A stretch of DNA of 64,000 bases from contig CAVZFC010000035.1 of assembly GCA_963774445.1 (NCBI GenBank), positions 69,470 through 133,469 of the forward strand, written 5' to 3'. Shown here piece by piece: positions 1 through 64,000 of the stretch; position 1 is the first letter of the stretch; every line of letters starts with the position of its first letter. The stretch comes from an uncultured delta proteobacterium. Its GTDB lineage: Bacteria; Myxococcota_A; Polyangia; Haliangiales; Haliangiaceae. The notes beneath the pieces are model-generated. The model made no database searches, was not told where the DNA came from, and saw only the letters and a list, made by a program, of their open reading frames with translations. Both the position numbers and the translations under genes were made by a program.

Positions 1-1
1 G

Positions 2-1333
2 CAGCCGGGCTGGGCCGAACAAGACCCGCGAGCCTGGGAGCGGGCGCTGGCCCCGGTGATCGGCGAGGCGCTGGCCCGCGCCGATCTCGCCCCGGACCGG
101 GTTCGCGCCCTCGGCATCGCCGGCCAGCTCGACGGCTGCGCGCCGGTCAACGCAGCTGGCGAGGCGACCGGACCGTGCCTCATCTGGATGGATCGGCGCG
201 CGGGCGATGCGATGCCGCCGTTGCCGGCGGACGCGCGCACGCGCACCGGGCTGGTGGCAGATCCGGGACACATGGCGGCCAAGATCGCCTGGCTCGACCG
301 CGAGCGCCCGGGCGCCGCCGCCTACCACCAGCCCGTGTCGTATCTGGTCGCGCGGCTGTCGGGCGAGCGCGTGCTCGACCACGCGCTGGCGTCGACCACC
401 ATGCTCTACGCCCTGGACGCGCGCGACTGGGCGCCGGATCTGCTGGCCGCGTTCGGGGTCGACCGCGCCAGGCTGCCGCGCATCGACGACGCGTGGGCGC
501 GCGCCGGAACCGTGCATGACGCTGGCGCGGCGCTGACCGGGCTGCCGGCGGGGACGCCGATCTGCGTCGGCACCGGCGACGACTTCGCCACGCCGCTTGG
601 CGCCGGGGTCACCGCGCCCGGCGTGGTCGCGTGCGTGATCGGCACCGCCGAGGTGGTCGGCGCGCTGCACCCGTCGCCGGTCGTCAACGCCGGCGGCCTG
701 GTCGAGACCCACGCCTATCCCGGCGGCGCGTGGCTGATCGAAAACCCGGGCTGGCTCTCGGGTGGCGCCATGGCCTGGCTGTCGAGCCTGGTCGGCGACG
801 ACTTCGCCGCCCTCGATCGCGCCGCCGCTGCCGTGCCCGCGGGAGCCGGTGGCGTGACCTTCGTTCCCGCGCTGTCGGGCGCGATGGCGCCCCGGTGGAT
901 CCCGGCGGCGCGCGGCGCGCTGCACGGTCTGACCCCGGCCCACGGCCGCGGCGCCGTGGCCCGCGCGGTGATGGAGGGCTGCGCCTTCGCCATGCGCGAT
1001 GTGATCGATCGCATGCGCGAGCTCGGCATCGCCACCGATCGGATCCTGCTCATGGGTGGCGGCGCGCGCAGTCGTCTCTGGGCGCAGATGCGCGCGGACC
1101 TCACCGGCTTGCCGGTCAACGTCGCCGAGCGCCCTGACAGCTGTCCGCTGGGTGCCGCGGCGCTGGCATCGGTCGCAGGCGGCGTGCAGCCGGATCTGGC
1201 CACCGCGGCGGCGCTCCTGGCGGGCCGCTCGGCGCGCGTGGTCCCCGACGCCGCCGGGGCGGCGGCCATGGATGGCGCATATCGCGCGTATCAGCGCCTG
1301 TTCGCCGCCCTCGAGCCGCTGTGGAACGAGTGA
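2..1333 (+). CDS. FGGY-family carbohydrate kinase (xylulokinase/glycerol-kinase-like), 5'-partial
   Basis: The frame is open from the window edge. Conserved FGGY C-terminal half (…PCLIWMDRRAGD…, LMGGGARSRLWAQMRADLTGLPV). The listed GTG start at 56 is internal. Confidence 0.8.
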   Translation, partial: QPGWAEQDPRAWERALAPVIGEALARADLAPDRVRALGIAGQLDGCAPVNAAGEATGPCLIWMDRRAGDAMPPLPADARTRTGLVADPGHMAAKIAWLDRERPGAAAYHQPVSYLVARLSGERVLDHALASTTMLYALDARDWAPDLLAAFGVDRARLPRIDDAWARAGTVHDAGAALTGLPAGTPICVGTGDDFATPLGAGVTAPGVVACVIGTAEVVGALHPSPVVNAGGLVETHAYPGGAWLIENPGWLSGGAMAWLSSLVGDDFAALDRAAAAVPAGAGGVTFVPALSGAMAPRWIPAARGALHGLTPAHGRGAVARAVMEGCAFAMRDVIDRMRELGIATDRILLMGGGARSRLWAQMRADLTGLPVNVAERPDSCPLGAAALASVAGGVQPDLATAAALLAGRSARVVPDAAGAAAMDGAYRAYQRLFAALEPLWNE

Positions 1334-1394
1334 GGAGCTGCGAGGTCGGTCACCACCCCCGGGGTGCCCGTCGCTGGTAAAGTGGCTCCGTCTC

Positions 1395-1814
1395 ATGCGC
1401 AGTATCACGCTCGTCGCTGGCGTCCTGGTCGCGGTCATCGCGATCGCCTGCGGCACCAATGGCCCTCAGTGCGTCGAGGTCGATCTGACCTGCGCGCCGC
1501 TCTACGAACCGACCTTCGACAACATCTACAACAACACCCTGTTGCCCAAGTGCGCGCCGCCCAACGGCGCCTGCCACGATCCGGGACACGCCAACGGCGG
1601 CATCGCCTATACCGATCCCGACAGCGCGTACGACCTGCTCCTGGGCAACACCGACGGCCGCGCCCGCGTCATCCCCGGCGATCCTGGCTGCAGCCTGATC
1701 GTCGAGCGCATCGACGCCGACCGTCCGTCCCGCATCATGCCACCCGGCGACCAGCTTCCCGCCGCCGAGCGCTGCGTGATCGAGCAGTGGATCGCCGATG
1801 GAGCCCTCCGATGA
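1395..1814 (+). CDS. Small lipoprotein with PSCyt1-like (Planctomycete cytochrome c) domain; non-canonical C-x7-CH in place of CxxCH
   Basis: Signal peptide plus lipobox (IAIAC). C-terminal …SLIVERID…RIMPPGDQLPAAERCVIEQWIADGA matches the PSCyt1 hallmarks (MPP, WI..GA). Overlaps the next gene by 4 nt. Confidence 0.6.
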   Translation: MRSITLVAGVLVAVIAIACGTNGPQCVEVDLTCAPLYEPTFDNIYNNTLLPKCAPPNGACHDPGHANGGIAYTDPDSAYDLLLGNTDGRARVIPGDPGCSLIVERIDADRPSRIMPPGDQLPAAERCVIEQWIADGALR

Positions 1815-3166
1815 ATGCACCCCGCCTCAGCCTGCTCCTGTTCGCCCTGTCGCTGCTTCCGGCGTGCGGCGGCGACAACCTGTTGACCCGCGACGAGCTG
1901 ATGGACCCGGCGTCGTGCAAGACCTGCCACCCGGTGCAGTTCAAGGAGTGGTCCGGCAGCATGCACGCCTACGCCGCCGACGACCCGGTGTTCCTGGCGA
2001 TGAACAAGCGCGGCCAGCGAGAGACCAACGGCGAGCTCGGCGACTTCTGCGTCAACTGCCACGCGCCGATGGCGGTGCGCACGGGCGCGACCACCGACGG
2101 CAGCAACCTCGCCGACCTGCCGCAGTCGCTCAAGGGCGTCACCTGCTTCTTCTGCCACAGTGTCGCCTCGGTCGAGGGCGATCACAACAACCCGCTGGTG
2201 CTGGCCGACGACGGCGTCATGCGCGGCGGCATCCCCGACCCGGTCGATAACGGCAAGCACCGCATGGCCTACTCGGGGCTGCACGCCAGCGACTCGTTCG
2301 ACTCGTCGAACATGTGCGGGTCTTGCCACGACATCGTCACCCCCGCCGGCGTCCACCTCGAGCGAACCTTCGCCGAGTGGAAGACCAGCGTCTTCCACAA
2401 GCCGAAGCAGATGGGCGGCCTGTCGTGCGGCAACTGCCACATGCCGACGACCACGGGCACCGCCGCCGACTTCGACGGCGTGCCGCTGCGCGACCGCCGC
2501 GAGCACGCCTGGCCGGGTATCGACGTCGCCCTCACCAACTGGCCGGAGAAAGACGCCCAGCTCGAGGTGCTCGCCCGCGATCTGTACAACTCGATCCTGC
2601 CGCGACTCTGCGTGCAGCCGGCGCCGGGCGGCGTCAAGATCGAGTACAAGCTCGACAACGTCTTCGCCGGGCACGGCATCCCCAGCGGCGCCGGGCAGGA
2701 CCGGCGGATGTGGGCCGAGGTGATCGCCTACGACGACGCGGACAGCCCCGTACTATCGACCGGCGTGGTCGAGGACGGCCAGCCGGTCGCCGAGGTCGCC
2801 CAGACCGATCCGTTGCTCTGGCAGATCCGCGACTTCACCACCGACGAGAACGGCGACGAGTCGCACATGTTCTGGGACGCGCGCGACTACACCTCGGAGC
2901 TGTTGCCGCCGGGCGTGACCAACGTCGTCAGCGACCCGGCCTACAACCACTCGGTGTCGCACTTCTTCGACGTCACCGGCACGCCGCCGGCCCGCGTGAC
3001 CGCGCGGGTGCAGGTGCGGCCAATCGGGCTCGACGTGCTCGACGACCTGGTCAACTCGGGTGACCTCAATCCGTCACTGCGCGACGCCGGGCCCACGCTC
3101 GAGCTCAGCGGCTCGGTGCTCGAGTGGACGTCGGACCTGGGCTACGGCTGCGTCACGCGGAATTGA
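1811..3166 (+). CDS. Multiheme (pentaheme) c-type cytochrome lipoprotein
   Basis: Five CxxCH motifs (CKTCH, CVNCH, CFFCH, CGSCH, CGNCH). N-terminal signal peptide with lipobox (LLPAC). ATG at 1811 is in frame with ORF 1364..3166. Confidence 0.85.
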   Translation: MNAPRLSLLLFALSLLPACGGDNLLTRDELMDPASCKTCHPVQFKEWSGSMHAYAADDPVFLAMNKRGQRETNGELGDFCVNCHAPMAVRTGATTDGSNLADLPQSLKGVTCFFCHSVASVEGDHNNPLVLADDGVMRGGIPDPVDNGKHRMAYSGLHASDSFDSSNMCGSCHDIVTPAGVHLERTFAEWKTSVFHKPKQMGGLSCGNCHMPTTTGTAADFDGVPLRDRREHAWPGIDVALTNWPEKDAQLEVLARDLYNSILPRLCVQPAPGGVKIEYKLDNVFAGHGIPSGAGQDRRMWAEVIAYDDADSPVLSTGVVEDGQPVAEVAQTDPLLWQIRDFTTDENGDESHMFWDARDYTSELLPPGVTNVVSDPAYNHSVSHFFDVTGTPPARVTARVQVRPIGLDVLDDLVNSGDLNPSLRDAGPTLELSGSVLEWTSDLGYGCVTRN

Positions 3167-3301
3167 CAAAATGGCACCCGCACCGAGGTGCGCGAGTCTC
3201 AGTGCGCGAAATGCATCACAGCTCGTGCAACCTGGAGGCGGCTCGCGCGTTCTCAGGAATAGACCCTCCGTCCAGATGCGTACTAGCCAGTGAGTCCCCC
3301 C

Positions 3302-3925
3302 ATGCGAGTTTCCATGTCGTACATCACCACGACCACGTCGGTCTCCCGGCTTCGCGCCGAGAGTGACGATCGTGGCGTGGGTCCCCACACCCTGGACCTC
3401 CTCGGCTACCAGCCGGCGACCCGCAAGCTCTACTACCTCGAGCATTTCGAGGACGAGAGCGGCGACCTGCCGCAGCTCCACGTCGTTCACACCGCAGGCA
3501 GCTACGTCGGCCGCGCGACCCCGGTGCGCAGCTGGTACCAGGGCGAGCCGGGCGACGTCGAGCGCCGCTTCGAAGATCGTCTCGCCGACCTGCGCCGCGT
3601 GCTGGTGCCGCTGCGGCCGATGGACACCGAGTCGCTGATTTTGCGCACCCGCGTGACCAAGCGCCGCGCCCTGCGCCTGTTTCCGCAAGAGCCGCCGATC
3701 CGCAAATACGAGCTGCGCCTCAGCGTGCTGCCCGCCGACGACGGCCGCATCACCTCGATCGGCGCGACCACCTCGGTGACCGCCTTCCTGCGCCCGCGCG
3801 CCCGGCTGATCGAAGCCGCGCGCATCCCCCGCGAGCCGCTGGCGATCGCCGTGGTCGAGTACGTCGGCATCCCGTTCGAGCTCGGCTTCGGCAAGAGCGT
3901 CGCCATGCTCGTGCCGATGGTCTGA
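3302..3925 (+). CDS. hypothetical protein
   Basis: ORF 3290..3925 with a protein-like composition and no motif I recognise. The start is ambiguous (3290 or 3302). Confidence 0.45.
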   Translation: MRVSMSYITTTTSVSRLRAESDDRGVGPHTLDLLGYQPATRKLYYLEHFEDESGDLPQLHVVHTAGSYVGRATPVRSWYQGEPGDVERRFEDRLADLRRVLVPLRPMDTESLILRTRVTKRRALRLFPQEPPIRKYELRLSVLPADDGRITSIGATTSVTAFLRPRARLIEAARIPREPLAIAVVEYVGIPFELGFGKSVAMLVPMV

Positions 3926-3928
3926 GCG

Positions 3929-5407
3929 CTACGGGTAGGTGCGCGTCAACTCGAGCCGGCCGTCCGGCGCCCAGAACCGCCAGCGGCCCGTCCGCTGGCC
4001 GGCGGCGTAGCTGCCCTGGGCGGCGAGGCGACCGTCTTCGCGATAGGCGTAGTACGGACCGTCGAGCGCGCCGGCGTGAAAGCTCGCGCGCGACGAGACG
4101 GTGCCGTCCGGGTAGTACTGGGTGAAGACGCCCTCGCGCTGGTCGCCGGCGTAGCTGCCCTCGAGCTCCTTCTTGCCGTCGTCGTAGCGCTCGACCGACG
4201 GGCCCTGGCGCAAGCCGTCCGCGTAGGTCGTGCGCTCGACCAGCACGCCGGCCTCGTTGTAGCGCTTGCACGGGCCGTGGAGCTTGCCCCGGCGATAGTG
4301 GCAGTCGAGCGCCAGCTTGCCGTTGTCGTGCCACTCGCGCCAGCGGCCGTGGCGCTGGTCGTGACGATAGGTGCCCGCCTCGGCGCGCCGGCCGCGCACG
4401 GTGTAGCTGCGATAGGGACCGTGGCGCTCGCCGTCGACGTAGGTGGTCTCGGCCGACAGCTTGCCCGGCGCGTACCACTCGCGATCGACGCCGGTGCCCT
4501 CTTTCATCTCGTAGGTGCCGACGACGTTGCCGCGCCCATCGTACTGGGTCCACGTGCCGTCCTTGCGGTCGTGGAGGTAGTTGCCGGCGATCAGCAGTCG
4601 GCCGCGCGGGTCGAAGGCCTTCCACGGGCCTTCCTTCTTGCCCGCGCGCATCTCGCCCCGCCGCGACGGTCGTTCGCTGGAGTGGTAGTAGGTCCAGACG
4701 CCGGTCTCGACGCCGTGGTCGTACGCGCCGCTCACGCGCAGGCGGCCGAAGCTGCGATACGCTTTCCACGGACCGTCGAGCACGCCGCGCCGGTAATGCT
4801 CTTCGAGGTACGGCTTGCCCAGACGCCAGATGGTTCGGACGCCGTCGAGTTTGCCTCTGCGGTAATGCTCTTCCAGGCGCATGGTGTCAACGCGACCGAC
4901 CACGCGCGGTCCGTCGAGGGCGCCGTCCTTCCAGCTCTCGGTGACCATCAGCTCGCCGTCGGCGGACCACTCCTTGCGCACGCCGGTGCCGTCGTCCAGG
5001 TGATAGCTGCCCAGGACCTGACCGTCTTCGCCGTACTGCACGAAGTCGCCATCCGGCCGGCCGTCGGTGTAGGCGCCGCGCAACGCGACCTGCCCGTTGC
5101 CGTGAAACCTCTCGTACGGTCCGTGCCGACTGCCATCCGGGCGCACGCAGACGACCTCGGTGCCATCGGGAGGGAGAGCGCCGAGAACGTGAGTGTCCGG
5201 CGGGCAGTCGAGCAGCGGCGGCGGTGCGTCGGGCGGGGTGGCGTCCGCCGGTGGCGCAGGTGCGCGCGCGGATCCGGCGTCCCGAGGTGTAGGTGTCGCA
5301 GGCTGGGTGTTTTGCCCGGCGGGAGCTCCCGTACACGCGGCAAGCAGCGCGATGCCTGCGACGATCGCAGCATGCCCTTCGATGTCAATCCCCCGCGTAC
5401 GCATCAT
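3929..5407 (-). CDS. MORN-variant (YwqK-like) repeat lipoprotein
   Basis: About 18 tandem about 23-aa repeats (G.Y..Y..G.L…EG.Y..G). N-terminal signal peptide with lipobox (LLAAC), then an Ala/Pro-rich linker. Confidence 0.75.
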   Translation of the reverse strand: MMRTRGIDIEGHAAIVAGIALLAACTGAPAGQNTQPATPTPRDAGSARAPAPPADATPPDAPPPLLDCPPDTHVLGALPPDGTEVVCVRPDGSRHGPYERFHGNGQVALRGAYTDGRPDGDFVQYGEDGQVLGSYHLDDGTGVRKEWSADGELMVTESWKDGALDGPRVVGRVDTMRLEEHYRRGKLDGVRTIWRLGKPYLEEHYRRGVLDGPWKAYRSFGRLRVSGAYDHGVETGVWTYYHSSERPSRRGEMRAGKKEGPWKAFDPRGRLLIAGNYLHDRKDGTWTQYDGRGNVVGTYEMKEGTGVDREWYAPGKLSAETTYVDGERHGPYRSYTVRGRRAEAGTYRHDQRHGRWREWHDNGKLALDCHYRRGKLHGPCKRYNEAGVLVERTTYADGLRQGPSVERYDDGKKELEGSYAGDQREGVFTQYYPDGTVSSRASFHAGALDGPYYAYREDGRLAAQGSYAAGQRTGRWRFWAPDGRLELTRTYP

Positions 5408-5487
5408 GCGCGACGCAAACAGTGTCGCACAGACAACCGCGGCGCGCTCGCTTGGCGAGTGAGCGACCCGATGGTCTAATTGTCAAC

Positions 5488-6009
5488 ATGAAGCGGAACC
5501 TCATCGCCATCGGGATTGCAGTTGTCACGCTAACCGCCGCCAGCACGGCCGACGCGCGCCCGCGACCGCAGAGAGGTGGCGAGTTCGAGGCCAACAAGAC
5601 CTTTGGCTTGGGCCTGATGATCGGCGCGCCGACCGCCATCTCCGGCAAGTATTTCCTCAGCCGCGACACCGCGCTCGACTTCGGCATCGGCACCTACTAC
5701 CAATACCGCGGCGACGGTCTGCACATCCACGGCGACTTCCTCTGGCATCCGGTCGTCATCGCCAAGACCGACGCGTTCTGGCTGCCGCTCTACTTCGGCA
5801 TCGGCGCGCGCTTCTTCGATCACCGCAACGACCACGTGCACATCGGACCGCGGGTGCCGATCGGCATCGCGTTCGACTTCCAGAACGTGCCGCTCGACAT
5901 CTTCCTCGAGCTGGCGTTCGCCTTCGACGTGGTCATCATCGACCGGCCGGCCAACGACTTCCGTGCCGACGTGGGCCTGGCCCTGGGCATTCGCTACTAC
6001 TTCGACTGA
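5488..6009 (+). CDS. Small outer-membrane beta-barrel-like protein (hypothetical)
   Basis: Signal peptide (MKRNLIAIGIAVVTLTAAS). Alternating hydrophobic and aromatic beta-strand pattern. Confidence 0.5.
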   Translation: MKRNLIAIGIAVVTLTAASTADARPRPQRGGEFEANKTFGLGLMIGAPTAISGKYFLSRDTALDFGIGTYYQYRGDGLHIHGDFLWHPVVIAKTDAFWLPLYFGIGARFFDHRNDHVHIGPRVPIGIAFDFQNVPLDIFLELAFAFDVVIIDRPANDFRADVGLALGIRYYFD

Positions 6010-6992
6010 TGCCAGCCGCGCGTGCCGTCGTCCTGACCGGCAAGGGTGGCCCCGAGGTGCTGGCCCTGGCCGAGCGCCAGGTCCGTGACCCGGGGCCAGG
6101 AGAGGTCCTGGTCGAGGTCGCCGCCGCCGCGGTCAATCGGGCCGACATCCTCCAGCGGCGCGGCTTCTACCCCGCGCCGCCGGGGGCGCCGCCGGACATC
6201 CCCGGCCTCGAGTACGCCGGCACCGTGGCCGCGGTGGGCGAGGGGGTGGCCCTGGCCCGCCCGGGCGATCGGGTCATGGGCATCGTCGGCGGCGGCGCGA
6301 TGTGCACCCACGTGGTCGTGCACGAGCGCGAGCTCCTGCCGGTGCCGGCGTCGATGGACCTCGAGCGGGCCGCCGGCATCCCCGAGGTGTTCCTCACCGC
6401 CTTCGACGCGCTGTTCGTGCAGGGCGGCCTGGTCATGGGTCGGACCGCGCTGGTCCACGCCGTCGGCAGCGGGGTCGGCACCGCGGCGCTGCAGCTGGCC
6501 ATCGTCGCCGGCGCCCGTGTCATCGGCACCTCGCGCACCGCCGAAAAGCTGGAGCGCTGCCGCGCGCTCGGGCTCGAGCACGGCATCCAGGTCGAGGGCG
6601 GCGCCTTCGCCGAAAAGATCGCCGCCATCGCGGGCGGCGCCGACGTCATCCTCGACACCGTGGGCGCCGCCTACCTGGAAGAGAACGTCCGCGCGCTGGC
6701 GCTGCGCGGCCGCATCGTCGTGGTCGGGCTGCTCGGTGGCGCCACCGGGACGCTGCTGCTGGGGCCGCTCCTGGGCAAGCGCGGCACCGTCGTCGGCACC
6801 GTGTTGCGCAGCCGGCCGCTCGAGGAAAAGGCCGCGCTCGCCCGCCGCTTCGCCGGCGAGGTGGTGCCGCTGTTCGAGGCCGGCCGCCTGGTCCCGGTGG
6901 TCAACCGGGTGATGCCGATGAGCGAGATCGCCGAGGCGCACGCCTACATGGAGTCCAACGACTCCTTCGGCAAGATCGTCGTCGCCTGGTAG
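6009..6992 (+). CDS. NADPH:quinone oxidoreductase / zinc-binding alcohol dehydrogenase family (MDR superfamily)
   Basis: GroES-like N-terminus and the Rossmann motif AVGSGVGTAALQLA typical of Qor/zeta-crystallin. Confidence 0.85.
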   Translation: MPAARAVVLTGKGGPEVLALAERQVRDPGPGEVLVEVAAAAVNRADILQRRGFYPAPPGAPPDIPGLEYAGTVAAVGEGVALARPGDRVMGIVGGGAMCTHVVVHERELLPVPASMDLERAAGIPEVFLTAFDALFVQGGLVMGRTALVHAVGSGVGTAALQLAIVAGARVIGTSRTAEKLERCRALGLEHGIQVEGGAFAEKIAAIAGGADVILDTVGAAYLEENVRALALRGRIVVVGLLGGATGTLLLGPLLGKRGTVVGTVLRSRPLEEKAALARRFAGEVVPLFEAGRLVPVVNRVMPMSEIAEAHAYMESNDSFGKIVVAW

Positions 6993-7022
6993 CTCTGCGC
7001 AGGGCGATGGCTGGCGCCGCGG

Positions 7023-7427
7023 CTACGTTGCGGCGACCCGGCGCTTCGGCCCGGCTATCTCGGCCAGCTCGGCGTCAACGATGCGATTGTCGGCGTCGAC
7101 CAGGACCACCGCCGGTTGCCAGTCGGCAGCTTCGGCGGCGTCGACCTCGGCGAACGTGGCGATGATGACGATGTCTCCCGGCGACGCCAGGTGGGCGGCA
7201 GCGCCGTTCATGCAGATGATGCCGCTGTCGTCATCGCCGCGCAGGGCGTAGGTCACGAGGCGCGTCCCGCGGGTCACGTTCCACACGTGGACCTGCTCGT
7301 GCGGCAGGATCCGGGCGGCGGTCATCAGCTCGCCGCTGATGGTCACGCTGCCCTCGTAGTCCAGATCGGCGTGGGTGACGCGGGCGCGGTGGATCTTCGA
7401 CTTGAACAGATGGAGCCGATGGCTCAT
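7023..7427 (-). CDS. panD: Aspartate 1-decarboxylase
   Basis: [30 protein letters not shown]… is a canonical PanD, including the Gly-Ser self-cleavage site. Confidence 0.9.
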
Positions 7428-7541
7428 GGCAACCTCCAGTCCCGGCCGCTCGCGCGGTCCAGGCCAAACGACGGCCAAACCATTGCCGACGCCAGCCCCG
7501 CCGGTCAAGGACGAACTCGCGTCACCGCGATCCGCCGGGGG

Positions 7542-8300
7542 TCACTGCTCGGTGACGGCGTCGAGCTGCAGGTCGATCACGGTCTCGCGGCCGGCGTCCA
7601 CGGCGACCCCGGTCCGCCGCACCTCGATGTTGCCGCGCTCGACCAGCTGGTAATAGACCGACAGCGTGTAGGTACCCGGCGTCAGCCCACGCAGGTGGTA
7701 CTGCCCGCGGTCGTCGGCGATCGCCAGCTGCGCGTCGCGCACCCCGGGCGTGGTCGCCGCGACCACCGCGCCGGGCAGCTGCTGCTTGCTCGCGATCTCG
7801 GTGACCACGCCGCGTATGGCTCCGGTTCGCGCGGCGATCGCGTGCTGCTCCGGGTCGGGCGCCTTCGCCGTGAGCACCGGATTGGTCGCCATGTCAACGT
7901 ACTGGTAGCTCTTGTCCGAGCTGAGCGCGCCGGTGTCGATCTTCACCTGCAGCTCGGTCGTCTTGCCGTTGTCAACCGGCACCGCGAAGACGCGCACGCG
8001 GTGCTCGCCGTAGCGCACGTCGACCAGGTAGAGGCCGCCGCGCAAACCGGCCTGCTCGAAGCCGCCGTCGGCGCGCGACGACGCGCTTCGCACCTGGCGG
8101 TCGGCCATCGATCCCCACTCGGTAATCTGGATCTCGGCGAAGCTGAGCGCGTCGCCGCTCGAGCTGTCGCGCACGGTTCCGGCGATGCCGCCGCCGGTCG
8201 TTGCCGGCGTCCGCGGCGCCGCTGCCGGGTGGCTGCAGGCGGTCGCCAGAATCAAGGCGGCGGCCGGAGCCAGTCGGCAATGTGAGCCTCGCGCGAGCAC
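7542..8300 (-). CDS. Carboxypeptidase-regulatory-like domain lipoprotein
   Basis: Signal peptide with lipobox (LATAC). Two CarboxypepD_reg-like beta-sandwich repeats (GTVRD…, GAIRGVVTE…). Confidence 0.7.
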   Translation of the reverse strand: MLARGSHCRLAPAAALILATACSHPAAAPRTPATTGGGIAGTVRDSSSGDALSFAEIQITEWGSMADRQVRSASSRADGGFEQAGLRGGLYLVDVRYGEHRVRVFAVPVDNGKTTELQVKIDTGALSSDKSYQYVDMATNPVLTAKAPDPEQHAIAARTGAIRGVVTEIASKQQLPGAVVAATTPGVRDAQLAIADDRGQYHLRGLTPGTYTLSVYYQLVERGNIEVRRTGVAVDAGRETVIDLQLDAVTEQ

Positions 8301-8442
8301 GTCGCCGCCATCATAGAGCGCGCGGGACCCGGAGGCACCCCCGGATGCCGGCTGTAAGCATCTGCAAGAAGGCGGTAAACCCGCTGAACCGCGGCGAGCG
8401 GGTGGCGGCGCGCCGGCGATCGTGACATATCATTGCGAAACC

Positions 8443-9506
8443 ATGCGGATGCGGCGGGGAGCATTGGTCGTGATCGGGGTCCTGGCACTGGCCGCGTGCA
8501 AGAAGAGCGGCGACGGCCGCCCGGCACCCGATCAGATCGCCGGTGAGGTCGCCGAGGTCGCCGGCGACGTGCAGATCGAGCACGGCGGGGTCGCGACCAC
8601 GGCCACCGTCGGCGCCGTGGTGCGCGGCGCCGACACCATCGTCACCGGGGCCGACGGCCACGTGACGGTGCTCTTCTATCACAACCAGGCTCGCTGGACG
8701 CTGGACGGCGGCAAGCGCAAGCGCGTCGATCAGTCGGTCGCGTGGCGCGCGCCCAAGTCGGCCGGCGGCGGCCTCCTGGCCGAGGGCGCCGGCGACCAGG
8801 GCACCTCGGCGGCCGGTCGCCACGCCGAAAAGAAGCCGCCGACACCCGCGCCACCGCGCCGACCGCGACCGAGGCGACGCCGGAGCCGGAGCCGACCGCG
8901 GCCGCACCGCCCGGCGACCTGGCGCCCCCGGCCGAGCCCGCGGAGGCGGCCGCGGCGCCGCCGCCACCACCGGCAAAGTCGGCTCCGGCCAAGCGGGAAT
9001 CGGCCAAGCGCCGTTCTCACACCACGCTCGAGAGGCTCGACAAGGATGTCAACGGTCTGGGCCTCGGCAACGAAATCGGCGGGCGCGCCGCGGGTCTCGG
9101 CGAGGTCGGAACGATCGTCAGCGGCAGCGGCAAAGGCGGCGGGCTGGGCGGCAAAGACGTCGGCGCCAAGAAGTCGGCGCCGACGGCGACCGCCGGCAAG
9201 ACGACGTCGGTCGGCAAGCTCGACACGGAGATCATCAACCGGGTCATCCGCCAGCACCGGTCGCAGATCCGCTACTGCTACCAGCAGGCGCTGGCGAAGA
9301 ACCCCGGCCTCGCGGGCAAGATCATCATCGACTTCGTCATCGATCCCACTGGCAAGGTCGCCAACGCCACGGCCAAGGGCGACAGCGCGATGGTCGAGGC
9401 CATGGGCTCGTGCGCCTCGCGTGCCTTCCGCAGCTTCCGCTTCCCAGCGCCCGAGGGCGGCGGCACCGCCAAGGTGAGCTACCCGCTGATCTTTGCGCAG
9501 AAGTGA
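8443..9506 (+). CDS. AgmX/PglI C-terminal domain protein (TonB-C-like), reading frame disrupted near 8.83 kb
   Basis: N-terminal lipoprotein signal plus beta domain in frame 8422. The C-terminal AgmX/PglI domain (…IINRVIRQHRSQIRYCYQQALAKNPGLAGKIIIDF…) lies in frame 8742. The two join across an AAAA run. Confidence 0.6.
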
Positions 9507-10216
9507 TGCGGCTCCTCGATCTCGGCGAGCTCACCTGCCGCGCGGTCGGCGGCGACGACGGCCGCGGTGGGGGCGATGGTCCGCTGGTGGTGTTGCTGCA
9601 CGGCTTCGGCGCACCCGGCGACGACCTGGTTCCGCTCGCCGACTACCTCGACGTCCCGGCCGGCACCCGCTTCCTCTTTCCCGAGGCGCCGCTGGCGATG
9701 CCATCGCTGTGGGGCGGTCGCGCCTGGTGGATGCTCGACCTCGACGCGCTCGAGGCGTCGATCGCCAGTGGCGAGGCGCGCGATCTCTCCGGCGGCATGC
9801 CCGACGGCATGGCCGAGGCGCGGGCTCAGCTGATCGCCACGCTCGAAGCGGCGTGGTCGGCGCTCCGGGCCAGTCCCGAGCGCACCGTGCTGGGCGGCTT
9901 CTCCCAGGGATCGATGCTGTCGGCCGACGTCGCTCTGGCCACCGACTGGCCCCTGGCCGGGCTGGTGCTGTTGTCGAGCACGCTGGTCGATGTCGCCAGC
10001 TGGGCCGCGCGCGCTCCCGCCCGGGCCGGGCTTCCGGTCTTCCAGAGTCATGGCGACGCCGACCCGCTGCTGCCGCCGGCGGCCGCCGAGAGGCTGCGCG
10101 ACCTCCTTTCCGATGCCGGCCTGGCGGTGGAGTGGCACCCCTTCGCCGGAGGCCACGAGATTCCCCCGCCGGTCCTGGCGGCCCTCGGTGCGTTCCTCGC
10201 CCGCACGCTGGGCTGA
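9506..10216 (+). CDS. Phospholipase/carboxylesterase family alpha/beta hydrolase
   Basis: …LLHGFGAPGDDLVPLA… GFSQGSM (GxSxG) … HGDADPLLP is typical of esterase/PLP-family proteins. The ATG overlaps the upstream stop (TGATG). Confidence 0.8.
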   Translation: MRLLDLGELTCRAVGGDDGRGGGDGPLVVLLHGFGAPGDDLVPLADYLDVPAGTRFLFPEAPLAMPSLWGGRAWWMLDLDALEASIASGEARDLSGGMPDGMAEARAQLIATLEAAWSALRASPERTVLGGFSQGSMLSADVALATDWPLAGLVLLSSTLVDVASWAARAPARAGLPVFQSHGDADPLLPPAAAERLRDLLSDAGLAVEWHPFAGGHEIPPPVLAALGAFLARTLG

Positions 10217-10319
10217 ATCACCGCGATTGCCGCGGCGCGAGGGCGCTGGCGCAGCCAACCAGGAGCGCGAGAAGATCGGCACGCTGGTCATCCGTCAACA
10301 GGTTGGCGATACTCGACGA

Positions 10320-10927
10320 ATGGACGCTCCCTACGAGCCGCCGCCGGCCCCGCCGAAGAAGGAAAGCAAGAGCTACACCTGGGTGGTCGTGATCGCCGTG
10401 GCGGTCCTTCTGGCTATTAGCTTCTTCGTGATGCGGGCGCTGAAGCCCAAGGCGGTTGGCGCGATGAATCTGCGCACGACCAACCTGCCGGGCCTGACCA
10501 TCGATCTGCCCCCGGCAAGGTCGTCAAGGAGTCCACGAAAGAGCGGAGCTCCGGCGAGTACACGGTTCGCCAGCTCGGCCTGAAGAGCACCATCGTCAGT
10601 GTCGGCTGGGGGCACGGCACGGGGATGGCCGAGGAGGACGCGCGCTCGGTCGCCCAGTCGTTCATCGACGGCATGGACCACGACGATGGTGAGGTGACCA
10701 GGTCGCGCCAGCGGCAGGTCAACGGCCACGACGCCTGGGTTACTCTCGGCCACAGCGGCGTGCTCGCAGTCGCGACCATCAGCTGGTACTGCGACCAGGA
10801 TCAGCGCACCATCCACGTGTTGGTCGCGACCAGCGCGGGGGCCGACCAGGTCAACACGTTGGCCGACCGCATCGCCGACAGCGTGCACTGCCACGTCGCC
10901 GACAACGCACCGACGCCGCAACAGTGA
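10320..10927 (+). CDS. hypothetical membrane-anchored protein, frame break at a C5 run (~10510)
   Basis: N-terminal TM helix (WVVVIAVAVLLAISFF) in one frame. Continuation (…PGKVVKESTKERSSGEYTVRQLGL…MAEEDARSVAQSF…) in ORF 10625..10927 after a -1 shift. Confidence 0.45.
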
Positions 10928-10937
10928 GCCGCGGGCG

Positions 10938-11813
10938 CTAGCTGCGCCAGCGCTGGACGCGGGCGACCAGGTCGCGGTCGCCGAGGCGCTCGCACAGGGC
11001 GGAGAGAGCGTCGCGGTCGGCGCCGCGCCAGGCGAGGGCGTCAACATCTTCGTCGAGGGGGACGTCTTCGCGCAGGATGGCCAGGGCGCGGTAGAGGCGG
11101 GCGTCGTCGCGGCGCTCAGCCAGGGTGGCGGCCAGGCCGGCGGCGCCGCGGACCTTGACGTCCCAGTCGGCGGCGTCGTCGGGGATGTTCTCGAGGGTGC
11201 CGTAGCGAGACAGCACGGTGGAGGTCGACTTGGCGCCCCAGCGGGGCAGGCCGGGGATGCCGTCGGCGGTGTCGCCGACCAGCGCCAGGTAGTCGGGCAC
11301 CGACGCCGGTGGGACGCCGAGTCGGTCGACGACGCCGGCCTCGCCGCGGACGATGTCGCGCATTCGATCCCAGGTGACCACGCGGTCGCCGCGGACGCAC
11401 TGCGACAGGTCTTTGTCAGGGGAGCAGATCACGACGCGGTCGACGCGCGGGTCGGCGGCCGCGATGGCGGCGGCGGCGGCCAGGGCGTCGTCGGCTTCGA
11501 ACTCGACCATCGGCCAGACGACCAGGCCGAGGGCCCGCGTGATCTCCTCGGCCAGCTCGAACTGATCGCGCAGGGCCGGCTCGATCCCTTCGCCGGTCTT
11601 GTAGCCGGCGAACAGCTCGTTGCGGAACGACTCGATGACGTGGTCGTAGGCGACGCCGACGTGAGTGACTGCCGGATCGCGCAAGAGCGACAGCAGCGAG
11701 CGGGCCAGGGCGCGGGTCGCGCCGACCTCGCGGCCGTCGGGCGCGATCGACGATGGCGCGCCGTAATAGGCGCGAAACAGCTCGTACGTGCCGTCGACCA
11801 GGTGGACGTTCAC
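10938..11813 (-). CDS. 5'-3' exonuclease (FEN/Pol I N-terminal-like; Xni/ExoIX-type)
   Basis: VNVHLVDGTYELFRAYYG… and …LVGDTADGIPGLPRWGAKS are 5'-3' exonuclease motifs. A GTG start is inferred at about 11813. Confidence 0.7.
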   Translation of the reverse strand: MNVHLVDGTYELFRAYYGAPSSIAPDGREVGATRALARSLLSLLRDPAVTHVGVAYDHVIESFRNELFAGYKTGEGIEPALRDQFELAEEITRALGLVVWPMVEFEADDALAAAAAIAAADPRVDRVVICSPDKDLSQCVRGDRVVTWDRMRDIVRGEAGVVDRLGVPPASVPDYLALVGDTADGIPGLPRWGAKSTSTVLSRYGTLENIPDDAADWDVKVRGAAGLAATLAERRDDARLYRALAILREDVPLDEDVDALAWRGADRDALSALCERLGDRDLVARVQRWRS

Positions 11814-11891
11814 GGCCGGACCGTACCATCTGACAGCCTCCGTCAGCCGGGAGGGCTGCACGGTCGGCGGAAACCGAGTAAACCAGGCGGC

Positions 11892-13766
11892 ATGAGCCCG
11901 GCACCTCTGCTCCGCGTGCGCGTTCTCATCGTCTCGCTCCTGGTCGGTTGCAGCAGCAGCGCGCCGCGGGCGGCGCCGGCGACTCCTGCGGCGGTCGCGT
12001 CTGCCGCAGCCCCGCCCGACGCGGGCGCCGCGGCGCCGCTGGCGGACCAGGCGGTGGCCGGAGCGACCGACCCGGCGCTGCGCGCGCTCCTGGCCGACCA
12101 CTGGGATGCGACGATGCATCGGTATCCCACCTGGGCGACCGAGCTCGGCGATCATCGCTTCGACGACCAGCTCAGCGATCGTTCCGACGCCGCGGTGCGC
12201 GCCTGGTACGAGACCGAGCGAGGCTTCCTCGTGCGCGCACGCGCCATCGAACCGTCGACGCTCGCCCCCGACGATCGCACCATCTGGACGCTGTTCGTCG
12301 AGCAGCTCGAGGCCGATGTCGGTACCGAGGTGTGCGCGTCGCACCTGTGGAACGTCTCGGCGTTCGACAATGCGGTGTCGTCGGTGTCAACCTTGCCGCT
12401 GGTCCACGTCGTCCGCGGTGCCCGGGATGCGCAGACGCTGGTCGGCCGGTACCGGCAGATTCCCGCGGCGGTCAACGCCGAGATCGCCAACCTGAAGCTG
12501 GGGCTGGCGCGTGGGCTCACGCCGGGCGCCGAAGAGCTGAAGCGGGCGATCGCGCTGGTCGACCGGCAGCTGGCCACGCCGGTCGACAAGTGGCAGCTGG
12601 CCAAACCGGCCACGTCACCGCCGCACGGGCTTGATCAGGCGGTCGCCGCGCGGCTGCACGACTACATCCTGGCGGTGCTGCGCGATCAGGTTCGTCCGGC
12701 GTTCACCCGCTATCGTGACTTCCTGAAGAGCGCTGAGGTTCCCGGCGCGCGCGGCGCCAGCGCCGAGGGGCTGGGCTCGCTGCCCGGTGGCGCCGCCTGC
12801 TACGCCGCCGACATCCGCAGCTACACCGGGCTCGAGCGCACCCCCGAGGAGCTACACAAGCTGGGCCTGGAGGAGATCGCGCGGACCGACAAGGAGCTGG
12901 CCGCGCTGGGCAAGAAACTGTTCGGCACCGCGTCGCTGCCGGCGATCTTCGAGCACCTGCGGACGGACAAGAAGCTCCACTTCGACAACGCTGACGAGAT
13001 GATGAAGGTCGCGCGCTTCGCGCTGGCCGCGGCGCAGGCGGCGGTGCCGAAATACTTCGGCATTCAGCCCAAGGAAAAGTGCGTGGTCCGCGCCATCCCG
13101 GAGGTCGAGGCGCCGTTTCAGACCATCGCCTACTATCGCCAGCCCCACGGCGACGGCTCGGCGCCGGGCGAGTTCTATCTCAACACCTACGAGCCGCAGA
13201 GCCGACCGCGCTTCGAGATGGAGGTGCTGGTCCACCACGAGGCGGTGCCCGGACATCACCTGCAGATCGCCATCGCGCAGGAGCGCCCGGCCCTGCCGGC
13301 GTTCATCCGCTACGCCGGATTGACCGCCTTCGTCGAGGGCTGGGCGCTGTACGCCGAGCGGCTGTCGGACGAGATGGGTCTATACACCGGTGACCTCGAT
13401 CGCGTCGGCATGGTCAGCTACGACGCCTGGCGGGCGGCGCGGCTGGTGGTCAACACGGGAATCCACTCGATGGGCTGGAGCCGGGCCAAGGCCGAGGCGT
13501 TCATGCACGACCACACCGCGCTGGCCGACAACAACATCAGCAACGAGGTCAACCGCTACATCGCGTGGCCCGGCCAGGCACTGGCGTACAAGGTCGGCCA
13601 GCTGGAGATCCTCCGGCTGCGCGAGGACGCGAAGAAGCGGCTGGGCGACCGCTTCGACCTGCGCGAGTTCCACGACGTGGTGCTCGGTTGGGGCGCGGTG
13701 ACGCTGCCGGTGCTGGCCGACCGGGTCAACGCGTGGGTCACGGCGAAGCTCGGATCCGCTCGATGA
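11892..13766 (+). CDS. DUF885 family lipoprotein (metallopeptidase-like)
   Basis: Signal peptide with lipobox (LLVGC). [10 protein letters not shown] motif characteristic of DUF885. Confidence 0.8.
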
Positions 13767-15306
13767 CGCGCTGGGCGCGGGCTCGCTGCTTGGGGCTGCG
13801 CGTGCTGCCAGTGAGCTCTTCGAGGTAGGGCAGGGCGGGAGCGCCGACGTCGCGGGCAAGGAAGTCGGCGGCCAGTGGGTGCGAGCTCTCGCTCGACAGC
13901 GCGCGCAGGACGTCGCGAATGAGCTGCTCGTTCGAGGCCAGCGACGGGTCGATAGCCAGGGCGTCGCGGTAGGTCTCGATCGCGCGCGGCCACCACGGGC
14001 GTTCGATGTAGGCGTGGGCCAGGGCCAGATGCACGCCGGCGTGCTGCGGGTGGGCGCGGGCGAGATCTTCGAGGGCGCGCGAGCCGGCGCGGTTGTCGCG
14101 CTCGGCCAGAGCGACCGCGGCAGCCAGACCGGGGAGGTCGGCGGTGTCGCGATCGGGCGCGGGGTGATGTGCCGAGCTGGAGCCGCCGCGATGCGCGGTG
14201 GCGGCGATCAGCGAGACGAGGAGGACGAAGCCGACCACGGCGGCGGCGATCCAGAGGTTGCGCGTGCGGGTGGTCGCGGGGGCGTGGGCGGGGACGAGGG
14301 AGGGCACGGGGGTGCGCGAGGGGGACGGCGCGCGCGGACGGACCGGCGACGGCGAGGACACCGGTGCCGAGGGCGGCGGCGCGGACGCCGAGGGCGCCGA
14401 GGGCACGGATGCCGAAGGCGACGGGGGCCGAGGATGCGCGGCGCCCTCGCCGGCTCCGCGGGGGAGTGCCGGGGAGGGGGCTGCGGCCGCCATCGCCGCC
14501 CGCAGCGCCGTGGCCATCTCCGCCGCCGAGGCAAACCGGTCGTTCGGATCGACCGCCATCGCCCGATGCACGACCGCCTCCAGCGCCGGCGGCGCCTCGG
14601 GCAGCGGCGGGCGCGGGGCGTCGCGGTGCATGCGCAGCACCTCGAGCTTGTTGGTGCTCTCGAACGGCTTGTCGCCGGTGATCATGTAGTGGATCAGCAC
14701 CCCGACCGCGTACAGATCCGTCCGCGCGTTGACCTCACCACCGAAAGCCTGCTCCGGCGCCATGTACGACGGCGTTCCGATCGCCATCCCCGCGGTCAGG
14801 TTGGGGTGGTCGGCCGCCAGCTTGGCCACGCCGAAGTCGAGAATCTGCACCTCGTCGGCGAAGCCGGTCACCTCCCGCACCATCACGTTTCCCGGCTTGA
14901 TGTCGCGGTGGATGATCCCCTGCTCGTGCGCGTGAGCCAGTCCGGCCAGCACGCTGCCGGCGATCGCGGCGGCGCGTGCGGGCGGCAGTGGGCCGTCGTC
15001 GAGCAGGTAGGACAGCGGTTGGCCCTTGACCAGATCCATCACCAGGTAGGGCACGCCGTCGTGCACGCCGAAGTCGGTCACGCCCACGCAGTTGGGATGG
15101 TGCAGGCGACTCATCGCCCGCGCCTCGACCTCGAAGCGCCCGCGCGCTTCGTCGGCCTCCGCGGTCCAGCCCTGGAGAAATTTGATCGCGACTTCGCGGC
15201 CCAGCGTGATCCGCTCGCCGCGGTAGACGATGCCCATGCCGCCACGGGCGAGCTCTCCGGTGATCCGGTAGCGTCCCTGCAGGATCTCGCCGTCCAGCGA
15301 GCTCAT
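13738..15306 (-). CDS. Serine/threonine protein kinase with Pro-rich linker, TM segment and C-terminal TPR-like domain
   Basis: [14 protein letters not shown]…VAIKFL…HRDIKPGN…DFG motifs, then a poly-Pro/Ser region, a TM segment and a TPR-like domain. Confidence 0.9.
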
Positions 15307-15313
15307 CTACCGG

Positions 15314-15853
15314 CTACTTCATCACCTGTGCCAGCGCGTTCTCGAGCTCCGCCTTGTTGGGCGGGCGCCGCTCGGCCCGGCGGAACGCGCGGACCTGGGC
15401 GCCAGCGCTGTCGAAGAGGAACAGCGATGGCACCTTGGGCACACCGCCCAGAGCCGAGAGAATGGCGTCGTCGGCGCGCACCACCGTGAGCCACGGGTGC
15501 TCGGTGCCGAGGAACTTCTCCAGCTTGGTCTGGTTGGAGATGTCGTCCCAGTCCTCGTAGGCGTTGACGCCGATGACCCGCAGGCCCGGCTTCTCGCTGG
15601 CCAGCTGGCGCAGCATGCCCAGCTCGTGGCGGCACGGTCCACACCAGGAGGCGAACACCACCACGATCGTCGCGCTCGCCGGCGCGGCCGCGATTGCCTT
15701 TCCGTGGATGTCGGTGTGCGCAAGCACGCTGCGGTAGCCGGGATCCTCGACCTTCGGGCTCGGCTGTTTCGCCGCGCTGCTGCCGTGTCCGGTACACGCC
15801 ATCACGCCAGCGGCCAGGGCCAGCGCGCTCAAACGGGAGAAGCGATTTTGCAC
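15314..15853 (-). CDS. TlpA-like thiol-disulfide oxidoreductase (thioredoxin fold) lipoprotein
   Basis: WCGPC active site. Signal peptide with lipobox. Confidence 0.85.
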   Translation of the reverse strand: MQNRFSRLSALALAAGVMACTGHGSSAAKQPSPKVEDPGYRSVLAHTDIHGKAIAAAPASATIVVVFASWCGPCRHELGMLRQLASEKPGLRVIGVNAYEDWDDISNQTKLEKFLGTEHPWLTVVRADDAILSALGGVPKVPSLFLFDSAGAQVRAFRRAERRPPNKAELENALAQVMK

Positions 15854-15897
15854 CCCTATGGTGTACGGTAGGCGCCGACTTTTTCCAAGAGGACACG

Positions 15898-16715
15898 ATG
15901 GGCCGATTCGAGGGAAAGACCGTAATCATTACCGGCGCATCGGCGGGGATCGGCGAGGCGGCTGCCCGCCGCTTCGCCGCGGAGGGGGCGCGGCTGGCGC
16001 TGGCGGCCCGCGGCGCCGAGGCCCTGGAGCGGCTGGCCGGGGAGCTGGCGTCGTCCGGCGCCGAGGTCATCGCGGTGCCGACCGACGTCACCGACGACGA
16101 TGCCTGCGCCGCGCTGATCGAGCGAGCCCAGTCGAATCTCGGTGGCGTGAACGTGCTGGTCAACAACGCCGGCGCTCACGTCCGCGGCGGGTTCGAAGAG
16201 AACGACCCCGAGGCCCTGGCGCGCATGGTTGACGTCAACCTGCGCGCGCCGGTCTTGCTCACTCGGCTGGCGCTGCCGTACCTCCGGCGCAGCGGCGGCG
16301 GCGCGGTGGTCAACGTCGCGTCGCTGGCCGGGCGGGTGCCGCTGGCCGACGCCGCGGTCTACTCGGCGACCAAGTTCGGGCTGCGCGCCTTCAGCCTGGC
16401 GATGTCGGACGAGCTGGCCGGCAGCGGCATCACCGTTTCGGCGGTGTCTCCCGGTCCGGTCGACACCGGCTTCATCATGGACGACATCGACGGCGTCTCC
16501 GACATCGTCTTCGCCCAGCCGATGAGCAGCGCCGACGACATCGCCCGGCTCATCGTCGACTGCGCGGCCGACGGCCGGCCGGAGCGGATGACGCCGCGGT
16601 CATCCGGCTACCTGGCGACCCTCGGCTACCTGATGCCCGGGTTGCGCCGGGTGCTGCGGCCGCTGATGCAAGCGCGTGGCCGGCGGGCCAAGGATCGCTA
16701 CCGCGACCGCGCGCG

Positions 16716-16719
<4 letters not shown>
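15898..16719 (+). CDS. Short-chain dehydrogenase/reductase (SDR)
   Basis: TGASAGIG Rossmann motif, NNAG, and YSATK catalytic tetrad. Confidence 0.9.
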
Positions 16720-18032
<1,313 letters not shown>

Positions 18033-18139
18033 ATGGTTGAAATTGCCACGGCAAGATACATCATACGAAGTCTATCCACGGGGATCTCCCACCTCCGAAG
18101 CATTTCGAAATTTAGGGATTTTTATGCGAGATGGCGCCG

Positions 18140-18155
18140 TGGCACGCCGTTCGCT
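18140..18155 (+). promoter_or_regulatory. Candidate sigma-54 (-24/-12) promoter TGGCAC-N5-TCGC upstream of the NfeD-flotillin operon
   Basis: TGGCACgccgtTCGCt against the TGGCAC-N5-TTGCW consensus. It lies about 65 bp upstream of the NfeD ATG, in an AT-rich divergent intergenic region next to the bEBP gene. Confidence 0.45.
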
Positions 18156-18220
18156 TATCAAACGAGTGACAATACGCCCCGGGCTCCCGGGGGTAGGGAT
18201 TTGGAAAGGAGGAGTCCAAC

Positions 18221-18871
18221 ATGCTGGTCCTTTATGTGGTGGCGCTCGGATTGGGCGGAACGCTGCTCGCGGCGTCGCTGGTTCTGGGCGGCGATCACGA
18301 GGGCGACGTCGATGGCGGCGCGCCCGAGCTGAGTGCCGATGCCGATGCCGATGCCGGTGGCGCGGATGTTGACCACGAGGTTGACCATGCCATCGGCGCG
18401 CACGACACCGACGACGCCGGGCACGCTGCGTTCGACGCCGTCACGAGCTGGCTGCCGTTCGCCTCGGTCCGTTTCTGGACCTTCTTCCTGGCCTTCTTCG
18501 GCCTGACCGGCACCACTCTCGTGGTCGGCGACCTGTCGCACAACCAGCCGCTGATCGCCGGTCTTTCGATCGGCGTCGGCTACCTGTCGGGGATGAGCAT
18601 CGTCACCGTGCTGCGCCGCCTGCGGTCGCAGCGCGCCGATTCCAACCTGGACAGGGAAGATTACATCGGCGCCACCGGTACGGTGGTGTTGCGGGTGGCC
18701 AAGGGTCACACCGGAAAGATCCGCCTCGAGCTCAAGGGGCGGATCGTCGAGCTCATCGCCGACACCGAGGAAGAGCCGGTTTCGTTCGAGATCAAGGATC
18801 GGGTGATGGTCTACGGCATCACCGAGGATGGGCGGGCGATCGTGACCCGCACCGAGGAGGCGGACGCGTAG
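18221..18871 (+). CDS. NfeD-like membrane protein (YuaF/short NfeD, OB-fold C-terminus)
   Basis: Strong RBS (aaggaggag). Two N-terminal TM helices, an acidic linker, and a C-terminal OB-like beta domain. It sits upstream of the flotillins. Confidence 0.75.
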   Translation: MLVLYVVALGLGGTLLAASLVLGGDHEGDVDGGAPELSADADADAGGADVDHEVDHAIGAHDTDDAGHAAFDAVTSWLPFASVRFWTFFLAFFGLTGTTLVVGDLSHNQPLIAGLSIGVGYLSGMSIVTVLRRLRSQRADSNLDREDYIGATGTVVLRVAKGHTGKIRLELKGRIVELIADTEEEPVSFEIKDRVMVYGITEDGRAIVTRTEEADA

Positions 18872-18891
18872 TCCGCCGTGAAGGAGGAGAT

Positions 18892-20252
<1,361 letters not shown>

Positions 20253-20256
<4 letters not shown>

Positions 20257-21554
20257 TTGCCGCCCTCGCCATCATCATCGTCTTTGCCGCGCTGTGCATG
20301 TTCATCATCGTCACGCGGCTCATCCACATCTGTCCGCCCAACCAGGTGCTCATCTTCTACGGCAAGAGCCACAACGACACGCAGGGCTCGCGCGGCTATC
20401 GTCTGATCCAGGGTGGCCGTGGCGCCCGCGTGCCGCTGTTCGAGCGGGTCGAGCGGATGGACCTGACCAACATGATCATCGACATCAAGGTCAAGGGTGC
20501 CTACTCCAAGGGCGGCATCCCGCTCAACGTCGAGGGCGTGGCCAACGTCAAGATCGCCTCGACCCAGCCGACCATCGGCAACGCCATCGAGCGCTTCCTG
20601 GGCAAAGGCCGCGAGGAGATCATGGGCGTGTCGCGCGAGACGCTGGAAGGCAACCTGCGCGGCGTGCTGGCGACGCTGACCCCGGAAGAGGTCAACCAGG
20701 ACCGGGTCAAGTTCGCCGACAGCCTGCTCCACGAGGCCGACGTCGACCTGCGCATCCTCGGGCTCGAGCTCGACACCTTGAAAATCCAGCACGTCTCGGA
20801 CGACAAGGGCTACCTCGACTCGATCGGCCGCAAGCAGAGCGCCGAGCTGCTGATGCGCTCGCGCGTCGCCGAGGCCGAGAACAAGGCGCTGGCCGCCCAG
20901 CGCTCGGCCGAGAACATCCAGAACCAGGAGATGGCCAGGATCGACGCCGACATCGCCGAGGCCAAGGCCGAGGCGCAGCGGCGCATCCTCGACGCGCAGA
21001 CCAAGAAGGACGCCATGATCGCCGAGGAGCAGTCCAAGGTGACCTCGGCGGTCGCCCGCGCCGAGGCCGAGCTGAAGGTGCAGGAGGCGCGCATGTCGCA
21101 GGTGCGGCTGCAGCTCCTGGCCGATCAGATCAAGCCGGCCGAGGCTGCCCGCGCGCAGATGGAGGAGGACGCACGCGGCGCCGCCGCCTACATCATCGAG
21201 GAGGGCAAGGCGACCGCCGACGCCCTGCGCACGATCGGCCAGACCTGGGCCGCCTCCGGCGACAACGCCCGGCAGATCTTCGTCGCGCAGAAGCTCAGCG
21301 CGCTGATCGGTCACCTGATGAGCACGGTGGACAACACCGCGATCGACAAGGTCACCATGATCGACCGCACGCTGTCGGGCGGCGACAACCTGGCCGTCCG
21401 TGCCGCGGTGACCAACGAGCAGCTCAAGCACACGATGGGGGTCGACCTCAGTGAGCTGCTGCGCAAGCTGGGCGCCAAGACCACCGATGCCCTGTCTCCG
21501 GTCCAGGCGGTCGGCGGCGCTGTGCCGCCCCCGGCACCCCGTCGTTCGCGTTAG
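20253..21554 (+). CDS. Flotillin / SPFH (band 7) domain protein (paralog)
   Basis: Paralog of the upstream gene with the same architecture. 4-nt overlap. Confidence 0.85.
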
Positions 21555-22588
21555 AGCGACAACCCGACGCGGCGGCGGGCTACCACGCAGTGGCCCCCGC
21601 CGCGCTCGAACTCCCGGCACGGGCGCGGGCGCTCCTGGTAGATGATGCAGCGGTAGCGGTCGAGGGCGCCGCCGGCGGCGCTCTCGCCGCCGGCCAGGCA
21701 GGCGCAGCGGTCACCGACCCTGCGGATCTCGAGGTAGTCTCCGCGGTCGACCACCAGCGCCGGGTGTGCGCGCACCACCGGGTCGCGGCGTGAGATGGTG
21801 ACCGAGTGATAGGCGGCGCGGCAGCAGGCGCCGCAGGTCTGGCAGTCGAGCTCGGCCTCGAAACGCTCGCACGCCGGCCAGCTCGCATCGATCCGGGCGC
21901 CGTCGACCTGGCGGCAGCGGTCGACCGGCTTGCCGCTGCCGCCGCGGTAGTGCCAGGCGCAGTCGCCGCAGGTGACGCCGCCGCAGGCGCGCGGGCGCAG
22001 CCCGGTCGGGTGGGCCTCTGGTCGCGGATCGATCAGTGTCCACAGCGAGTCGCCGCGCGCACGTGGCGCCACCTGCGCGGCGACTGCGGCGGTCGCGGCC
22101 AGCGCCTCGTGCAGGTGTGGTCCCCACGGCGGGTGGTCCGAGCGGCGCGCGGCGGCGACGGCCTCGCCGGTCTCCGTCAGGTGGCGCGGAGTGAGCGGAT
22201 CGTCCGGCAGCGCGTCGTAGTAGTCGCGAAAGTCGGTGGTCGGCGCCAGCGCGCGGCGCAGGCCGTAGCCACCGGCCAGGTGCGCCTGTAGCCGCAGGCA
22301 GGCGTGCTCGCGCGGGACGTGGCGGTCGGACTCGTTGTCCAGGCCCCAGTCGCTGCGGGCGAACGACTCGGGCCCCTCGATCAGCGAGTGGCACAGCTCG
22401 TGGAAGATCATCTGTGCCACGCAGTCGTCTGGATCGAGGTCGTGTGACGCCAGGCGCAGGCGTCCGGCGCCGTCGGTTGACGCGTAGACGTCGGGCGCGC
22501 GCTCGACGCGCAGGCCGACGCGCTCGGCGCAGGTCAGCCAGATCTCGTCGAGCGGATCGACGTAGCGATGGCTCGGCTCGCGGCTCAC
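21551..22588 (-). CDS. hypothetical protein with HExxH-like motif and C-terminal YkgJ-type Cys-cluster (CxxCxxCC) domain
   Basis: Inferred GTG start overlapping the upstream stop (GTGA). FHELCH motif. C-terminal CQTCGACCR…CACL…CIIY Cys cluster typical of UPF0153/YkgJ. The longer listed ORF is an R-rich shadow. Confidence 0.55.
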   Translation of the reverse strand: MSREPSHRYVDPLDEIWLTCAERVGLRVERAPDVYASTDGAGRLRLASHDLDPDDCVAQMIFHELCHSLIEGPESFARSDWGLDNESDRHVPREHACLRLQAHLAGGYGLRRALAPTTDFRDYYDALPDDPLTPRHLTETGEAVAAARRSDHPPWGPHLHEALAATAAVAAQVAPRARGDSLWTLIDPRPEAHPTGLRPRACGGVTCGDCAWHYRGGSGKPVDRCRQVDGARIDASWPACERFEAELDCQTCGACCRAAYHSVTISRRDPVVRAHPALVVDRGDYLEIRRVGDRCACLAGGESAAGGALDRYRCIIYQERPRPCREFERGGGHCVVARRRVGLSL

Positions 22589-23400
22589 TTGCCCTTGTAC
22601 GACGGCGGCCGCTTGGCCGCGAACGCCGCCATCGCCTCGCCCAGATCCTCGGAGGCGAGGAAGGCGCTGTTCCAGGTGGCCACGTAGTCCAGCCCCTCGG
22701 CGACGCTCTTGCCCTCGCCGTGGTCGAGCACCTCCTTGACGCCGCGCACGGTCAGCGGCGGGTTGGCCGCGATCTCGTGAGCCATCGCCATGGCTCCGGC
22801 GTAGGTTGCTTCGGCGTTCTCGTAGACGGCGTTGACCAGGCCGAGCTGTAGCGCGCGATCGGCGTTGACGTCCTTGCCGGTGAACGCCAGCTCCCGCGTC
22901 GCGCCTTTTCCGATGATCGGCGGTAGCCGCTGGAGGCTGCCCAGGTCGGCGACGATCGCGATCTTGGTCTCGCGCAGGGAGAAGAGCGCGTCGCGCGAGC
23001 AGACCCGGAGGTCGCACGCCGCAGCCAGATCGAGGCCGCCGCCGATGCACCAGCCGTGGATCGCGGCGATGACCGGCACCGGGCAAGCCGCGACCTCGGT
23101 GAACGAGCGCTGCAGCTTGCGGATCAGCGCCAGGAGCTCGCTGCGCGGGCCTGCGGTGCCGCCGCCGCCGAGGTGCGGGCCGAGGTCGGAGAACGCCGCC
23201 CGCAGATCGAGGCCGTAGCTGAACGCCTTGCCCGCGGCGCGGATCACCACCGCCCGCAGCTCCCGATCGGCGGCCAGGCCGCGGAAGAGATCCTCACACT
23301 CGGCGAAGAAGGCCGCCGGCATGGTCGGTTTCTCCAGCGTTACCGTGACCACGAAGCCGTCGCGCGCGAGCGAAATCTGTTCCGACATGGACGGCATCAT
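22585..23400 (-). CDS. Enoyl-CoA hydratase/isomerase (crotonase) family
   Basis: Crotonase fold motifs (…AAIHGWCIGGGLDLAAACDLR…). Start taken at MMPSMSEQ. Confidence 0.85.
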   Translation of the reverse strand: MMPSMSEQISLARDGFVVTVTLEKPTMPAAFFAECEDLFRGLAADRELRAVVIRAAGKAFSYGLDLRAAFSDLGPHLGGGGTAGPRSELLALIRKLQRSFTEVAACPVPVIAAIHGWCIGGGLDLAAACDLRVCSRDALFSLRETKIAIVADLGSLQRLPPIIGKGATRELAFTGKDVNADRALQLGLVNAVYENAEATYAGAMAMAHEIAANPPLTVRGVKEVLDHGEGKSVAEGLDYVATWNSAFLASEDLGEAMAAFAAKRPPSYKGK

Positions 23401-23491
23401 GACACACGCGGGACAGGGCCAGGAGCGGTGGCTCCGCGGTTCTATCCGCGCTAATCTGCTGGCAAAATGCCGCAGGGGGAAGTCAGCGCCC

Positions 23492-23650
23492 ATGCCTGGG
23501 CTCGGCTCGGCGCGCCGGGGGGGCGTCGTCGACGGCCGCTATCGGCTCGAGCGGCTGCTCGGTGCCGGCGGCTTCGGCGAGGTGTGGCGCGCCACCCAGG
23601 AGGTCGAGGGCGCGGTCGTCAGGCCGGTCGCGCTGAAGCCGGCGCCGACG
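23492..23650 (+). pseudogene. Remnant of a Ser/Thr kinase N-lobe (G-loop plus VAxK only)
   Basis: YRLERLLGAGGFGEVWRAT…VALK matches kinase subdomains I-II. The frame then degenerates. Confidence 0.3.
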
Positions 23651-23738
23651 GCGCGGCCATCGACGTGGACGACTATCTCGGCGCGCCCCAGCGCCAGCTC
23701 GACACGCTGGGCCGCTCGCGCAAGCGCGGAGCTGACCG

Positions 23739-25136
23739 GTGATCTGCGAGCGCTGCAACCGCGGGATGGAGCCGGGGCAACACCTCGGCAGCTACTGGTG
23801 CCCGCACTGCCACCACCGCACGCGTTCCGAGCCGTCACTCGCCCCGACCCTTACCGAGTCCCCATCCCCACCCCCATCCCCATCCCCATCCCTACCTCCA
23901 TCCCCATGCCCATCCCCATCCCCATCCCTACCTCCATCCCCATCCCCATCCCCATCCCCATCCCCATCCCCATCCCCACCCCCCACCGCCTTCCCGCGCT
24001 GGCCCCGTGTCGCCGCCGTCGTGCTGTCCCTCGTCGCCATCGGCACCAGCGGCGCCGCCATCAGCCGCGGCTGCGGCAGCTCGCGCCGCGGCGTCGACGT
24101 TTCGCTCCTGGTCCGCGTGCTGCCGGAGAACGCCGGCACCGTGCGCGGTCTCAGCTGGGAGTCGCTGCGCCGCACCGCGCTGGGCCGCCGCTTTGCCGAC
24201 GGCCTGCGCGAGGAAACCCTGTCCGAACTGACGGCGCGCTCGTGCGGCGTGAAGCTCGAGGAGGTCGTCCGCTGGCTGGTGCGGATGACCGAGCCGGGCC
24301 GCCTGGCCAGCGGCGTAACCGTAGCCGGGTTGAGCTGGTCGGAGGAGCGGGTGAACGGCTGTGCGCGCAAGCTGGCGCGTGATCGGGGGGCGACGCTCGA
24401 CATTCGCCGCCAGGGCCGCCTCCGCGCCTACGTGGTCGGCGACTATGCGCAATGGGCCGCCTGGCTGAACGACTCGACGGCGATGATCGCCGGGGCGTGG
24501 GGCGGGGAGGAGCAGCGTTCCACGCTCGCGTCGATCGTCGACCGCGAGCAGCCGGCCGGCGCCGATACCGCCCTGACCCAGGCGCTGCGCCGGGTCGACA
24601 CCGGCGCCAGCTTCTGGCTGGCGATCCGCCGCCCCTCGCCGCCGGACCGCGATGATCCCGACCTCGACCTGGGCGGCTCCGACGAGCTCGACCGCTGGTA
24701 CGACGAGCGGGTCTCGGGCGTGCTCGGCACCCGACCGGACGCGCTTTTCCTGTCGCTGGACATCGGCTCGCAACTGACGGTTCGCGGCGGTGCCGTCTAC
24801 GGCGGCGAAACCGCCGCACGCCGTGCCGCCGACCATTTGCGGGCGCTGCTGTCGGACCACCGGGCGCACGCGGTCGGCACTCTCGATCTCGACCGCCTCG
24901 ACCCACGGATGCGCGGCGACCTCCAGCGCCGGTTTCGCGAAAGCACCCGCCGGGCGGCTGGCATCGAGTCGCTGCTGGCCGAACGTGGCCACGTGACGGT
25001 GAGCGGCGCGGTCGTCACCTTCCGCGCGTCGATCGGCGGCGACGATCTCGACGCCCTGGTCGGCGCCGATACCCCCCGCGAGCTCCTCGACAGGTTCAAC
25101 CAGCTACTGCCCACGGACCTGTCACTGCGCCTGTGA
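23739..25136 (+). CDS. Zinc-ribbon / (SP)n-repeat / single-TM protein with large uncharacterised C-terminal domain
   Basis: GTG start. CxxC…CxxC zinc ribbon. SPSP repeat region encoded by the hexanucleotide repeat. TM helix (VAAVVLSLVAIG). Confidence 0.6.
   Translation: MICERCNRGMEPGQHLGSYWCPHCHHRTRSEPSLAPTLTESPSPPPSPSPSLPPSPCPSPSPSLPPSPSPSPSPSPSPSPPPTAFPRWPRVAAVVLSLVAIGTSGAAISRGCGSSRRGVDVSLLVRVLPENAGTVRGLSWESLRRTALGRRFADGLREETLSELTARSCGVKLEEVVRWLVRMTEPGRLASGVTVAGLSWSEERVNGCARKLARDRGATLDIRRQGRLRAYVVGDYAQWAAWLNDSTAMIAGAWGGEEQRSTLASIVDREQPAGADTALTQALRRVDTGASFWLAIRRPSPPDRDDPDLDLGGSDELDRWYDERVSGVLGTRPDALFLSLDIGSQLTVRGGAVYGGETAARRAADHLRALLSDHRAHAVGTLDLDRLDPRMRGDLQRRFRESTRRAAGIESLLAERGHVTVSGAVVTFRASIGGDDLDALVGADTPRELLDRFNQLLPTDLSLRL
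23861..23990 (+). repeat. Imperfect hexanucleotide tandem repeat (CCCCAT/CCATCC)n, about 20 units
   Basis: The direct repeat is visible in sequence. It encodes (SP)n in the coding frame and (IP)n in another frame. Confidence 0.8.
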
Positions 25137-25166
25137 GACCGGCCACCGGCGAGCTATTCTTCCGCC

Positions 25167-26204
25167 ATGGCAATCCAGGTCGACGAGCTCAACGGTACCA
25201 ACTGCAAGTCGTATCTCCTCACCGCCGGCGGCGAGGCGGTGCTGATCGATCCGGTGCGCGAGCGAATCGAAATCTACCGGCGCGAGCTGATCGAGCGCCA
25301 CGTGCGCCTGGTGGCTATCCTCGAGACCCACACGCACGCCGATCACCTCAGCATCAGCCGCGAGATCAAGGAAAGCCTGGGCGCGCCGATGATCATGCAC
25401 CGCAAGAGCCCCAGCCCACTGGTCGACCGCCACGTCGATCAGGGCGACGTGGTCGAGGTCGGTGGCGAACGGATCGAGGTCCTGGTCACCCCCGGACACA
25501 CCCCCGATTCGGTCTCGTACCGCATCGACGGCGCGGTCTTCAGCGGCGACACCCTGCTCATCGGCGGCTCGGGACGCACCGACTTTCCCGGCGGCGATCC
25601 GGGGGCCCAGTACGACGCGATCACCGGGGTCCTGTTCGGACTGCCCGACGAGACCGTGGTCTGGCCGGCCCACGACTACCGGGGCAACACCAGCAGCACG
25701 ATCGGTGCCGAGAAGGCGAGCAACCCGCGCGTCGCCGGCAAGGGCCGCGACGAGTACATCGACATCATGAACAACCTGGGGCTGCCGTTTCCCCAGCGCA
25801 TCCAGCAGGTGCTGCAAGTCAACCAGTCCGGCTTCGAGACCCACGAGGTGATCTTCCCCACCGTCGCGGACGTCGCCGACGTCGATCAGATCGAGCCCGG
25901 CCAGCTGGCAGCTAACGTCGCCGCCGCGGAGTCACCGGTGATCGTCAACGTCCGCGAGCCGGAAGAGTTCGTCGGCGAGCTCGGCCACATCGAGGGCGCG
26001 CTCCTGGTGCCGCTCGACAGCCTGCAGCGGCGGTTGCCCAAGCTGGCCGGCTACGTCAACCGGCCGCTGGTGGTCGTCTGTCGCTCGGGCGCGCGCAGCG
26101 CCAGCGCCTGCGCCATGCTGCGCCGGGCCGGCTTCGCCGCGGTCTCCAACCTGTCGGGCGGCATGCTCGCCTGGCGCGACGCGGGCTTTTCGGTCCACCG
26201 CTAG
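25167..26204 (+). CDS. Persulfide dioxygenase (ETHE1-like MBL fold) fused to C-terminal rhodanese domain
   Basis: HTHADH metal-binding motif in the MBL fold. C-terminal rhodanese domain with active-site Cys (CRSGARS). Confidence 0.85.
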   Translation: MAIQVDELNGTNCKSYLLTAGGEAVLIDPVRERIEIYRRELIERHVRLVAILETHTHADHLSISREIKESLGAPMIMHRKSPSPLVDRHVDQGDVVEVGGERIEVLVTPGHTPDSVSYRIDGAVFSGDTLLIGGSGRTDFPGGDPGAQYDAITGVLFGLPDETVVWPAHDYRGNTSSTIGAEKASNPRVAGKGRDEYIDIMNNLGLPFPQRIQQVLQVNQSGFETHEVIFPTVADVADVDQIEPGQLAANVAAAESPVIVNVREPEEFVGELGHIEGALLVPLDSLQRRLPKLAGYVNRPLVVVCRSGARSASACAMLRRAGFAAVSNLSGGMLAWRDAGFSVHR

Positions 26205-26234
26205 CGGCCGCGGAGGCGGCGCGCGTTTTCGGCG

Positions 26235-26495
26235 TCAGCGGGGCGAGAGCTCGATGGTGGGCCGCAGCTCGCTGGCGAGGAACGGCGCGCGATCGGCCGC
26301 CGGCAGCCGCTCGGCCTCTTCGAACAGCTCGGGCACCAGCGTGCCGGGTCGATCGAGCTCGATGGCGAAGCCGCCGAGCCTCGGCAGGTGCAGCAGGCGC
26401 ACGACGTGGCCGTCGGCGCTGCTGGTGCCGCCGCGATAGCTGCGCACGCTGACGCGCACCCGCTGGCCGACCCGCGCGTTGGGCTGAGCGCGCAT
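26235..26495 (-). CDS. Small hypothetical protein, possibly a degenerate PilZ-like domain
   Basis: 86-aa ORF with protein-like composition. Weak PilZ-like features (RVRVSVRSYR…LGGFAIEL). Confidence 0.3.
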   Translation of the reverse strand: MRAQPNARVGQRVRVSVRSYRGGTSSADGHVVRLLHLPRLGGFAIELDRPGTLVPELFEEAERLPAADRAPFLASELRPTIELSPR

Positions 26496-26715
26496 GCGGA
26501 TGCCGCCGCGCGAGATGTTCGACCAAGATGCCGCGCGACCAGCGCTCGGCGTGCAGGTTGATCGGAAGCTTGAGCTGGTAGCGCTGGTGATCGCGCCGCT
26601 CGTCGGTCTCAGGTTGTTGGCGACGCGCGCCGATGGTGCCTCGAATCAATGGTGCCCCCCCCTCGGATTCGCGGCGGACCGTACGCCAAAACCCCAACCT
26701 CGTGCACGAAGAAAA

Positions 26716-28032
26716 TCAGGCGCGCGCGCGTTGCGGCACGTCGGGCGGCTCGCCGAACACCGATGCGATGCGGCGTGACCAGGCCGGCAGGCGGCTGGCG
26801 TGCGTGGGATAGCGGGAGTAGAGGGCCCGCGCGGCCGCCATCTTCAGGGCGACGGCGCCCAGGCGCGCGGCCAGGCGAGGGCGTTGCGCCAGCGCCAGGG
26901 ACTTGCCCGCGATCATCGCCGGCGTCGGCCGCGGCAGCGCCTGCGCCATGCCGGCCCGCGCCAGCTCGGGATCCATCAGGCCGCTGGCCATCATCGCCTC
27001 GAGCTCGCCCGGGCCCAGTCGCTGCGAAAAGCGCCGAAACAGGTCGTAGCTGGCCATCAAGCCGCCCCACCGCCGCTGCCACCGGATCGCGTAGTCGCCG
27101 GGGCCGGCGCCGCGCGCGACCGACTCGGCCAGCATGCGGGCGGCGATCATGCCGACGCCGATGCCGGAGCCGTGGGCGGGAAAGACTTGGGCGGCGGAGT
27201 CGCCGAGCGCGGCCACGCGGCCCGCGGCGATGACGTCGAGCGGCCGCCGGATCGGGATGGCGCGGGCGCCGCCGAACAAGAGTTCGCCGATCCAGGGTTG
27301 ATCGCTCACGAAGCGATCGAGCAGCGCCTTGCCCGACGGGTGACCGTCGCCGGGAATGCTACCGGTGAGAATGCTGACCCGGTCGCCGTGGCAGCGAACG
27401 TTGACGATCGAGTAGCCGCCGGCGATGCCGGCAAAACAGGCGACCTGGCCCAGCGGTACGTCGAGGCGCTCGAAGAAGGCGCGCGCGCCAGCCGGGTCGG
27501 CGACGTGGCGAACCTCCTGGGCGGCGGCGCACAGGTGCTGCGGCGGGACGCGCGGGCCATCCAGGAGGCGGACGCCGGTCAGGCCGCTGGCGTCGACCAC
27601 GACATCGGCGCGGAGCGAGCCGCGATCGGTCGCCAGCAGGTCGCCTTCCAGGCCGCGCGTGGCGCAGCCGCCGATGAGGATCGCGCCAGCCTCGCGCGCG
27701 CGCCGCTGCAGCCGCGCGACGAGCGCGCGCATGTCGACCTCGAGCACACCGTGGTCTTCGATCACCAGGCGGCGGGGCCCCCAGCCGGCGATCAGGTGGA
27801 AGGGCCCGCCGTCGCCGAGGAGCTCCTCGCCCTCCGGCGGATCGAAGCCGGCCTCCGCGAAGCTCCACGCGGGCACGCCGTTGACCCAGCGGGCACCGGC
27901 GCCATCGAGCGGCCCGCGGTCGACACAGAGCACGCGCAACCCCTCGCGGGCGCACAGCGCGGCCGCCGCGGCGCCCGCGGTGCCGGCACCGATGACGGCG
28001 ACGTCAACCCTTTCGGGAAGCGCTGCGCTCAC
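26716..28032 (-). CDS. FAD-dependent oxidoreductase (geranylgeranyl-reductase/FixC-like family)
   Basis: VAVIGAGTAGAAAA…R FAD-binding fingerprint. Inferred GTG start overlaps the upstream stop (GTGA). Confidence 0.75.
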   Translation of the reverse strand: MSAALPERVDVAVIGAGTAGAAAAALCAREGLRVLCVDRGPLDGAGARWVNGVPAWSFAEAGFDPPEGEELLGDGGPFHLIAGWGPRRLVIEDHGVLEVDMRALVARLQRRAREAGAILIGGCATRGLEGDLLATDRGSLRADVVVDASGLTGVRLLDGPRVPPQHLCAAAQEVRHVADPAGARAFFERLDVPLGQVACFAGIAGGYSIVNVRCHGDRVSILTGSIPGDGHPSGKALLDRFVSDQPWIGELLFGGARAIPIRRPLDVIAAGRVAALGDSAAQVFPAHGSGIGVGMIAARMLAESVARGAGPGDYAIRWQRRWGGLMASYDLFRRFSQRLGPGELEAMMASGLMDPELARAGMAQALPRPTPAMIAGKSLALAQRPRLAARLGAVALKMAAARALYSRYPTHASRLPAWSRRIASVFGEPPDVPQRARA

Positions 28033-28832
28033 GCGCGGTGCTCCACGCCGCGCGGGCTGAGGGGGCGGGTGACGCGGGCGATGCGCCGGCACAGCTCGTC
28101 GGTAAAGGTCTTCATGGCGTAGGCATCGGCCGCGTCGAGGTGGCCGCCCTGGGCACAGTACACCAGCAGCAGCGGACCGAGCAGCTCGACCACCCACTCG
28201 CGCGAGCCCGATGCCGGCGAGGTGAGCAGGGCGGAGACCTCCGCCGTCAGCACCGCCGCGACCTGCTCGGCGCTGCCGGCCCAGACGCGCCAGCCGTCGA
28301 GCTGCGGCGTCGGCTGAAGCTCGCCATCGAGCCCAGGCGGGGGCGGCACGGTGATCACGCGCTCGATACCGGACGCCTCGCGGGCGACGCCGGCAAAGTC
28401 GCCCGGTGGGCCCAGCGCGCCGGCCAGGTCGTCGCCGCGGCCGCGGCGCTTGATCATCATGTGGCCGAAGCGGCGGTGCAGCTGGTAGGCGATCACCACC
28501 GTCGGGCTGTCGATGCGAAACGGCGGCCGGGTCATCATCACTGCCGTCTCGCCGCGTACCGCTCGCTGGAAGCGAAAGTCGAACATCGTCACCGGCACGC
28601 TCTCGTCGTCGAGCTGCGGTGCGCCGCCGAGCACGTGCTCTTCGTGCCCGCCGTCGCCCGCGCGCATGAGCACGGTGTCGGCAAGCTCAGCCGGCAGCGC
28701 CTGCAGGCCGCGGCGGGCGTAGCGCAATCCGGTCTCGCGCGCCAACACGTGCTTGGTGCGCGCGCGCAGCCGCTGCCGCGCCGCCAGCGCCGCAGTGCCG
28801 ATGGCGATTACCAGGATGAGCTCCCAGCCCAT
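28029..28832 (-). CDS. hypothetical membrane protein
   Basis: N-terminal TM helix (MGWELILVIAIGTAALAA). Translationally coupled to the downstream FAD oxidoreductase. Confidence 0.5.
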   Translation of the reverse strand: MGWELILVIAIGTAALAARQRLRARTKHVLARETGLRYARRGLQALPAELADTVLMRAGDGGHEEHVLGGAPQLDDESVPVTMFDFRFQRAVRGETAVMMTRPPFRIDSPTVVIAYQLHRRFGHMMIKRRGRGDDLAGALGPPGDFAGVAREASGIERVITVPPPPGLDGELQPTPQLDGWRVWAGSAEQVAAVLTAEVSALLTSPASGSREWVVELLGPLLLVYCAQGGHLDAADAYAMKTFTDELCRRIARVTRPLSPRGVEHRA

Positions 28833-29033
28833 CCGCCACGCTACCCCGCGCCGGAGGGCGAGGCAACGTGGACGTAGGAGCTAGCCTGCACAGCCCTCGT
28901 AGCCGTTCGTGCTGAGCGAAGCGAGCGAAGCGAGCGAAGTCGAAGGACGCGCCCGCTGCGTTCTTCGACTGCGGCCGCGCGATGCGCGGCCTCCGCTCAG
29001 TGCGATCGGCTTGGAAGATCTCGCAGCAGCGCA

Positions 29034-31088
29034 CTATCGGCCGGCGAGGCGCCCGCCGCGCTGGCGCATGCGCCGGGCCCACGCGGCGACATCGTCGGGA
29101 TAGCGAATCACCAGATGGCCGTCCTGCACGCGGTGCCAGTCGCACGTGCGGGTCGGCACCGTGCCCGGGCGGAACTGCTCGCGGATTCGGTGCGGGCAGT
29201 GCGGGCCGGCGCGCAGGCCCGAGAGCGGACAGACCTCGGCAGTCTCGAGCTCGGCGGGGCGCGCGGGCAGCGTCAGGCGTCCGCCGTCGGCAACGAGCAA
29301 CAGTGCGGCGCGCACCAGCGGGGCCGCGCTCTGCATCGCCACCAACCCCTGCGTCGGCTCACCGTCGAAGTTGCCGGCCCACGCGCCGACGATCACCTCG
29401 CGCGTCGCCGCGATCGCCACGGTGTCGGCGAAGCCGCGGGAGGTGCCGGTCTTGGCCGCGACCGGAAATGGCAGATCGAGGGGCAGCTCGTCGCCGAACA
29501 CCTTGTGGCGCGCCTTGCCGTCGGCCAGCATGTCCATCACCAGCCAGCTGGTGTCCGCGTCGAAGATCTGCCGCTCGGCCCGCGGCGGCGGGTGCCAGGT
29601 CGAGCCGTCGGGGGCGCGCGCCTCGAGCACGCCGCCAGCCTGCTGGACCGTGCCTCCGCGCACGAGGAAGCCGTAGCCGGCGGCCAGATCGAGGAGGCGC
29701 ACCTTGGCCGAGCCGAGCGCCAGACGCAGGCCGTAGTCATCCGGGGTGCCGCCCAGCTGGGCGACCCCGGCGCGGCGGAGCACGGTCATCATTCGGCCGA
29801 TCCCGACCTTCTCGAGCACGTGGATCGCGCCCAGGTTGTACGACCCGGCCAGCGCTTCGCGATAGCGCACCGGGCCGCGCTCGGGTTGGGTCGTGTGGGT
29901 CACGTGATACGCGCTGGGCACGTCGTTGACGTCGTAGGTGATGCTGGCCGGCGATTCGCCGCTGTCGATCGCCAGACCGTAGACGAACGGCTTGAGCGCC
30001 GAGCCGGGATGGCGCCGGCGGGTGACGATGTTGAGCTGCCCGTTCTCGCCGTCGTAGTCGCCGGAGCCGACCATCGCCAGGATCTCGCTGGTCGCCGTAT
30101 CGAGCACGACCACTCCGGCCTGATCGAGGTTGCGCTTCTGCATCGCGTCCAGGTGGTCGGCGACGCGGCGCTCGAGCGCCTGCTCCAGCGGCAGGTCCAG
30201 CGTCGTTCGCACCACGCCGCCCCGACCCGCGACCTCGGCGGGAAGCGTCGCGAGCACGTAGTCGGTGAAGTGCGGAGCGTGGCCGGGCGGCCGGTGAACG
30301 GCCGGAGTCAGAATTTGCGCCCGCGCGCGGTCAACCTCGACCGCGCTCATTCGACCGCGCTCTTCGAGTAGGCCCAGCACGTAGTCGCGACGGCGCACAG
30401 CGACGCGGAGATGACGCACCGGATCGTAGGCGCCCGGCGCGCGCGGGACAATCGCCAGGAGCGCCGCCTCGCCCGGGCTCAGGCTGCGCGCCGGCTTGTC
30501 GAAGTAGGTGCGCGCCGCCGCCTCGATGCCGTAGGCGCCGTTGCCGTAGTAGGCGCGGTTGAGATATTGCTCGAGGAGCTGCCGCTTGCTCATCGCCCGC
30601 TCCATGCGCATGGCGACGACCGCCTCGGAGATCTTGGCCGCGATCGAGCGCGGCGCATTCGCGTGCATGGTCATGCGCGCGAGCTGCATGGTGATCGTCG
30701 AGCCGCCGTATCCGGCGCGGTGCTCGCGCAGGTCGAGCCACGCGGCGCGAACGATCGCCAGGCCGTCCACGCCTCGGTGCTGGTAGAAGCCCTCGTCTTC
30801 GGAGGCGACCACGGTCATCACCACGTGCGACGGAATCTCGTCGAGCGGGACCCAGTCCTGGCGCCCGGGGCGGCCGTCGGCGGCCGGCACGCTGCGCAGC
30901 ACGGTGCCGTGGCGGTCGGTGATGATCAGCGGGCCGCCGCGCTCGGGCGCCAGCTGCGACGCGTCGTAGGGGAAGGCGTAGACCGCGAGCAGCAGCGCGC
31001 TCACGGTGGCCGCGGTCAGGCCGGCGGCGCCGATGACGCCGAGCCGCGCCGCCCGACCGACGCGGCGAAGTGCGCGGCGCCAGGTCAC
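29034..31088 (-). CDS. pbpC: Penicillin-binding protein 1C (glycosyltransferase/transpeptidase)
   Basis: GT51 motifs (EDEGFYQHRGVD, GGSTITMQL). Transpeptidase SxxK and KTGT motifs. PBP1C-specific C-terminal domain. Confidence 0.9.
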   Translation of the reverse strand: MTWRRALRRVGRAARLGVIGAAGLTAATVSALLLAVYAFPYDASQLAPERGGPLIITDRHGTVLRSVPAADGRPGRQDWVPLDEIPSHVVMTVVASEDEGFYQHRGVDGLAIVRAAWLDLREHRAGYGGSTITMQLARMTMHANAPRSIAAKISEAVVAMRMERAMSKRQLLEQYLNRAYYGNGAYGIEAAARTYFDKPARSLSPGEAALLAIVPRAPGAYDPVRHLRVAVRRRDYVLGLLEERGRMSAVEVDRARAQILTPAVHRPPGHAPHFTDYVLATLPAEVAGRGGVVRTTLDLPLEQALERRVADHLDAMQKRNLDQAGVVVLDTATSEILAMVGSGDYDGENGQLNIVTRRRHPGSALKPFVYGLAIDSGESPASITYDVNDVPSAYHVTHTTQPERGPVRYREALAGSYNLGAIHVLEKVGIGRMMTVLRRAGVAQLGGTPDDYGLRLALGSAKVRLLDLAAGYGFLVRGGTVQQAGGVLEARAPDGSTWHPPPRAERQIFDADTSWLVMDMLADGKARHKVFGDELPLDLPFPVAAKTGTSRGFADTVAIAATREVIVGAWAGNFDGEPTQGLVAMQSAAPLVRAALLLVADGGRLTLPARPAELETAEVCPLSGLRAGPHCPHRIREQFRPGTVPTRTCDWHRVQDGHLVIRYPDDVAAWARRMRQRGGRLAGR

Positions 31089-34000
31089 TTGCTCACCGTC
31101 ACCTTGCGCGCCGCGCTGCGGCCGTTGGTCGCCGGCGCGTACATCTCCTCGGCGCGCGCGGGCAGGGCCGAGAAGCTGCCGGGCAGGGTCGCCCGCACAA
31201 GGTAGGTCAGCTCGAGCCTGCCGTTCATTCGGTCGGCGAAGCCGAGCACCCGGTCGTCGTGCAACTCGGTGTGGGTCCAGCCGTAGCGGTAGCCGTAGCG
31301 GTAGCCGTAGCGATTGCTGCCGTAGCTGCGCGAGGCCTGCTGCGACGTGGCCAGCTTGGTGTTGACCGCCTCGAAGCCGGCGGGCAGGTGATCCTCGACG
31401 GCGACCCAGTTGCGCTGCTTGAGCGAGCTCACGCCGACGACCACCCGGACCAGCTGGCCGGCGTGGAACGAGGTGATCGTCGCGCCGGTGTCGGCGTCAA
31501 CGTAGACGCGATCGACGTGGATGCCGTTGTCGATGGCGACCGCGGCCGGGTCGCGCCGCGCCTCGGTCAGCTGCACCGCGTAGCGCACCGGGCCGTCGGC
31601 GCGGATGCTGACCGTCCCCGGCTTCAGCTTGTCGAGGTTGCGGCTGATCGACAGCACGGCGCCGCCTTTGAGCTCTCGGGTGATCGTGTCGCCACCGACC
31701 TTCACGGAGACCGATGCCGAGCCGTTGGCCGCGGTGCGGGCGTAGTCGGCCAGCGCGACCAGCGCGTACAGGTTGTCCTGGGTGCTGGTCCAGCGCCCGC
31801 TGCTGGAGCGCAGCTGCTTCAGCCCGTCGACCAGCTGCGGAATCGCCGGCGACGTGGGCGACGACTCGAGCAGCGCCGACAGGGCGATCGCCGTCAACCT
31901 CGCGTCCGAGCTCATGTAGTAGGCGCTCTCGGACATCGACTCGCGGACGACGGCGCCGTGGCCGGTCTGTTGCAGGGCGGCCAGCAGCTCGCCCTCGAGG
32001 GTGCGCTGCTCTGCGCTTGTCGAATGGTCGCGCGGCGCCTTGGCTCGCACCATCGCGCGCAGGAGGAACGCCTGGCCGTAGCGGGGCAGGGCGGCGCGGG
32101 TGTCGAATAGTCGGGCCTCGAGGCCGTGGTCCGGCTTGCCCGCCTCGGCCAGCACGTAGGCGGCCATCGCCACGGTGCCGGTCTCGCCGCCGGGGCCCAG
32201 GGTGCGCTGCGGCGCGTTGGCCCAGGTGCGGATGGCGGCCAGGCCGCGGTCAATGGCGCCGTCGTCAACCTTGACCCCCGCGCGCTTGGCCTCGAGCAGG
32301 CCATAGGTCGCGTAGACAGTCAGGTGCGGGTAGGTCGGCCCGCTCGGCCACAAGCTGTAGTGACCGTCGGCGTGCTGGTGGCGGACCACCTTGGCCGCGC
32401 CGGCGCGGATGTAGGCGCGCAGCTTGGGGCCCTTGAGCGACGCCATGCCCAGCGAGTCGGCCAGGTCCTTGACCTTGGTCAGCGGGATGAAGCGCGACAG
32501 CGTCTGCTCGAGGCAGCCGTACGGGTAGTGAATCAGGTAGCGCAGGCTGGGCTCGAGGTCGGCCAGGCCGGTCCGGTCAACCGTGATCGACAGCGTGCTG
32601 GCGTCGGCGACGCTGTCGCCGCGCCAGGTCGCAGGCACCGTCACCGGGGCGTTGGCCGCGATCGCGCCGCGGGCCAGTGACCGGGTCTCGGGGATGAGCC
32701 CGCGGTCGATTGGGACGTCAACGCGCAGGGCGTCGCGCTCGCCGCCCATCGACGCGGCAAAGGTGAAGCGGGCGCTGTCGACGTCGGCGGCGCTCACGTG
32801 AAAGCGCACGCGGGCGCTTCCGCCGGCGGCGACCTGGACCCGCTTGACCGTCGCGCCGCTGATGCCGGCGCCGCGGGCGCGCGCGGTCACCTTCGCGGTG
32901 CCGGCGGCGCCGGTGTAGTTGCGCACGACCACGCCGACCTCGGCCGCGTCACGGGCGGTCAGGAAACGCGGCAGCACCGGCTCGAGCAGGAGCGGCTTCT
33001 TGACCGTGATGCGCCGGTCGCCGGAGCCGAAGCGACTGCCGTCGTCGGCCGCCACTGCCATCAGGCGGAACGCGGTCAGGTTGTCGGGGGCCTCGAAGTG
33101 GAAGGCGATCGTGCCGTGGTCGTCGGTGACCAGCGCCGGCGCCCAGTAGGCCGACTGGACGAAGCGCGAGCGCACGCCCGGCTCGTCGTCGCCGCCGGAG
33201 TCGCCGCCCTCGTCCGGATCGATCACCGACGGGTCGTCGAGGCGGACGATGCGGTTCCAGTTGGTCGAGCTGTCGATGCCCATGCCCCAGCTGGCGTAGA
33301 AGCTCTTCATCGGGTCGGGCGTCTTGTAGGCGATCAGCTGCAGCACGCCCTCGTCGGCGACCGACAGCGACACCTCGGCGGCGACCGGCTTGCCGCCGGA
33401 GGTCACGGTGATCGTGCCCTTCACCTCGTCGCCCGGGCGATACTCGCCGCGCTCGGTGGCGACCTCGACCTTCAGCCGGTGGGCGTCGGGGGAGACCTTC
33501 AGGTCGACCATGCCCATCTTGAAGCGCGGGCGCTTGGCGTCGCCGGGACCGGAGCGGCCGGTGACCATCGCCACCGTGGCGAAGACGTTGGGCGCGTGGG
33601 CTCCGGTGAGCGGGATCGAGAATCCCCTCGCTGGCCCGGGCCAGGTGGACGACCTTTGCCTCGAGGATGCCGTTGCGCTCGAGGGTGACCAGCGCGGTGG
33701 CGTCGGTCAGGCCGGTGCGCGGCACCAGTCGCGCGGTCTCGCCCGGCTGGTAGGCGCGCTTGGACGCGATGAGGCTCATACGCGCCGACTCATCGCCGCT
33801 CCAGAACGCCTCGCCCTTGCCCAGGATCCAGACGTAGTCGGAGCTGGCGACCGGGTTGCCGTGGCCGTCCTTGGTGTCGACGCGGATGAAATACTCGCCC
33901 GCGTGCTCGGGCATGATCGGCTCGGTGCCGACGCCGGTCGCGGGGATGTCGATGTCGCGCTCCAGCGCCACCTTGTGCACCGCCTTGCAGGTGCGGTACG

Positions 34001-36752
34001 CGCGGTAGCCGTCGCTGTAGGTGCACTGGTAGTCCTGCCGGATCAGCGACAGCTTGGCCTTGGTCGCCACGCGCTTGCCCTCGGGCGACAGCGCGACGAC
34101 GTTGACCGAGAACGGCATGCCGACCGCCTGTACGTACTCCTGCGTGTGCAGGCCGACGTAGAAGTCGGTCTTGTGCGCGGTGACCACGGTGGTCTTGCTG
34201 ACCGTCTGGTCGGTCTCGTCGGTGACCTGGGCGTTGAGGATGTAGTCCTGCGGGCCGTCGAATTCGAGCTGCGGATCGCGCACGCGGATCGACATCTTGC
34301 CCTTGCCGTCGGTCTTGCCCTCGCCGTCGGTGAGGTAGCTCGAGTAGCTGGACCGATCCCAGCGCGACCAGTAGTCCTCGCCGCGCGCCGCCCAGTCCGA
34401 GAAGCCGTACTCGGGGTAGTCGGCGAACTCCAGGTCGTGGGCGCGTCGCTCGACGCTCCAGTTCACCTTGGCGCCCGCGACCGGGGCGCCGAACAGATAG
34501 TCGGCGCCGAGGTCGAAGCGAACCGGGCCGCCCAGCCGCGTCTGCCGCTTGGCGCCGCGAAGCTTAAGCTCGTAGGTGACCTTGCGGAACTCCTCGACGC
34601 TGAACCGCTCGTGGAACGTCTGCCCCTTGATGGTCGCGCGCACGTAGTAGTCGCCCAGGCTGGCGGCCTCGGGCAGCGGCAGGTCGAAGTGGAAGCCGCC
34701 GAACCGGCTGAGCCGCTTCTTGGCCGTGTAGACCGACTGGCCGCGCGCGTCCTCGACGGTGATCGCCACCCTCGACTTGCCCGGCACCACCGGCTCGGCG
34801 CCGACCTCAATCTCGCGGACGATCCCCTTGAAGTGCACCGTCTCGCCCGGCCGGTAGATGCCGCGGTCGGACTGGATGAAGCCGCGGATGCGGGTGTCGC
34901 CGCTGCGCCGATCCTCGGGCACGCCGAAGTTCCAGGTCTGGATGCCGTTGGCCCAGTTGCCGTCGACCACGCCGAGGTCGCCGGCGCGCTCGACCACCAC
35001 GATCAGTCGCTGCGAGCGGTAGCTCCAGAAATCCTCCTCGGGATCCTCTTCGAAGTCGTCCTTGTCGCGGGCGCCCGGCTGTCGCAGCAACGTGGTGGTG
35101 CCCGGCGTGCGCAGGATGCCGTCCTTGTCGGTGGTGCCGCGGTGGGCCAGGCGCCCCTGCGGCGTGTAGATGCTGACCTTCGCGCCGGCGACCGGCTTGC
35201 CGGTGGCGATGCTGGTGACCCAGACCAGCCCGGACGCGGTGCCGGCCTTGGTCAGGATGCCCAGGTCGGTGACGTTGGCCAGGATCCGCCGGCTGGGGTG
35301 GTAGCGCCACGGCTGGTCGGGGTCCTCCTTCACGTCGGGCGAGCTCATCGCCGCCAGGTAGAGGCCGCGGGCGCTGGTGCCGCCGCAGGCGTCGCGCAGG
35401 TCGAGCCGGCTGAGATGCCAGTTGTTCTTCGGTTGGTCGATGCTGACCGTGCGCGACTTGTCGCGCAGGCCGAGCTTCTTCCACGACACGCTGGTGTCCT
35501 GGGCGTCGTACCAGGGGTCGTAGTCCATCGACGAGGTCAACAGCGCGACCACCTTTGCGGCCGGCACCGCGGCGCAGTCGACGGCGAACGATTTGACGTT
35601 GCGCGTCCAGACCGGGTAGCCGCCCTGGCTCGGCTCGACCGCGTAGATGCCGGTCTGCACCACCAGCCGTGGCTTGCCGTCGCCGGTGTGGAAGGTGTGG
35701 ACGCTATCGGCGGCCAGCTTCTGGCCGTAGAGATCTGTGAGGCCCTTCTTCAGCGTCAGCGCGTAGGCGGTCTTGGTCTTCAGGTCGGCGGTGACGCGGT
35801 AGACGGTGCCGGTCTTGTCGAGCCAGCCGTTGTCGAAGCCGGAGACCGCGGGGTGGATCGTCAGGGCGGTGCGGATGGCGTCGAGCGACACCGGCGTGCT
35901 CAGCTGCACCTGGAAGTCGACCTCGTCGGCCGGCACGTCGTAGCCAGCGGGGCCGACCTTGGCTACCGCCAGCGCCGGGTAGGTGTGCAGCGACGCTGAG
36001 TACGCCTCGGCGATCGGCGCGTCGCCACCGGCGCCGGTCAGGCCGTCGCAGACCAGCGAGTAGTCGGTGCCCTGCGCCAGCGCGGCTGCCGGTCGAACCG
36101 TCAGGGTGGCCGCCGCGTCGCCGGCGGGCTCGTCGGTGACCAGCGCGATCGGCGGGTCGCCGACCTCGCCGCGGATCGCGCAGTGGCCGATCACGTCGCT
36201 TACCGCGACCTCCTGGTTGAACTGGATCGGCAGCGCCGGCAGCGCCGGGAGGCGGTGCAGGTCGACGCCCGAGATCGCCTCGACCGCCAGCGGGTGGTTG
36301 ACGAACGACAGGTGGAAGCCGCCGGTGCGCCGCGCCAGGTCGCCGGTAAGCGCCAGCTGGTAGCGGGTCAACGGCCGCAGTGGCGCGTCGGGGACGACCA
36401 CCAGGGTTTGCCGATCCAACCAGTGCGCGTGCACCGCGGCCACCGGCGCGAGCGCGACCGGCGGCGCGTCGAGCGGTCGGCCCACGGCGTCGGCGCCGAC
36501 CACCGGGCGGTCGAACTGCACCCGCAGCGGTGCGTCGTCCTCGGCGGTCTGCGCCGGCGAGTACGACGTCACCACCAGATCGCGATCGGCCAGGTTGCCG
36601 CCGGAGCAGGCGACGACCGCGAGGGCGATGGTCGCGGCCACGGTGGCCAGCAGCCAGGCGCCGACGATGGCGAAGAACGAACGGGGGCAGGTGGGGCGGG
36701 CTGGGTTGGCGTGGTGCACGGCGAGATTCCTCCTCGCCGTATTTCGTTCCAC
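31085..36752 (-). CDS. Alpha-2-macroglobulin family protein (YfhM/ECAM-like), apparent frameshift near 33.6 kb
   Basis: Two long ORFs (32949..36752 and 31085..33574) in different frames together give about 1.9 kaa. N-terminal signal plus lipobox (AVVAC). The C-terminal part carries the thioester region (YPYGCLEQ). Confidence 0.8.
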
Positions 36753-36877
36753 TCCCCGTGCCAGGCGCTAACGTCGCGTCATGTCACGGGCCGCGGCCGC
36801 CGCGTGGCAGCGTGCCCACGCCGCCGGCGGCGCCGGTGACACGCTCCCGGCTGCTGCCTACATGTCGCTCGGGCCGC

Positions 36878-37661
36878 TCACGACTTGGTGCCCAGCCACA
36901 GGTGCACCTTGAACGGCGCCGTCGTCGCCACGCCACCTGACGCGGTCGGCGCGGCGAAGTGCGCGCGCTCGAGCGCCTGCTTGATGCAGGCATCCAGCGG
37001 CGGGGCAAAACCCATGACGCGGGCCAGGGCGACCGCGCCGTCGGGGCCGACGTTGATCTGCGCCGTGATGTTGCCGCTGGCGTTGGGCACGTCGCGCAGG
37101 TAGTCGCGGTGGCAGCGCTTCACTCCGGCCAGGTAGTGCGTGAGCGTCTTGCGCACGGCGGCTGCCGACAGCGACGTGTCGAGGACGGCGTCGACGCCGC
37201 CGACCGAGACCACGCTCACCGGGCTGGCGGGCTCGGCCGCGGGCTCGACGGCGGGCTGCGGGGGGCTGTCCGAGTCGTCGATGCTGGCCAGCAACTGGTC
37301 CGAGAGGATCGGCTCGTCGTCGTCGGTCGAGGCCTCATCGACGGGCGGGGTGGCGCGGACGGGCGCGGCGGCGGGCGGCGGCGCCGGCTCGTCGAACCGG
37401 GGGCGCGACCGTTCGATGCGCCGCGTGCTGGACGTGTACGGCGGTGCGGGCGGCTGCGACCGGCACCGTCGCGGCTGGCACGTCGGGCGACTCGGCCTCG
37501 CGAATCGGCTCGACCGTCGGACGAACGACCGGCCGCGCGGCCGCGACCGGCTTCGGCGCGGTCCGCGCTGGCTCTCGCTTGGAGCAGGCGGCCAACAAGC
37601 CCGCAGCGGCCACGAGGATGGCAGTTCGCATCGACATCTCCCGGGTAATACGGATTCTCAA
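36878..37661 (-). CDS. AgmX/PglI C-terminal domain lipoprotein, frame break at a G5 run (~37400)
   Basis: Signal peptide plus lipobox (LLAAC) and Pro/Ala linker in frame 0. The AgmX/PglI-like C-terminal domain is in frame 2, which is open from 36878 to beyond 37650. Confidence 0.55.
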
Positions 37662-37768
37662 CGGTCGCCTACCCTACAGGAGTCACCAATGTGGGTAAAG
37701 AAGGCTCATTTTGCCCGTAACTCCGCGAGATCCTGATCCGTTGGCCGAGCCGTGGCATCCTGCCGTCC

Positions 37769-39013
37769 ATGCTCGACGTCTCTCGCCTCCGCCAGCAGTT
37801 TCCCGCCCTCGAACGCCGCGTCGGCGGCGCGCCGGCGATCTTTTTCGACGGCCCCGCCGGCAGCCAGGTGCCGGTGCGCGTGGCCGACGCCGTGCGCAAC
37901 TACCTGCTCCACACCAACGCCAACACCCACGGCGCCTTCGCCAGCGCGCTCGAGAGCGACGCGGTGATCGACGAGGCGCGCCGCGCGGTGGCCGACCTCC
38001 TGGGCGCGAGCGATCCGTCCGAGGTCGTCTTCGGTCCCAACATGACCACCCTCACGCTGTCGCTGTCGCGCGCGCTGGCGCTGACCTGGCTGCCCGGCGA
38101 CGAGATCGTGGTCACCCAGCTCGATCACGATGCCGACGTGACGCCGTGGGTGCTGGCCGCGCGCGACGCCGGCGCCGTGGTGCAGACGGTGCCGATTCGC
38201 CCCGACACGACGCTCGACCTCGACGCGCTCGGCGCCGCGCTGTCGTCGCGCACGCGGCTGGTCGCCGTGACCGCGGCATCGAACGCGACCGGCACGCTCA
38301 CACCGCTGCCCGAGATCGCGCGCGCAGTCCACGACGCCGGGTCCGAGCTGTTCGTCAACGCCGTGCACTACGGGCCCCACGGCTTGATCGACGTCGGCGC
38401 CTGGCAGTGCGACTACCTGGCCTGCTCGGCGTACAAGTTCTTCGGTCCCCACGTGGGCATCCTGTGGGGACGGCGGGAGCGCATGCGGTCGCTGCCGGTC
38501 TACAAGGTGCGCCCGGCCGACGACACCATGCCCGGCCGCTTCGAGACCGGCACGCAGTCACACGAGGGAATCGCCGGCACGCTGGCCGCCGTCGACTACC
38601 TGGCCGAGCTGGGCCGCACGAGCGAGCCGGGCACGCCGACCCGGCGCGACGCCATCGCCGCCGCCTATCGCGCCATCGGCGAGCACGAGCGGGCGCTGTG
38701 TGCGCGCCTGCTCACCGGCCTGGCCCGCTTGCGCGGCTATCGGGTCTGGGGCCTGGCCGATCCGGAGCGCGTCGGCGACCGCGCGCCGACGGTCTCGATC
38801 ACCCACGCGCGCACGTCGCCGCAGGCGCTGGCCCAGGCGCTGGCCGCTCGCGGCATCTTCGTCTGGCACGGCAACTACTACGCCGTCGAGCTGAGCCAGG
38901 CGCTCGGCCGCGAGCCGGACGGGATGGTCCGGATCGGCCTCCTCCACTACAACACCGCCGGCGAGGTCGATCGCCTGCTGGAGGCGCTCGCCGACCTGGA
39001 TCAGAAGGCGTAG
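37769..39013 (+). CDS. Class-V aminotransferase-fold PLP enzyme (cysteine desulfurase-like)
   Basis: SAYKFFGPHVGIL carries the PLP-binding lysine. Overall aminotransferase class V architecture. Confidence 0.8.
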   Translation: MLDVSRLRQQFPALERRVGGAPAIFFDGPAGSQVPVRVADAVRNYLLHTNANTHGAFASALESDAVIDEARRAVADLLGASDPSEVVFGPNMTTLTLSLSRALALTWLPGDEIVVTQLDHDADVTPWVLAARDAGAVVQTVPIRPDTTLDLDALGAALSSRTRLVAVTAASNATGTLTPLPEIARAVHDAGSELFVNAVHYGPHGLIDVGAWQCDYLACSAYKFFGPHVGILWGRRERMRSLPVYKVRPADDTMPGRFETGTQSHEGIAGTLAAVDYLAELGRTSEPGTPTRRDAIAAAYRAIGEHERALCARLLTGLARLRGYRVWGLADPERVGDRAPTVSITHARTSPQALAQALAARGIFVWHGNYYAVELSQALGREPDGMVRIGLLHYNTAGEVDRLLEALADLDQKA

Positions 39014-40473
39014 CCGACAGCCAGGCTGAGCGCGGTGATCTGCTGGTTGTAGGTGCCCGCGCCGTCGGGCACGCGCGAGGGCGCGGCGAAGTCGGTGCTG
39101 TGGGTGACCGTGCGCTCCATGTAGAAGACGTGCAGCAGGCTGGCCATCAGCTCGACGCCGATTGACGGCATGCGGTAGCGCACGGAGCCGTTGGCCAGCA
39201 CCTTGTTGGCGTCCATGAGCGACGGGTCGAGCGTGCCGATCGGCACCGCGTTGCTGTCGAACGCCAGGCTGCCGCCGACCTCCAGTGCCGGCGACACCCA
39301 GTACGAGGCGCCGGCGCGGACGCCGTAGGTGTCCTTCCACTTGCGCCGGACGTTGACCACCACCGAATCGGCGCCCGCGGCGATCGAGCCGTCGGGGTTG
39401 AACGCGCATTTGGCGGCCGACGTCTTGGCGGTCAGGCACTGGTCGGTCAGCGTGCTCCAGCGCTGGTAATCGCCCTGCAGTCGCAGCTCCACCGCCGGCG
39501 ACAACAGGTAGCGAACGCCGACGCGGGTGACATCGGGCAGCGCCTGCACCAGATAGACGTCCGAGGCTTCCACGGGGCCGGCGCCGAGCTTGTTGGTCAA
39601 GGTGCCGCCGAGCTTCTGCGTGCCGAAGCCGGGTTGGCTCTGGTAGCTGACGCCAATCGACAGCACGTCGGTCGGTTGCCAGATGACGCCGGCGCTGGCG
39701 GCCAGGTCGGTGCCGGAGACCTCGACCAGGCTGCGGCCCTCGAGCAGCGAGCCGTTCGCGCTGACCATGTCGTCGGTGCCGGCCAGGTTGCGCGCGCGCA
39801 GGGTGGTGACCTTGGAGCTGACGATGTTCAGCCCCGCGCCGAACGACAGCCGCGCCGACGGGATGCGGTAGGCGGCGGCGGCGGTGATGTACAGCGCGCG
39901 CAGCTCGCCGCTGATGTTCTGCCAGCGCTGCACGCCGTCGACCGCGCCGGGGTAGTTGGCGTTGCCGGCGTAGGCGCTGTTCTGGTCCCAGGTGGCCTGG
40001 CCCCCGAACGGCGCAAACAGGCCGACGCCGACGCCCAGGTTGTCAACGCCGAGATCCGAGACGACGGCGGCGAACGGCGCGGCGATGAGGTTGCTCAGCG
40101 ATGCCTTGCCGGCGTTGGCCGATACCGCGTCGCGCGGCGTGCCGCTGGCGTTGTCGCCCGGGTCGAGGATCGTGCTGATGGCCGATTCCGGCCGGTCGTA
40201 GCTGGCGCTGCGCCAGGCGAACAGCCCCTCGACGTACAGATGGGTGCCGCTGCCCAGGGACAGGCCGGCCGGGTTGTAATAGATGCTGGTCGGGTGGCCG
40301 CTGGCCGGATGTCCCTCTTCACCGCCGTAACGGGCCGTGGCAAAGCCACCGGCAGCGGCGGGGCCGGTTGTCGCGGCGACGAGGGACAGAGAGAGGATCC
40401 AAACGGGGACAGGAAAGCAAAGTCGATGCGACACGGTCCTTGCACTATTGCCAAAATATTTGTAATTTTTCAA
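39001..40473 (-). CDS. Outer-membrane transport protein, OMPP1/FadL/TodX family
   Basis: Signal peptide. Beta-barrel pattern with C-terminal …AVGYAF. FadL-like N-terminal hatch region. The start may be at about 40434. Confidence 0.7.
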   Translation of the reverse strand: MKNYKYFGNSARTVSHRLCFPVPVWILSLSLVAATTGPAAAGGFATARYGGEEGHPASGHPTSIYYNPAGLSLGSGTHLYVEGLFAWRSASYDRPESAISTILDPGDNASGTPRDAVSANAGKASLSNLIAAPFAAVVSDLGVDNLGVGVGLFAPFGGQATWDQNSAYAGNANYPGAVDGVQRWQNISGELRALYITAAAAYRIPSARLSFGAGLNIVSSKVTTLRARNLAGTDDMVSANGSLLEGRSLVEVSGTDLAASAGVIWQPTDVLSIGVSYQSQPGFGTQKLGGTLTNKLGAGPVEASDVYLVQALPDVTRVGVRYLLSPAVELRLQGDYQRWSTLTDQCLTAKTSAAKCAFNPDGSIAAGADSVVVNVRRKWKDTYGVRAGASYWVSPALEVGGSLAFDSNAVPIGTLDPSLMDANKVLANGSVRYRMPSIGVELMASLLHVFYMERTVTHSTDFAAPSRVPDGAGTYNQQITALSLAVGYAF

Positions 40474-40527
40474 CTGTGTTGAACGTTTGAAATTACTGGC
40501 CTAGCCATTATTTCAGCTACTTATCTC

Positions 40528-41205
40528 ATGGCCGGCGGTTGCTCTGACTCTCGCGGGGCATTCGATGACTTCGGCAAGCGGGTCACCGACGCGAACACTG
40601 ACCATCCCGACGCCCCAATGCTGCTGGATATTCCGGATGTTACGGGCGAATTTCTGTGGGTCCTGTCGCCGTCGCCGCAGCCGGAGAGCGTCTTCTCCTA
40701 CCAGGCGACGTTGACGCTCACGAAGGGCACCGACAAGACGACCCTCGAGATTTCGCTCCAGCCGCTCAACTACATGACCCTGGAGCCGGTGGGCGACCCC
40801 ACGGTGCCGGATTCGAATCCGGTGGATGTCTCGCGCCTCACCGGCGAGTTCACCGCGCCGATCACCGGCGGCGCAGTTCCCGGCCCCGCCAACGCGATCG
40901 CGGGCATCCCGATCAACGTCAACATCACCTTGGACGGCGTCATCCGCACGGCCGATTTCCTGTGTGGGGCGATGAACGGCGCGGTGGTCTCGCCGATCAG
41001 CGTCAACCTGGACGACTCGACCTTTGGCGCCGTGCGCATCCCTGACGGCATGACCGCCAAGGACGTCACCGCCATCACCAACTGCGACGATTTCAATCCC
41101 GATGCCGACGCGGGCGTCCCGGACGCCGGCACGCCGGACGCGAGCACGCCGGACGCCGGTACGCCCGACGCCGGTGTCGCCGACGCCACGCCGACCGATG
41201 CCTGA
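40528..41205 (+). CDS. hypothetical lipoprotein with C-terminal (PDAGT)n repeats
   Basis: Begins MAGGCSD (lipobox-like). Asp/Thr-rich composition. C-terminal tandem repeats encoded at 41101..41200. Confidence 0.45.
   Translation: MAGGCSDSRGAFDDFGKRVTDANTDHPDAPMLLDIPDVTGEFLWVLSPSPQPESVFSYQATLTLTKGTDKTTLEISLQPLNYMTLEPVGDPTVPDSNPVDVSRLTGEFTAPITGGAVPGPANAIAGIPINVNITLDGVIRTADFLCGAMNGAVVSPISVNLDDSTFGAVRIPDGMTAKDVTAITNCDDFNPDADAGVPDAGTPDASTPDAGTPDAGVADATPTDA
41101..41200 (+). repeat. Tandem 15-nt repeat encoding (PDAGT)n
   Basis: ggacgccggcacgcc… repeated about 5 times at the 3' end of ORF 40528..41205. Confidence 0.7.
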
Positions 41206-41289
41206 TAGTTCGCGCCGTTGGCTGCATTGGGCCCACGGGGCCGGATGCGGGTGGTAGGGTCCCGGGGTCTTCCAACACCCGGAGGTTCC

Positions 41290-41793
41290 ATGACCCGCAT
41301 CGCTACGTTCCTCGCCGCCGCCGCACTCCTCGTCGCCGGCGGTGCTTGCAAGAAAGACGACGCCAAGTCGAGCGTCCCCGCGCCCCAGGCCAAGGCGGCG
41401 CCCGCGGCCGCGACGCCGACCGCCCAGGCGCCTGCCGCGCAGCCGGAGGCCGTGCCCGCGGCCCAGGTCGGCACGGTCACCCCGAACGAGGTCGCCACCC
41501 TGATCGCCAACAAGGGCTGCGACCTGTTCGACGCCAACAGCGACAAGACCCGGGCCGAGTTCGGCAAGATCCCGACCGCCGTGCTCCTGCAGGGCGGCAG
41601 CAACTACGACCTCGGTCAGCTTCCGCCGGACAAGTCGCGAAAGCTGGTCTTCTACTGCGCCAACACCCAGTGTGGCGCGTCGCACAAGAGCGCCGAGAAG
41701 GCGCTGGCGGCCGGTTACAGCGACGTCAACGTCATGCCCCAGGGCGTGATGGGCTGGAAAGACTCCGGCCACGACACCGAAAAAGTGATGTAG
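41290..41793 (+). CDS. Rhodanese-like domain lipoprotein
   Basis: RBS (ggagg). Signal peptide with lipobox (VAGGAC). Ala/Pro linker. Rhodanese domain with active-site Cys loop (YCANTQCGAS). Confidence 0.75.
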   Translation: MTRIATFLAAAALLVAGGACKKDDAKSSVPAPQAKAAPAAATPTAQAPAAQPEAVPAAQVGTVTPNEVATLIANKGCDLFDANSDKTRAEFGKIPTAVLLQGGSNYDLGQLPPDKSRKLVFYCANTQCGASHKSAEKALAAGYSDVNVMPQGVMGWKDSGHDTEKVM

Positions 41794-41883
41794 ATCCGGT
41801 CGGTCGCGGCTGCCGGTAGATCGGCGCCGGCCTCCGTGCGTCAATGACCGTGGGCCCGCAACTCGACGGGCCCGCGCAAATCG

Positions 41884-44592
41884 ATGACGGGGAGCCGGCC
41901 AGGTGCGACGCTGGGCGCGGCCACCATTGCGGTGGTCTGGGCCCTCGTCTGTGCCGGCGCCGGTCCGGCGGCGGCCGCCGTCAGCGGGCAGGCCGCTGGC
42001 GCGCTGCTGTACGAGACCTCGGACGGGACCGCGCCGGTCGGCGCCCTGCCGCTGCAGAAGACCCGAGTGCGCGCGCGCCTGATCGGCGTGGTCGCCCGCG
42101 TCGAGGTCCAGCAGACCTTCAACAACCCGTTCACCGAGCCGCTCGAGGCGATTTACGTCTTCCCCCTGCCGCACGACGGCGCCGTCAGCGAGATGGTGAT
42201 CCGCAGCGGCGATCGGACGACGCGTGCACGCATCGAGACCCGCGCCGTGGCGCGCGAGCGCTACGCTCGGGCCAAGCGTCGCGGATCGATCGCGGCGATG
42301 CTCGAACAGGAACGACCCAACGTCTTCACGCAGACGGTCGCCAACATCGAGCCGGGCAAGGAGGTCGTGGTCCGACTGGTCTACGACGTCCCACTGCACT
42401 ACGACGCCGGCGTCTACGAGTTCGCCTATCCGATGGTGGTCGGCCCGCGCTATGTGCCGGGCAAGGCGATCGGCGCGCCGCCCAAGGGGGCCGGTACCGC
42501 GCACGACACCGATCAGGTGCCCGACGCCTCGCGCGTGACGCCGCCGGTGCGCAAGCCGGGCGCGCACACCGGCCACGACGTGACCATGGTCGTGACCGTC
42601 AACCCGGGCGTGCCGATCCAGAAGATCTGGAGCCCGACCCACGGCGTCAACATCCACCCGGCCAAGAAGGTCAGCCCCACGGCCATGCGCGTGACGCTGC
42701 CGCCGGGCGAGCGGATTCCCGACAAGGATTTCGTCGTCCGCTACCGGTTGGCACAAAAGGGCACGGTGGCGGCGTTCATGGCCCAACAGTCGGGCGGGCA
42801 CGGCTACTTTTCGCTCCTGGTCGAGCCGCCGGCGGCGCCGGTCAAGACGGCCGGCAAGGAGATCGTCTTCGTCGTCAACACGTCGGCGGCGATGAGTGGC
42901 GAGCCGCTGGCGCTGGCCAAGCGCGCGGTGCGCCACGCGCTGAAGCAGCTGGCGCCGCAGGACACCTTCCGCGTGATCCGCTTCGCCGGGTCTGCGGCCT
43001 CGCTGGAAGCGGCGCCGCAGACGGCCGACGCGCGCCAGCTCCGGCGCGCGCGCACCTGGATCAACGGCCTCAGCGCGGGTGGGCCCGCCGAGCTGATCGC
43101 CGGGCTGCGCGAGGCGTTCCGCGCCGGCGGCGGCGCGCGCCTGCGCGTGGTCGTGCTACTCACCGCCGGGCTCGTGGCCAACGAGGCGGCGGTGCTGTCG
43201 GCGATCGACAAGGGACTGGACGCGCGCACGCGCCTGTTCGCCATCGGGCTGGGCTCGTCGCCCAACCGTTACCTGCTCGAGCGGGCCGCCGCGATCGGCC
43301 GTGGCGACGCGCTGTACGTGCTCGACGACGAGAGCCCCGGCCGGGCGGTCGCGCGCTTCTACGACCGCGTGCGCGCGCCGGTGCTGACCGACGTGAGCAT
43401 CGACTGGAACGGCCTCGGCGTCACCGACGTGGTGCCCGCGCGCATTCCCGACCTGTTCGCCGGCCAGCCGGTGCGCGTGGTCGGGCGCACGACCGGACGC
43501 GCGCGCGGCACCATCATCATTCGCGGTCAGCGCGGCGGCGAGAAGGTGAGCCAGTCGGTCGCCGTGCGCCTGGTGCCGATGTCGGTCGGCGCCGACAGCG
43601 GCGGCGGCGAGAACCAGACCCGCGCCGGGGTTGCGCGCGGCGCCCTCGGCCGGCTGTGGGCGCGGGCGCGGATCGCCGAGCTGGCGCTGGCGGCCGCGCG
43701 TGGACATGCCAGCGGCGCCGTCGCCGAGATCACTCGCCTGGGGCTGGCGCACGGCTTGGTGACGCCGTACACCTCGCTGGTCGCCGACGAGGAGCGCATG
43801 GTCACCGATGGCGGCGCGCACAAGCGCTTCGTCGTGCCGGTGGAGATGCCGGAGGGGATCAGCTACGAGGCGGTGTTCGAAACCGAGCTGGGGACCCGCA
43901 AGGAAGAGCCGGCCCGCGATGGCCGCGGCGAGTCCGGCGGAGACCGCGGCGGCGAGGCGCAAAACGGCGACGGCACCGGTCAGATCGGGCAACGCCACGG
44001 CAACAACGGGGCGGTCGGTGGACGCAACGCCGACAGCAGCGGGTCGACCGTGCCGACGGACAGCGTCGTCAACGATGACGAGGATCGCGCCCTGGCGGCG
44101 CCGGAGCCGATGATGGAAAACATGGCCGGCTCAACGACCAGCGAGACGATCATGCTGCGCGGGCTGGCCCCCGGTCGCTGGAGCTTCGGCGTCGGGGTCG
44201 GCGGCGGGCTGGCGACGGTCTCGCCCGACAGCTCGGGAGGTGCTCTCGGCCTCGAGCTCGATGCCGGCTATCACCTGACTCCGGCGTTTGCGCTGGGCGG
44301 CGAGCTGGCCCTCGACCTGCCGTTCGCCGACGCCGGCAAGTCGCTGTACGGCGGTCTGCTCGCGCGCGCATCGTGGGCCGGCCTGTTCCATGGCCGCCTG
44401 CAGCTGTCGGCTGGCGCCGGCCCCGGCCTCGCCGGTACCGATCCGGGGCTGTCGTACATGGGAGCCCTCGACATTCGCCTGCCGCTGGCGGTGCGACTGG
44501 CGGCGTCGCTGCGTCTGCGTGCCGGTGGGCTGACCGTGTTGCACGCGCCCGATCTGCACACCTACACCGTTGGCGTGCACCTCTCGTTCTGA
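41884..44592 (+). CDS. VIT (vault/inter-alpha-trypsin) plus von Willebrand factor A domain protein with C-terminal outer-membrane beta-barrel-like domain
   Basis: VIT N-terminal region. vWA MIDAS motif (VVNTSAAMSG). Gly-rich linker. C-terminal about 150-aa alternating beta-strand region ending …VGVHLSF. Confidence 0.8.
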   Translation: MTGSRPGATLGAATIAVVWALVCAGAGPAAAAVSGQAAGALLYETSDGTAPVGALPLQKTRVRARLIGVVARVEVQQTFNNPFTEPLEAIYVFPLPHDGAVSEMVIRSGDRTTRARIETRAVARERYARAKRRGSIAAMLEQERPNVFTQTVANIEPGKEVVVRLVYDVPLHYDAGVYEFAYPMVVGPRYVPGKAIGAPPKGAGTAHDTDQVPDASRVTPPVRKPGAHTGHDVTMVVTVNPGVPIQKIWSPTHGVNIHPAKKVSPTAMRVTLPPGERIPDKDFVVRYRLAQKGTVAAFMAQQSGGHGYFSLLVEPPAAPVKTAGKEIVFVVNTSAAMSGEPLALAKRAVRHALKQLAPQDTFRVIRFAGSAASLEAAPQTADARQLRRARTWINGLSAGGPAELIAGLREAFRAGGGARLRVVVLLTAGLVANEAAVLSAIDKGLDARTRLFAIGLGSSPNRYLLERAAAIGRGDALYVLDDESPGRAVARFYDRVRAPVLTDVSIDWNGLGVTDVVPARIPDLFAGQPVRVVGRTTGRARGTIIIRGQRGGEKVSQSVAVRLVPMSVGADSGGGENQTRAGVARGALGRLWARARIAELALAAARGHASGAVAEITRLGLAHGLVTPYTSLVADEERMVTDGGAHKRFVVPVEMPEGISYEAVFETELGTRKEEPARDGRGESGGDRGGEAQNGDGTGQIGQRHGNNGAVGGRNADSSGSTVPTDSVVNDDEDRALAAPEPMMENMAGSTTSETIMLRGLAPGRWSFGVGVGGGLATVSPDSSGGALGLELDAGYHLTPAFALGGELALDLPFADAGKSLYGGLLARASWAGLFHGRLQLSAGAGPGLAGTDPGLSYMGALDIRLPLAVRLAASLRLRAGGLTVLHAPDLHTYTVGVHLSF

Positions 44593-44625
44593 CTCGTCGT
44601 ACAATTTGCGATGGGGGGCGGGCGA

Positions 44626-45084
44626 ATGCGAATTGGTGAGCGTTTGGTGGCGGCAGGTGTGGTCTCCGAGTCGGACGTCGCGGAGTCGCTGCGCACCCAG
44701 GGGGTGAGCGCGCGCAGGCTGGCGTCCGAGCTGGTGGCGCTGGGGCGCGTGAGCGAAGACATCGCGTCGCGTGCGCTGGCCGAGCAGGCCTCGGTGCCAG
44801 CGGCCCGCCGCAAGCACTTCGAGCAGGCCGACGACGCGCTGATCGCGCGGGTGCCGGGGCGCGTCGTCCGCGCGCATCACGTCTTTCCCGTGGGGCTCAC
44901 CAGCGGTTCGCGGCAAGAGCTGGTGCTAGCCATGCGCGACCCTGCCGACCTGGCCGCGATCGACGAGGTCAGCTCCCTCTGCGGCTTGCGCGTGCGGCCC
45001 GCGGTGGCGCTGGCCTCCCTGGTCGACGAGCAGATCGCCGCGCGCTACCCAATGACGAGCTCGCTGCCGACGAGCCACCGCTGA
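44626..45084 (+). CDS. MshEN / T2SS-GspE N-terminal-like domain protein
   Basis: …RIGERLVAAGVVSESDVAESLRTQ…RLASELVALGRVSEDIASRALAEQ resembles the GSPII_E_N/MshEN fold. Confidence 0.6.
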   Translation: MRIGERLVAAGVVSESDVAESLRTQGVSARRLASELVALGRVSEDIASRALAEQASVPAARRKHFEQADDALIARVPGRVVRAHHVFPVGLTSGSRQELVLAMRDPADLAAIDEVSSLCGLRVRPAVALASLVDEQIAARYPMTSSLPTSHR

Positions 45085-45154
45085 TCGAGCTGGCGTCGCT
45101 GCCAATGATTCGATCGCGAGCGATTCGTCAGCATGGTCGAGGTCCGCGCTCCGC

Positions 45155-46275
45155 TCAACGTGCGCCCGTAGCCGCGTCGACGATGGCGCGGAGGATTCGC
45201 ACCATGGTCGCCAGCTCGCCGGCCAGCGCGCGCGGTCCGGGGGCGCCGGTCTCGCGCCGGGTGTGACCATAGAGTCCGGTCAGGTGCACGCGCGGGCGGG
45301 CCGCGGCGGGCAGGAGCGCCGCCAGGGCAGGGGCGTGAACGTACGGGATCACGTCGTCGTCGACGCCGTGCACGAGGTTGACCGGACAGCGGACGTCGGC
45401 GGCGTACGGCGCCGGATCGAGAAACGCGGTGCGCGAGGCCGAGCGCGCCAGCGCGTCCGCGGCCAACTCGCGGCCACCGGGCTCGGCGCCGCAGCCGACG
45501 AGGAACAGCGAGCGCATGTCGGCCGGCAGGTTGACGGCGATCGCCCGCGCCACCTCGAGATGCCGGTCGCCGGTTTTCATCTCGGTGCGGCCCCAGGTCG
45601 CCTCGACGTAGCGGCGCCACGACGCCAGTAGCGGCTGCGGATCGGCCGGCGCACCAGGCAGGTCGTCGATCAAGTTCATGAACACCACCGGCTGGTTGAG
45701 CGGATCGCGCACGGTGTGCGGGCGTCCGTCGAGCTCGCCGGTGAGGCAGAAGTCGATCGTCTCCTGCCAGCTGGCGTAGCCGCCGAACAGCACCAGGGCG
45801 CCGACGCGATCGCGCTGCGCGGCGCGCGACGCGGCGTAGAGCGCGGGCAGTGAGCCGAACGAGATGCTGAACAGGCCGACGCGGTCGACGCCGGCGAGCT
45901 CTGGACGCGCCAGCAGCGCGTCGAGGGCGCGCTCGAAGTCGGTCAGGCAGGAGGGGGCGACGCGCAGGGCGGTGTAGTCCGGCAGCCACGGCGCCAGCAC
46001 CGCGAAGCCGGCGGCGGCCAGCACCGCGCACAGCCGGTCCATCCGTGGATCCGCCGGCCCGGCGTAGTGCAGCCCGGGCGCGATCAGGTAGGCCCCTGAT
46101 GGGCGGCGCGGGGGCAGATAGAGCCGGGCCGGCAGCGGCCGGTCACCGGAGCGCGATGGCGGCACGTCGATCACGCGGCGCACGACGCCGCCGGGCGCCC
46201 GCGCGTCGGCCGCCCAAGGTCCGAGCCAGCGCGCGAGGGCCGCATAGGCACGGGCGGTGTCGACCAGGCGGGGCA
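45155..46275 (-). CDS. Alpha/beta hydrolase (dienelactone-hydrolase-like)
   Basis: …GLFSISFGS (GxSxG)… The long listed ORF has an R-rich nonsense 5' half. A GTG start is inferred just after the upstream gene stop. Confidence 0.65.
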
Positions 46276-46284
46276 CGGAGGCCG

Positions 46285-46956
46285 CTACTGCTTTGCGTCG
46301 GTCGCCGCCCGGGCGACGCGCGCGCGCAGCTCGAGCAGATCGGGGTCGGCCGGCTCGCCGGGGTCGACCGCCCGCATCTTGCCGACCCAGCGGAAGTGGC
46401 CGCTGTCGTAGACGAAGCTCCAGATGTGGAAGCCGTTGTCCTTGCCCGCCGTGCGCAGGCGCACCGAGTAGAGCGGGGTCGGCTGAACCATCGCGGCGAG
46501 CGCCAGATTCTGGTAGCCGGTCGCGTCGGGATCGCCGGGGTGGGAGAACGACTCGACGTCGAGGTCGGTCTGCTTCTTGGCGACCAATGCTTCGAGTATG
46601 TGCCGCAGCTGATCGAAGTTGCCGGCAGTGGGCGCGTAGGCGTCGGCGAGCTTCTGTCCCATGGCGTCGCCGAACGTCCGGCGGAACCAGAGCGCGGGCT
46701 CGCGCAGCTCGAAGCTCGCGGTCAGCGCGGCGGCGCGCTTGCGATCGTGATCTTCGATCGCCGCGAACAGATCGCGAAACAGATGCTCTAGCCCTGCGGC
46801 GCTCTGCTCGTACGGGGCGTCGTCGCCACCGGCGCGGTCGTGGACCGCCTTGCCGGCTGCTCCGCTCGCACCGTGGCTGTTGTCTCCACAGGATGCCGCG
46901 GCCATGCCGAGCGCGGCGACGAGGGCGACCCACCACACCTTGCGGCATTGTCGCAC
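46285..46956 (-). CDS. hypothetical lipoprotein
   Basis: Signal peptide plus lipobox (ALGMAAASC). Start ambiguous (TTG at 47046 or GTG at about 46956). Confidence 0.45.
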   Translation of the reverse strand: MRQCRKVWWVALVAALGMAAASCGDNSHGASGAAGKAVHDRAGGDDAPYEQSAAGLEHLFRDLFAAIEDHDRKRAAALTASFELREPALWFRRTFGDAMGQKLADAYAPTAGNFDQLRHILEALVAKKQTDLDVESFSHPGDPDATGYQNLALAAMVQPTPLYSVRLRTAGKDNGFHIWSFVYDSGHFRWVGKMRAVDPGEPADPDLLELRARVARAATDAKQ

Positions 46957-47178
46957 GCGCCGCGCGGTGGGCCGTTGCGGGGTGCGTCCTGCCGGTGCCG
47001 GCCGGGTTTCACAAGCGTTTGACACGGCGCGTGAATTGGGCTCCAAACCGTAGTTGTCCTTACGTTCGGTCAGAGCGCTCCACTGTGTTCCATATTACCC
47101 AGTCTACAATCAACTTAAAATCATTGAAAAAAAGGACTCAAAAGAGAACGCGTTCTCATGTACCTTCCCGGTGCAAGT

Positions 47179-47200
47179 GGTCTGGCCAATTGGCCAGACC
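47179..47200. promoter_or_regulatory. 22-bp perfect palindrome GGTCTGGCCAATTGGCCAGACC (candidate operator) in AT-rich leader
   Basis: Exact inverted repeat about 30 bp upstream of the lipoprotein ATG at 47233. It lies inside an unusually AT-rich region (47050..47160) in a >70% GC context. Confidence 0.5.
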
Positions 47201-47232
47201 CATGTAAGTCGCACTACTCAGGGAGGGAAGAA

Positions 47233-49752
47233 ATGAGCCGTAGGGGAGTCACGGCGCTGGCGCTGGCCGTTGTGTGTTCGGCTGGCTGTTCGAATATCCA
47301 GCTCGATCCACCCGCAGAGATCATCCACGCCCGGTTCGATCCGGACGCCAAGGTGATCCCGATGCCCACCGACATCCTGCGCGACGCCGACGCGGCGCAC
47401 CTGGATGTCCCCACCGACGACGCCGACCTCACCGACGCCGAGCGGGAGTTCTACACTTTCCTCGACACCCTCGACGGTTGGTCGAGCGCGATGGCTGCGA
47501 CCGTGGAGTTCACCGCGCCGGTGAGCCCGCAGACCATCAACGCCGACACCGTGCAGGTGTGGCAGTGGCGCGAGACGCCGCGGCTGGTCAACGGCGTGCG
47601 CATCTCGCTGTCGGATGACGAGACCAAGCTGACCATCGACGCCCCGCGCGAAGGCTGGGAGCGGGGTGGCAAATACTTCGTCGTCGTTCGCGGCGGCAGC
47701 GCTGGCGTCGAGGGCAAGCGCGGCGAAAAGGTCGAGGCCGACGCCGCCTTCTACTTCCTGCGCCTGAAGGACCGCCTCGACGTGCCCGAGCACGAGCGCG
47801 CCTTCCCCGGCGATACCCGCGCCGAGCGGCAGGACAACGCCCAGAAGCTGGAGGAGATCCGCGAGGACCTGTCGCCGTTCTTCGAATTCTTCGAGGCCCG
47901 CGGCATCTCGCGCGACGAGGTCGCCGCACTCTGGTCGTTCACCGTCACCGAGCGGGTCGAGCTGGCCATGGACAAGGCGTCGCAGCGCATGCCGCTGCCG
48001 ATCGACCTGCTCATCGATCCCGACACCGGCAAGGTCGACCTGCCGGTGGCCGACTGGGACAGCGACGTCGAGGCCAACGCCAAGGTGCAGCTGCGCGAAT
48101 ACGACGGCTTCGGCACCTCGGCCAACCTGCTGTTCGGGTTCACCGGCCCGATCGATCCCGCGACCATCACCGCCGACTCGGTGCAGCTGTACGAGGCGTC
48201 CAACCCACCGCGGCTGATCCCGGCGACGGTCAACGTGCTGCCGGATCTCGAGCACGTGGAGATCATCCCCGACCACCAGCCGCTGCCGGAGCGGACCCGC
48301 TTCGCCGTGGTCGTTCACGACAGCGTGCGCGACGCCGACGGCCAGCCGATCATCGTCATGCCGGTCGGCCACTTCCTGGAGTCCAAGAGCCCGATCTACG
48401 TTGACGGCGAGAGCCAGGTCGGCGCGGTCGACGCCGACGACGCGCGCAAGCTCGAGCCGGTGCGCGCCGACGTCGAGGCCTTCCTCGGCGATCTCACCCA
48501 GGCCAGCGACACCAGCGACGTGCTGTCGGCCTGGACCTTCACGACCATGACGGTGCAGGCACCGATGGACGAGTTGGTCAAAGAGCCGGAGCTCACCCAC
48601 GTGTCGCCCGACCCGACCGACCTCCAGCACATGACCCCGCTCGAGGCGTCCAACGACTTTCCCCTCGGCTTTACCTCGCTGATCGGCGTGGGCGACGTCT
48701 ACAACGGCATGATCGAGTCGCCGATCTTCCTCGATCCGCTGACTCGGGGCTGGCGCACCGACGGCAGCTACTCGGTGGAGAAGATCCCGTTCACCATGAC
48801 CATTCCGCGGTCGGCCCAGCCGGGCAAACCGCTGCCGGTGGTGATCTTCGGCCACGCCATCATGACTGAGCGGCGCTTCGTCCTGTCGATCGCCGAGCAG
48901 TTGGCCGAGCGCGGCTTCGCCGCCATCGCCATCGACCTGCCGTTCCACGGCGACCGCACCTACTGCTGGTCGGAGGGGCCGCTCAGCATCCCCAACCCGC
49001 AGACCGGCGAGCTGACCCCGCTGCAGGATCCGTGCGAAGACGGCTACACCTGCAACGACGACGGCCGCTGCGTCGACGCGGCGGGCCACGGCAACCACCT
49101 GCGCGACTGGCCGATCATCGGCATGCACCAGGCGTCCGGCGCGGCGTTCATCGAGATCGAGCACATCGCCAACACCCGCGACCATTTTCGCCAGTCGGTC
49201 ATCGACCTGGCGTCGCTGTCGCGGGCGCTGCGCAAGGGTGACTGGGAGTCGGCGATCGGCCTGACGCTGAAGACCGACGAGCTCTACTATGTCGGCCAGT
49301 CACTGGGCGGCATCATCGGCGCCACGTTCGTGCCGCTGTCGCCCGAGATCAAGCGCGCGGTGCTCAACGTGCCCGGCGCTGACACGGTCGACCTGTTCAA
49401 GGACTCGACCTACTTCGGCCCCCACGTGCAGGCATTCTTCAACCGCGAGGGCGTCGAACCCGACAGCTTCGAGGGCCACCGCTTCCTCAACGTCGCTCGC
49501 TGGTTCATGGACTCGACCGATCCGGCCAGCGTCGCCGATCGGCTGATGACCAATCGCGACGTGCTGCTGCAGATGGCCACGCTCGACTTCATCATTCCCA
49601 ACGAGTACACGAAGAAGCTACAGGACCTGTCGGGCGCGCCGCGCCTCGACTACGTGGCCGAGCACGCCTTCCTGGTGGTGCCGGTCGAGCCCGAGTATCT
49701 GCACGGCTCGATCGACATGGCCAACTTCATCAACGGGACGCTGCAGCCATGA
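47233..49752 (+). CDS. Large lipoprotein with C-terminal alpha/beta-hydrolase (lipase/esterase-like, GQSLGG) domain
   Basis: Strong RBS (gggagggaag). Signal peptide plus lipobox (VVCSAGC). GxSxG nucleophile motif GQSLGG. Confidence 0.7.
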   Translation: MSRRGVTALALAVVCSAGCSNIQLDPPAEIIHARFDPDAKVIPMPTDILRDADAAHLDVPTDDADLTDAEREFYTFLDTLDGWSSAMAATVEFTAPVSPQTINADTVQVWQWRETPRLVNGVRISLSDDETKLTIDAPREGWERGGKYFVVVRGGSAGVEGKRGEKVEADAAFYFLRLKDRLDVPEHERAFPGDTRAERQDNAQKLEEIREDLSPFFEFFEARGISRDEVAALWSFTVTERVELAMDKASQRMPLPIDLLIDPDTGKVDLPVADWDSDVEANAKVQLREYDGFGTSANLLFGFTGPIDPATITADSVQLYEASNPPRLIPATVNVLPDLEHVEIIPDHQPLPERTRFAVVVHDSVRDADGQPIIVMPVGHFLESKSPIYVDGESQVGAVDADDARKLEPVRADVEAFLGDLTQASDTSDVLSAWTFTTMTVQAPMDELVKEPELTHVSPDPTDLQHMTPLEASNDFPLGFTSLIGVGDVYNGMIESPIFLDPLTRGWRTDGSYSVEKIPFTMTIPRSAQPGKPLPVVIFGHAIMTERRFVLSIAEQLAERGFAAIAIDLPFHGDRTYCWSEGPLSIPNPQTGELTPLQDPCEDGYTCNDDGRCVDAAGHGNHLRDWPIIGMHQASGAAFIEIEHIANTRDHFRQSVIDLASLSRALRKGDWESAIGLTLKTDELYYVGQSLGGIIGATFVPLSPEIKRAVLNVPGADTVDLFKDSTYFGPHVQAFFNREGVEPDSFEGHRFLNVARWFMDSTDPASVADRLMTNRDVLLQMATLDFIIPNEYTKKLQDLSGAPRLDYVAEHAFLVVPVEPEYLHGSIDMANFINGTLQP

Positions 49753-50975
49753 CGCGCGGAGGGATGACGATGAAACGACTGGCAACATCGATCGCATTGG
49801 CCCTGGGGCTGACCCTGGCCGCGGTCGGCACCGCGTCCGCCGGCGGCTTCTCGGTTGCCGAGCAGAGCGCCGTTGCCGGCGGCACCGCCGGGGCGTCGAC
49901 TGCCCGCGCCGACGACGCGGGCGCCGCCTGGTACAACCCCGCGGCGCTGGCCGACGGCGGCGGGGTGCGCCTCGGCTTCGGCATGTTGGCGGCGATGCCG
50001 ACGATCCACGCCGAGGCGATGGACGGCGCCTGGCAGACTGACGCGAGCTCTGGCATCTCCATGCCGCCGCAGCTCGGCGCCAGCTACGCCGCCGGCAAGC
50101 TGGCCGTGGGCGTCTTTGTCGGCGTGCCGTTCGGCGGCGGAGTCGCCTGGCCCGAGGACTGGGCCGGGCGCCACGAGATCATCTCGTCGCAGATCGAGGT
50201 CTTTCGCCTGGCGCCGTTCGTCGCCTGGCGCTTCGACCGGCTGCGCGTGTCGGCCGGCGTGCACGCCGACTTCGGCCGCATGCGCATCCGTCGCTCGCTG
50301 GACTTCGTCGACACCGACGGCGACGTGCGCATCGACATGGACGGGCGCAGCTTCGGCTTCGACCTGGCCGCCTACTACCGGGCCTCGCCCGAGCTGTCGC
50401 TGGGCGCGGCGTACAAGAGCCGCGACACCCTCGAGCTCGAGGGCGGCGCCGACTTCACCGCGCCGGACGCCTTCAGCATGAAGACCGCGGACCAGTCGGT
50501 GGGCACCAGGCTGCACCTGCCCGATCGGATCTCGTTGGGCGGGCGCTGGGCCCGCGGCAAGCTGGCCGTCCTGGGCGACGTCGACGTCACCACCTGGAGC
50601 GTCTACGACAAGCTGGTGATCGACTTTGCCAACGCCGAGACCCCCGACCCGGTGCAGACCACGGCGTGGCAGACCACGGTCGGCGTCCGTGCCGGCGCCG
50701 AGTACGCCGTGCGCCCGGCGACCACGGTGCGCGCCGGCGCCTTCGTCGACCCCAGCCCGGCGCCCAGCGACAACCTGGCGCCGTCGTCGCCCGACTCGAC
50801 CCGCCTGGGCGGCACGGTCGGGGTGAGCCACCGCTTCCGCCGCGATCTGACGGTCGATGCCTTCTACGAGCTGATGATGCTCACCGGGCGCACCTCCGAC
50901 AGCATGAACGATCTGGCCGCCCGCTACAGCGGGCACGCCCAGCTCCTCGGCGTCGGCCTGCGTCTGCACCGCTGA
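49749..50975 (+). CDS. Long-chain fatty acid / hydrophobic compound outer-membrane transporter (FadL/OMPP1 family)
   Basis: Signal peptide. FadL-like N-terminus (GGFSVAEQSA…AWYNPAAL). Beta-barrel. ATGA overlap with the upstream gene. Confidence 0.75.
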   Translation: MTRGGMTMKRLATSIALALGLTLAAVGTASAGGFSVAEQSAVAGGTAGASTARADDAGAAWYNPAALADGGGVRLGFGMLAAMPTIHAEAMDGAWQTDASSGISMPPQLGASYAAGKLAVGVFVGVPFGGGVAWPEDWAGRHEIISSQIEVFRLAPFVAWRFDRLRVSAGVHADFGRMRIRRSLDFVDTDGDVRIDMDGRSFGFDLAAYYRASPELSLGAAYKSRDTLELEGGADFTAPDAFSMKTADQSVGTRLHLPDRISLGGRWARGKLAVLGDVDVTTWSVYDKLVIDFANAETPDPVQTTAWQTTVGVRAGAEYAVRPATTVRAGAFVDPSPAPSDNLAPSSPDSTRLGGTVGVSHRFRRDLTVDAFYELMMLTGRTSDSMNDLAARYSGHAQLLGVGLRLHR

Positions 50976-51022
50976 CCGAGCTACCGGGCGCCCGCCCTTC
51001 GTGATACACGGAGGGCGGGTCC

Positions 51023-52123
51023 ATGGTCGGCAGCTCGGGCAAGCCGCGCGTGGTGCTGGTCGGGCGCCGCAAGGCGGCAGCGGCAACGGCGCGGCGGCTT
51101 GGTCTGCGTCCGGTCACGATCGTGCCCGGCGACGACGTCGTGGAGCGCGCGCGCGAAGCGCTGGCAGAGCGTCCGCCCAGCGCCGTGGTCGCGGTCTCCG
51201 AGCGTTCGGTCGCCGACGCCGCGGCGATTCGCGCGGCCCTCGGTCTGCCGGGGATGAGCGTCAACGCCGCGCACCGCTGCACCGACAAGCTGGCGATGAA
51301 GCGCGCTGCCGCGGCCGCCGGCGTGCCGATCACGCGCTGGCTGGAGGTCGAGCCGGGCGCGTGCGCCGCCGATCTGATCGACCAGCTCGGGCTGCCGCTG
51401 GTGCTCAAGCACCGCGTCGGCTCGGGCGGGCGCGAGCTTTACGTGGCGCAGACAGCGGGCGAGGTCGCGGCCGCGATGCGACCGGGCCTCCTGGCCGAGG
51501 CGTTCGTCAACGGCGTGGAGATGAGCGTCGAGAGCCTGCTGGCCGGCGGTGAGGTGGTGTTCCGCAACCCGACCCGCTACCTCGAGCCGCGCTGGGCCAA
51601 CGTCGTGCCCGCCGCGCTGCCGGCCGCCGAGCGGGCGCGCGTTTACGCGCTGGTCGACCAGGTGCACCGCGCCTTCGGCATCGACCGCGGCATGACCCAC
51701 GCCGAGCTGTTCCTGACCGAGCACGGCCCGGTTTTCGGCGAGATCGCCGCGCGCCCGCCGGGCGGTTATCTGATGGAGCTGATCCGCCTGGCGTACGGCT
51801 TCGATCCGTGGGAGGCGGTGATGCGGATCGAGCTCGGCGAGGCCCCCGCGCTGCCGCAGCAGGCGAACTGCTTTGCCGCGGTTCGCGTCGTCCACCCCGG
51901 CGCCGGCATCGTCATGGCCGTTTCCGGCGCCGATCGGGCCAGCGCGCTGCCCGGCGTCGAGCGGGTTCGGCTGGCGTTGGCTTCCGGCGACAGCGTCGGC
52001 CCGCGCCTGGGGGCCGGGCAGAATGTCGGCGAGGTCGTCGTCACCGCCGGCGATCACGATACCTGCGTCGCCCGCCTGGCCGCCGCCGCGGCCGAGCTCC
52101 ACATCGAGCTGTCACCGCACTAG
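51023..52123 (+). CDS. ATP-grasp domain protein (carboxylate-amine ligase-like)
   Basis: ATP-grasp fold motifs (…LPLVLKHRVGSGGRELYVAQT…). RBS (ggaggg). Confidence 0.8.
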   Translation: MVGSSGKPRVVLVGRRKAAAATARRLGLRPVTIVPGDDVVERAREALAERPPSAVVAVSERSVADAAAIRAALGLPGMSVNAAHRCTDKLAMKRAAAAAGVPITRWLEVEPGACAADLIDQLGLPLVLKHRVGSGGRELYVAQTAGEVAAAMRPGLLAEAFVNGVEMSVESLLAGGEVVFRNPTRYLEPRWANVVPAALPAAERARVYALVDQVHRAFGIDRGMTHAELFLTEHGPVFGEIAARPPGGYLMELIRLAYGFDPWEAVMRIELGEAPALPQQANCFAAVRVVHPGAGIVMAVSGADRASALPGVERVRLALASGDSVGPRLGAGQNVGEVVVTAGDHDTCVARLAAAAAELHIELSPH

Positions 52124-53155
52124 CGGCGGCCGATCTCTGATGCCGACGCGGGCGCCGCTGCCGGTGTTCTCGGCAAAGGCGTGGCCGCCGTGGGCGCGGG
52201 CGATGCGCTGGACCAGCGCCAGGCCGAGACCCAGCGAGCCCTGCCCGCGCCGCTCGCCGCGGTAGAACGGCTCGAATACCCGGCCGACGTCGCCGTCAGC
52301 GAACCCGGGCCCGCGGTCCTCGACCGCGATGGTCAGCTGCTCGGGCGTGCCGGTGATGCGCAACGCGACGATCTTTTCGGCGTGGCGGCGGGCGTTCTCC
52401 AGCAGGTTGCCGACCGCGCGGGCCAGCAGGGTGGCGTCGCCGGACAGCGACGTATCCGATGCTTCGACCTCCAGCACGGCGGCGTCAACGTCGGCGCGGT
52501 CGAGGGCGCGGGTGCACAGATCAACCGCGTCGAGCGGCCGGTGGTCGATGGCGTCGAACTCGACCCGCGACGTGGCGAGCAGCTGATCCACCAGATGCTC
52601 GACGTCGTCGATCTCGCGCTCGAGCTCGGCCAGGCGGTCGAGCTCGCCGTCGCGCGCCAGCTCGGCGATTACCTTCATGTGGCCCAGCGGCGTGCGCAGC
52701 TCGTGGGAGACCGCGGCCAGCAATGCCTGCTGGTCGGCCACCTGTTTCTCGATGCGCTCGGCCATGTCGTTGAGGGTGTCGCCCAGGTCGGCGATCTCGC
52801 CGGAGACGAAGTCGGGCAAGTGGACCCGCGAGGACAGGTCGCCGTCGGCGAGGTCGCGGGCCACGCGAGTGACGAGCACCAGCGGCCAGACGAGGAAGCG
52901 GGCGATCGCGCCCGACGCCGCCCACAACATGATCCCGGCGATGGCCATGGCCGCGTAGCGGTGCTCGCCGGAGGCGTCGCGGCCGAAGATGGCGCTGACG
53001 ACGACGAAGGTGACGATGATCGACAGTCCAAACCAGACGAAGATGCGCCAATGCATGCGCAGGTGCCGGGCGCGGCCTCGCGGCGTGCAGCGGTGCGGGT
53101 GATGGTCGCGAAAGGGATGGTGGCGGTAGTGCCGGTAGCGCCAGCGGTGTCTCAT
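52112..53155 (-). CDS. Two-component sensor histidine kinase with His/Arg-rich N-terminus
   Basis: HisKA H-box (AVSHELRTPL), HATPase_c N/G boxes, TM plus HAMP-like region. The start overlaps the stop of the response-regulator gene. Confidence 0.85.
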   Translation of the reverse strand: MRHRWRYRHYRHHPFRDHHPHRCTPRGRARHLRMHWRIFVWFGLSIIVTFVVVSAIFGRDASGEHRYAAMAIAGIMLWAASGAIARFLVWPLVLVTRVARDLADGDLSSRVHLPDFVSGEIADLGDTLNDMAERIEKQVADQQALLAAVSHELRTPLGHMKVIAELARDGELDRLAELEREIDDVEHLVDQLLATSRVEFDAIDHRPLDAVDLCTRALDRADVDAAVLEVEASDTSLSGDATLLARAVGNLLENARRHAEKIVALRITGTPEQLTIAVEDRGPGFADGDVGRVFEPFYRGERRGQGSLGLGLALVQRIARAHGGHAFAENTGSGARVGIRDRPPLVR

Positions 53156-53841
53156 GGAAGCTCACGCGCCAGCGTGTAGCCGACCCCGCGCACGGTCTTG
53201 ATTCGCCTCGGTGCTCGCGGATCGTCGCCCAGCTTCTTGCGCAGCTTGGAGATGTGGACGTCGACCGTGCGTTCACCGACGCTGACGTCGTCGCGACCGG
53301 CCAGAGACAACAGGGCGTTGCGCGGCACCACCCGCCCGGCGCGGCGCATGAGCGCGACCAGGAGGTCGAACTCGAGCCCGGTCAGGTCGACCCTGGCACC
53401 GTCCACCGTAACCTCTCGCGTCCCGGGCGCCGCGACGATGCCGGCCACCGACAGCCGCTCGTCTTCGGTCGCCGGCGCTGTTCGGCGCAACACCGCGCGC
53501 AGCCGGGCCAGGAGCTCGCGCGGACTGAACGGCTTGGCGACGTAGTCGTCGGCGCCGAGCTCGAGGCCGACGACGCGGTCAGCCTCGTCGCCGCGGGCCG
53601 TCAGCATGAGCACCGGCACGCGGTCTCCGCCGCGGCGCAACCGGCGCAGCACCTCGAGGCCGTCGAGCCCGGGCATCATGCCGTCGAGCAGCACGGCGTC
53701 GAAGCCGCCGGCGTTGAGCGCGGCCAGGCCGGCGGCGCCGTCGCTGGCATGGGCTAGGCTGACGCCGTTGCGCCCGAGGTACTCGTCGAGCAGCTCGAAC
53801 AGGCGGGCGTCGTCGTCGATGAGGAGCACGCGCACGGCCAT
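53152..53841 (-). CDS. OmpR-family response regulator
   Basis: Receiver domain (LLIDDD…D…K) plus winged-helix trans_reg_C (…RGVGYTL). Confidence 0.9.
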   Translation of the reverse strand: MAVRVLLIDDDARLFELLDEYLGRNGVSLAHASDGAAGLAALNAGGFDAVLLDGMMPGLDGLEVLRRLRRGGDRVPVLMLTARGDEADRVVGLELGADDYVAKPFSPRELLARLRAVLRRTAPATEDERLSVAGIVAAPGTREVTVDGARVDLTGLEFDLLVALMRRAGRVVPRNALLSLAGRDDVSVGERTVDVHISKLRKKLGDDPRAPRRIKTVRGVGYTLARELP

Positions 53842-53865
53842 GGCCGCCTCAGCGTAGCAGGAACC

Positions 53866-54369
53866 TCAACGGTACGGACCCCAGCGCAGGGGGCTGCCGC
53901 TTTCGACCATGCGGGCCAGCTCCTCGCGCTGATCCGGCTCGAGGGCCGTGTGGATTTTCGACAGCAGGGCGACGAAAGCGCCTCGGAGGTCGCGCAGGGC
54001 GTCGTCGTGGCGGGAGAACATCTCGCCCATCATCTCGGCGTCAACGTCGTCGGCGCGCAGGGCGCCGGCCAGGTCGTCGCGAGTGCGGCTCTTCTCGCCG
54101 CGCCAGTCGCGGACCGTGCCCATGAACTCGCGGGCGGCGGCGCGGAGGGTCTCCTCCTGCTCGGGACTGGCGTCGAGTCGATCGACCAGGTAGTCGATCC
54201 CGGCGCGGTAGCCGCGCCGCCGGTGGCGGCCGCCGAAGCGACCGCGGGCAGACGGCTCATGATCGCGATGATGGTGGAGGTAGTGATGCCCGTGGGCGTA
54301 GCAGTGGCGGTGGCGGGCGAAGCGGGCCAGACCGATCAGGGCGATGCTTCCGACGATGATTCCGATCAT
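53866..54369 (-). CDS. Spy/CpxP/ZraP-like periplasmic protein with His-rich N-terminal segment
   Basis: RBS (aggag). Signal anchor. His-rich stretch (HRHCYAHGHHYLHHHRDHE). LTxxQ-like repeats (SPEQEETL, EPDQREEL). Confidence 0.6.
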   Translation of the reverse strand: MIGIIVGSIALIGLARFARHRHCYAHGHHYLHHHRDHEPSARGRFGGRHRRRGYRAGIDYLVDRLDASPEQEETLRAAAREFMGTVRDWRGEKSRTRDDLAGALRADDVDAEMMGEMFSRHDDALRDLRGAFVALLSKIHTALEPDQREELARMVESGSPLRWGPYR

Positions 54370-54586
54370 TCTCGGCTCCTTGTGAGGCTCGTTGGGGGAT
54401 TGGGTCGAGTCACACTGTGGGGCGAGCATGTGAAGGCCGGCCGCTTCCCGCCGTGAAGAAGTGTGAAGCCGGTCGCTGGAGACGAATGGCTACCGGGCGA
54501 GCCCCCTGGGGGCGACCGGCGCGGGGACGGCTGTGCGCGGAAGCGCGCACGAATCGCCAAAGCGTACGGCCCTCCTTTGTACGCTG

Positions 54587-54628
54587 GCCGGCGGCGCTTC
54601 CCCCGAGGCGCCGCCGGCTCCGTTTTTC
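54587..54628. terminator. GC-rich hairpin followed by a T5 tract (terminator-like, plus-strand sense)
   Basis: ccggcggcgcttcccccgaggcgccgccgg followed by ctccgttttt, between the Spy-like gene and acnA. Confidence 0.3.
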
Positions 54629-54664
54629 GGCCGCGCACGCTGGCGCGCGCGCCGCAACCGGCGG

Positions 54665-57337
<2,673 letters not shown>

Positions 57338-57439
57338 TCTTCGTCGTCCTCTGCTGGTGCGTGCGCGCGGCGATGATAGGATGCGCGGCACGATGCCCTC
57401 GCTTCTCGAAAGGCGGCGCACTATAGCACGGGGCCCGCG

Positions 57440-58624
57440 ATGAGCGCGGCCGACGACGTGGTCACGGACGACGCGCGCGTTGCCGAAATCGCTCGCGAAA
57501 TCGCCGACGCCGGCGAGCTGTTCTTCGACCTCGAGTTCGTCAGCGAAGCCCGCCTGGTGCCCGAGCTCGCGCTGGTGCAAGTGGCGTGGGGCGACGTGGT
57601 TACTCCCGAGGTCGCCATCCTCGATTGCCTGGCGGTGAATCCCGCTCCGATCTTCGAGCTGATCGAGGACGCCGCGGTGCCGACCGTCGCCCACGCCGCG
57701 ATTCAGGATCTGGGGCTTCTGGCCACCCGCTTCGACGTGCACGCGAAACGCCTCTGGGACACCCAGGTGGCGGCCGCGTTCTGCGGCGTCGGCGATCAGA
57801 TCGGCTACGGCGGGCTGATCAAGTCTCTGGTCGGCGTCGAGCTCGACAAGGGCGCGCAGTTCACCGCGTGGCTCGAACGCCCGCTGTCCGAGCGGCAGCT
57901 CGCCTACGCGCGCAGCGACGTCTTCTATCTGCCGCGCGCCTGGCGCGAGCTCGAGCAGCGGCTCGAAGCGCGCGGGCGCCTCTCCTGGGTCGAAGCCGAG
58001 TGCGCGGAAGTCGCCGCCGGCGCCACCGGGCTACCCGAGCCGCGGGAGGCGTTTCGCAACCTCAAGGGCTGGAAGGGCCTCGACCCCCGGCAGCTCGGTG
58101 CCCTGCGCGCGCTCGCCGCCTGGCGCCAGGAGACCGCGGTGGCCAAGAACAAGCCGCTGTCGTGGGTGCTGCCCGAGCGGGCGATGATCGAGCTCTGCCG
58201 CCGCCGTGCCCGCGGTGCCCGTGACCTGGAAAGCGTTCGCGGTGTCGGCCCTGGCACCGTGCGCCGCTACGGCGCCGAGATCCTCGAAGCCATGGCGAAC
58301 GGCGCCAAGGATCCGGTTGACGTGCCGCGCCAGCGCCGAGGTGGCGAGCCGTCGAGCCGTGGCCAGCTGTGGACGCAGATCGTCCTGGGCATCGTACAGG
58401 CGCGCTGCGCCGAGGCCGAGATTGCCCCGCGCTTCGTCGGCACCCGCGCCGACGCCGAGGCGCTGGTCGCCTGGTTCGAAGCCGGCGCCGCTGGCGATCC
58501 GGACCTCGAGCTACTCCGCGGCTGGCGCCGCGAGCTGGTCGGCGACGATCTCCTCGCGTGGCTGCGCGGCGAGAAGGCCGTGGTCGCCAGCACCGACGGC
58601 CCCGGCGCCGTGACCCTGAAGTAA
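57440..58624 (+). CDS. rnd: Ribonuclease D
   Basis: DEDDy 3'-5' exonuclease domain (FFDLEFV…YARSDVFYL) plus HRDC domain. Confidence 0.9.
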
Positions 58625-58635
58625 ACGGCGGGCCG

Positions 58636-59130
58636 TCACACCTGCCCGTGACTCTCGAGGAACCAGAGATCCTCCTCGAGCCCGCGCAGCATGGTGACCA
58701 GCAGATCCTCGGACGCCGGCTCGCCGATCTCGGCCATGGTGCGGATGTCGTTGCGCACGCGCTCGGTCAGCGTCTGGTAGCGCTCGGCCAGACAGTGAAT
58801 GTGTGCGCGCCCGTCGACCGCGCGCGTGTCGTACTCCGGCAAGATCGACGACGTCGCCGCCATGCGGATCGTACCGGCCGCGTAGCCGCCGAGCATCGAC
58901 ACGCGCTCGGCCAGCGTGTCGCCGTACGTCCGCAGCCGGTCGGCGAGCCGATCGAACAGCTCGTGCCGCGACACAAAGTGCGGACCCTTGATGTTCCAGT
59001 GTGCCTGCTTCACCTGCGAGTACAGATCGATCGTGCTCGCCGTGAGCACGTTGAGCTCCTCGATGATCGGCGCGCGCCGCTCCGGCACCACCGCGATGCG
59101 TGTGGGAAAACGATTGGCTGTCATGTTCAT
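58636..59130 (-). CDS. dps: DNA starvation/stationary-phase protection protein (Dps, ferritin-like)
   Basis: Ferroxidase-site residues (…HWNIKGPHF…). RBS (aggagg). Start at MNMTANR. Confidence 0.85.
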   Translation of the reverse strand: MNMTANRFPTRIAVVPERRAPIIEELNVLTASTIDLYSQVKQAHWNIKGPHFVSRHELFDRLADRLRTYGDTLAERVSMLGGYAAGTIRMAATSSILPEYDTRAVDGRAHIHCLAERYQTLTERVRNDIRTMAEIGEPASEDLLVTMLRGLEEDLWFLESHGQV

Positions 59131-59275
59131 GCAAACTCCTCCTTTCGCGAGTTCGCCCGCTGCTGGTGCACGCACCGGGCCAAGCCCGAGAGGTGCCGCC
59201 TGACGGCCTCCAGGATCGTCGGGCCTATGGCGCAGCGTCACATGTGGCGTAATGACACGGCGCGCCCGTCGCCGG

Positions 59276-59797
59276 CTAGCCGTCGAGCTCGCCGTCGGCG
59301 TCGCCGTTGGGCGCGATCCGCACGGCGGTGCCGCTGGCGACCAGGAACAGCATCTCCTTGCCGCCGCCCGAAATCTCGCTGTAGGCGAGACTCACCGCGA
59401 TCACCGCGTTGGCCCCGACCGACGCCGCCTCACCCCGCAATTCGGACAGGCAGGTCTGGCGAGCACGCCGCAGCAACTTCTGCGTCGTTCCGCTTCGGCC
59501 CCCGATCGCATCGGTGAGACCACTGAGTAGCTCTTTGAAGATGCTCACACCGAGCACGCATTCCGCGGTCACGATGTCGATGGTCTCCTCGACGCGATAG
59601 CCCTCGAGCCACGGCGCCGTCGTGAGCACGACCGCCGAGCTGCCCGCGACCTTTTCCTGCACGCGCACGTCGATCTCGCGGACTGACTCGCACTCCTCGC
59701 AGATCGCCGTGTTCTGAAAATCCGACGGATACTCGAATCGGTGGGGCGTTGACTGCCCGCAGGCGTCGCAGTGGAGGTTGGTTCGATATACGGCCAT
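59276..59797 (-). CDS. N-terminal zinc-ribbon fused to YbjQ/UPF0145 (putative heavy-metal-binding) domain protein
   Basis: HCDACG…CEEC zinc ribbon. YbjQ-like core (…ANAVIAVSLAYSEISGGGKEMLFLVASGTAV). Confidence 0.7.
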   Translation of the reverse strand: MAVYRTNLHCDACGQSTPHRFEYPSDFQNTAICEECESVREIDVRVQEKVAGSSAVVLTTAPWLEGYRVEETIDIVTAECVLGVSIFKELLSGLTDAIGGRSGTTQKLLRRARQTCLSELRGEAASVGANAVIAVSLAYSEISGGGKEMLFLVASGTAVRIAPNGDADGELDG

Positions 59798-59814
59798 GGC
59801 GGACCGTAGCACCT

Positions 59815-60339
59815 TCACTGCGCGCAGTTGGTGATCCACGCATTCAGCAGTGACTGGTCGCTCACGGTCGGGCGGGGCAGCGGCTCCACGCCGATCGGCT
59901 GTGCGGGCGGCATCTCTTCATGGACGATGAGATCGTAGATCCGCGAGACAGCGGGGGCGCCCGGCGCCACGAACCGCATCCCCTGGGACGGGTCGTCGGG
60001 ATCGGGCACCGTTGCAGACCGCGCGGTGGTGAGCCGCGCCGGGTCGAGGACGAAGTCGAACGGCGGCTGGCCCTGGCGAGCGCCGTCGTCTCCGCCGCCG
60101 TGGCAGCCGCCGCAGGTGGCGTCGAGCATGGCGCGGGTGTCCAGCCAGGTCGCCTCGCACGCATCGGTGGTCGTGGTGCCGTCGGGAAGCTCGATCGGCG
60201 GCGTGTCCAGTGCGGGTCCGGTCGGCTCGTCCGAGCCACTGACCGATTCGATGTCGAGCTCCTGAAAGCATGCGGTTGCAAGTGGCGCGCACAGCGCCAA
60301 TAGCAGGACAGTGCGGCGGGCAATGCGTGGGCGGCTCAA
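59815..60339 (-). CDS. PSCyt1-like mono-heme c-type cytochrome lipoprotein (CxxCH)
   Basis: Signal peptide with lipobox (PLATAC). CGGCH heme motif. …SRIYDLI…MPP…LLNAWI match PSCyt1 hallmarks. Confidence 0.6.
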   Translation of the reverse strand: MSRPRIARRTVLLLALCAPLATACFQELDIESVSGSDEPTGPALDTPPIELPDGTTTTDACEATWLDTRAMLDATCGGCHGGGDDGARQGQPPFDFVLDPARLTTARSATVPDPDDPSQGMRFVAPGAPAVSRIYDLIVHEEMPPAQPIGVEPLPRPTVSDQSLLNAWITNCAQ

Positions 60340-61289
60340 AATTCACCTCGGATGCTGGCGATGCCGCCGCCGCGCGTGGGCTCGACGTCGACCCGATACG
60401 GCGACCAGGCGCGCCACAGCAGATACGCGCCCGAGGCGAGCGCGAAGCCGCCGACGCCCAGCGAGACGTTGGCCGAGATGTACAGCTTGCGCACGTGCTC
60501 GAAGCTGGCGCGCGGGCAGTTGGGCGAGCACGCGCTCAGCGCGGCGTTGTCCTGGCGGCCCCAATAAGTGAGCAGGCCGTAGCCGGTGACGCCTACCGCG
60601 CCCAGGCCGATCAGCAGGTAACCGGGCAGCCGAGACCGCCGCCTGGTCGCGGTGGTGAGCTCCGCCGGCTCGGACACCAGGTCCTGGCGCACCCGCTTGC
60701 GCGACGCCGGCTTCGCAGCTGCCTTCGCCGGTGTCGCCGCGTGCGGTCTCTCGGCCTGGCCGCGCGTGTGCAGCTGCACGTCGATCCGCCGATTGCGCTC
60801 GCCCTGGCGCGCGACGATCTTGCGCCGGGCGAACACGCCGTCGGCCTCGGTCTCGAACGCGAGCTGGTGCAGCCCCGGCTCGAGCTCGATCGCCAGCCCG
60901 TCGATCTCCTCGGCGACCATGACGCCGTCCAGCCAGACGTTGACCTCGACGACCGGGTCGCCTGCGTCGTCGGTCACCGCCGGGACCACCGACGGGATGT
61001 CGTCGCCGATGCGCGAGTACCCGACCGTGCACTGGTGCTCCAGGAACTGGCCGCACGCCGGGATGCCGCACCGCCGCAGCAGCGCCTTGGCCTCGAACAG
61101 CTGTCCGTCGCGCTCGGCGCGCTGCGCTTCGAGGTAGGTGCGCTTGCACGCGCGCCCCGCGTCGCCGCGCTGACCAGTGCGCGGTGACGTGCGGTGCGCG
61201 GTCTTGCGATGTCTGCTCGGTCGGGCCGATGCCGTGGATGCCCACAAAAGGGCCGCCGCGGTCGCGCACGCCAGCGCCACGCGCGTCAT
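60336..61289 (-). CDS. hypothetical secreted Cys-rich protein with C-terminal double-TM anchor
   Basis: Signal peptide (MTRVALACATAAALLWASTASA). Cys-rich N-terminal module. Lys/Ala/Pro linker. Two C-terminal TM helices flanking CSPNCP. 4-nt overlaps with both neighbours. Confidence 0.5.
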   Translation of the reverse strand: MTRVALACATAAALLWASTASARPSRHRKTAHRTSPRTGQRGDAGRACKRTYLEAQRAERDGQLFEAKALLRRCGIPACGQFLEHQCTVGYSRIGDDIPSVVPAVTDDAGDPVVEVNVWLDGVMVAEEIDGLAIELEPGLHQLAFETEADGVFARRKIVARQGERNRRIDVQLHTRGQAERPHAATPAKAAAKPASRKRVRQDLVSEPAELTTATRRRSRLPGYLLIGLGAVGVTGYGLLTYWGRQDNAALSACSPNCPRASFEHVRKLYISANVSLGVGGFALASGAYLLWRAWSPYRVDVEPTRGGGIASIRGEF

Positions 61290-62770
61290 GGCGTCGCCTC
61301 CTGCTCGGTGATCACGAACTGGCTGAGCACGTGGCTGACGTTGAGCAGCTTCGGCTGCAGCACGAGGACACCGTCGCGATCCTGGTCGAGCGGGATGCCG
61401 CGCGCCGTGATCGCCTGCGTGCTGTGGCACGAGAAGCAGTTGGGGAATGCAGCTGGCGACTGGGTGAACGATTCCATCGCCGTGCTCGACAGCCGGTCCT
61501 CGCCGGCCAGGATGGAGAAGTCGCTGTCCGAGCCGTTCTTGGTGATGTCGTTGACGTACCCCGACTGGTCGAAGAACGGGCTCGATTCGTCGTTTTGCAG
61601 GCTGGCGTCGTTGGTGAAGTACTCCGGCTTGTCCATCCACAGGGCACCGACCAGCCGGTAGTGCCCGCGCTTGTCGGTAGGGTCGACCGACGCGCTGGCG
61701 AACAGCGCCTCGACGTTGGCGTTCAGCGACGAGACATCATCGTCTGGCTCGATCGTGCTGGACTTCGACGCGGGGAACATGCGGTAGATCGAGGTCTGCT
61801 GCTCGGGGAACTTCTGTGTCGCCTCGTCGAGCTGCAGGTCGGCCTCGCCGATCGCCTGATTGGCCGCGTTCGCGGGTGTGCCCGCGTGGTACAGGACGAA
61901 GTCGGTGTCGCTCACCGCGCGGTCGTCGTGCAGGTTGTTCGGATCGGCCGGGTCGGGATTCAGGTCGGTGGTCGGCGCCACGTCGCGGTGACCGTCGGAT
62001 GCGCGGGTGTCGGGCGTGCCGTTGCTGTGCTCGAACGTGCCCCAGATGAACTCGGGGTGGCCGGGGAGTGTGAACACGACGTGCAGCGCGAGTAGCCGCG
62101 CGGTGACCGGGCGTGGTGTGGTCCGGTCCTCGACGATGCGGTGGTTGGCGTCCATCGACAGGGTGGGGACCGTGGTCTGGATGGTGATGTAGTCGTCGGT
62201 CGAGTCGCCTGGCTCCACGATCTGCCAGGCAGACTTGAACTCGACGACGCCGGCGGGGAAGAACAGCTTGGGGTCAGCGTCCACGATCCCCTGCGCGGTG
62301 CGCAGTCCGTTCGCGTCGATGAAGTCGGCGAATGCCTGGTTCACGTGGATGGCGTAGAAGATCGGGTTGCCGTGCTGATCGATCAAGATCTGGCGCCCGC
62401 CCGCCTGGCGGAGGAATCCGAGCTCCGACCACGTGGCCGGCGCGGGATGAACCGAATCGAACAGCGTCTGGATGGTCGGATACGACAGGATCGCCGGCTT
62501 GCCCCCGGCGTCCGGCTGCATCGCGATCAGGAAGTTCTGCCAGGCGCCGCGATAGAACGCGCACTCGGGCGCCGGGTGGGGCAGGGGTTTGAACAGATCC
62601 AGCGCCGGTGTGTTGGGAAGCCACTCCGCGCTCGCGGCGCAGACGTCCTCTCCCTGCGGCTCGGGGTTGAACTCGAACGGGTCGTGGCAGGCCGCCACGG
62701 CGAGGAGCAGAAGCGCTGCCGCGGTCGAGACGCGGTGGCGAGCCAGGTCTTGTCGCGCCAGTAAAGACAC
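61286..62770 (-). CDS. hypothetical lipoprotein with C-terminal CxxCH heme-binding motif
   Basis: Signal peptide with lipobox (LLAVAAC). Single CFSCH near the C-terminus. No family I recognise. Confidence 0.55.
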   Translation of the reverse strand: MSLLARQDLARHRVSTAAALLLLAVAACHDPFEFNPEPQGEDVCAASAEWLPNTPALDLFKPLPHPAPECAFYRGAWQNFLIAMQPDAGGKPAILSYPTIQTLFDSVHPAPATWSELGFLRQAGGRQILIDQHGNPIFYAIHVNQAFADFIDANGLRTAQGIVDADPKLFFPAGVVEFKSAWQIVEPGDSTDDYITIQTTVPTLSMDANHRIVEDRTTPRPVTARLLALHVVFTLPGHPEFIWGTFEHSNGTPDTRASDGHRDVAPTTDLNPDPADPNNLHDDRAVSDTDFVLYHAGTPANAANQAIGEADLQLDEATQKFPEQQTSIYRMFPASKSSTIEPDDDVSSLNANVEALFASASVDPTDKRGHYRLVGALWMDKPEYFTNDASLQNDESSPFFDQSGYVNDITKNGSDSDFSILAGEDRLSSTAMESFTQSPAAFPNCFSCHSTQAITARGIPLDQDRDGVLVLQPKLLNVSHVLSQFVITEQEATP

Positions 62771-62946
62771 AGTGCTGTCATCAGCAGCAATCGCTGATCC
62801 ACCCGAGCATCACGCTGTAACTGTCCGAAATGTGCACACTCGCGGGTCGCGCGGCCGAGGGCCCCGATGGCCGCAGCCATCGGAGCCGGGTAGGTTTGCC
62901 CCGGGCAGGACCGTCGACATCGGGGAGGTCCTTCCCCTTGTCGCGC

Positions 62947-64000
<1,054 letters not shown>

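Follow-up and report, generated by a model that had tools for sequence, protein, structure and literature searches.

The lipase–FadL operon of this DNA is preceded by a 279 bp intergenic region (46954–47232) containing a conserved FadR/GntR-type box, AAGTGGTCTGGCCAATT (47175–47191, plus strand), which was recognised from its conservation in a clade of relatives and from a PWM built on distant orthologues. The explanation we lean towards, with moderate confidence, is that this is the control region of the two-gene operon, with a sigma70-type promoter and a FadR-subfamily repressor acting at the box. The window, meaning the whole 64-kb stretch analysed, was compared with ~70 orthologous loci; the related loci number 92 in all (L001–L092). 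The palindrome, AT-rich island, ribosome-binding site (RBS), lipoprotein lipase, ATGA-coupled FadL and ATP-grasp gene described in an earlier note were all found in the sequence.

The first gene of the operon (47233–49752, plus strand) encodes an 839-residue lipoprotein lipase with a signal peptide, a lipobox (MSRRGVTALALAVVCSAGC-S) and a YVGQSLGG motif that includes the GQSLGG signature. In an alignment of 29 homologues, Cys19 and Gly688, Ser690 and Gly692 are invariant, with Ser690 being the GXSXG serine, and the product is probably lipid-anchored and placed at the outer membrane or the surface. Residues 242–440 match the N-terminal domain PF12262 (34.9 bits against a cut-off of 22.3). The full-length protein scores 126.1 bits (E = 1.3e-36) with TIGR03502, below the curated cut-off of 383.9, so that by the NCBI threshold it is a distant VolA/Pla-1 relative and not a subfamily member; its lipase function is read from the sequence. 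A PDB sequence search with the lipase gave zero matches, and a protein search of the genome collection returned one close relative only. The RBS, AGGGAGGG (47220–47227, plus strand), was read from the sequence ahead of the ATG at 47233, and a GGAGG-type RBS precedes the lipase in all orthologues.

The lipase stop codon and the start of the second gene (49749–50975, plus strand) overlap as ATGA at 49749–49752. This gene encodes a FadL/TodX-family outer-membrane channel, matching PF03349 at 142.6 bits (cut-off 29.7) over profile positions 4–417 of 421 and carrying the signal peptide that belongs to FadL/TodX membership; the NCBIfam FadL equivalog model scores 42.9, under its cut-off of 585. The pairing of lipase and FadL is kept in ~70 orthologous loci, and wherever genes were called, the FadL gene lies directly 3′ of the lipase gene. 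Taken at face value, the gene content suggests a regulated lipid-scavenging operon akin to VolA–FadL of Vibrio, in which regulation and enzyme activity would be as predicted.

Conservation of the box was assessed in ~11 non-redundant clade sequences, whose lipases share 67–94% identity, and spacing in a stack of 14 sequences. The conserved core, TGGTCWGGCCAAT, spans 13 nt (47178–47190) and corresponds to the left arm and centre of the palindrome described below, with its centre at about +12 from the predicted transcription start. All clade members retain the core, with the variants TGGTA AGG (L002, L087) and CGGTCTGGCCACC (L088), and the majority fraction is 0.94 for the box, compared with 0.48–0.61 for the flanks and the right arm. 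The distance from the −10 hexamer to the box is fixed at 13 nt, with no indels in the 14 sequences.

In distant Myxococcota, the region upstream of this operon carries related boxes of the form TGGTCnGACC, at a density ~26 times that of the background. Of 61 non-redundant upstream-200 regions, from orthologues down to ~55% identity, 21 contain the pattern TGGTCNRRCC, a 26-fold enrichment over the rest of the loci; TGGTCNGACC is enriched 174-fold upstream of orthologues, and CTGGTC ranks with the leading 6-mers found de novo (z = 5.5). With the PWM derived from the distant lineages alone, 47175–47191 ranks first in the window at 14.6 bits (both strands, ~128,000 positions). A second, inverted and weaker box, CATGGGTCTGGCCAATT (47188–47204, minus strand), scores 11.1 bits, which places it among the 16 top-scoring PWM sites of the window, and its centre lies 13 bp from that of the first. 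Paired boxes, 9–14 bp apart, recur in L007, L010, L024, L069, L021, L026 and L033. The orientation of the boxes is strongly skewed (22 forward versus 2 reverse), a bias not expected of a symmetric operator and one in keeping with an element that is promoter-linked or acts at the RNA level. Nor is the position uniform across lineages, since in L027, L049, L052 and L084 the box sits just upstream of a TTGACT hexamer and not downstream of the start.

The feature that first drew attention to this region is a 22-bp perfect palindrome, GGTCTGGCCAATTGGCCAGACC (11+11, 47179–47200), which resolves into the conserved box and a lineage-specific, inverted second box. Perfect palindromes of at least 22 bp appeared in 14% of windows simulated with a second-order Markov model of the same composition (mean 0.16 per window), so the palindrome is not significant on its own, and what lends it weight is its conservation and its place between genes. 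The nearest relatives, L001 and L059, retain the palindrome with a single mismatch, and L005 retains it with two. The right arm (47191–47200) has a majority fraction of 0.54, no better than the flanks, is gone in L004, L009, L087, L089 and L091, and on this comparison is lineage-specific, not a conserved requirement. The proposal that the palindrome is a dimeric operator is thus borne out for a conserved site of the protein-binding type, made up of the left arm and centre, and fails for the 22-bp unit. The methodological lesson is that the striking perfect palindrome is not the conserved unit, half of it being lineage-specific.

A terminator was rejected as a reading of the palindrome, there being no T-tract and the upstream gene being divergent, as was a mobile repeat (REP or MITE), the palindrome being single-copy in the window and confined to the orthologous position among the loci. 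No further copy was found in the window even with three mismatches allowed. Pattern and PWM scans of the window gave only coding-region or unconvincing matches, for example AGCTGGTTGAACCTGTC at 25089 (minus strand), and the 64 kb hold no second box copy upstream of beta-oxidation genes. The suggestion that further palindrome copies would reveal a regulon therefore found no footing: with no further intergenic copy in the window, a regulon is not definable from it.

Upstream of the box lies an AT-rich island (47044–47143, GC 0.40), located by a composition scan, whose order and spacing are conserved in the clade. At a window GC content of 70.9% this is the second lowest 100-nt stretch, and only 0.3% of 100-nt stretches have a GC content of 45% or less. 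The island had been described as a leader; its AT-richness stands, and because it lies mostly upstream of the likely transcription start, it is better described as promoter. Within it, an A-tract, GAAAAAAAGG (47126–47135, plus strand), abuts the −35 position, at about −46 to −37 from the predicted start. Strong sigma70 promoters of the rrnB P1 type carry UP elements with the consensus AAAAAARNR. The A-tract matches this consensus at the corresponding position and is preceded by an A/T-rich distal part, and so by position the island would be an A-tract upstream of a promoter, in the place of an UP element; in contrast, an UP element would not need the degree of sequence specificity seen in the conserved TAAAATCATT. 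The segment 47116–47135 has a majority fraction of 0.72 in the clade stack. At its 5′ end is TAAAAT (47116–47121, plus strand), present as TAAAAT, TACAAT, GAAAAT or CAGAAT in 11 of the 14 clade sequences. This hexamer would belong either to the UP-like element, as its distal part, or to an alternative upstream promoter (P1), as its −10; the sequence holds no matching −35 for it. Further upstream, a distal block, GGGTTTCACAAGCGTTTGACACGGCGCGTGAATTGG (47003–47038, plus strand), contains the hexamer TTGACA as well as a copy of ‘motif A’, TGACACGGCGC. This block is conserved in L001, L002, L005, L059, L087, L090 and L091 and may serve the divergent gene as its promoter or represent a duplicated promoter module.

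The promoter hexamers were assigned from the alignment and the box-anchored stack. The −35 equivalent, CTCAAA (47137–47142, plus strand), is degenerate here and reads TTCACA or TTTACA in relatives, and the −10 equivalent, TGTACC (47159–47164, plus strand), is replaced in relatives by TATACT, TATAGT, TAAGGT, TACACT or TGTAGT. In relatives both hexamers thus come near the consensus. A strict sigma70 scan called no promoter in the control region of the window, where the hexamers are poor. In distant lineages the same layout is consensus-like (TTGTCA-17-TAGGAT in L016; TTGCAT-17-TAGAGT in L018 and L025). The 16-nt spacer contains a second perfect palindrome, GAGAACGCGTTCTC (14 bp, 47144–47157), missed by the earlier note. 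Across species it varies symmetrically (TAGAAC/GTTCTA, CTAGAAC/GTTCTAG, GTGAAAC/GTTTCAC and TTGAAAC/GTTTCAA), and its motif type is enriched 20-fold upstream. Its size is at chance level, with 18 palindromes of exactly 14 bp seen in the window and an average of 17.8 of at least 14 bp in simulations.

The closest documented operators are those of FadR. The E. coli sites are AGCTGGTCCGACCTATA and CACTGGTCTGATTTCTA at fadL and ATCTGGTACGACCAGAT at fadBA (PMC4259882), and the boxes found here match the FadR sites in use at fadL, namely CTGGTCCGACC (site 1) and TGGTCTGA (site 2). They share the core CTGGTCnGACC, with a strong left half, a looser right half and A/T-rich flanks; the window box has GGCC where the E. 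coli operator has GACC. For the FadR subfamily, the consensus is TKGT-N3-ACMA, A/T-rich and often with an extra box 7–12 nt away (PMC4494728). With an AATT flank, the window box reads TGGT-CTG-GCCA and deviates once from this consensus (G for A, giving GCCA in place of ACCA). Boxes of distant orthologues fit it fully, as TGGT-CGA-ACCA, or TGGT-CCG-ACCA in L012; examples are TTGGTCCGACCAG (L012), CTTGGTCCGACCG (L022) and GTGGTCGAACCAC (L049). An E. coli PWM at 10 bits or more hits 23% of upstream regions and 5% of background chunks, a difference that base composition confounds. The E. coli fadL promoter has two FadR sites (PMC3460868), and the arrangement is alike in that two neighbouring sites accompany the promoter of a fadL gene, on it or directly downstream; it differs in that the second box here is inverted and overlaps the first, with 13 bp between the two centres, whereas in E. 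coli it is a separate 17-bp site 8 bp away.

The spacer palindrome recalls the operators of PsrA, a TetR-family protein that senses long-chain fatty acids and whose sites, C/GAAAC-N2-4-GTTTG/C, overlap the core promoter (PMC13104628). GAAAC-N2-GTTTC is present in L002, L087, L090 and L014, and likewise overlaps the core promoter. The window itself has GAGAAC-GC-GTTCTC, with GAAC in place of AAAC, which departs from the PsrA pattern, and no TetR gene is found nearby in the clade; the comparison is one of resemblance only.

Local TetR, GntR or FadR regulators had been put forward as candidates to bind the palindrome, and the search for them was negative. A tblastn search of the window and L001–L086, using an E. 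coli FadR sequence as query, gave nothing below E = 0.7, and Pfam scans of ~55 ORFs across the window revealed no GntR or TetR regulator. With no GntR/FadR/TetR gene found in these 64 kb or in L001–L086, which make up 86 of the 92 related loci, the cognate regulator is hypothetical. Of the candidate types put forward, FadR/GntR is the one with the closest documented operator match. To our knowledge, FadR proper is a gammaproteobacterial protein, so a different GntR regulator of the FadR subfamily may be what binds here.

In the mechanism we propose, transcription would most likely start near 47171 from the sigma70-type promoter CTCAAA, 16 nt, TGTACC. We infer that a dimeric GntR-type repressor of the FadR subfamily, encoded elsewhere in the genome, binds the box and would block initiation or promoter escape until released by a lipid-derived ligand such as a long-chain acyl-CoA. 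In the lineage of the window, the right arm would add the second, inverted and weaker box, and its addition makes the palindrome perfect; this second box may admit a second dimer or strengthen binding. The 14-bp spacer palindrome is a probable site of a second, separate regulator. It is conceivable, though rather doubtful, that Kofleriaceae-type Myxococcota possess a FadR-like GntR lipid regulon with a near-E. coli operator which, together with a PsrA-like spacer operator, provides dual lipid sensing.

An RNA element would also account for the way box orientation so strongly follows the gene. Here, the palindrome would fold into a stem-loop close to the 5′ end of the lipase mRNA, either stabilising the message or modulating its translation, and the spacer palindrome would form a second, small hairpin in a leader starting near 47128 from the TAAAAT promoter. 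The stem-loop has a 9-bp stem and ∼−19 kcal/mol; the window, L005 and L002 are all predicted to form a strong hairpin, both right-arm changes in L005 yield G-U pairs on the plus strand, and one pair is altered on both sides, from U-A to A-U, in L007 and L010. The spacer palindrome varies symmetrically, with a G·T intermediate in L004 that would be G·U on the plus strand, and TAAAAT is well conserved. However, the sequence of the 5′ arm is invariant, yet the 3′ arm is lost in the same sequences that lack the right arm; paired cells amount to 75%, compared with 71.5% in shuffles; and RNAalifold on 14 leaders gave −2.2 kcal/mol, with no consensus structure and no covarying pairs. An Rfam scan of 46900–47350 returned only a chance SECIS_2 match (22.5 bits against 70) upstream of the palindrome, distant lineages have lone boxes with no partner arm, at times upstream of a −35 hexamer, and TAAAAT has no −35 partner. 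We regard an RNA-level role as unlikely. The idea that the whole 22-bp palindrome is a single operator, bound by a locally encoded TetR/GntR/FadR dimer that controls a lipase/FadL/ATP-grasp module, draws on the perfect dyad symmetry and on the retention of the palindrome in L001, L059 and L005. It is distinctly unlikely, as the right arm is conserved only at background level, the window and L001–L086 hold no local regulator, the operon occurs without the ATP-grasp gene in L002, L004, L005 and L007, and a palindrome of this length arises by chance at the simulated frequency given above.

It is highly improbable that the box is itself a promoter element, either a −35-like TGGTCA or a sigma54 or ECF-type site. 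TGGTCA agrees with TTGACA at four of six positions, L021 and L026 have TGGTCA 17 nt upstream of TAGCAT, and the strict orientation would fit; against this, L004, L087 and L089 have no −10-like sequence 16–18 nt beyond the box, a start 3′ of the box would lie within the RBS, and L049 and L027 have a true TTGACT after the box. A sigma54 promoter was rejected because the sequence lacks the GG-N10-GC spacing and the downstream half is not conserved. That the palindrome is a chance occurrence in an AT-rich spacer, with nothing functional, would agree with the simulated expectation per window and with its uniqueness there, and is possible for the right arm alone. For the box this is contradicted by a left half that is invariant where the flanks have diverged to ~50%, by the 26- to 174-fold enrichment of related boxes upstream of orthologues, and by its rank as the top PWM match of the window, leaving chance as a scarcely credible account overall.

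The nearest described counterpart of the operon is volA–fadL (VCA0863–VCA0862) of V. cholerae, a lipid-induced operon that its authors suggest is down-regulated by FadR (PMC3656444). Both pair a PF12262 lipoprotein lipase carrying a GXSXG serine with an adjacent FadL homologue, co-transcribed in V. cholerae and read from the genes in the window, and for both the proposed function is surface release of fatty acids followed by FadL import. They differ in gene order, with the lipase gene first here and the order reversed in Vibrio, in their distant sequence kinship (TIGR03502 at 126 bits against the cut-off of 383.9), in the host, which here is a high-GC, Kofleriaceae-like member of the Myxococcota, and in the small divergent lipoprotein that is a conserved neighbour here. 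The operon is widespread in uncultured soil and sediment Myxococcota, extending the VolA–FadL logic of Vibrio to another phylum, and TGGTCnGRCC gives it a concrete cis-element with a promoter layout. We found no described fatty-acid regulon for this Myxococcota group in the literature; should the binding protein turn out to be a GntR regulator that senses acyl-CoA, such a regulon could be reconstructed by means of the box.

The divergent gene (46285–46953, minus strand) encodes a small lipoprotein of ~222 residues with a signal peptide and a lipobox (...AAASC in translation). A gene at the same position, encoding 197–246 residues and also with no Pfam match, is found in L002, L004, L005, L007 and L088–L091, and by this gene order it is a conserved partner of the lipase operon. 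Pfam and NCBIfam gave no match for the protein, its homologues numbered only 9, and a PDB fold search with its AF2 model (pLDDT 74) gave no match. Downstream of FadL, an ATP-grasp, L-amino-acid-ligase-like gene (51023–52123, plus strand; LAL_C2, 8e-14, and ATP-grasp domains) is preceded by an 8-bp stem, CCCGCCCT/AGGGCGGG, with a 13-nt loop (50991–51019, plus strand), which spans the RBS of the gene, has no T-tract and was not called by the terminator scan. The ATP-grasp gene is missing downstream of FadL in L002, L004, L005 and L007, and L001 has ORFs of matching order and size. On this distribution it is a lineage-specific addition outside the conserved module, so that the lipid-harvesting module proposed earlier is upheld as a tightly coupled lipase and FadL, kept in ~70 loci, and loses its third member. 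An OmpR-type two-component system (52112–53841) was rejected as the regulator because box-bearing relatives do not have it; this system, the ATP-grasp gene and a CpxP-like gene are found as a group in no lineage but that of the window and L001.

The lipase gene (47233–49752, +) is matched by PF12262 and alpha/beta-hydrolase models, and its 839-residue product carries a signal peptide, a lipobox cysteine and the motif YVGQSLGG. Pfam Lipase_bact_N (PF12262) scores 34.9 bits, over its cut-off, and NCBIfam TIGR03502 'VolA/Pla-1 family phospholipase' is hit with an E-value of 1.3e-36 at 126 bits, far under the 383.9-bit cut-off. Neither Cys19 nor the GxSxG serine varies among 29 homologues. We found 398 homologues at E ≤ 1e-10, the few named ones belonging to Kofleriaceae, Myxococcales or 'Deltaproteobacteria' MAGs, and a sequence search of solved structures returned no relative. 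The FadL gene (49749–50975, +; full-length FadL/TodX, PF03349 at 142.6 bits) begins in an ATGA overlap with the stop codon of the lipase, and an ATP-grasp/LAL_C2 protein is encoded at 51023–52123 (+). Between these two genes, an 8-bp GC stem (CCCGCCCT/AGGGCGGG) with a 13-nt loop at 50991–51019 sequesters the GGAGGG ribosome-binding site of the ATP-grasp gene, with no T-tract after it. A histidine kinase, an OmpR-type response regulator and a CpxP-like protein are encoded downstream on the opposite strand. Divergent from the lipase gene lies a small lipoprotein gene without a family match (46285–46953, −), whose product diverges far more rapidly than the lipase (69% versus 94% identity in the nearest relative) and has only nine detectable homologues. 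Its AF2 model has a confident core at about residues 50–200, comprising helices and then a four-stranded sheet, for which a PDB fold search gave no match.

FadL lies directly 3′ of the lipase in all related loci with called genes (loci carrying orthologues of the lipase gene are denoted by L numbers), and in the closer relatives the divergent upstream neighbour is a small protein without a Pfam match. The window and its relatives share the frame VIT-VWA, MshEN, [lipoprotein], lipase, FadL, ..., aconitase and RNase D-like. ORFs matching the order and size of the ATP-grasp, two-component and CpxP-like genes were seen only in L001, the 94% identical relative, and none of these genes was found in L002, L004, L005 or L007. 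The earlier note had proposed a lipase/FadL/ATP-grasp module; the lipase–FadL pair is conserved, but the ATP-grasp gene is missing from those four loci, and so the conserved module is lipase plus FadL.

All of the sequence features described in that note (the palindrome, AT-rich island, ribosome-binding site, lipoprotein with GQSLGG, ATGA-coupled FadL and ATP-grasp) are present in the window. Against an overall GC content of 70.9%, the stretch 47044–47143 has 40%, ranking second from the bottom among the window's 100-nt stretches, of which 0.3% have a GC content of 45% or less. The perfect 11 + 11 palindrome GGTCTGGCCAATTGGCCAGACC (47179–47200) occurs as a single copy in the window, with up to three mismatches allowed, and is followed by the ribosome-binding site AGGGAGGG (47220–47227) and the ATG at 47233. 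A second perfect palindrome, GAGAACGCGTTCTC (47144–47157), had been overlooked. Perfect palindromes of at least 22 bp are present in 14% of simulated windows with matched trinucleotide statistics, and 14-bp palindromes are no more frequent than expected by chance (the window has 18 of exactly 14 bp; simulated windows average 17.8 of at least 14 bp). Statistically, the 22-bp palindrome is thus modest evidence, and functional claims must rest on position and conservation.

We compared 14 upstream regions from loci with 67–94% lipase identity (the window, L001, L059, L002, L004, L009, L005, L007, L010 and L087–L091). The majority-base fraction, computed over 11 non-redundant sequences, is 0.94 for 47178–47190, a box beneath the left arm and centre of the palindrome, whereas the right arm (47191–47200) reaches 0.54, the level of the flanks (0.48–0.61). 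The right arm is intact in the window, has one mismatch in L001 and L059 and two changes in L005, is displaced by a 6-nt loop in L002, is vestigial in L007, L010, L088 and L090, and is absent from L004, L009, L087, L089 and L091. The conserved unit is the left arm plus centre, with the perfect palindrome a lineage-specific elaboration, and the proposal that the whole 22 bp forms the operator is not supported.

Anchored on the box, the 14 regions align with hardly any indels across ~85 nt. From the upstream end, the stack comprises TAAAATCATT, an A-tract GAAAAAAAGG, a −35-like hexamer (TTCACA or TTTACA in L004, L005, L007, L010 and L088; CTCAAA in the window), a spacer of 16–17 nt, a −10-like hexamer (TATACT, TATAGT, TAAGGT, TACACT or TGTAGT; TGTACC in the window), an interval of exactly 13 nt, and the box TGGTCWGGCCAAT. 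Relative to the proposed promoter, the A-tract falls at about −46 to −37 with TAAAATCATT farther upstream, a place and composition that we take to mark a candidate UP element; alternatively, TAAAAT could be the −10 of an additional promoter without a −35. The distal conserved block at 47003–47038, GGGTTTCACAAGCGTTTGACACGGCGCGTGAATTGG, is similar to L088's proximal promoter, GGGTTCACATTCTGACGCACTGCAATACACT; it may have arisen by duplication of a promoter module, or it may control the divergent lipoprotein gene.

The 14-bp palindrome occupies the promoter spacer, and its arms co-vary across species: GAGAAC/GTTCTC in the window, TAGAAC/GTTCTA in L001 and L059, CTAGAAC/GTTCTAG in L089, GTGAAAC/GTTTCAC in L002, TGAAAC/GTTTCA in L087 and L014, TTGAAAC/GTTTCAA in L090, and TGGAAC/GTTTCA, with a G·T pair, in L004. 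This motif type is 20-fold enriched upstream. The GAAAC-N2-GTTTC of several relatives, but not the window's version, fits the PsrA site C/GAAAC-N2-4-GTTTG/C (PMC13104628). In L005, L007, L010, L088 and distant lineages, the spacer position is occupied by a different motif, T(A/G)ACGCnnnGCA, which is also conserved, is 27-fold enriched on the forward strand and sits between consensus-like hexamers (TTGTCA-17-TAGGAT in L016; TTGCAT-17-TAGAGT in L018 and L025). This placement supports the promoter assignment, and the spacer motifs suggest a second regulator, although symmetric co-variation is also expected of an RNA stem, or of a quasi-palindrome 'corrected' by template switching.

The main rival to a DNA operator at the box is a 5′-proximal RNA element. 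The palindrome is predicted to fold as RNA into a 9-bp stem at −19 kcal/mol, one pair is altered on both sides, the two changes in L005 yield G-U pairs, and the strong orientation bias of the box (see below) and its fixed distance from the −10 are compatible with such an element. However, 75% of hairpin cells are paired compared with 71.5% in shuffles, RNAalifold on the 14 leaders gave no consensus structure (−2.2 kcal/mol), and an Rfam scan returned nothing. Recognition of DNA by a protein is favoured by the invariant sequence of the 5′ arm, by the dispensability of the 3′ arm and by the partnerless single boxes of distant lineages, which at times lie directly upstream of a TTGACT hexamer (L027 and L049).

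A metagenome scan added 78 loci with 34–91% identity. The clade motif in its exact form does not occur outside the close clade, and many distant upstream regions contain TGGTCnGACC-type boxes about 100 nt or less from the start codon: CCTGGTCGGACCGAG in L017, CTTGGTCCGACCG in L022, TTGGTCCGACCAG in L012, CTGGTCGAACCAC in L027, L049, L052 and L084, CTGGTCAGGCCGGTTCGACC in L021, L026, L033 and L067, and two boxes 14 bp apart in L024 and L069. TGGTCNRRCC is present in 21/61 non-redundant upstream-200 regions, where it is 26 times as dense as in the loci's other 471 kb, and TGGTCNGACC is enriched 174-fold over the rest of the loci. Among de novo 6-mers scored against dinucleotide shuffles, CTGGTC comes next after the −35-like CTTGAC/TTGACT group, TCAATA and TCTTGA. 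TGGTCNRRCC lies nearly always on the lipase coding strand (22 forward versus 2 reverse), which is unexpected for a nominally palindromic operator. With a PWM built from 14 distant-lineage boxes only, excluding the window's clade, 47175–47191 outscores every other position on either strand of the window (14.6 bits), which independently confirms its membership in the motif family of the distant boxes; the inverted box in the right arm (47188–47204, −) scores 11.1 bits. Third in the list (13.0 bits) is AGCTGGTTGAACCTGTC at 25089–25105 (−), ~70 nt upstream of a metallo-beta-lactamase/rhodanese gene (25167–26204) and within the end of the preceding ORF, which is probably a chance match.

GntR regulators of the FadR subfamily bind A/T-rich palindromes in which 3 nt separate the TKGT and ACMA boxes, and a weaker additional box is frequently present 7–12 nt from the centre (PMC4494728). 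The boxes of the operon would fit this description, the window's TGGT-CTG-GCCA-ATT with one deviation. The E. coli FadR EMSA probes of PMC4259882 contain AGCTGGTCCGACCTATA and CACTGGTCTGATTTCTA (fadL), GGCTGGTCCGCTGTTTC (fadD), ATCTGGTACGACCAGAT (fadBA) and AACTGATCGGACTTGTT (fabA); as printed there, the left half of these sites is likewise strong and the right half looser. The E. coli fadL promoter has two FadR sites (PMC3460868). An E. coli-only PWM at ≥10 bits matched 23% of upstream regions and 5% of background chunks, a contrast inflated by base composition and hence given little weight. The cis-element itself appears to be a FadR-type box, extended to a perfect palindrome in the window's lineage; which protein binds it, the ligand and the transcription start we infer. 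Local TetR/GntR/FadR-type regulators had been suggested, yet scanning ~55 ORFs across the window revealed no gene of GntR or TetR type, and tblastn in the window and L001–L086 gave no match to E. coli FadR below E 0.7. The regulator, if any, would be encoded elsewhere, like fadR in E. coli. Seven distant loci (L023, L028, L036, L040, L041, L043 and L046) have TGAGTCAT-N-ATGACTCA palindromes upstream and TTGA-N7-TCAAT(A) motifs in the intergenic region, and the translated divergent gene in L023 and L040 is a TetR-like HTH regulator; regulation of the operon thus differs among lineages.

The closest known system is volA-fadL of Vibrio cholerae, in which VolA, a surface-exposed lipoprotein lysophospholipase with a PF12262 domain, shares a transcript with a FadL homologue; lysophosphatidylcholine is an inducer, and the authors suggest FadR involvement (PMC3656444). 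At the window's locus, by contrast, the gene order is reversed, the lipase is only distantly related in sequence and from another phylum, and there is a conserved divergent lipoprotein whose fold has no PDB match. Our literature search found no paper on a lipase–FadL module in myxobacteria. The interpretation in the earlier note is partly right: the locus appears to be an operon for regulated lipid scavenging, of a kind already known, but its control element is probably a FadR-type box, which is extended into the perfect palindrome in this lineage.

A second FadL/TodX-family gene lies at 39001–40473 (−), and the window's most AT-rich 100 nt (40431–40530, GC 0.36), upstream of it, contain the palindrome TTCAAC-ACA-GTTGAA and no TGGTC box. 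At the third most AT-rich spot, TGGCACGCCGTTCGCTT (18140–18156, +) fits the sigma54 −24/−12 pattern (GG-N10-GC) and precedes an unknown ORF and two SPFH/Band7 genes (18221–21554, +), divergent from a sigma54 enhancer-binding protein gene (16716–18032, −). Bacterial alpha-2-macroglobulin and PBP1C are a classic pairing; here, an alpha-2-macroglobulin adjoining a PBP1C-like transglycosylase/transpeptidase (29034–31088, −) is split into two ORFs (31085–33574, − and 32949–36752, −) that overlap by ~600 nt in different frames, which may reflect a frameshift, a pseudogene or an assembly error.
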